Below are positions 1-64,000 of a DNA stretch of 64,000 nucleotides, one piece after another. The stretch comes from Dendrobates tinctorius (lineage: Eukaryota). The stretch's first letter is position 1. Each line of letters starts with the position of its first letter. Below the pieces are notes generated by a model. The model did not search any database. It was not told the origin of the DNA and saw only the letters and a program-made list of their open reading frames with translations. The stretch spans positions 36,146,001 through 36,210,000 of the forward strand of contig NW_027361788.1 of NCBI RefSeq assembly GCF_039654945.1, given 5' to 3'. A program made the position numbers and the translations under genes.

Positions 1-407
1 CTCTCAAGCCAGTTGTGAGTTACACAACTTGAATAGGTGAGTGGAACTGTATTATACCGCTCATACTTCTAGTGTCACTAGTGATAGGGCACTATTGCGC
101 CTCTTGTTCTCCCCACCATTTTTTGTATTGATACAGTATAGGGGCTTCACATTCCTTGGCTAACACAAAATCTCCAGTGATTGCAGGAATGGATACTGCG
201 CAGCCTGATGAAGGTCAGGCCCAGTGCATTGTGGGGATGACAGATGGGGGCAGACCGCGCACTTCACACTATGGGATTGTGACCTAATTAAAAATGCAGT
301 AATATTTTAACATAATTGTGGTGACATGTTGGAGAATGGTGACATAATGACAGCAGATACACAAAACAAGGACAAGATATAAAATACTGCGAGCTGAGTA
401 ACGGGAC

Positions 408-508
408 CTGGATTCCCTCAATCCGCTCAGTGACCACGTAGGCATGGTGCATCGCTACCAGAGGAACGTTCACCCCGGCCATTTGTCCAAGAGTCCTAGC
501 CCAAACAC
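408..508 (-). CDS. SARDH: SARDH coding exon 5 (GVWARTLG...IEGIQ)
   Basis: tcttgtag| ... CAG|gtcccg; 101 nt. Confidence 0.93.
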
Positions 509-3500
509 CTACAAGAGATAACAGCAAAAAATAATAGTGTATTAGAAAAAAAAGGAGAAGGAAAGAGAGAGAAGAGAGAGAAGGAAAGAGAGAGAAGGAA
601 AGAGAGAAGGAAAGAGAGAAGTGGGTCGCCCTTGCACCCAGGGCAGCAGGGTACTTGGTATCGGGCCCGCGGATCTCCACGAGTGGGGTTGTTGTCACGG
701 CAGCTATGACCCGGTCCGTGGCCCTGGGCGCCCATTGTAACTAGCGGAAATGTTCATTGGATGATTCATGACGCCACCTGTGGTGCTTGGCAAGAAAGGT
801 GTTAAACCGACGCTGCGAACAGATCCTCTGGGACAGATGGTGTAGTGCAGCAATGATGTTGTGGCCCTCCACAGGTAGGGCAGTAGTCCCAGGGCAGTGT
901 AGGTGAAGAGATAGGGGAGAGACGTAGATGGTGCAGTGTCAGACACAGAGATGTAGCAGTGCTGAGGGTGTTGGCGCAGGAATAAGCGGAGGACACCAGG
1001 GCATGTAGTTCCAAAGCTTTACTCACAGTCTGTTGTGGTACAAGAGCCCGCATCTGTGCCGTGTCCTCCGGGTCAGGAGCTCAGCCAACTTCCAGGCAAG
1101 ATGAAGTACTCCGTTCCAACACTCCGCCAACATATGTGCCTTTTCTGAACGTCTCCCTCTTAGCACCTTTTACTGAAGTACGCTCAGTACTGAGTTACAC
1201 TGGAGTTCCTGTCAGATGTTTCTATGAACTCTACTTGTACGGCAGACAGCTGTAGCCTGCTTCGGGGACTCCTTACTACCTAGTCCTGGCTCACACACGT
1301 TGCTGTTGTGCCCCCAAGTCTGGTGTGGGAATAAAGTGGTGACGACTTCTATTCCTCCGGTGTCTGCTGCAGGACCATTAGTATCCATACAACCTCGGGG
1401 ACCGGACCCCGGCCTTGCGCTGTGAACTTGGGAAGGGTTCTGCTCTAACCCTAATCCTCAGTCCTCCTCTTCTCCTTATGTTCCGTTCAAATCTATCTTT
1501 CTTATAAAGAGTCAGGCTTTCCATCTATGTCTCTTTCCTGTGCCAGCAGACCCAGGTCACAGAGGTCCGCTGCAGCACTCCCCTCGTCCATCCCTCCCCG
1601 GGGATCTTCTCTCACAGACTGAACCGTCAGACTGACTAAATCCTAAACTCTTCCCAATCTTTTGGTGCAGACTAAGCTCCACCCACCTCCCAGCACTCTT
1701 CGTGTTCCAAGCAGGGAGCCACCAAAGGGTGCTTTGCTACACTACTATGTTGTGTGGGATGCAGGTGTTGGAGTGTGGTCAGGTGTCTCCACCTTACCTG
1801 AATGGTGGGGTACCACACCTCAGGAGGAGGTGCAGTACCTCTGTGGCGACTGAACCCTCAGGGGCGCCACAGAAGGAAAGAGAGAGAGAGAAGGAAAGAG
1901 AGAGAGAAGGAAAGAGAGAGAGAGAGAAGGAAAGAGAGAGTGAGAGAAGGAAAGAGAGAGTGAGAGAAGGAAAGAGAGAGTGAGAGAAGGAAAGAGAGAG
2001 TGAGAGAAGGAAAGAGAGAGTGAGAGAAGGAAAGTGAGAGTGAGAGAAGGAAAGAGAGAGAAGGAAAGAGAGAGTGAGAGAGAGAGAGAAGGAAAGAGAG
2101 AGTGAGAGAAGGAAAGAGAGAGTGAGAGAAGGAAAGAGAGGGAGAAGGAAANNNNNNNNNNNNNNNNNNNNNNNNNNNNNNNNNNNNNNNNNNNNNNNNN
2201 NNNNNNNNNNNNNNNNNNNNNNNNNNNNNNNNNNNNNNNNNNNNNNNNNNNNNNNNNNNNNNNNNNNNNNNNNNNNNNNNNNNNNNNNNNNNNNNNNNNN
2301 NNNNNNNNNNNNNNNNNNNNNNNNNNNNNNNNNNNNNNNNNNNNNNNNNNNNNNNNNNNNNNNNNNNNNNNNNNNNNNNNNNNNNNNNNNNNNNNNNNNN
2401 NNNNNNNNNNNNNNNNNNNNNNNNNNNNNNNNNNNNNNNNNNNNNNNNNNNNNNNNNNNNNNNNNNNNNNNNNNNNNNNNNNAGGAAAGAGAGGGAAAGA
2501 AGGAAAGAAAGAGAAAGAAGGAAAGAAAGAAGAAAAGAGCGAGAGAAGGAAAGAGAGAGAAGAAAATAGAGCGAGAGAAAAAAAGAGCAAGAGAAGGAAA
2601 CAGAGCGAGAGAAGGAAAGAGTGCGAGACAAGGAAAGAGAGAGAAGGAAAGAAAGCGAGAGAAGGAAAGAAAGAGAGAGGGAAAAAGAGGAGAGAGAGAA
2701 CGTAAGATAGAGAGAACGAAATTGAAAGAAGAAAAGAGAGAACTACATAGATGCAAAGATAGAAAAATAGATATGAGACTGGTAGACAGACAGCCCATGT
2801 GAACAGAGGCAATGCTTCAGCTCAGTACAGCAGAGCCTTTGTCGAGCGTCCTTTTAAAAGATAATTAGATACAAAGATAGATCGCTACTAGGGATAAGCA
2901 GACACGTGGAAGTTCAGCTTTGGACGAACTTGAGAATAAAGTTTGGTTAGGGTACCAGATCTTAACCCCGGACCCAAATCCTATATAAGTCAATAGGGAC
3001 CTGGTGCTGTAAAATGGCTATAAAATGGTCGTAGTAAGGGCTAGAGCGCAGCAAAAGGAAGCAAAATGGGGCTAAGAGCTGGACAATTGCCCTGCAAGCA
3101 AAGGTGGATAGGAAAATGAATTAAAATATAGAAAAAAAAATAAGAAAAATCTTGAACCAGGAGGCAGAGGTCCAAGTGGAGGAGTGGAGCAGTGCCTTGC
3201 TTGTGTGTTTTACTGCACTTGTTAATAAACAAATTAATGGAAAAACAATGTGGTGTCTACCCTATTTTTATAACCAGCAAAGGGAAAGCAGATAGCTGTG
3301 AGCTGGTATTATTATGCTCGTTCTCACAATGGCAGCGTGAGTGTCAGACTGATGAGCGGTGACGTCACCGCTAGTCATAGGCGAGTACCATTGTTGCTTG
3401 GGTGTCCTCCGAGTATTTTGGCGTGCTCGGAGATTTAGTTTCTGTCGACACAGCTGCATGATTTGCGGCTGCTAGACAGGCTGAATACATGTGGGGATTC

Positions 3501-6500
3501 CCTAGCAAACAGGCATTCCTCACATGCATTTAGTCTGTCCAGCAGCCACAAATCATGCAGCTGGGTCGACAAACACTAAATCTCCGAGCACGCCAAAATA
3601 CTCGGAGATCACCCGAGCAACGAGTATACTCGCTCATCACTAGTCACCGCTCATCAGTCCGGCACTCGCACTGCCATTGTGAAAACAGGCCGCTGTGAAG
3701 GGAGGTAACCTAACAAACGTCACCTCAGCTCACAGCAGCCGAGCCTCACAGAGCACAGTGTCAGAACCGGCAGTGGCTGCTGCACCAGTCTATGAAGCTG
3801 CATTTTCTGAATGGGACTCCATAGACTGGATGAATGAGACATGCATCGTCGTGGACCCCCATTTGGATTGCGGCAGACGCCTGTGGAATATTATTTTTTT
3901 AATAAGAAACTGGTAAAAGAGGGAACTTGTAGGGGACTGATTTTTGCAAATAAAGGAGTTTTCTGTGTGTGTTTATTTCTTTTGACTATGGGGTTAGTAA
4001 TGGGGGTGTCTGACAAATGCCTCTCCATTACTAATCCCTGGGCTTAATGTCAGCAGACGTTACATAGCTGACATCAACCCCAAAACCATTACCCCGATTG
4101 TCACTGCACCAGGGCAATCGGGAAGAGCTAAGTCTAAGCACCAGAATTGGCGCATCTAATGGATGTGCGATTTCTGGGGTGGCTGAGGGCTGGTCTTATT
4201 AGGCTGGGAAGGGGCCAATATCCACGGCTCTTTCCAGCCTATTAATAAAAGAGCTATCTGATTTGCCTTATCTGGTTCTTAAAAATAGGGGGGACCGCCA
4301 AGTCATTTTTTTAATAACCAGCAAAGGAAAAGCAGACAGCTGCAGGCTGGTATTGATAGGTTGGGAAGGTGCATGGTTTTTGGCCCCTTCCCAGCATAAT
4401 AAGCAGCATAATAAGACCAGCTCACAGCTGTCTGTTTCCCCTTGGCTGGTTCTAAAAATAAGGGGGACTACACGTCGAGCTGGGTCACGTGCTGCGCCGG
4501 CCAATCAAAGACATGCCAGTACTTGCCTACTTGCTACATAGCAATAAAGATACAGAGATACATGGATAGATAAAAAGATAAATATAAGATAGATATAATA
4601 TAGATAGATAGCTTTATTGCAGTAGATATATATTTGTTACCAGCACAGTTCACCACACAGGGGGTCTTCACAGTGCCATATTCAGTTTCCACAGCAACAA
4701 CCCTCTTGACCCCAAAGTCATCAGTCTTTACTTGGATGCCAGTGACAGGACAGTTCTCTATGACCTGTGTGGGACAAGAAGTGATGCATCAGTCCCTCAG
4801 CCATTTATCATGTTCCTCCACATCCAGAGATAGACCAACAATTAGGCAAAATGAAGAAACCGATTGGTAGAAAAAGATATAGTATATACTATATATGAAG
4901 GAACGAGCCCGTCACTCTCCAATGTCGTCTCAGTTATTGTTGCTATCCCACCTTCCCCCATTACACTCAGAGGGATATGGGAAGCTGAGATTCGCAGTTT
5001 CATTTGCGGCCTCACAGAAGGTATCATGAAGGGAAGTCACTAACAGTTTTCGTTCTGTGTCTAATATTATAAAGGCGCTGATTAATCATAGGAGGCTCTA
5101 CAGTGTGAGGACCCTATCAAGCAGCCCCTCATATCTCAACCCTCACTCCTGTTACCTGAGCTCCCCTGGCAGTAGAAGCCCTTGCTAAGGTTGTACAAGT
5201 GCCGGCAGGGTCCATAGTACCGTCCTTAGGGACGTAGAGGGTGCCGTACAGATCCTCAACGTTCATGAGCGGATATAAATCCTTGGTTTCAGCAGGGGAC
5301 AGGACGTACGATTCCACACCATAAACCTTTCCCAACTATTGAGATAAAAAGGCAAAATCATCATCAATGGAGCGAGTGTACGGTATTTTTTTAGTAATTA
5401 TATTTAAAGGTATAAGATTAGAAACAGCGCCACACTTTTCTTCAGGCTACATCTGGTATTGCAGCTCAGCCTCAAAATGAATGATGCCAAGCTGCAATAC
5501 CTAACACAACCCATAAAAAATTGGCTTACGTAAAGATTACATATGACTAAAAGGAGGCATTTAGTGGGTCCAGTTAGTATTTTAAGATGCACTGGGCACT
5601 ATTAGTTAAAGGGGATGTCTACTTTAAGATGCTTCAGCTATAAAAGGTGACCACAAATTGTCCTGCTGCTGAGAACTCTAACAATCAGATGAACTCAGAA
5701 AGAAGTGTTAAAATTCCCTGCAGCACCCCCTACAGGGCAAAGAAAGCATTGCACAGCTTTTTGGGGGGTTTTTTGCAGGCCAATTATGATCCAACTCACA
5801 GATCAAAATCTGCTTTTCATGTTAATGGGTCCGTGAAAAAAAAAAATAGACAGCACACAGATGCAATCTGCATGTCATATATGTGCTTTCCAATTTTTAC
5901 TGCCCAATGGGTGGAAACTTAGCAACTCTTTTTTTTCCATAGAATAAAACTGGATACCAGATGAATAAAAAAAATGGAAACAGAGACCAAAAAAAACTTG
6001 ATAAAAATCACTGATATGAAAAGAAAAAAAGAAAATATCGATCCATTTGTCACACTACCCCAAAAAATTATGTGTAAATGAGGCCTAAGAGATTAATTGT
6101 GGATGCTAAATGGTGAAGTTATACAGCTATAAAAGGTGCAGGGCTTCTGTAAACCGTGCCCAAAAATGGATGATCAGTTTGATGCTCCTCATAGGTGGAG
6201 TTATGCTGCTCATGGGTGGGACTTAAACATCCCTATTCAGCAATGTACAATCAATTCTGTAACAGGCTGTTTGAAAATGAGTTTTCTATCCCAGATGACT
6301 CTTCTACATGATCAGTGACGGGAAGGCGGTATTATGTAATGGAACTGTAGAAAATAAATTAATAACACACTCATTACTAAGAAGCAATTAGCAAACGCAT
6401 TAAACCAGTGATCACAGCTTTGCAGTCTGTGAAGTTAGCGTGAAAACCATTAGGGGAGATACTGAATCTGCATGCTACAGAGGAAAAACAATTCTGTTTG

Positions 6501-8095
6501 GAAATATCGCGGTTGCAGTTTTGCTGCAATTTTTTTTTTCTTTAAAAAAAAAGGACATTGAAAACCGAAGTGAAAGTGTAACAAAAAGCTTTATGTGCAG
6601 GGGCGACCACAGGTGGAGGAACACAAGACTGATGAGTCATTCAGCAGATTAGTAACCTAATGGCCCGCTGGCCTTAATGATGCTACATCTGGGCCAGCTG
6701 CATCGCATGGTATGGCAGGAAGGGTCTGCGCAGTCACCTGTCACCCCTGATTCCACTCATCCTCATGGAAAACAACGATGATTGGCTGAAAGAAAATCAC
6801 TATGAGGTGCACAGATTTCAGTCCCACCCAGACCTTGTAGGAAGACATTAGGATAATAAATGTGAGGCCCATCACAGATTTTGGTGGGTTTCTCGCTCCT
6901 TTTGCAACCCATTAATCAGGACGTAAAAGAAAGTTATGTTGGGTCTGACCTCTGAGACCCTTAACCAACACCTAGGGGCACCAAGTCCTGGTTTTAGCCA
7001 AATAACAGGACAAGGATGCACTGTCATCCCCATGAGGGTAAATGGGACCATCAGCTGGATGAGCACCATGGGGCTCACAGCTTTCAGTTATCAGACTGAG
7101 GCTTATCTGTTGTACATACAGTACACTCGGGGTTACACCGCTCTTACAGACATTAGTCTTTTATATTCATCCAGACGCTGCTTGTTGGATGCGATGAAGA
7201 GACCTCCATTCTCGATCCATCCAGTGTGCAGACCTGTCTCCTGCTCCAGGTCTTGGCTGACGACATTACGAGTGTGGGCCAACAGTTCAACCTCCACATC
7301 ACTGGGCCGCAGCTGCCACAAAAGCCCTGGAAGGGGAGATAAGTGTCATGTCATTCATTATAAGGTTTCCTTACTGTAGGGCATCGATAGGCCTCCAGCT
7401 AATGCCCACATCTCAAAGCCATACATCGCACCTGTAGATTTCATGGGGCAGTTAGGGAACTGAAGATCCAAGGGCCCTTAATACAAAATCTCCAACAAGG
7501 ACCCAACAAACATGGGTCTTTAATAATATTGGTCTTCACATATTGGCCAAAGTGACATTTTTGCCTCCCCCCATAGAAGATATTACCATAATACCATAAT
7601 ACATTACTGTACACCGCACCATATGGTGGTGCTCAGTGTGCCTATGTCTCTGTAGTATGAGGCCACAGCGTCTTTGTGCTGCCCTATAGGCATCTTGTCT
7701 ATACAGGAGAGAAAAAGTCCAACACAAATCCACCTACTGATTACTCTGCAAACCTGTGATCTTGCAATTTTGCCCTTTTTACCTGCCGTATGCCATGTCG
7801 TCCCAGAAGTAAGCCGGTCTCTTTCCAGCAACACGACATTCTTCATGCCCATCTTGGCTAAATGGTAAGTGGTTTGGCATCCCAAACTGCCCCCACCAAT
7901 CACCACCACGTCTGCAGTTTCAGGCAGGGGCTTGGTTGGACCTTTGGTAGCAGAACCTTCCTCTTTTAGCGTCGTGACATAGGGTACGCTCTTCTCTGTC
8001 GTGTGACCAGTGGCAGTGCTGAGACCACGGTAGCCATATCTGTAGCCAGCCCTGGTGGCCAAGTGGACCAATCTGCTTAGGTATCTCATGGTCAT
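408..8095 (-). CDS. SARDH: Sarcosine dehydrogenase, mitochondrial; 5' partial, join(8095-7783,7326-7148,5335-5156,4764-4641,508-408), continues beyond the left edge
   Basis: Spliced translation (299 codons) gives an Arg/Ser/Thr-rich presequence, the FAD-binding [10 protein letters not shown] motif, [37 protein letters not shown] and [16 protein letters not shown]. All junctions are GT-AG and phase-compatible. Confidence 0.96.
622..1871 (-). mobile_element. Solo LTR (Gypsy/ERV-like, 1250 bp)
   Basis: On the minus strand it reads TGTGGCGCCCC...GGCGACCCA (TG..CA). 4-bp TSD GAAG at 618-621 and 1872-1875. Homologous along its length to 48304-49608; no internal ORF. Confidence 0.85.
2152..2482. 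other. Assembly gap (331 N)
   Basis: Run of n. Confidence 1.
3372..3642. mobile_element. Palindromic hAT-type MITE (271 bp)
   Basis: Perfect 8-bp TSD GTCACCGC at 3364-3371 and 3643-3650; the whole element is an imperfect inverted repeat. Confidence 0.88.
4641..4764 (-). CDS. SARDH: SARDH coding exon 4 ([10 protein letters not shown]...VVNCAG)
   Basis: cccacacag| ... G|gtaaca; 124 nt; not in the ORF track, translated by hand. Confidence 0.95.
5156..5335 (-). CDS. SARDH: SARDH coding exon 3 (LGKVYGVES...ARGAQ)
   Basis: caatag| ... CAG|gtaaca; 180 nt. Confidence 0.95.
7148..7326 (-). CDS. SARDH: SARDH coding exon 2 ([10 protein letters not shown]...YKRLMS)
   Basis: ccttccag| ... TCT|gtaaga; 179 nt. 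Confidence 0.95.
7783..8095 (-). CDS. SARDH: SARDH coding exon 1 (MTMRYLSRL...WHTAG)
   Basis: Acceptor ttgttccag sits immediately before ATG 8095; donor G|gtaaaa; 313 nt. Confidence 0.92.
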
Positions 8096-8924
8096 CTGGA
8101 ACAAATGGACAAGTCAATCAGCGGACTCAACAAGCCATACATGTCCTGGACTGTGACGTCCTGATAGAAGTCCTTGTAGGACACCTCATCAGGGCTGAGC
8201 ATTGGAGTAGTAGCGTGGGCGACACATGGAGTCGCCCGCCTTCCTGGAAGCGTAACATCTGCCCCAGGCATCGTCACGTGACCCTGACACATTCCATCTG
8301 CTCGTCTTCTATAATGACAATCTGCTCCTAAAGCGTCAAGTATCCGATTAACCCTTTACTAAGTTGGACTTAGTTAATGTACATCCACACAAAATAATTA
8401 TGCCCCCCGAAGCTCTGCTTGTTCGGATTGGCTTCCGTTTATAAGCGCAAGCCCAGCAAAATATCTACAGGACGTCAGTGCAAGAATTCCAGAAAGGACA
8501 GAACGATTCCAAGTCCAATATTTGCCCCGTACGTCCTCCCGTTTACCGTATGCAGGTTCACTGATCCTCGTCACTACGTCCACATGTGCTCAGTGTTTGG
8601 CAGGAGGTGTGTGAGGGGTGTGCCAGGACACGTCCCCCTCCATTCCCTTCCCCCCTACCACATGTTTCCCCAAAGGAGTCTGCACTGAAATACACAAGAG
8701 AAACTGATCCGTTTACTGCATTTTTAATGCGTTTTTCTTTACAGTACGGATTTCATAGCTCAAGCTTAATGTGGGTTTGTTTTGTGCAGAAACATCGTAA
8801 TTTTGCACTTAAAAAACACAATTGCGATCTTTACATGCATTTTTTAAGACCTTTGATTTAAGGGGACTGAAAAGAGCACCAATTCTGCAGAAAAATGGCC
8901 GTGAGAAATGAAAGCGTCTGGGTC

Positions 8925-9054
8925 CTCTCTCCTTCTGTACTTGTGTGTGTCTTGTATTGCTGATGTTTATTGTACTTGTCTATATTTGCCCCTTTTCACA
9001 TGTAAAGTGCCAGGGAATAAATGGCGCTATAAAAATGTATAATAATAATAATAA
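8925..9054 (+). mobile_element. L2-type LINE 3'-end fragment
   Basis: tgtaaagtgc...ggcgctataaaa...(TAA)n resembles the 3' end of the longer copies. Confidence 0.6.
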
Positions 9055-9433
9055 CAGCTCAAAATAATAATGCCATAGTGTTGCCGTCATTTAGCCTATG
9101 GTCAGTGGCTCCGTTGGGGCTTACGTCTGAAGTCCTGAAAGACAAGGCTCTGACGTATACGCTGACAGGGGCCATACGGAGGCAGACGTAGTCACTGTGT
9201 GCTCTGTCGGCCATTCATTTTGGCACAATACGACATAATGTCATCGACTGCGATCTGGTGCTTATTCTGCCAAAATTGCTGTCCAACAGCGCACACAGTG
9301 ACTCCATCTTCATCATGTAAGCCAATGGCCCCTGCTGGTGCAAGCAGCTGTATCCCATTACTACAGGGCTTCAGACGCAAGCTCCGACGGAGCCACGGAT
9401 GTGAGGGTCAAAAGCAATGCGAACACAGCCTAA

Positions 9434-9781
9434 GGGTTCTTTTACACTTGCCGTGTTTTTGCGGCCCCAATAGATTTCTATGGAGCTGCAAAAATGGCCC
9501 GCAAAAATTCATTGGAGCACCGTGCAGCGTATGGCCCTGAGGGCCATATATACGGCTGTGAAAAAATATCGAGCTTGCTCGATATTTTTCACGGCTTACG
9601 GACGGACACGGCTGCAATAGATTTCAATGGTGCTGCAAAACAACGGTAGCTTATTTTTGCGGTACACCGTATTTGCAGAACGCCGTATTTTTTTCCCACC
9701 CATTTGTCAAAACAGGGAAAAACGGCGATCCAAGGTGGTTTTTTGCAGGCCGCAAAAAACACGGGAAATGTAAAAGAACCC
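9434..9781. mobile_element. PIF/Harbinger-type MITE
   Basis: Perfect 13-bp TIR GGGTTCTTTTACA; TAA/TTA flanks. Confidence 0.8.
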
Positions 9782-11092
9782 TTAGGTGCACAAACAATGC
9801 CATAAAATGTGGAAATAAACCGTGCAGTAAATTGCGCTAATAACAGTCCTATAAAGTAGGCAAATAACCCAATTGAGAAAGCGAACGGCATTCACATAAA
9901 GGGGGAGACTCACGGTGCAAATCTGTGGCCCCGCCTTTAGTAATGGTCATTGTTTTTCCTTTTGTGACTGTACTGGACCTAAACCCACCCCTAGGGCCCG
10001 CTGTGTAGCCCCCACCATGTTCTAACATCTCCCTCCAGTCCCCATGCTGTATTATGTGGCTCAGGGACCCCTGTCCCCGGAGCCTACGCTAACGCCATGT
10101 GCACACCACAGGTATCAGACACTGGTGTACCACAATCAGTTTTTAAGCAAAAGCCAATTCAGAAAAAAAATTTTTTTTTGGACATCACTTGTGCTTTTTT
10201 TGTTTAAAAAAATCCATATATATCATAGTGGCAGCTTCCAAGCAGAAGCCGTCAGAATAACAGACCGGCCATGGTGAGAAACCATACTCGGACAGCTCGG
10301 CTATGTGGCACCATGCATGCTCCATACTGATCGTCTATGAGGGGCCCCCAGACCCAAAATCTGCTGATTACGCCGTGTGGACATATCACTGGGGCAACCT
10401 CTGCAGCCGCACAGGGCCCCAAGAAGTAAAGGGGGGCCCAATTCAACTTTCAAAGCAGGTGAAATTGAGCATTATGATGAGTTATTAGACTGCAAAGGGC
10501 CCAAAAATTGTTCGTGCACGGGGGGCCTTCTATTGACCGTGTCCACCAGCGGTCAGGGGACAGTCGTACGTGCTGTACTAGAAATGTACTTTATTTCTTA
10601 AGTTTCCCAGCACAGAGTCCCCGGCACGAGGCGACGTTACCAGGGACACAGAGCTAGCCCAGTCCCAATTTGCGGATATACCCCATGTCCTCAGCCCTGG
10701 GTTCACGTACCGTCTGAGTCGACAGCAGCTGAGCTAAAAGAGAACTTGGATGTGGCTATTATTGGTCTACGTGGGCTTCCTATACAACGCCTTCCAGCGA
10801 AGGGTTAAACTGGGTCTCCTCCCTCAACCCTCCCCATGAGAGAGTCAACAAGAGCCTGCACTGCAGAAAGCATGGCAGCCGCCTGTGCACTGAGACACAT
10901 GGCAGATCGTGCCCGGATATCTGCCCGCAGACGGGGCACGACTGCGCTTTCTGCCCCGGTTACATTCACACATGCAGTTTTGTTTAGACGAATCCGGAAG
11001 TAGCGCTAGCATTCCTCCCTCCTTTGTCCTGAAATAATTACTTCTCACAGCTGAGGGTTTGTGATAATTGTACGCAGTCTGGACAATCCTAA

Positions 11093-11968
11093 GTAAGGCT
11101 ATGTTCACACATTGCATTTTTGCAGCATTGTTTTTTATGGAAATTTTCAGCTGTGTTTCACAGTACCAGCAAAGTTTATGAGATTTCAGAAATTTCATGC
11201 ACACACCTTGTTTTTTTCCTGTTTTGTCAAAGAGCTTGTTTTTCGCAAAATGCAGCATGTCACTTCTTTCAGTGTTTTTCACCAATGAAAGCAATGGATT
11301 GTGCAAAAAAAGCTGCAAAAAATACAGGTATCAAATCTGCAACATGTGCACAGGCCCTAGGTGGCTACATTAAGACACATTTTGCAATTTCACTAATACA
11401 TTGTAACTGGCAAGACAGAGATTTGTACAGATGATTCCATTGTAACAAATTCTCAGCTGTGAAAATAAAAGGTGTACTCCCAACTTAAACTAGTTGTTTG
11501 GAGGCCCTCCTCCCTTCCACATTGGGATGTGAGAGGAGCAGAAGTCTGCCAGGGAGCGCATGATTGGCAGGTGTATGATTAGTGCCGCTCTCCTCCAGAT
11601 ACACAAGTGAGCAGCACAAGAGAGTTGCTTCAAGGGTAAGTGCACATGTAGTTTTTAGGTTGTGCGGATTTTGTTGAAAAATCCGCAGGACAAAAGTCCT
11701 GCGGTTTACCTGCAGATTTGCCTGCGGTTTAGCCCTGCGGTTTCACACCTCATAATGGATGAAGTGTGAAACCCCAGCGGAATCCGCACAAAGAATTGAC
11801 ATGCTGCGGATTGTAACCAGCAGCAAAACCGCAGCATGTGCACAGCGGTTTTCAGTTTACCATTGAAAACAATGGTACTGTACAACGCAGCCAAATCTGC
11901 TGTGGACCCGCAGGGCCAAAACCGCTGCGGATCTGCAGCAGAATCCGCACCGTGTGCACATAGCCTAA
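11093..11968. mobile_element. Two Harbinger-type MITEs (~11096-11357 and ~11634-11965)
   Basis: taaGGCTATGTTCACAC...GTGCACAGGCC and GGGTAAGTGCACA...TGTGCACATAGCCtaa termini with ccgcag/tgcgg-rich interiors. Confidence 0.6.
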
Positions 11969-14580
11969 GTTTTTGGAGCAGAAACTGATTAGAAACACTC
12001 AAAAACGCAAAACTCCTCAACAGACTCATTGCTAGACCTGCGTGCGCTGGTATCCAGGGTAAACAGCGGGTATCCAAGAGCCGCGCGGCTCTTAGTTACC
12101 CCATGTTTACGTTGGAAACCAGCGTCGCTGATCGCTGGTCTCTCGCTGCCACACGACCAACGATAAAAAAATGGCCCAGGACGATCCTGCACGATCAGCG
12201 ATACCCGGCGGGGGGCCGGTCGCTGATCCCCGTCACACACCGCGATATCGCTGGAGAGATCGCTGATGCGTCACAAAATCAGCGATCTCACTGTGTGTGA
12301 CGGGGCCCATACAGACAGCACATAGATGGCATCAAGATTGGGTGGGCTTCCTGCAGATACTTGGGCACTACCTATGATGGGTCAGTCGGCCCTTGTGTGT
12401 TGGGAGAGTGCACCGAGATGTTACTAATGGTGGTCTGCTTTACGACTCTATAAATCAGCTGAATACTTCTTCACCAGATCTTCCTTCCCGGGAGTAAATA
12501 AAACTTCTCGGATAAATGTCATTTTTGCAATATTTGGCGCCGGTGTCCTGCAGGTGTGAGGAGCCGAGACGATGAGTTCATGGCTTGACATTAACAATGC
12601 AGATGTTGGCTCTCGCCATCGGCTGTCTTCCTCCCAGGTAGACGGCTCCGAGGACTGGACCACAGCCATCTAGACCATAACTTTGGAGATGTGATCCAGC
12701 TGGGAAGCGACCCCCTGTGTCTGGCTGGATGTGAGGTCTGGGTTTTATTGTGCTCTTTACATTAATTTATTTGGGATGGGATGGATGGTGTTTCATTGCC
12801 AAATGTGACATCTGTGGGGCTGCAGAGGCGCAAATGAGGATTTTGGGGTCTGTCTGGGGCTGACTGCACATGTGCTCATTATAATATGGATACAGGAGAG
12901 TGAAGACACAATGGAGGGACAAGAATACATCCTGGCCAAAACATTTTTACAAAACGTAAGCAACAAAAGATGACTACTTTTGGAATTTCATGTTGACCTG
13001 TAACTCTGGTCCATAAGATTCAAGAAAATGAAATGTGCATTTTCTAATGGGAGTCCCTTGGGTTGGCTAGAGGTTGAGAAGTCCAGGATACAAACCAAGG
13101 ATAGTTAGGACTCAAAGGTCCCAGCCTTAGTTTATTGGCAAGGTCAAGGCTACATACACTATAGAGGAGCTTCCATGGGGTTCACAAAGAAGGGGCTCCA
13201 GCTTAGGTGGGTCCCATCCATTTCCCATGAGCGATGTGAACCAGCCTATGACTCCTTTTCAAAGTACCACATTATAGGACGGAAGTGACCATGTGGGGTA
13301 TGGAAAGGAAGGATATGAGAGGTGATCGGGTCATAATGATCACACCCTATAACTGATGATTACTACTCAACAAGCTACTTGGATCACAACCCTACAATGC
13401 ACTGTAGATGGAAAAAACAAAATTTGAGCTTGGTTTAAGTTGGTATACATTCAGCACATAAACGCATGTTCACATTGGCCGTAAAGCATACAAAACCTAC
13501 AAGAAACAGTTGTCGACAGTGGGATGGCTTTTATGCTATTTTTGATCAAAACAGTATTACTAGGAACCCAGGTGTTATTTAGGTGCATTTTGCTTTTTAC
13601 TTATTTAGTTACAGCAGGGTTTTTGCTCATTTTGTTTCTTGTAGGTTTTGAATGAACGGTAAATGACTGTAGGGTTCACATACTTCACAGTGGGGTTCAC
13701 ATACTTCTGGAGACATTACACTAAAGTCAAAAGAAGTTAAAGGCTATGAACACCTTTGACATAGAAAAATATGTATTTTTTACACATTAGTGTTTGCTTT
13801 TAGTTAATAACATTTCAGCTGGCAATCTTCATATCCATTGTGCAACATACTCTTACTGACAGATTTGTTTTTGTTGGGGGAGTATCTCTCCCAGTAATAC
13901 AGGCTGATCCTGAGCTTATCTACAGCTTGTTTCATTTTTCTGCCCTCCCAGAGACAGTAGATACTTTCCTCTCTGTCCACACTGTGGAAAACAGTGTACA
14001 ACCCTCCTCATTGCTGATAAATCTAGCAATGAGAGCAGAGAACCCCAGAAGAAGAAGATCTGCTAGATTTGTATATTTTGTGTGCACATCGCTCATCCAT
14101 GGAAAGGGCTTATAGACGCTCTGCAGAAGCAAAATCATGAATAACTTTGCATTTAGGAAGCAAATTAATAATAATAATAACAATATTAATACATTTTCAG
14201 ACGCCTGGAAAAATCACAACTAACCTTAATGTCTTACTGCAGTGCCTAATGGGGCATCTCCACATGACGCTGAGCAGATCGCTAAGTACTCGGGTGTCTT
14301 CTCTCCTTCCACATACCATGGATTGTTTCATAGAACATCGGAGCTGAGTGGATGTCTCCGAGCGTATCGCCACATACGACGCGTCCAATGGACTTTACAC
14401 CTCTGCAGAACTATTGTGGCAACTTTGATTTTTACACACAAACTCCACTAGAATAAATATTAACCTATATTAGACCTGAGAATGCAGATTGGAGCGCCGG
14501 GAAACTGCATGGACCAAAGGGGCACTCGTTGCCGAATAGTTTGCGCAAAAAAATAAGAGCATGTAATGCATTTTCAGTTG

Positions 14581-15045
14581 GGCCATGTTCACACACTCAG
14601 TATTTGGTCAGTATTTTACATCAGTATCTGTAAGCCAAAACCAGGAGTGGGTGATAATACAGAAGTGGTGACGTGTTTCTATTACTCATTTCCTGATTGT
14701 TCCTCTCCTGGTTTTTGGATTACAGATACTGAGGTAAAATACTGACCAAATACTGAACCTGTGTACGTGGCCTAAGGCTATGAGCACACGCTTGGTCTGC
14801 TGATTTGTCACATGTGTGGTCCGTGTGTAATCCGTATTTTTTGCGCACCCATAGACTTGCATTGGCGTATTACGGCCGTAGTACGCTGACAATCGCAGCA
14901 TGCTGCGATTGGCACGGAGCGTAGGATACGGAGGAGAAATATACGGCTGGTGCGAGGGACCCCATAGAGAATCATTGGTCCATGTGTAATGCGTGCTTTT
15001 AGCGCCTCTCACTCGCCCGTATTCCTCGCCAGTGTGACCCCGGCC
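14581..15045. mobile_element. Two abutting Harbinger-type MITEs (14581-14772, palindromic; 14776-15045) sharing a TAA
   Basis: GGCCATGTTCACAC/GTGTACGTGGCC termini with a long internal inverted repeat; the second element is flanked by TAA on both sides. Confidence 0.7.
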
Positions 15046-15439
15046 TAATATGAAACTCTGCAAGCAATCTGTCACGTGTGAACAAACTCTGAGGTACCTG
15101 CATGGGCACTGTATGGACCAGGTATGGCACTATCCGGTCACAATATAGCACTTTAGGTGCACAGTCTGACACTATGAGGTCTGACTGACACGATGTAGGC
15201 ACAAAATGGCACCATGATGGCAGGATTTCCTCCATGGGGGCACAATATGGCTCTCTGGGCTCTTTTTGGCACTACATGACATTCTTTGGGCACGTCGGTA
15301 CAATATGACACGTTCTGTGCCCCTTACGACCCTCTTTGGCCACTCTCTGACATAATGGAAGCACAATACGGCATTGTGGCTGCAGTATTTTCTTCTGTGT
15401 GGACAACGTATGGCTCCGGGCACATTCTCTTCAGCACTG

Positions 15440-15694
15440 CCCTGTCATCTTCAAAATGGCCAGCAGGTGGCGGGCGTATGCAAGCAAACGAGCGCGCATG
15501 TCAAAAAATGAAGAAAAAAAAAAAACAGCCAGACAGCGCATGCGTGTGCTTTTCTGGCCAGGAACTAGCGATGTGGTCGTTGTTTCAGGTCGGAGCGGAT
15601 TATGTGCCCGCCGGTTTCCGGAGTAACAACCATGCTTCGTGTTCACTTGGGAGGCATGAAGTTGTGGAGGAGCTGAGCCGTGTCACGTGTGAGT
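15440..15694 (+). promoter_or_regulatory. Candidate REXO4 promoter and non-coding exon 1 (donor GTGAGT at 15689)
   Basis: CpG-rich; YY1-like CAAAATGGCC at 15452, NRF1-like GCGCATGCGT at 15536, ETS TTCCGG at 15616. The first coding exon has an acceptor at 18593, so an upstream exon is expected. Confidence 0.55.
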
Positions 15695-16225
15695 ACAGTC
15701 CCTGCAGCTGCTGACACCTGATGCATCATATCACACTGTGTTGCCTTTCATTTTTGGTGGGGGTCACATTATATATGGGGGAGGGGTGCGCATATTTGTT
15801 TTCTTCTTTTCGGTCTTGGCCATGATTGAGTCGTTCAAAATGTTCCTCAGCATTGGAGGTGGAGTCCCCCCTATGTATATACACCAATTCACTTCTCTTT
15901 CTGCTTCGTGTACAGCGCCACCCTTGTCCTTCCGGCCGTGCCAGGTATTACACCTCATGTGGAAGTGGCACAACCAGAGTTGGTACGAATTGTCCACAAC
16001 CTGGCTGCCAGATGGGAGCCCTGAGAGCCGCCTCCTTCCTCCAGGCATCTGCAGCTCTTCCTTTGACTATTCGGCCTACCGTAATGCATGTGTGACACTG
16101 CTGCAGGCCAGTTAATCAAGAGAAGAGCTGCCTATATCGTCAGATAAGACACGGTTCTCGCGGCAGATGGACCACACCAACTCTATACACAACCCTTGGA
16201 CAAGAGTGGTGCTGTGTAAGTTTCC

Positions 16226-16745
16226 TTTAAAGGGAACCTGTCACCTGTTTTGGCGGCTATAAGATGCGGCCACTGCCTTTCAGGGCTTATCTACAGCAGT
16301 CTACAGTGCTGTATATAAGCCCCCGTTCCGACCTGCAAGAGACGGAAAATAACTTTTATTATACTCACCCGGGGGGACGGTCCGGTGCGGTCCGATGGGT
16401 GTCGCAGGTCCGGCGCCTTCCATCTTCTTGCGATGCCGCTCTCCTGTTGCTTCATGGCTCCCTGGCATCTCGCTCCTGTACTGCAGTGCGAAGGAGCCAG
16501 GAAAGGTCAGAGAAATCCTGATCACTGCAGGACTTTGCTCTGCCATCAACAGGGCAGATAAGTACGCCTGCGCAGGAGCGAGATGCCGGGGAGCCATGAA
16601 GCAACAGGATGGCGGCATCGCAAGGAGATGGGAGGCCCCAGACCTGGAACACCCATCGGACCGCCGCCTGAGTGAGTTTAATAAAACTTATTTTTCTTAT
16701 CTTTCAGGTCGGATTGGGGGCTTATCCCAGCAGCACCTGCTTCTC
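16226..16745. mobile_element. T2/Kolobok-type MITE, right end missing
   Basis: Starts TTAAAGGGAACCTGTCA; internal inverted arms at ~16315-16480 and ~16570-16725. Confidence 0.7.
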
Positions 16746-16749
16746 CTTA

Positions 16750-17692
16750 GGCTAAGTTCACACGTAGCGGAGTCCTGCAGAAGTTACCGCGAGAATTCCG
16801 GAATTCCATTCCGCGGGAAAATCGTATTTTAAATTCTCCCGAGATTTTCCCGTGGAAAAACTAGCAATTTGCAAGTGTAATTAGCTTGCAGAATGCTAGC
16901 GTTTTCCAAGCGATCTAGAGCATCGCTTGGAGAACTGATTGACAGGTTGGTCACACTCGTCAAACATAGTGTTTGACGAGTGTGACCAACTTTTTACTAT
17001 TGAGGCCGCCTATGCAGCATCAGTAGTAAAAAGATCTAATGTTAAAAATACTAAAAAAAATTAAAAATGGTGTTATATTCACCTTCCGACGTCCTAAGCA
17101 GTGTTCCCAGGCCTCCGCGATGCTCTAGCAGCTCCCGTTCCCAGTGATGCATTGCGGCAATGACCTTTGATGACGTCGTGGTCTTGCGAGACCGCTACAG
17201 CATCACGAGACAGCGACGTCAGCAAAGGTCATTATCGCAATGCATTACTGGGAACGGGAGCTGCCGCGTGTATCGCTGAAGCCTGGGGACGCTGCGCGGG
17301 ACGTCGGAAGGTGAATATAACACCTTTTTTTTTATTATTCTATTTTTTACAGGGATATGGTACCCACAGCCCACAGGACAGTCTCCTCTCCTCCAGACCG
17401 TGGGTACCAACCGCAAATGTTCTGCTTACTTTTCGCATGATGGGCACAGCCACATGCGGAAAGTAAGCACAACAATGCATTCCTATGTGGGCGGAATTGC
17501 CGCGATTCCGCAAACTAATGAGCATGCTGCGGATTTTTCCGCGATGCAATTCCGCGGCGGGAAAATCCGCAGCATTGCCGAATCCCATAGGATTGCATGG
17601 GATGCTGGGTTTTTTTTTGTGTTTTCGTGGCAAAATCGCACGTTAAAAACTGCTGCGAAAACTCGAAAAAACCGCGACGTGTGAACGCAGTC
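16750..17692. mobile_element. Harbinger-type MITE with multiple internal hairpins
   Basis: TTA|GGCTAAGTTCACACGT...ACGTGTGAACGCAGTC|TTA. Confidence 0.78.
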
Positions 17693-18615
17693 TTAATGCT
17701 GCAGAGCCCTCCTGTGTGCTCCTGACAAGCCGGCTGACTGATGAATGTTAAAAACAACCTAGGCTTCCAGATCAGCTCTGCTACACTGTGTTCATCTGCT
17801 TCCACCACAGATATTTGGCACATCATCACTATTCATCTGTGCACCTTAACACTAGTCACTCTGCCCGACCCATTTTATCTTCTTCCAGCCACATCAACAT
17901 AACATCTAAATCTGATCTGTTAGCTAGTTTCCAGCACAATTCAACAGTTATGCACGCAACTCTGCGTGCACAGCAGGGCTGATACCTGCAGGGCTGGGCT
18001 GTGTTTAATGTCTGCTGTTGACAGACCACTGATGCAAAATTGCAAATGCCCCACTGATGATGTTATATGGCAGAAGATAATCCTTTGCCATGTGCATCAA
18101 CTGGGCGGTATTTGTAGTTTCACTTCTTTGATCTATGGATATCAGACAGCTCATTGCTTCCTGTGTCAGCTGTGAGTGGAGTGCAGAACTGTTGAGTTGT
18201 GGTGGAAACCAGCCAACAAATGAATGATGGAAAAGTACACAGGCAGCTTTGTTGATGTACAATTTTTAAATGGAAGAAGATAAAATTAGGCTGACACACT
18301 ACTGTACAGGACCATGTCAGCACTGGAGGCAGAGCAGATCTTTACTGGAAGCCAACTGGTACTGTACTGAGAAGGAGCACTGGAACTGCAAAATGAAGGA
18401 CCCAGCGGCAACTGCAGATTAAATAGAGCCCAAAGGTTCGTCTTTGGATGGGCCGTGTGTGCATACCAGGGCAGATTTAAAAAACTGAATATATTGGCAC
18501 AAATGAATTATTATAAACATTATTGTAAGAACAAGTTAAGATTTGGCGACTAACCCTTTAATGGTTTATAAAGTATGCACTTTGTCTTTACAGACTCATT
18601 AATGACAGAGCAGTA

Positions 18616-18831
18616 ATGGCAAAGGCTGCAGTAGCGAAAGACATAAAAGCCCCTCCAACCGTGAAGGAGACGAAAAACCTTAACCAGACCAAAAAAAGGA
18701 AGAAAAAGAAGGAATTCTGGAAAAATCATCCCAAGATCGCAGCAAAGGAAGAGAAGATTAAGAAAGTGACGCCCGTGCTACCTCCCAGGACCCCGCAGGA
18801 GTTTTCTTCTAACTGGAAAATGTTACAGACT
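18616..18831 (+). CDS. REXO4: REXO4 coding exon 1 (exon starts at 18594 after tttacag)
   Basis: gtaATGg start; ACT|gtaagt donor. Confidence 0.9.
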
Positions 18832-21800
18832 GTAAGTGTATATGCAGAGAATCTCGCTATATATTGTATACTAACCTTTCCTGTATAGGAGGTTATAATG
18901 TCGAGATGTAATCATGTGAATGTTGTGCTTTTAGTTGCTGAAACCAGAGAGCAGTAGCCCTGCACCCACATTGACTAAACCCCCCAAAAAACAGGACAAG
19001 GGCTTGAAAAAGGAAACAAAAGCGAATGGGAAGGAAAAACTGGAGCCCACAGCTGATACTGTTCCCCCTAAAATCAACGGCCATCTGAAAGAGACCCTGA
19101 TGTCTCCTAAAAATACATCAATAAAGGAGCCGGCTACCAACCACAAGAGGAAAGAGTCCACAAAGAAGAGAAAATTACCCGAGGAACGTGATAAACGCCA
19201 GCATAAAAGAAAGCACAGTGAGGAAAACACAGCAGAGCCGCCAAAGTAAGCCTTGTGTATATTATATGGGGGGGTACAGGTGCATCTCACAAAACTAGAA
19301 TATCATCAAAAAATTTATTTATTTCAGTTCTTCAATACAAAAAGTGAAACTCATATATTATATAGAGTCATTACAGAGTGATATATTTCACGTGTTTATT
19401 TCTGTTAATATTGATGATTATGGCTTACAGCCAATGAAAACACAAAAGTCATTATCTCAGGAAATTAGAATACTTTATAACACCAGCTTGAAAAAATGAT
19501 TTTAAAATCCAAAATGTTGGCCTACTGAATTGTATGTTCAGTAATTGCACTCAATACTTGGTCGGGGCTCTTTTTGTATCAATTTCTGCATCAAGGCATG
19601 GAGGCAATCTGCCTGTGGCAATGCTGAGGTGTTATGGAAGCCCAGGTTGCTTTGAATAGCAGCCTTCAGCTGGTCTGCATTATTAGATCTGGTGTCTCTT
19701 ATCTTCTCCTTGACAATACCCCATCACGGTCCCAGAGTTTGTAGGAACAGTGAAGAAGCACGCAATCCAAGCTGCTTGAGGTCTAGTGTGAAGTATCCAC
19801 AATCAGTGATGGTTTGGGGAGCCATGTCATCTGCTGGTGTAAGTCAAGTGAGTGTTATCAAGACCAAAGTCAGCACAGCCGTCTACCAGGAAATTTTAAA
19901 GCACTTCATGCTTTCCTCTGCTGACAAGCATTTGGAGATGGAAATTTCATTCTCCAGGAGGACCTGGCACCTGTCCACACTGCCAAAAGTACCAATACCT
20001 GGTTTACAAACAACAGTATCACTGTGCTTGATTGGCCAGCAAACTCGCCTGACCTTAACCCCATAGAGAATCTATGGTGTATTGTCAAGAGGAAGATGAG
20101 AGACACCAGACCCAAGAATGCAGATGAGGATGAAGGCTGCTATCAAAACAACCTGGGCCTCCATAAAACCTCAGCAGTGCCACAGGCTGATCCCCCTCCT
20201 TGCCATGCCACATTGATGCAGTAATTGATGCAAAAGGAGCCCCGACCAAGTACTGAGTGCAGTTACTGAACATACATTTCAGTAGGTAAACATTTTGGAT
20301 TTTAAAATCATTTTTCAAGCTGGTGTTATAAAGTATTTACTGAGATAATGACTTTTGGGTTTTCATTGGCTGTAAGCCATAATAATCAATATTAGCAGAA
20401 ATAAACACTTGAAATAGATTGCTCTGTATGCAATGACTCTATATAATATATGAGCTTCACTTTTTGTATTGAAGAACTGAAATAAATTAACTTTTTGATG
20501 ATATTTTAATTTTGTGAGATGCACCCGTATGTATCACATATTAAGTATTTGATTCAGTATCCGATCCTGGAGAATCTGGGTGACAGCCAATATGGCCACC
20601 TTTACCACTCCCTGTGTAGTGTTAAAGCCAACCAGCCCCTACCAATAACTAAGCTCAACGAAAGCACATGGGATGCCTTATTGGTAATAATAATAAATTT
20701 TATTTCTATAGCGCCGACATATTCCGCAGCACTTTACATTTCAGAGGGGACTTGTACAGACAATAGACATTACAGCATAACAATAATCACATAGATCATA
20801 ACAGATACCAAGAGGAAAGAGGGCCCTGCTCGCAAGCTTACAGTCTATGAGGAAAGAGGTAGACACGAAAGGTGGGTGGTAACAGTTGCCCTGATTGTAT
20901 GGACCAGCCATAATGTTAAGTGTGTAACAGTACAGATACAGAAGGCTAATGGATGCATAAAGCATGTGGGAACATGATGCGGGGAACCTGGTTATGGTAA
21001 AACTTTTGACTGTGCCACACAGGGATAGATTAGGTTAATGTGTTGAGGCGATAGGCCAGTCTGAATAAATGAGTTTTCAGGGCACGCTTAAAATTGTAGG
21101 GATTGGGGACTAATCATATTGACCTGGGAAGTGTATTCCAGAGAATTGGCGCAGCACGTGTATAGTCTTGAAGACGGGAGTGGGAGGTTCTGATTATCGA
21201 GGATGCTATCCTCAGGTCATCAGCAGAATGGAGGGCGCGGGTAGGATGGTATACTGAAACAAGGGAGGAGATGTAGGGTGGTGCTGAGCCATGGAGGGCT
21301 TTGTGGGTGAGGGTAATAAGTTTATACTGAATTCTGGAGTGGATGGGTAGCCAGTGTAATGACTGGCACAAGGTAGAGGCATCGGTGTACCGATTGGTGA
21401 GGAATATGATCCTGGCTGCAGCATTCAAGACAGATTGGAGGGGGGAGAGTTTGGTAAGAGGGAGACCGATTAGAAGGGAGTTACAATAGTCGAGACGAGA
21501 ATGAATAAGAGAAACAGTAAGAGTTTTTGCAGAGTCAAAAGTAAGAAAAGGTCAAATTCTAGAAATGTTTTTGAGGTGCAGATAACAAGAGCGAGCCAGT
21601 GATAGGATATGGGGGGTGCATGAAAGCTCGGAGTCAAGTATGACCCCAAGTCAGCGGGCATGTTGCAGGGGAGTAATAGTGGAACAACACACGAAAATGG
21701 CAATGTCGGTTATATGTACATTAGTAGCGGGAGGAAACACAAGGAGTTCGTTTTTTGACATGTTCAGTTTCAGATATAGTGAGGACATGATGTTAGACAC

Positions 21801-24800
21801 AGCGTTTAGACAATTGCCGGTGTTTTCTAGAAAGGCTGGCGTGATGTCAGGAGAAGAAGCGTATAATTGGGTGTCATCGGCATAGAGATGGTACTGGAAA
21901 CCAAATCTACTGATTGTTTGACCAATAGGGGCAGTGTACAAGGAGAAGAGGAGGGGGCCTAGAACCGATCCTTGGGGGACCCCAACAGTAAGGGGAAGAT
22001 GAGAGGAGGAGGAGCCGGCAAAAGATACAGTAAAGGAGCGGTCAGAGCGATAGGAGGAGAACCAGGAGAAAATGGTGTCCTTGAGGCCAATGGCGCGGAG
22101 CATAGTGAGGAGGCGCTGATGATCCACAGTGTCGAATGCTGCAGAGAGATCCAAGAGAATTAGCATGGAGTAATGACCATTTGATTTAGCTGTTGGTAGT
22201 CACCCAGCTTTCTCAGATTCAGATTTAATGACTGAATTGAGACATTTAACCATTAGTGGACATTATCTACATTATTTATTGTTTATATTTCTTTTCAGAA
22301 TAGACCTCTGGTTTGATGACGTGGATCCGGATGATATTGAGGCTGCGCTAGGTCCAGAAGCGGGTAACATGGCACGGCAGATGCAAGGATTGCCAGAGAA
22401 AACATCAGATGCTGTGGACAAGGTTCTAGTGAAGGACAGGGCGTTTGAGGGGTAAGTGAACCCACAATTACACACGTTTACTGTGCATTACACCCCACAC
22501 AGCTGCCGGCTGACAGCCCCAATGATCACCTATCCATACACGGGCATGCTATGTTAGGTGAAACGTGCAGAAAGTTCCAGTCGCCTCTGGCGGCAGCTCA
22601 TCTTTCCTGAGAGGAAAAGATTAGGTGTTAATGCAGCAGGCTGATACTTCTCTCCCCAACATTATCTTTCGGGAGTCCATCATGCACATAAGTGGTCAGT
22701 CTAGACGGCCCACCTTAGGCCTCATGGAGACGGCAGTGATTCAAGTACGTGTTCTTCAGACAGAACATTTATCCATTATAGTCTATGGGACTATTCACAT
22801 GTCACGGTCGGTTTATGAAAATGACGGCCTCACACAGATACCATCCATGTGCTATTTGACTGATTTTTAACATTGTAATGGATAGCAGATGCTTTGCAAG
22901 ATTTTTATGGGTGTGTGAGAAAATCACTGGTGGTAACCAGATCGGTGGAGTCGGTAAGCCAAACCTCCAACTCCTCAATTTCCCTGACTCCGACCCCACA
23001 GCACTGATCACTACTGAGCATGTGCATGAAGTGCAGCACAGATTCATCTCATCTACAACCCCACAGCACTGGTCACTACTGAGCATGTACATAAAGGGCA
23101 GCACAGATTCATCTCATCTATGACCCCACAGCACTGGTCACTACTGAGCATGTACATAAAGGGCAGCACAGATTCATCTCATCTATGACCTCACAGCACT
23201 GGTCACTACTGAGCATGTACATAAAGGGCAGCACAGATTCATCTCATCTACGACTCCACAGCACTGGTCACTACTGACATGTACATAAAGGGCAGCACAG
23301 ATTCATCTCATCTACAACCCCACAGCACTGGTCACTACTGAGCATGTACATAAAGGGCAGCACAGATTCATCTCATCTATGACCCCACAGCACTGGTCAC
23401 TACTGAGCATGTACATAAAGGGCAGCACAGATTCATCTCATCTATGACCTCACAGCACTGGTCACTACTGAGCATGTACATAAAGGGCAGCACAGATTCA
23501 TCTCATCTACGACTCCACAGCACTGGTCACTACTGACATGTACATAAAGGGCAGCACAGATTCATCTCATCTACAACCCCACAGCACTGGTCACTACTGA
23601 GCATGTACATAAAGGGCAGCACAGATTCATCTCATCTATGACCCCACAGCACTGGTCACTACTGAGCATGTACATAAAGGGCAACACAGATTCATCTCAT
23701 CTATGACCTCACAGCACTGGTCACTACTGACATGTACATAAAGGGCAGCACAGATTCATCTCATCTACAACTCCACAGCACTGGTCACTACTGAGCATGT
23801 ACATAAAGGGCAGCACAGATTCATCTCATCTACAACCCCACAGCACTGGTCACTACTGAGCATGTACATAAAGGGCAGCACAGATTCATCTCATCTACAA
23901 CCCCACAGCACTGGTCACTACTGACATGTACATAAAGGGCAGCACAGATTCATCTCATCTATGACCTCACAGCACTGGTCACTACTGAGCATGTACATAA
24001 AGGGCAGCACAGATTCATCTCATCTATGACCCCACAGCACTGGTCACTACTGAGCATGTACATAAAGGGCAGCACAGATTCATCTCATCTACATCTCCAC
24101 AGCACTGGTCACTACTGAGCATGTACATAAAGGGCAGCACAGATTCATCTCATCTATAACCCCACAGCACTGGTCACTACTGACATGTACATAAAGTGCA
24201 GCACAGATTCATCTCATCTACGACCCCACAGCACTGGTCACTACTGACATGTACATAAAGGGCAGCACAGATTCATCTCATCTACAACCCCACAGCACTG
24301 GTCACTACTGACATGTACATAAAGGGCAGCACAGATTCATCTCATCTATGACCTCACAGCACTGGTCACTACTGAGCATGTACATAAAGGGCAGCACAGA
24401 TTCATCTCATCTATGACCTCACAGCACTGGTCACTACTGACATGTACATAAAGGGCAGCACAGATTCATCTCATCTACGACCCCACAGCACTGGTCACTA
24501 CTGAGCATGTACATAAAGGGCAGCACAGATTCATCTCATCTATGACCTCACAGCACTGGTCACTACTGAGCATGTACATAAAGGGCAGCACAGATTCATC
24601 TCATCTATGACCTCACAGCACTGGTCACTACTGACATGTACATAAAGCGCAGCACAGATTCATCTCATCTACAACCCCACAGCACTGGTCACTACTGAGC
24701 ATGTACATAAAGGGCAGCACAGATTCATCTCATCTATGACCTCACAGCACTGGTCACTACTGAGCATGTACATAAAGGGCAGCACAGATTCATCTCATCT

Positions 24801-27800
24801 ACGACCCCACAGCACTGGTCACTACTGAGCATGTACATAAAGGGCAGCACAGATTCATCTCATCTACGACCCCACAGCACTGGTCACTACTGACATGTAC
24901 ATAAAGGGCAGCACAGATTCATCTCATCTATGACCCCACAGCACTGGTCACTACTGAGCATGTACATAAAGGGCAGCACAGATTCATCTCATCTACGACC
25001 TCACAGCACTGGTCACTACTGAGCATGTACATAAAGGGCAGCACAGATTCATCTCATCTGTGACCCCACAGCACTGGTCACTACTGAGCATGTACATAAA
25101 GGGCAGCACAGATTCATCTCATCTACGACCTCACAGCACTGGTCACTACTGACATGTACATAAAGGGCAGCACAGATTCATCTCATCTACAACCCCACAG
25201 CACTGGTCACTACTGAGCATGTACATAAAGGGCAGCACAGATTCATCTCATCTATGACCCCACAGCACTGGTCACTACTGAGCATGTACATAAAGGGCAG
25301 CACAGATTCATCTCATCTACAACCTCACAGCACTGGTCACTACTGAGCATGTACATAAAGGGCAGCACAGATTCATCTCATCTATGACCCCACAGCACTG
25401 GTCACTACTAAGCATGTACATAAAGGGCAACACAGATTCATCTCATCTATGACCTCACAGCACTGGTCACTACTGACATGTACATAAAGGGCAGCACAGA
25501 TTCATCTCATCTGCAACCCCACAGCACTGGTCACTACTGAGCATGTACATAAAGGGCAGCACAGATTCATCTCATCTATGACCCCACAGCACTGGTCACT
25601 ACTGAGCATGTACATAAAGGGCAGCACAGATTCATCTCATCTACATCTCCACAGCACTGGTCATTACTGAGCATGTACATAAAGGGCAGCACAGATTCAT
25701 CTCATCTACATCTCAACAGCACTGGTCACTACTGAGCATGTACATAAAGTGCAGCACAGATTCATCTCCTCTATGACCTCACAGCACTGGTCACTACTGA
25801 GCATGTACATAAAGGGCAGCACAGATTCATCTCATCTACGACCCCACAGCACTGGTCACTACTGAGCATGTACATAAAGGGCAGCACAGATTCATCTCAT
25901 CTACATCTCCACAGCACTGGTCACTACTGAGCATGTACATAAAGGGCAGCACAGATTCATCTCATCTACGACCCCACAGCACTGGTCACTACTGAGCATG
26001 TACATAAAGGGCAGCACAGATTCATCTCATCTACAACCCCACAGCACTGGTCACTACTGAGCATGTACATAAAGTACAGCACAGATTCATCTCATCTATG
26101 ACTCCACAGCACTGGTCACTACTGAGCATGTACATAAAGGGCAGCACAGATTCATCTCATCTACATCTCCACAGCACTGGTCATTACTGAGCATGTACAT
26201 AAAGGGCAGCACAGATTCATCTCATCTACATCTCCACAGCACTGGTCACTACTGAGCATGTACATAAAGGGCAGCACAGATTCATCTCATCTATGACCCC
26301 ACAGCACTGGTCACTACTGAGCATGTACATAAAGGGCAGCACAGATTCATCTCATCTACGACCTCACAGCACTGGTCACTACTGAGCATGTACATAAAGG
26401 GCAGCACAGATTCATCTCATCTACAACCCCACAGCACTGGTCACTACTGAGCATGTACATAAAGTACAGCACAGATTCATCTCATCTATGACCCCACAGC
26501 ACTGGTCACTACTGACATGTACATAAAGGGCAGCACAGATTCATCTCATCTATGACCCCACAGCACTGGTCACTACTGAGCATGTACATAAAGGGCAGCA
26601 CAGATTCATCTCATCTATGACCCCACAGCACTGGTCACTACTGAGCATGTACATAAAGGGCAGCACAGATTCATCTCATCTACATCCCCACAGCACTGGT
26701 CACTACTGAGCATGTACATAAAGTGCAGCACAGATTCATCTCATCTATGACCTCACAGCACTGGTCACTACTGAGCATGTACATAAAGGGCAGCACAGAT
26801 TCATCTCATCTACAACTCCACAGCACTGGTCACTACTGAGCATGTACATAAAGGGCAGCACAGATTCATCTCATCTACGACCCCACAGCACTGGTCACTA
26901 CTGAGCATGTACATAAAGTGCAGCACAGATTCATCTCATCTATGACCCCACAGCACTGGTCACTACTGAGCATGTACATAAAGGGCAGCACAGATTCATC
27001 TCATCTATGACCCCACAGCACTGGTCACTACTGAGCATGTACATAAAGGGCAGCACAGATTCATCTCATCTATGACCCCACAGCACTGGTCACTACTGAG
27101 CATGTACATAAAGGGAAGCACAGATTCATCTCATCTACGACCTCACAGCACTGGTCACTACTGACATGTACATAAAGGGCAGCACAGATTCATCTCATCT
27201 ACAACCCCACAGCACTGGTCACTACTGAGCATGTACATAAAGGGCAGCACAGATTCATCTCATCTGTGACCTCACAGCACTGGTCACTACTGACCATGTA
27301 CATAAAGGGCAGCACAGATTCATCTCATCTACATCCCCACAGCACTGGTCACTACTGAGCATGTACATAAAGGGCAGCACAGATTCATCTCATCTACGAC
27401 CCCACAGCACTGGTCACTACTGAGCATGTACATAAAGGGCAGCACAGATTCATCTCATCTACGACCCCACAGCACTGATCACTACTGAGCATGTACATAA
27501 AGGGCAGCACAGATTCATCTCATCTACATCTCCACAGCACTGGTCACTACTGAGCATGTACATAAAGGGCAGCACAGATTCATCTCATCTACATCTCCAC
27601 AGCACTGGTCACTACTGAGCATGTACATAAAGGGCAGCACAGATTCATCTCATCTACATCTCAACAGCACTGGTCACTACTGAGCATGTACATAAAGTGC
27701 AGCACAGATTCATCTCATCTACGACCCCACAGCACTGGTCACTACTGAGCATGTACATAAAGGGCAGCACAGATTCATCTCGTCTACATCCCCACAGCAC

Positions 27801-30800
27801 TGATCACTACTGACATGTACATAAAGGGCAGCACAGATTCATCTCATCTACAACCCCACAGCACTTGTCACTACTGAGCATGTACATAAAGGGCAGCACA
27901 GATTAATCTCATCTATGACCTCACAGCACTGGTCACTACTGACATGTACATAAAGGGCAGCACAGATTCATCTCATGTACGACCCCACAGCACTGGTCAC
28001 TACTGAGCATGTACATAAAGGGCAGCACAGATTAATCTCCTCTATGACCTCACATCACTGGTCACTACTAAGCATGTACATAAAGGGCAGCACAGATTCA
28101 TCTCATCTACAACTCCACAGCACTGGTCACTACTGAGCATGTACATAAAGGGCAGCACAGATTCATCTCATCTACATCCCCACAGCACTGGTCACTACTG
28201 ACATGTACATAAAGGGCAGCACAGATTCATCTCATCTATGACCCCACAGCACTGGTCACTACTGAGCATGTACATAAAGGGCAGCACAGATTCATCTCAT
28301 CTACATCCCCACAGCACTGGTCACTACTGAGCATGTACATAAAGTGCAGCACAGATTCATCTCATCTATGACCTCACAGCACTGGTCACTACTAGGCATG
28401 TACATAAAGGGCAGCACAGATTCATCTCATCTACGACCCCACAGCACTGGTCACTACTGAGCATGTACATAAAGGGCAGCACAGATTCATCTCATCTATG
28501 ACCCCACAGCACTGGTCACTACTGAGCATGTACATAAAGGGCAGCACAGATTCATCTCATCTACGACCTCACAGCACTGGTCACTACTGACATGTACATA
28601 AAGGGCAGCACAGATTCATCTCATCTACAACCCCACAGCACTGGTCACTACTGAGCATGTACATAAAGGGCAGCACAGATTCATCTCATCTACATCCCCA
28701 CAGCACTGGTCACTACTGACATGTACATAAAGGGCAGCACAGATTCATCTCATCTACAACCCCACAGCACTGGTCACTACTGAGCATGTACATAAAGGGC
28801 AGCACAGATTCATCTCATCTGTGACCTCACAGCACTGGTCACTACTGACCATGTACATAAAGGGCAGCACAGATTCATCTCATCTGTGACCTCACAGCAC
28901 TGGTCACTACTGACCATGTACATAAAGGGCAGCACAGATTCATCTCATCTACATCCCCACAGCACTGGTCACTACTGAGCATGTACATAAAGGGCAGCAC
29001 AGATTCATCTCATCTACGACCTCACAGCACTGGTCACTACTGACATGTACATAAAGGGCAGCACAGATTCATCTCATCTACAACTCCACAGCACTGGTCA
29101 CTACTGAGCATGTACATAAAGGGCAGCACAGATTCATCTCATCTATGACCCCACAGCACTGGTCACTACTGAGCATGTACATAAAGGGCAGCACAGATTC
29201 ATCTCATCTACGACCCCACAGCACTGGTCACTACTGAGCATGTACATAAAGGGCAGCACAGATTCATCTCCTCTATGACCTCACAGCACTGGTCACTACT
29301 GAGCATGTACATAAAGGGCAGCACAGATTCATCTCATCTGTGACCCCACAGCACTGGTCACTACTGACCATGTACATAAAGGGCAGCACAGATTAATCTC
29401 ATCTGTGACCTCACAGCACTGGTCACTACTGACCATGTACAGTACATAAAGGGCAGCACAGATTCATCTCATCTACATCCCCACAGCACTGGTTACTACT
29501 GACATGTACATTAAGGGCAGCACAGATTCATCTCATCTATGACCCCACAGCACTGGTCACTACTGAGCATGTACATAAAGGGCAGCACAGATTCATCTCA
29601 TCTACAACCCCACAGCACTGGTCACTACTGAGCATGTACATAAAGGGCAGCACAGATTCATCTCATCTACAACCCCACAGCACTGGTCACTACTGAGCAT
29701 GTACATAAAGTGCAGCACAGATTCATCTCGTCTACGACTCCACAGCACTGATCACTAGTGAGCATGTACATAAAGGGCAGCACAGATTCATCTCATCTAC
29801 ATCTCCACAGCACTGGTCACTACTGACATGTACATAAAGGGCAGCACAGATTCATCTACATCTCCACAGCACTGGTCACTACTGACATGTACATAAAGGG
29901 CAGCACAGATTCATCTCATCTACAACCCCACAGCACTGGTCACTACTGAGCATGTACATAAAGGGCAGCACAGATTCATCTCATCTACATTTCCACAGCA
30001 TTGGTCACTACTGAGCATGTACATAAAGGGCAGCACAGATTCATCTCATCTACAACCCCACAGCACTGGTCACTACTGAGCATGTACATATAGTGCAGCA
30101 CAGATTCATCTCGTCTATGACTCCACAGCACTGATCACTAGTGAGCATGTACATAAAGGGCAGCACAGATTCATCTCGTCTACGACTCCACAGCCCTGAT
30201 CACTAGTGAGCATGTGCATGAAGTGCAGCACAGATTCATCTCAACTAAAACTCTAGATCCTTAGATCAGGAATAGAGCAGACATTCATAGGAGACATTTT
30301 ATAACTTTCCCAAATTATCATGATAACCTTTACGTCATATCCTGAACTGAACTACCGGACCCAATTTATTAGATATTTTAGGAGTTGGATTCTGTCCATT
30401 TTATTCCGACTCCACAGCCCTGGTACAAACAGACACCAATCAAACACAGATGGAAATTGGTCTTTTTATTTTTTCTCACATGTAAAAAAAAAAATAAAAT
30501 ACAAAGTGAGGCCTTACTGTAATGTGTGTGTGGAGCAGGCTTGTGTCTTGCCAAAGACATGGATGGGATAATGAGGTAAAGGTATCCTGACTACAGATGT
30601 GGCATATATGTCTCATAGGTATCAGCCTCATCTTTCCAATCTTCACCTATTGGGAAACCTGTGGTCCTTCGTCCACTTTTTAGCTGTTGCGCAGCAAAGA
30701 CGGAAGCGAGGAGAGCTGTCATAACCTGATCCCAGGACTGTTTCAATGATTCGCATAGACTACAATAGAATGAGCTCCAACTCTCTTTTTACACTTCTTT

Positions 30801-33800
30801 ATGCGGTCGCAAGACAAGGGATCATAGGTCTCCAAATAAGTGTTGGGGATCCCACCTTATGCCATTAATTTAATCACCCTTTAATAGAAAAGGTGAAACG
30901 CACTGAATATAACCTGGACTGAGCCTGTGCCGATTAGTGCACCATGCTCTTACTTTTGCATGACGTGGATTTCCTGCTGTTTCTATACGTGGTTACCATT
31001 TCTTACTGTATGCTATATTTCCATCCATCCTGTAAGACGGGGCGGTCCATACCGACAGCTCTCATTACTACTCTCATATGTGACATTGTTCTCTCCTTTT
31101 CTGTTTCAGACTCACAAGAACTGTCGCCATGGACTGTGAGATGGTGGGAGTGGGCACAGATGGTGAAGAAAGCATCCTGGCGCGGGTATCCATTGTCAAC
31201 CAGTTTGGGAAATGCATCTACGATAAGTTTGTTAAACCCACAGAACGCGTCACAGACTACAGGACGGCAGTGAGCGGAATCAGGCCGAAGGATGTAAAGA
31301 ATGGTAAGGACACCAGGGGCCATGTCGTCTTTTTTTTTTTTTTTGACATATCCTGATAAATATCTATATATCTATCTGTGTTTTTATAGGGGAAGATTTC
31401 AAGGTTGTACAAAAAGAAGTATCCGAGATCCTTAAGGGACGTATCCTGGTTGGTCATGCTGTACATAATGATCTAAAGGTCAGTAATGATTGGCACATCT
31501 TGAGGGCTTTCTCTGGAATACAACTCTTGTCCCTGTGCCCAGTTGGCATATATTCATGTCATAATGAGGAGGGGGATTACCTGTTTTCACCAGAGCGGAG
31601 AGACGTGATGGTAAGAGTGGTCTCCGCTTTGGTAGATCCTCATCTATCAGTCAGAGTGAGAGCGGTTACAAAGGACTACTCTCGCTCCGGATCCAACCTG
31701 AACCAGCAGTGCACTGGCAGTCTATTGATGTGAATGGGCACTTCGCAGTTTTTCATTTCTCCTGTGGTGGCGCTGCAGGGAAATTAAACACTTATTGCCT
31801 GGTTTCCTCACAGATTGCGGGAGATCCAAGCAGGAGGCGGGGTCTTTGTAATCTGCTTTCTTTTACCATGTAAAGACTGTGTGAAGCAGAGAACCCCCTT
31901 AAGTATAATTGGTGTCATTCATCATTATTTATTTTCAGTGCTGGGCTGATTTTCTTACTTTGCAGCCGTAGTGTATGGATTTGCGGTTTAAAGTTTTGTT
32001 TTACTTTTTCAGATTTTCTTTCTGGATCATCCTAAAAAAGCCACAAGAGACACTCAGAAGTACAAACCGTTCAAACAAAAAGTGAAGGTAAGCTGCCATC
32101 ATATGGAAGTCCGAGCAAGTCAGAAAGTCACACATAAGTGTCACGTGGGTCTAAAACTGCACTTGGGGTGCAGTCCTATATCCATAGAGATAACCAGTGC
32201 CAAGACCCCACACCCAGTGTTAGAATAAAGGTGATTGTAAAGCTGAAGTGGTCTCATGTCTCGTCACTTGGGAGCCTCTCAACTTCTGTCAAATCTGTGT
32301 ATTCACTAAATTGTGGTTGGGCCTCATCCTAAAAACAGGGTTATGACCTACATTTATTGGTAATATGCCATAACAAACTGAGATGGGAATATCCCTTTAA
32401 GCAGAAAAATAATGGTGCAATGGGACTGTAGCATGGATTTCATGACTACCTATGATGAATTGCTGTAAAAAAAAAGCCGCACCGCTGTACTGTAATTTTT
32501 AGCGCATTCATTTAAAAAATCTGAATGTATAAGTTTATTTTTTTAATGTACTCACCCTTCTGTCCCATGTCGTCTCCTTCCAGTCCTCGCGTCCATCCTT
32601 GAAGCTGCTGTGTGAGAAAATCCTAAATGTTAAAGTACAGAGTGGAGAACATTGCTCAGTAAGTAACTAGTTCGACATCCGTTTTCCCTGGTTTAGAGAT
32701 CCTGCTCTGGAGGACACTGTCACCATGTAATGCTATCAGTGCTATCATCTTGGCTTTGTGCAGTGGATGATTTTGCAAACTCCCCTCTCCCGCTCTTTGA
32801 CCACAATCTTCTTTCATTCTCTATCAAGAACTGCCAGGCTGCTCAGGTCACCCCCACTGTCCAGACTTATAGAAACATACAGGCCATTAACACCCAGAAA
32901 CTTATGAAGAACTTGCAGTCTTCATTGGCCCCTATCTCCTCCCTCTCATGTCCTGATTCTGCATTGAAGCATTACAATAAAACACTTCAAAGTGCCCTGG
33001 ATGAATTTGCACCCCCTATAAATAGAACACCACAACGCAGACGGCGACAACCCTGGCACACGGTGCAAACACGTTTCCTGCAGCGATGCTCCAGGTGCGC
33101 CGAACGTCTGTGGAGAAAATCCAATCTACACGAAGATTTCATCCATTTTAAGTTTATGCTTAGAACATACAACACTGCCCTTCACCTCTCCAAACAAACC
33201 TATTTCAACACCCTCATCACCTCACTGTCCAATAACCCGAAACGTCTCTGACACTTTTCATTCTCTACTCAATCCAAGAGTACAGGCCCCAACCACGGAG
33301 CTCCGAGCTGACGATCTGGCCAATTACTTCAAAGAAAAAATTGATTGACCAGATTCGACAGGAAGTTATCTCCCAATCACCATATACCATGCACTGTCCT
33401 TCCTCCCCCACTGCATCTAGCTCACTCTCTGATTTTGAACCAGTCACAGAAGAAGTAGTAAGCAGGCTCCTTGCATCTTCTCGCCCAACCACTTGCACCA
33501 GTGACCCATTTTTGTCACATCTCCTCCAGTCCCTTTCCCCTGCTGTCACCCCTCACCTAACTAAAATATTTAACCTCTCTCTCTCTTCAGGTATTTTTCC
33601 CTCCTCATTTAAGCATGCCATCATACATCCACTACTTAAAAAACCATCCCTCGACCAAAACTGTGCCGCTAACTATAGACCTGTCGCTAATCTTCCCTTC
33701 ATCTCTAAACTCCTGGAACGCCTGGTCCACTCCCGTCTTATCCGCTATCTCTCAGAAAACTCTGTTCTAGACCCTCTCCAATCCGGTTTCCGCTCTTTAC

Positions 33801-35819
33801 ACTCCACTGAAACTGCCCTCACTAAAGTCTCTAATGATCTGCTAACAGCTAAATCAAATGGTCATTACTCCATGCTAGTTCTCTTGGATCTCTCTGCAGC
33901 ATTCGACACGGTGGATCATCAGCTCCTCCTCACTATGCTCCGTTCCATTGTCCTCAAGGATACCGTTCTCTCCTGGTTCTCCTCCTATCTCTCCGACCGC
34001 TCCTTTACTGTATCTTTTGCCGGTTCCTCCTCCTCTCACCTTCCCCTTACTGTTGGGGTCCCCCAAGGATCGGTTCTAGGCCCCCTCCTCTTCTCCTTGT
34101 ACACTGCCCCTATTGGTCAAACAATCAGTAGATTTGGTTTCCAGTACCATCTCTATGCTGATGACACCCAATTATACGCTTCTTCTCCTGACATCACGCC
34201 AGCCTTTCTAGAAAACACCGGCGATTGTCTAAACGCTGTGTCTAATATCATGTCCTCACTATATCTGAAACTGAACCTGTCAAAGACTGAACTCCTGGTG
34301 TTTCCTCCCTCTACTAATGTACCTATACCCGACATTGCCATTTCTGTGTGTGGCTCCACTATTACTCCCCAGCAACAGGCCCGCTGTCTTGGGGTCATAC
34401 TTGATTCTGAGCTTTCCTTTGCCCCCCACATTCGATCACTGGCTCGCTATTGTCATCTGCACCTCAAAAACATTTCTAGAATTCGACCTTTTCTTACTTT
34501 TGACTCTGCAAAAACTCTTACTGTTTCTCTTATTCATTCTCGTCTGGACTATTGTAACTCTCTTCTAATCGGTCTCCCTCTTACCAAACTCTCCCCTCTC
34601 CAATCTGTCTTGAATGCTGCAGCCAGGATCATATTCGTCACCAATCGGTACACCGATGCCTCTACCTTGTGCCAGTCATTACACTGGCTACCCATCCACT
34701 CCAGAATCCAGTATAAACTTATTACCCTCACCCACAAAGCCCTCCATGGCTCACCACCACCCTACATCTCCTCCCTTGTTTCAGTATACCACCCTACCCG
34801 CGCCCTCAGTTCTGCTGATGACCTGAGGTTAGCATCCTCGATAATCAGAACCTCCCACTCCCGTCTACAAGACTTTACACGTGCCGCGCCAATTCTTTGG
34901 AATGCACTTCCCAGGTCAATACGATTAGTCCCCAATCCCCACAATTTTAAGCGTGCCCTGAAAACGCATTTATTCAGACTGGCCTATCGCCTCAACACAT
35001 TAACCTAATCTATCCCTGTGTGGCACAGCCAAAAGTTTTACCATAACCAGATTTCCTGCATCATGTTCCCACATGCTTTATGCATCCATTAGCCCTCTGT
35101 GTCTGTACTGTCACACACTTTATGGCTGGTTCATACAATCAGGGCAACTGTTACCACCCACCTTTCGTGTCTACCTCTTTCCTCATAGATTGTAAGCTTG
35201 CGAGCAGGGCCCTCATTCCTCTTGGTATTTGTTATAATCTACTGTATGTGATTATTGTTATGCTGTAATGTCTATTGTCTGTACAAATCCCCTCTGAAAT
35301 GTAAAGTGCTGCGGAATATGTCGGCGCTCTAAAAATAAAATTTATTATTATCAGTTCTGCTGCACTGGTCTCCATGTTGTGCCCCATTTTATCTGTTCTC
35401 GCTTTGTCCCAGTTATAAGGCCACCCTAAAAGTTTGCTAAATCCAATGTTGGTGGGATCAGGTGATTATTTTGTGTGTGGACTATGGAACATAGTTGTCT
35501 GTTCCGGGACAATATTTAAAAACTTATTCTATTTTCTCCTCTCCAGGTTTTGTTGCCTTTTTATGTAGCTTTCCCCACCTCCGGATATCTAATGTTTTAT
35601 CTGCTCTCTGTGATGATCTGGCAACCTTCCCAGAGGAGGACCTGGAATACGTAAGATTGTTTAACCCTTCTGTGCTCTTCACTATCATAGATCCAGGATG
35701 CACAGGCTGCCATGAGGTTGTACACCATGGAGAAGAAGAACTGGGAAAACGCCATCAAAGCAAAATACAGCCAAACTAAAACAGAACCACGAAAACAGAA
35801 GCTGCCACCGCCACCATGA
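18616..35819 (+). CDS. REXO4: RNA exonuclease 4 (XPMC2-like DEDDh 3'-5' exonuclease), complete, 413 aa; join(18616-18831,18935-19245,22299-22451,31110-31303,31390-31478,32013-32087,32584-32658,35691-35819)
   Basis: Lys-rich N-terminus with [19 protein letters not shown], Exo[11 protein letters not shown], Exo[12 protein letters not shown], Exo[15 protein letters not shown]. 1242 nt in frame, all introns GT-AG. Confidence 0.96.
18935..19245 (+). CDS. REXO4: REXO4 coding exon 2
   Basis: ttttag| LLKPESS...AEPP AA|gtaagc; 311 nt. Confidence 0.9.
19277..20527. mobile_element. Non-autonomous Tc1 derivative with ~450-bp inverted arms
   Basis: TA|CAGGTGCATCTCACAAA...TTTGTGAGATGCACCCG|TA; degraded SVMVWGAM and [15 protein letters not shown] in the centre. 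Confidence 0.92.
20687..22192 (-). mobile_element. 5'-truncated L2/CR1-type LINE (RT C-terminal part, 3'UTR, (TTA)n tail) in REXO4 intron 2
   Basis: [27 protein letters not shown] and LHWLP motifs, with stop/frameshift. TTGGTA is duplicated at 20681-20686 and 22193-22198. Confidence 0.93.
22299..22451 (+). CDS. REXO4: REXO4 coding exon 3
   Basis: cttttcag| [18 protein letters not shown]...RAFEG |gtaagt; 153 nt. Confidence 0.94.
22938..30422. mobile_element. hAT-like MITE shell enclosing the 65-bp satellite
   Basis: Left end CAGATCGGTGGAGTCGG versus right end CCGACTCCACAGCCCTG (14/17 inverted match); flanks GTGGTAAC/GTACAAAC match only 5/8. Confidence 0.6.
22990..30243. repeat. 65/64-bp tandem satellite, ~112 copies, filling REXO4 intron 3
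   Basis: Unit GATTCATCTCATCTA(variable)CACAGCACTGGTCACTACTGA(G)CATGTACATAAAGGGCAGCACA; period 23041, 23106, 23171, 23236, 23300. Confidence 0.98.
31110..31303 (+). CDS. REXO4: REXO4 coding exon 4 (ExoI)
   Basis: gtttcag| [15 protein letters not shown]...DVKN G|gtaagg; 194 nt. Confidence 0.95.
31390..31478 (+). CDS. REXO4: REXO4 coding exon 5 (ExoII)
   Basis: ttatag| [10 protein letters not shown]...GHAVHNDLK |gtcagt; 89 nt. Confidence 0.95.
32013..32087 (+). CDS. REXO4: REXO4 coding exon 6
   Basis: ttttcag| [25 protein letters not shown] |gtaagc; 75 nt. Confidence 0.94.
32584..32658 (+). CDS. REXO4: REXO4 coding exon 7
   Basis: ccttccag| [25 protein letters not shown] |gtaagt; 75 nt. Confidence 0.94.
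32748..35348 (+). mobile_element. 5'-truncated L2/CR1-type LINE in REXO4 intron 7; RT domain open at 33341-35008, frameshifts near 33250 and 33340
   Basis: End of the endonuclease domain (DHNLL), NYRP, QSGFR, YADD, SRLDYCN, (TTA)n tail; TATCA flanks both ends. Confidence 0.95.
35691..35819 (+). CDS. REXO4: REXO4 coding exon 8 (to stop)
   Basis: atcatag| [19 protein letters not shown]...PPPP TGA. Confidence 0.93.
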   Translation: MQDAQAAMRLYTMEKKNWENAIKAKYSQTKTEPRKQKLPPPP

Positions 35820-35990
35820 ACCGCCTCCTGATCGGCACTGGACAGTATAGTATTGTGAGGACTGATGGATAAGCCGTGCCTTGTTCCTTCCCCTATCTAA
35901 ATCTGTACATCGGTTCTTTACACCTCACTGTCTGATCCATGGAGGAGCAAGAAAGACTAAAAAAATTATGGACTGAAAATTTAGGTTCAC

Positions 35991-35999
35991 TTTATTAAA
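35991..35999. terminator. Candidate polyadenylation signal TTTATTAAA (ATTAAA on +, AATAAA on -)
   Basis: First hexamer after the REXO4 stop; alternatives are ATTAAA at 36229 and an AATAAA cluster at 37398-37423. Confidence 0.35.
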
Positions 36000-37451
36000 A
36001 ACTGTTTATAAACCTAAATGACGGGTGAAAAAAGCATCTTCACACACAAAATGGTAAAGGTATTCTTTATTTTTAAAGGGAACATATCATCTAAGACCTC
36101 TTTATGCAGATGGATGAAATGGACTTTCAGTTGTAGAATATGCTACTGTTAATGAGTACCACTGACTTTATTTGCAGGGCGCTCTGCATTTGACAAAGAA
36201 CATGGCAACTTTTGTGATGTATCAAACAATTAAAAATAATTTTACCTATTTTTATTGAGATATTGTTTCTAATAGACTGTTTATAGGAATATTTACTGAT
36301 AGAAAACTCTGACCTTCAGCTGACTATAATGGATGGTTTTATACTAGGGGCTCGTTTATACTGTAGCATATACGCGTGCCAGAAAGATACCGCAACCATC
36401 CATGCAGAACTACCATGTGACGTAATGTATATGTGATATTATGTCTGCAAAATGGTGTTAAACGCATATCTAAACGGCCAATAGCAAATTTCTTCTTTTA
36501 AAGGGATATTCTGAAAGGTCAGGGGGTTCTAAGACAGGGTCTAAAATCTTCTGCACTCCACAACTGTTATGAAATGACAGGTCAATGAATGGTGGGAGTT
36601 GTAGTTTCACAACAGCTGGAGAGCTGCAAAGGAAAAGAGGAAAAGCTATTTTTGTCAGGGATACAATAACAGGATACTCCTGGCTTAAGTGATTGGTTAA
36701 GATATGGAATGGTTTAATAAGTGGTGCTTGATCTAACTCTAGGACCCCACCATTCTTGAGAATGACCACTGCTCCTCTGATGTAGTGCTGCAAGCGCCCA
36801 GCCATATGCTGGGCAGGGGAACTGCAGCACCGCTCCATTTAAAGTGGAGTCGGCTGCAATTCCCTGCACAGCCGAGCGGCCGTGGTGCCCAAAACTGCTA
36901 AGGGGCCACAGGACTAAATCAGCGGTGCATTCCTTTGTCATGGGGATCTAGAAGGTCGGACCTTTCAGATTATACAGTGATGGCTTAAGTTGTGTAACAA
37001 GATTTGCACGACCCTGGTCAAATGGCTGGTACACCGTGGCTGCCAGTCCAGAGCCTCACAAATCCCTTCCTAGCTGCGGCAGCCCCAGCATAATGATGTG
37101 CCAGGCCTAATCAGAAAAGATCCCAGGAATGCTGCAAGAAGATACTTGCAGGGTTCTGAATCGGTGGTCATGGACCAGGGTCGTACATCTTTTTGCTACA
37201 CTCTTGTGATGATCTACCCCCTAGGCACAGCGTTAATGTAATGTCATTGGTTATTTTTCTTCAGCTGTACCATCCTATAGAGAATCTAGAAGCGAGGGTT
37301 GTACATAAAGCCGCGACCCCCCCTTCATTGATGACATCTGTGATGTTCCCAGCTTTGGACACATCAGCTGTATTTTTTTACATCTCTATTTAAAAAAAAT
37401 AAATAAAATAAAAAATGAATAAAGCAACAAATCTGGTTGCAGAAGTCACAT

Positions 37452-56333
<18,882 letters not shown>

Positions 56334-56600
56334 GCTGTGCCTTAGTTTGAGCCGCATCGGCTTCCGTCAGACACCACAGCGTCCGCTCGTTACCATGGAA
56401 ATTGTCAAAGGAGCGAAAGACTACAGTGAGAAGACCTAAAGACACGCCCCTTTCATGCTGATTGGAGAGAAAGAAAGCTTATGGCCGTTCAAAGTCACAC
56501 CCCCTCCGTGGCTGATTCTTGCAGAAGTGTTCCAAACGCCGTAGAAGTGAGAGTGCGCATGCGCGTTTCGTGCAAAGGCGTTGTGTACGCATGCGCACTA
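56334..56600 (-). promoter_or_regulatory. STKLD1 5'UTR/promoter
   Basis: CpG-rich; RFX X-box GTTACCATGGAAAT at 56389, ACACGCCCC at 56442, CCAAT (minus) at 56461, NRF1 TGCGCATGCGC at 56554 and a second copy at ~56587. Confidence 0.65.
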
Positions 56601-56961
56601 ACTCTAAACTGAGTGCACTGCAGAACGTGAAATCTGGCATGGAGAGGTTTGGGGCTCTGTGACCCGTGTACTGTGCACAGTCATGTATGCAGTCTGCAGG
56701 AATGGTGCAGTCATGGAGGGACATTTCCCAGTCACTGATTAAACTGCTGCAATCAAATGAAAGAAAATGGTCATAAGGCTTCATCTGTGCAATGACTATA
56801 ATATCATATCTGTGGCAGCAAAGCTAAAATCGGTATCATTATTTGCTGCACAAGTCTCAGTGAACACCATATCGAGGAGGCGAAACCGAGCTCAGGGATA
56901 TATGGTGTTCCAGGGTTAATTCAGTATTTTCAAGTAAAATAACTGCTTAATGTTAGAAGCG

Positions 56962-59900
56962 TGTGAGTCCTGCATCCCCCTCCCACTAATACAGAGAGCC
57001 TGTGAGTCCTGCATCCCCCTCCCACTAATACAGAGAGCCTGTGAGTCCTGCATCCCCCTCCCACTAATACAGAGAGCCTGTGAGTCCTGCATCCCCCTCC
57101 CACTAATACAGAGAGCCTGTGAGTCCTGCATCCCCCTCCCACTAATGCAGAGAGCCTGAGTTCTACATCCCCCTCCCACTAATGCAGAGATCCTGTATCC
57201 CTCTCCCACTAATGCAGAGAGCCTGAGTCCTGCATCCCCCTCCCACTAATGCAGAGAGCCTGAGTCCTACATCCCCCTCCCATGAATGCAGAGAGCCTGA
57301 GTCCTGCATCCCCTCCCACTAATGCAGAGAGCCTGAGTCCTGCATCCCCTCCCACTAAAGCAGAGAGCCTGAGTCCTGCATCCCCTCCCACTAATGCAGA
57401 GAGCCTGTGAGTCCTGCATCCCCCTCCCACTAATACAGAGAGCCTGAGTCCTGCATCCCCCTCCCACTAATGCAGAGAGCCTGAGCTCTACATCCCCCTC
57501 CAACTAATGCAGAGAGCCTGAGTCCTGCATCCCCCTCCCACTAATGCAGAGAGCCTGTGAGTCCTGCATCCCCCTCCCACTAATACAGAGAGCCTGTGAG
57601 TCTTGCATCCCCCTCCCACTAATGCAGAGAGCCTGAGCTCTGCATCCCCCTCCCACTAATGCAGAGAGCCTGAGTTCTGCATCCCCTCCCACTAATGCAG
57701 AGAGCCTGTGAGTCCTGCATCCCCTCCCACTAATGCAGAGAGCCTGAGTCCTGCATCCCCTCCCACTAATGCAGAGAGCCTGAGTCCTGCATCCCCTCCC
57801 ACTAATGCAGAGAGCCTAAGTCCTGCATCCCCCTCCCACTAATACAGAGAGCCTGAGTCCTGCATCCCCTCCCACTAATGCAGAGAGCCTGAGTCCTGCA
57901 TCCCCTACTCCCAATGCAGAGAGCCTGAGTCCTGCATCCCCTCCCACTAATGCAGACAGCCTGTGAGTCCTGCATCCCCCTCCCACTAATACAGAGAGCC
58001 TGAGTCCTGCATCCCCTCCCACTAATGCAGAGAGCCTGAGTCCTGCATCCCCTCCCACTAATGCAGAGAGCCTGTGAGTCCTGCATCCCCCTCCCACTAA
58101 TACAGAGAGCCTGAGACCTGCATCCCCCTCCCACTAATGCAGAGAGCCTGAGTCCTGCAACCCCTCCCACTAATGCAGCCTGTGAGTCCTGCATCCCCCT
58201 CCCACTAATACAGAGAGCCTGAGTCCTGCATCCCCTCCCACTAATGCAGCCTGTGAGTCCTGCATCCCCCTCCCACTAATACAGAGAGCCTGAGTCCTGC
58301 ATGCCCTCCCACTAATGCAGAGAGCCTGTGAGTCATGCATCCCCCTCCCACTAAAACAGAGAGCCTGAGTCCTGCATCCCCCTCCCACTAATGCAGAGAG
58401 CCTGAGTCCTGCATCCCCCTCCCACTAATGCAGAGAGCCTGAGACCTGCATCCCCATTCACTAATGCAGAGAGCCTGAGTCCTGCATCCCCCTGTCACTA
58501 ATACAGAGTGCTTGTGAGTCCTGCATCCCCCTCCCACTGATGCAGAGAGACTGAGTCATGCATCCCTCTCCCACTGATGCAGAGAGACTGTGAGTCCTCC
58601 ATCCCCCTCCCACTGATGCAGAGACTGAGTCCTGCATCCCCCTCCCACTGATGCAGATCCTGTGACTCCTGCATCCCCCTCCCACTAATGCAGAGAGCCT
58701 GAGTCCTGCATCCCCCTCCCACTGATGCAGATCCTGTGACTCCTGCATCCCCCTCCCACTAAAACAGAGAGCCTGAGTCCTGCATCCCCCTCCCACTAAT
58801 GCAGAGAGCCTGAGTCCTGCATCCCCCTCCCACTAATGCAGAGAGCCTGTGAGTCCTGCATCCCCCTCCCACTAATGCAGAGCTTGAGCTCTGCATCCCC
58901 CTCCCACTAATGCAGAGAGCCTGATCTCTACATCCCCCTCCCACTAATGCAGAGAGCCTGAGTCCTGCATCCCCCTCCCACTAATGCAGAGAGCCTGTGA
59001 GTCCTGCATCCCCCTCCCACTAATACAGAGAGCCTGAGTCTTGCATTCCCCTCCCACTAATGCAGAGAGCCTGAGCTCTGCATCCCCCTCCCACTAATGC
59101 AGAGAGCCTGAGTTCTGCATCCCCTCCCACTAATGCAGAGAGCCTGTGAGTCCTGCATCCCCTCCCACTAATGCAGAGAGCCCGAGTCCTGCATCCCCTC
59201 CCACTAATGCAGAGAGCCTGAGTCCTGCATCCCCTCCCACTAATGCAGAGAACCTGAGTCCTGCATCCCCCTCCCACTAATGCAGAGAGCCTGAGTCCTG
59301 CATCCCCTCCCACTAATGCAGAGAGTCTGAGTTCTGCATCCCCTCCCACTAATGCAGACAGCCTGTGAGTCCTGCATCCCCCTCCCACTAATACAGAGAG
59401 CCTGAGTCCTGCATCCCCTCCCACTAATGCAGAGAGCCTGAGTCCTGCATCCCCTTCCACTAATGCAGAGAGCCTGTGAGTCCTGCATCCCCCTCCCACT
59501 AATACAGAGAGCCTGAGTCCTGCATCCACCTCCCACTAATGCAGAGAGCCTGAGTCCTGCATCCCCTCCCACTAATGCAGCCTGTGAGTCCTGCATCCTC
59601 CTCCCACTAATACAGAGAGCCTGAGTCCTGCATCCCCTCCCACTAATGCAGAGAGCCTGTGAGTCCTGCATCCCCCTCCCACTAATACAGAGAGCCTGAG
59701 TCCTGCATCCCCCTCCCACTAATGCAGAGAGCCTGAGTCCTGCATCCCCCTCCCACTCATAGAGTGCTCGTGAGTCCTGCATCCCCCTCCCACTGATGCA
59801 GAGAGACTGAGTCCTGCATCCCCCTCCCACTGATGCAGAGAGACTGTGAGTCCTCCATCCCCCTCCCAATGATGCAGAGACTGAGTCCTGCATCCCCCTC

Positions 59901-62900
59901 CCACTCATAGAGTGCTCGTGAGTCCTGCATCCCCCTCCCACTGATGCAGAGAGACTGAGTCCTGCATCCCCCTCCCACTGATGCAGAGAGACTGTGAGTC
60001 CTCCATCCCCCTCCCAATGATGCAGAGACTGAGTCCTGCATCCCCCTCCCACAGATGCAAATCCTGTGACTTCTGCATCCCCTCCCACTAATGCAGAGAG
60101 CCCGAGTCCTGCATCCCCTCCCACTAATGCAGAGAGCCTGAGTCCTGCATCCCCTCCCACTAATGCAGAGAGCCTGAGTCCTGCATCCCCCTCCCACTAA
60201 TGCAGAGAGCCTGAGTCCTGCATCCCCTCCCACTAATGCAGAGAGCCTGAGTCCTGCATCCCCCTCCCACTAATGCAGAGAGCCTGAGTCCTGCATCCCC
60301 TCCCACTAATGCAGAGAGCCTGAGTCCTGCATCCCCTCCCACCAATGCAGAGAGCCTGAGTCCTGCATCCCCTCCCACTAATGCAGAGAGTCTGAGTTCT
60401 GCATCCCCTCCCACTAATGCAGACAGCCTGTGAGTCCTGCATCCCCCTCCCACTAATACAGAGAGCCTGAGTCCTGCATCCCCTCCCACTAATGCAGAGA
60501 GCCTGAGTCCTGCATCCCCTTCCACTAATGCAGAGAGCCTGTGAGTCCTGCATCCCCCTCCCACTAATACAGAGAGCCTGAGTCCTGCATCCACCTCCCA
60601 CTAATGCAGAGAGCCTGAGTCCTGCATCCCCTCCCACTAATGCAGCCTGTGAGTCCTGCATCCCCCTCCCACTAATACAGAGAGCCTGAGTCCTGCATCC
60701 CCTCCCACTAATGCAGAGAGCCTGTGAGTCCTGCATCCCCCTCCCACTAATACAGAGAGCCTGAGTCCTGCATCCCCCTCCCACTAATGCAGAGAGCCTG
60801 AGTCCTGCATCCCCCTCCCACTCATAGAGTGCTCGTGAGTCCTGCATCCCCCTCCCACTGATGCAGAGAGACTGAGTCCTGCATCCCCCTCCCACTGATG
60901 CAGAGAGACTGTGAGTCCTCCATCCCCCTCCCAATGATGCAGAGACTGAGTCCTGCATCCCCCTCCCACAGATGCAAATCCTGTGACTTCTGCATCCCCC
61001 TCCCACTAATGCAGAGCCTGAGTCCTGCATCCTCCTCCCACTAATGCATAGAGCCTGTGAGCCCTGCATTCTCCTCCTTTAATGCAGAGAGCCTGTGAGT
61101 CCTGCATCTCCCTCACACTAATGTAGAGAGTCTGTGAGTCCTGCATCCCCAGTCATTAAAGCAGAGAGCCTGAGTCCCTGCATACTCCTCCCACTAATGC
61201 AAAGAGCCTGAGCTCTGCATCTCCCTCCCACTAATGCAGAGCCTGAGTTCTGCATCCCCTCCGTCTAACGCAGAGAGCCTGTGAGTCCTGCATCCCCCTC
61301 CCACTAATGCAGAGAGCCTGAGTCCTGCTTCCCCTCCCACTAATGCAGAGAGCCTGAGTCCTGCATCCCCCTCCCACTAATGCAAAGAGCCTGAGCTCTG
61401 CATCTCCCTCCCACTAATGCAGAGCCTGAGTTCTGCATCCCCTCCGTCTAACGCAGAGAGCCTGTGAGTCCTGCATCCCCCTCCCACTAATGCAGAGAGC
61501 CTGAGTCCTGCTTCCCCTCCCACTAATGCAGAGAGACTGTGAGTCCGCCATCCCTCTCCCACTGATGCAGATCCTGTGAGTCCTGCATCACCCTCCTACT
61601 AATGCAGAGCCTGAGTCTTGCATCCTCCTCTCACTAATGCATAGAGCCTGTGAGCCCTGCATTCTCCTCCTTTAATGCAGAGAGCCTGTGAGTCCTGCAT
61701 CTCCCTCACACTAATGTAGAGAGCCTGTGAGTCCTGCATCCCCATTCACTAATGCAGAGAGCCTGAGTCCCTGCATCCTCCTCCCACTAATGCAGAGAGC
61801 CTGTGAGTCCTGCATCCCCCTCCCACTAATGCAGAGAGCCTGAGTCCTGCATCCCCCTCCCAGTAATGCAGAGAGCCTGAGTCCTGCATCCCCCTCCCAC
61901 TAATGCATCTCTCTCCCACTAATGCAGAGCCTGAGTCCTGCATTCCCCTCCCACTAATACAGAGAGCCTGAGTTGTTGTGAGTTCATTTTCCCCTTCACC
62001 ATTGAGGTCTGATGAACTCCCTCTTCTGGTGAAGGGAGGTAGTGAGGCTGATTACCAAACAGCTGAGCAGAATGATGATGACTGGGTGACTGGAATTGCT
62101 GACTGGATATAAGGCAGCCGACGCCCTTCTGCCTCGCTGGTGATCTCTCTGAGGGATTCTAGGAGACCAGTCTGATTCCTGCTCCTCAAAAGCTAAGTTT
62201 TCTGCTCTACCTTTTGCATTTGTGTTTTGGTTTTGTTTTGCATTGTTTTCCTTGATTTCTGCCATTCCCTGCTGGGGTGAGCTGAATTCCTTTTTGCTCT
62301 GTCTTCAGAGAATACCTGAGTACTGATATAGTCTTTTTGAAGCCTAGCGTCTTCAGGGCTTTTTTCCCTATCAGCTGTTGGCTCTTGTTTTGATAGGGTT
62401 TTGGCGGATTACAGACAGCAGCTTTTCTATCCTGTCCTATCTAGTTAGCTTGGGCCCCATCATTTGCTCAGCCTATCTTTCTATCTGTGTGAGTGTTTTT
62501 TCATCTTGCTTCACCGTCATTATATGTTGGGGGATGCCTATTGCTTTGGGGTCTGCTCTGGGGCAGTTTAGATTTCCCTTTCTGTCTTTAGGCTATGTAG
62601 TTCTCCGGCTGTGATCGAGGAGTCTAGGGCACCGTAGAAACCCCCCACGGCTACTGCTAGTTGTTGTTGATAGGTTCAGGGGTCTGTAATCCGATAGCTG
62701 CCAACTTCTCTGGTTTTTTGGACTTAGCTAGTATTTCTGTTTTTGCCTTCTACGGTGACTCATTCATAACACTGAGTCCTGCATCCCCCTCCCACTAATG
62801 CAGAGAGCCTGAGTCCTGCATCTCCCTCCCACTAATGCAGAGAGCCTGAGTCCTGCATCTCCCTCCCACTAATGCAGAGAGCCTGAGTCCTGCATCCCCC

Positions 62901-63665
62901 TTCCACTAATGTAGAGCCTGATTCCTGCATCCCCCTCCCACTAATGCAGAGAGCCTGAGTCCTGCATCCCCTCCCACTAATGCAGAGAGCCTGAGTCCTG
63001 CATCCCCCATTCACTAATGCAGAAAGCCTGAGTCCTGCATCCCCCTCTCACTAATACAGAGCTTGTGAGTCCTGCATCCCCCTCCCACTGATGCAGAGAC
63101 TGAGTCCTGCATCCCTCTCCCACTGATGCAGATCCTGTGAGTCCTGCATCACCCTCCCACTAATGCAGAGCCTGAGTCCTGCATCCTCCTCCCACTAATG
63201 CAGAGCCTGTGAGTCCTGCATTCTCCTCCTTTAATGCAGAGAGCCTGTGAGTCCTGCATCTCCCTCACACTAATATAGAGAGCCTGTGAGTCCTGCATCC
63301 TCCTCCCACTAATGCAGAGAGCCTTTGAGTCCTGCATCCCACTAATGCAGAGAGCCTGTGAGTCATGCAGTCCCCTCCCACTAATGCAGAGCCTGAGTCC
63401 TGTATCCCCCTCCCACATACAGAGAGCCTGAGTCCTGCATCCTCCTGTCACTGATACAAAGAGCCTGTGAGTCCTGCACCCCCTACCACTAATACATAGA
63501 GTCTGTGAGTCCTGCATCCCCCATCCACTAATGCAGAGAAACTGAGGCCTGTAACCCAAGCCACCTAATACAGTAAGTCTTCGAGCTCTGCACCCCCTGT
63601 CTACTAACATAGGAAGCCTGCAAGTCCTACATCCCCCTCCCACTAATAGGAGAGCCTGAGTCATG
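56962..63665. repeat. 38-41-bp C-rich minisatellite (GAGTCCTGCATCCCCCTCCCACTAATGCAGAGAGCCT), ~150 copies, interrupted by a solo LTR
   Basis: Seen directly; source of all GGGCRTQALC pseudo-ORFs. Confidence 0.97.
61974..62771. mobile_element. Solo LTR (798 bp) inserted in the minisatellite
   Basis: TGTTGTGA...TCATAACA imperfect inverted termini; CTGAGT duplicated on both sides; unique sequence interrupting the array. Confidence 0.8.
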
Positions 63666-63679
63666 TACCCCTGTACACT

Positions 63680-64000
63680 AAGGCTGTGTTCTCACACAGC
63701 ATTTTTTTAGAGGTATTTTTAGCAGATTTTCCTATAAAACCGCTAAAAATAAGCTTCCCATTCATTTCTATGCATTTTGCACTTTTTGTGCATACTGATG
63801 CATTTTTTACAGCGAAAAAAACGCTTTGCAGTAAAAAACGCAGCATGCTCATTAATCTCGCGTTTTTTTCCGCTATTTCTATGCATTTTGAAAACGCGCG
63901 GAAAAAAACGCATAAAAACCGCGTTTTCTGTGCAAAAACCGCGCAGAAAAAAACGCGCGGTTTCTGGGAAGGGAGTCAGGTGTTTTAGCAGAAATTTTCT
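63680..64000. mobile_element. Harbinger-type MITE, partial at the window edge
   Basis: taaGGCTGTGTTCTCACA start; aaaacgc/gcatttt-rich interior. Confidence 0.5.

Follow-up and report, generated by a model that had tools for sequence, protein, structure and literature searches.

The window analysed here, a 64-kb stretch of the Dendrobates tinctorius genome, contains a REXO4-like gene whose exons 3-7 lie between two L2-type LINE copies in inverted orientation. The gene model comprises eight coding exons (Table 1), all of whose splice sites are AG/GT, and joining them gives 413 codons with a single terminal stop. An earlier, sequence-only reading of this DNA had named the splice sites that border exons 3-7 and put these exons at 153+194+89+75+75 = 586 nt; our model returns the same sites and sizes, with every site AG/GT and a frame that reads through. 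Exon numbers in this text are coding-exon numbers. An acceptor-like tttacag lies at ~18592, 24 nt before the ATG, so that an upstream non-coding exon may exist and the true exon numbers may be one higher. At the other end of the gene, exon 8 is probably the last exon, because an ATTAAA lies at 35994, 175 nt past the stop codon, and no strong donor follows it.

Exon 4 matches the Pfam family RNase_T (PF00929) with an E-value of 8.4e-09, and the closest solved structures are ISG20 (5.5e-16) and ISG20L2. The name REXO4, as against ISG20L2 or AEN, is a putative assignment that follows the lysine-rich N-terminal exons, the layout of 413 codons in eight exons and the likeness to the human REXO4 sequence. 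We describe the gene as a likely REXO4-like DEDDh exonuclease, a compact and probably essential host for the insertions described below. An Rfam search returned no known RNA families in 17000-31300 or 31360-38000.

Table 1. Positions of the REXO4-like coding exons, of the L2-type LINE copies with their complementary blocks, and of other repeats within the gene. Coordinates are those of the window.
Feature	Position	Strand	Description
Coding exon 1	18616-18831	+	ATG at 18616
Coding exon 2	18935-19245	+	Donor 19245 is the donor for the proposed exon 2-8 skipping
Fold-back DNA-transposon remnant	19275-20529		Intron 2; starts 29 nt past the exon-2 donor
Upstream arm	20687-22199	-	3' part of an L2-type LINE in intron 2, antisense to the gene
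Coding exon 3	22299-22451	+	153 nt; acceptor 22299 is the would-be back-splice acceptor
Satellite	22991-30247		7.26 kb; 65-nt unit x 112; most of intron 3
Coding exon 4	31110-31303	+	194 nt; start of the DEDDh exonuclease domain
Coding exon 5	31390-31478	+	89 nt
Coding exon 6	32013-32087	+	75 nt
Coding exon 7	32584-32658	+	75 nt; donor 32658 is the would-be back-splice donor
Downstream L2-type LINE copy	32733-35351	+	Intron 7, sense to the gene, 5'-truncated
Downstream arm	33839-35351	+	Portion of the sense L2 complementary to 20687-22199
Coding exon 8	35691-35819	+	Carries the stop codon
Gapless block 1	20918-22199/33839-35120		1282 nt, 95% complementary
Gapless block 2	20792-20916/35117-35241		125 nt, 95% complementary
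Gapless block 3	20687-20793/35245-35351		107 nt, 97% complementary

Introns 2 and 7, which hold the two LINE copies, are similar in length (3053 and 3032 nt), and intron 3 between them spans 8.7 kb. The antisense copy in intron 2 is 5'-truncated and consists of the C-terminal half of the reverse transcriptase (RT) and the 3' UTR, with an open reading frame that is fragmented into pieces such as 21651-22166 and 21114-21428. The sense copy in intron 7 contains a 555-aa open RT frame at 33341-35008 (Pfam RVT_1, E 3.6e-35) and ends at 35351 with an (ATT)n-like tail. In tblastn comparisons its protein homology begins at ~32700-32754, opposite residue 79-112 of its relatives. The copy has thus lost its 5' end and at least some of the endonuclease domain, apparently most or all of it, and it also shows several frame changes. 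No record matched the 173-aa open reading frame at 32730-33248 in an exact look-up. The APE-type endonuclease that would lie upstream of the RT is absent from both copies, each being 5'-truncated, and a relative that is 74% identical (P0003) carries PF14529 together with RVT_1, so the family has an endonuclease domain that these two copies lack. Both are truncated copies, and neither is autonomous.

The best database match to the RT of the sense copy is a Dendrobates tinctorius protein at 97%, followed by one from Ranitomeya imitator at 91%; other frogs are ~60-64% identical, and platypus RTs 54-57%. Because the best match comes from the species itself and the next from Ranitomeya, the element appears to belong to a young family, putatively of L2 and not CR1 type; the top RT matches are frog proteins without an element name. 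The 'tgtaagct..gcaggg' block of the 3' UTR and the A/T-rich tail resemble those of L2 and MIR tails. The antisense copy is the more decayed of the two, with 91.9% identity to the same D. tinctorius protein versus 96.6% for the sense copy (tblastn). Two AATAAA/ATTAAA signals in gene orientation were seen within the sense copy, at 35334 and 32976, the former being the LINE's own tail signal; this insertion might instead act by causing premature polyadenylation within intron 7, with the loss of exon 8.

Within the 64-kb window, the upstream arm is the reverse complement of the downstream arm at ~94-95% identity. A global alignment of the two spans 1518 columns with 1430 matches, 78 mismatches and two 5-nt indels, and blastn recovers the pair as a single alignment (33844-35351 versus 22194-20687) at 94.3% over 1513 columns; three gapless blocks make up the pairing (Table 1). 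The RT peptides of the copies are 90% (154/171) and 93% (97/104) identical to each other. Near-identical inverted L2 elements around exons 3-7 had been proposed by eye, over ~1.5 kb at 90-95% and with RT peptides ~90% identical: the repeat search, blastn and the global alignment all agree on the pair, and the measured values bear out those estimates. Among the 78 mismatches are 49 transitions and 29 transversions, 12 mismatches are of CpG type, and 29 of the 78 become G:U pairs in RNA; this spectrum looks like that of neutral decay. The global alignment also contains 17 perfect runs of at least 30 bp, the longest of them 119 bp, and on this basis the 1.5-kb duplex is predicted to be a suitable ADAR substrate.

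An inverted repeat of this kind cannot be a chance match. The inverted layout as such is unremarkable, since two copies have a 50% chance of taking it and the genome is rich in this LINE family. Besides these two copies, blastn found just one further piece of the element in the 64-kb window, a tail of 57 nt at 43604-43660. A self-comparison of the 17-38 kb interval found no further inter-intron complement besides the L2 arms; neither arm has another partner there, and a single further pair emerged, the fold-back element inside intron 2.

The homology of both copies stops exactly at the LINE 3' A/T-rich tail, beyond which the flanks are unrelated. Their 5' truncation points differ: the antisense copy starts at a position equivalent to 33839-33844 of the sense copy (22199 being equivalent to 33839), and the sense copy reaches back to ~32733. 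The shared tail end, the unrelated flanks and the differing truncation points identify the copies as two independent 5'-truncated retrotranspositions. Two recent insertions had also been claimed in the sequence-only reading, and the young family (97% match) and the independence of the copies both speak for that claim. A quite different origin would be an assembly artefact or an inverted segmental duplication, and long-read assemblies of repeat-rich genomes can indeed contain false fold-backs. Such an event would have to account for 78 differences and two indels, for different 5' ends, for copies that both end at the LINE tail with unique, unrelated flanks, and for ordered, in-frame exons between them. 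We rejected the assembly fold-back and the segmental duplication because of the differing 5' ends, the unrelated flanks and the 78 mismatches, and we give an origin of this kind hardly any credence.

The pair had further been put forward as a substrate for genomic inversion. This is trivially true of any inverted repeat, but the longest identical run is only 119 bp, and efficient homologous recombination generally needs identical stretches longer than this. An inversion between the arms would disrupt the gene.

Two other repeats occupy the introns of the gene. The intron-3 satellite has a 259-nt higher-order period with 94% matches and a strong C-over-G skew. The fold-back element of intron 2 has arms at 19275-19724 and 20074-20529 that are 86.6% complementary, ~450 nt each and ~350 nt apart. 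Since it pairs within intron 2, it offers the L2 arms no competition; its local hairpin would form with much greater ease than the long-range L2 duplex and would probably be a substrate for dsRNA-binding factors or ADAR in its own right. A transposase-like fragment is visible in the open reading frame at 19692-20066. We take the element, by eye only, to be Tc1-like, a reading for which 19692-20066 gave no Pfam match.

Further repeats lie outside the gene. A 312-nt, MITE-like palindrome (17040-17351, 79% self-complementary) is located ~1.3 kb upstream of the REXO4 start, with smaller palindromes at 17418-17575, and an 85-nt tandem array (37944-38572, 7.3 copies, 81% matches) lies ~2 kb downstream of the gene. 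Towards the right end of the window are 37-nt satellite arrays at 56964-61907 (134 copies) and 62772-63662 (24 copies), G+C-rich and with a strong C skew, as well as related 30/31-nt and 23-nt minisatellites at 52170-53143, 54788-55782, 45242-45614 and 44296-44702 with the motif 'TATGGAGCACTATGTGGGG...ATTATACTG'. At the left end, a purine-rich (AG)n-like array of 18-34-nt units (1871-2741) flanks an N gap at 2152-2482, and the long open reading frames around 1871-2741 are low-complexity artefacts.

The position of the L2 arms relative to the splice sites determines what a duplex between them could do. The antisense arm stops 99 nt short of the exon-3 acceptor, far enough away for a branch point to fit between them; the earlier placement of this arm stands, with its distance of ~105 bp corrected to 99 nt. 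For the sense element, the earlier figure of ~90 bp past the exon-7 donor agrees with the start of the copy at ~32700-32748, which lies 42-90 nt past the donor, but not with the start of complementarity. The first ~1.1 kb of the sense copy has no partner; its pairable part begins only 1180 nt past the donor, and a further 339 nt separate the end of that part from exon 8. Between the arms is a loop of 11,639 nt that contains exons 3-7 and the 7.26-kb satellite.

We used RNAduplex to compute the pairing energy of the arms, which comes to -2827 kcal/mol, compared with -593 kcal/mol for a control that pairs the upstream arm with the unpaired part of intron 7; folded alone, the arms reach -391 and -304 kcal/mol. 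The inter-arm duplex is thus predicted to be overwhelmingly favoured thermodynamically, and the limit on its formation would be kinetic. Once intron 2 has been fully transcribed and can be spliced, ~9 kb must still be transcribed before intron 7 is reached and ~11.6 kb before the partner arm appears. As the arms are transcribed that far apart, across the 7.3-kb satellite, intron 2 may be removed co-transcriptionally before pairing. Even where the duplex did form, ADAR editing or helicase unwinding could cancel its effect.

These kinetics raise the possibility that the pair leaves the RNA entirely unaffected, either because intron 2 is gone before the intron-7 arm appears or because helicases or ADAR block pairing. 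The 11,639 nt between the arms, the early completion of intron 2 and the ability of each arm to fold on itself all favour this view. Against it count the very large energetic gain from the duplex and the many known circRNAs that span at least 10 kb with flanking repeats. Circles have moreover been linked to long flanking introns and repeats (PMC11872487). We consider a complete lack of consequence less likely than not, but the second most likely of the readings weighed here.

The features of a circRNA locus with reverse-complementary introns that can be read from DNA are all present: complementary arms in introns 2 and 7, no intra-intron competitors for them, and canonical splice sites, including those of the would-be back-splice (ttcag/AATAG at 22299 and GCTCA/gtaagt at 32658, with the slash at the exon boundary). 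Any pairing in vivo, any circle and any editing of the arms are predictions from these features. The 586 nt of exons 3-7 are a multiple of 3 plus 1 and not a multiple of 3, so a product that joins exon 2 to exon 8 is frameshifted, as had been predicted. Conceptual translation of this predicted join gives 183 residues, the last few out of frame. Because its premature stop falls in the last exon, the exon 2-8 product would probably escape NMD. When translation is continued conceptually over the proposed back-splice junction, the REXO4 frame meets a stop after 5 codons.

These products would gain regulatory weight if the duplex acted as an effective switch that diverts a substantial share of the REXO4 pre-mRNA into the 586-nt circle and the frameshifted exon 2-8 mRNA, thereby tuning the level of the nuclease. 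Every structural prerequisite for such a switch is in place. Back-splicing usually amounts to a small fraction of linear output, however, which counts against it, as do arms that are far apart in transcription time, a complementary part that lies 1.2 kb from the donor, and the youth of insertions whose arms show neutral-looking decay. In other systems, reverse-complementary matches can drive back-splicing and, along with it, exon skipping (PMC8330042), and human REXO4 is a known circRNA host (PMC4872085) from which circREXO4(2,RI,3) has been described (PMC12366282). Against this stands the apparent recurrence of such pairs in the D. tinctorius genome, so that no special claim arises for this one (PMC11152451). 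We regard the functional switch as a reasonable but generic prediction and, at this locus, as very improbable.

A lineage-specific, poison-frog version of the switch would add regulated pairing, set for example by ADAR or helicase levels, and would yield a stable 586-nt circle together with an NMD-escaping mRNA for a 183-residue, nuclease-less fragment. If this were true, the product would be an N-terminal fragment of a ribosome-biogenesis factor without its nuclease. No feature of the sequence favours regulation over two passenger insertions, and we rate this version as more improbable still.

The explanation that we favour, and consider probable as well as the most likely of those weighed here, is that the L2 copies are neutral passengers with at most a low-level by-product circle. 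Two separate retrotranspositions would have placed young L2-type copies in introns 2 and 7 of the REXO4-like gene, one antisense and one sense to it; their neutrality is our default assumption. Pairing would then be confined to the minority of pre-mRNAs that still contain intron 2 when intron 7 is transcribed, 11.6 kb later. In these molecules, pairing of the arms would bring the exon-7 donor (32658) near the exon-3 acceptor (22299), and the expected outcome is a low-level 586-nt circle, perhaps with some exon 2-8 skipping, and ADAR hyper-editing of the arms. The main product would still be the linear REXO4 mRNA.

This explanation fits what has been described in other animals, where repeat-driven circularisation is a generic mechanism (PMC8330042, PMC8516420, PMC11872487). 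In C. elegans zip-2, deletion of either reverse-complementary match abolishes both back-splicing and skipping (PMC8330042). In mammals, young and species-specific TE dimers predominate in the flanks of circRNAs and accumulate changes as neutral sequence does; circRNAs restricted to one species usually owe their formation to young inverted TEs in the flanking introns, and the pairs show no sign of selection (PMC8516420). In the newt Pleurodeles waltl, repeats occur in the flanking introns of 9,129 of 9,799 circRNAs, with an enrichment of inverted pairs (PMC11872487); a look through supplementary files of that study found no mention of REXO4. Repeats make up more than 75% of the D. tinctorius assembly, in which 702,556 LINEs are annotated; 27,152 of them overlap introns, and many insertions are recent (PMC11152451). 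In so repeat-rich a genome, the inverted-pair arrangement is expected many times over, and what is described here is an ordinary layout, correctly annotated, among many elements of its kind.

If the circle is made, it would be one more case of a young-transposon pair creating a species-specific circRNA, a principle well documented in mammals, nematodes and a newt. The locus would serve as a test case, offering a single, very long and well-defined pair in a compact host gene and without competing repeats. It resembles the inverted Alu and reverse-complementary-match systems of mammals and C. elegans zip-2 in having young-TE repeats in the introns that flank an internal exon block and in the outcomes predicted from them (back-splicing, exon skipping and ADAR editing). 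It differs in that the frog arms are 1.5-kb LINE sequences and not ~300-nt SINEs or 13-40-nt matches, and in that it has one pair where the known systems have many that compete; the circle at the frog locus is a predicted one. As putative L2-type elements, the two copies share the RVT_1 reverse transcriptase with the L2-clade LINEs of frogs and monotremes and have their closest relatives in frog genomes, but both copies in the window are truncated and non-autonomous.

With human circREXO4, the locus has in common what is apparently the same host gene, already known to be circularised, whereas the human circle uses exons 2-3 with a retained intron. The repeats that flank human REXO4 are expected to be primate-specific and so unrelated to the frog L2 pair. 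A further parallel is with the TE-associated circRNAs of Pleurodeles waltl, likewise an amphibian with a TE-expanded genome; its enriched pairs are formed by hAT, LTR and nMITE elements, whereas the pair at the frog locus is formed by L2.
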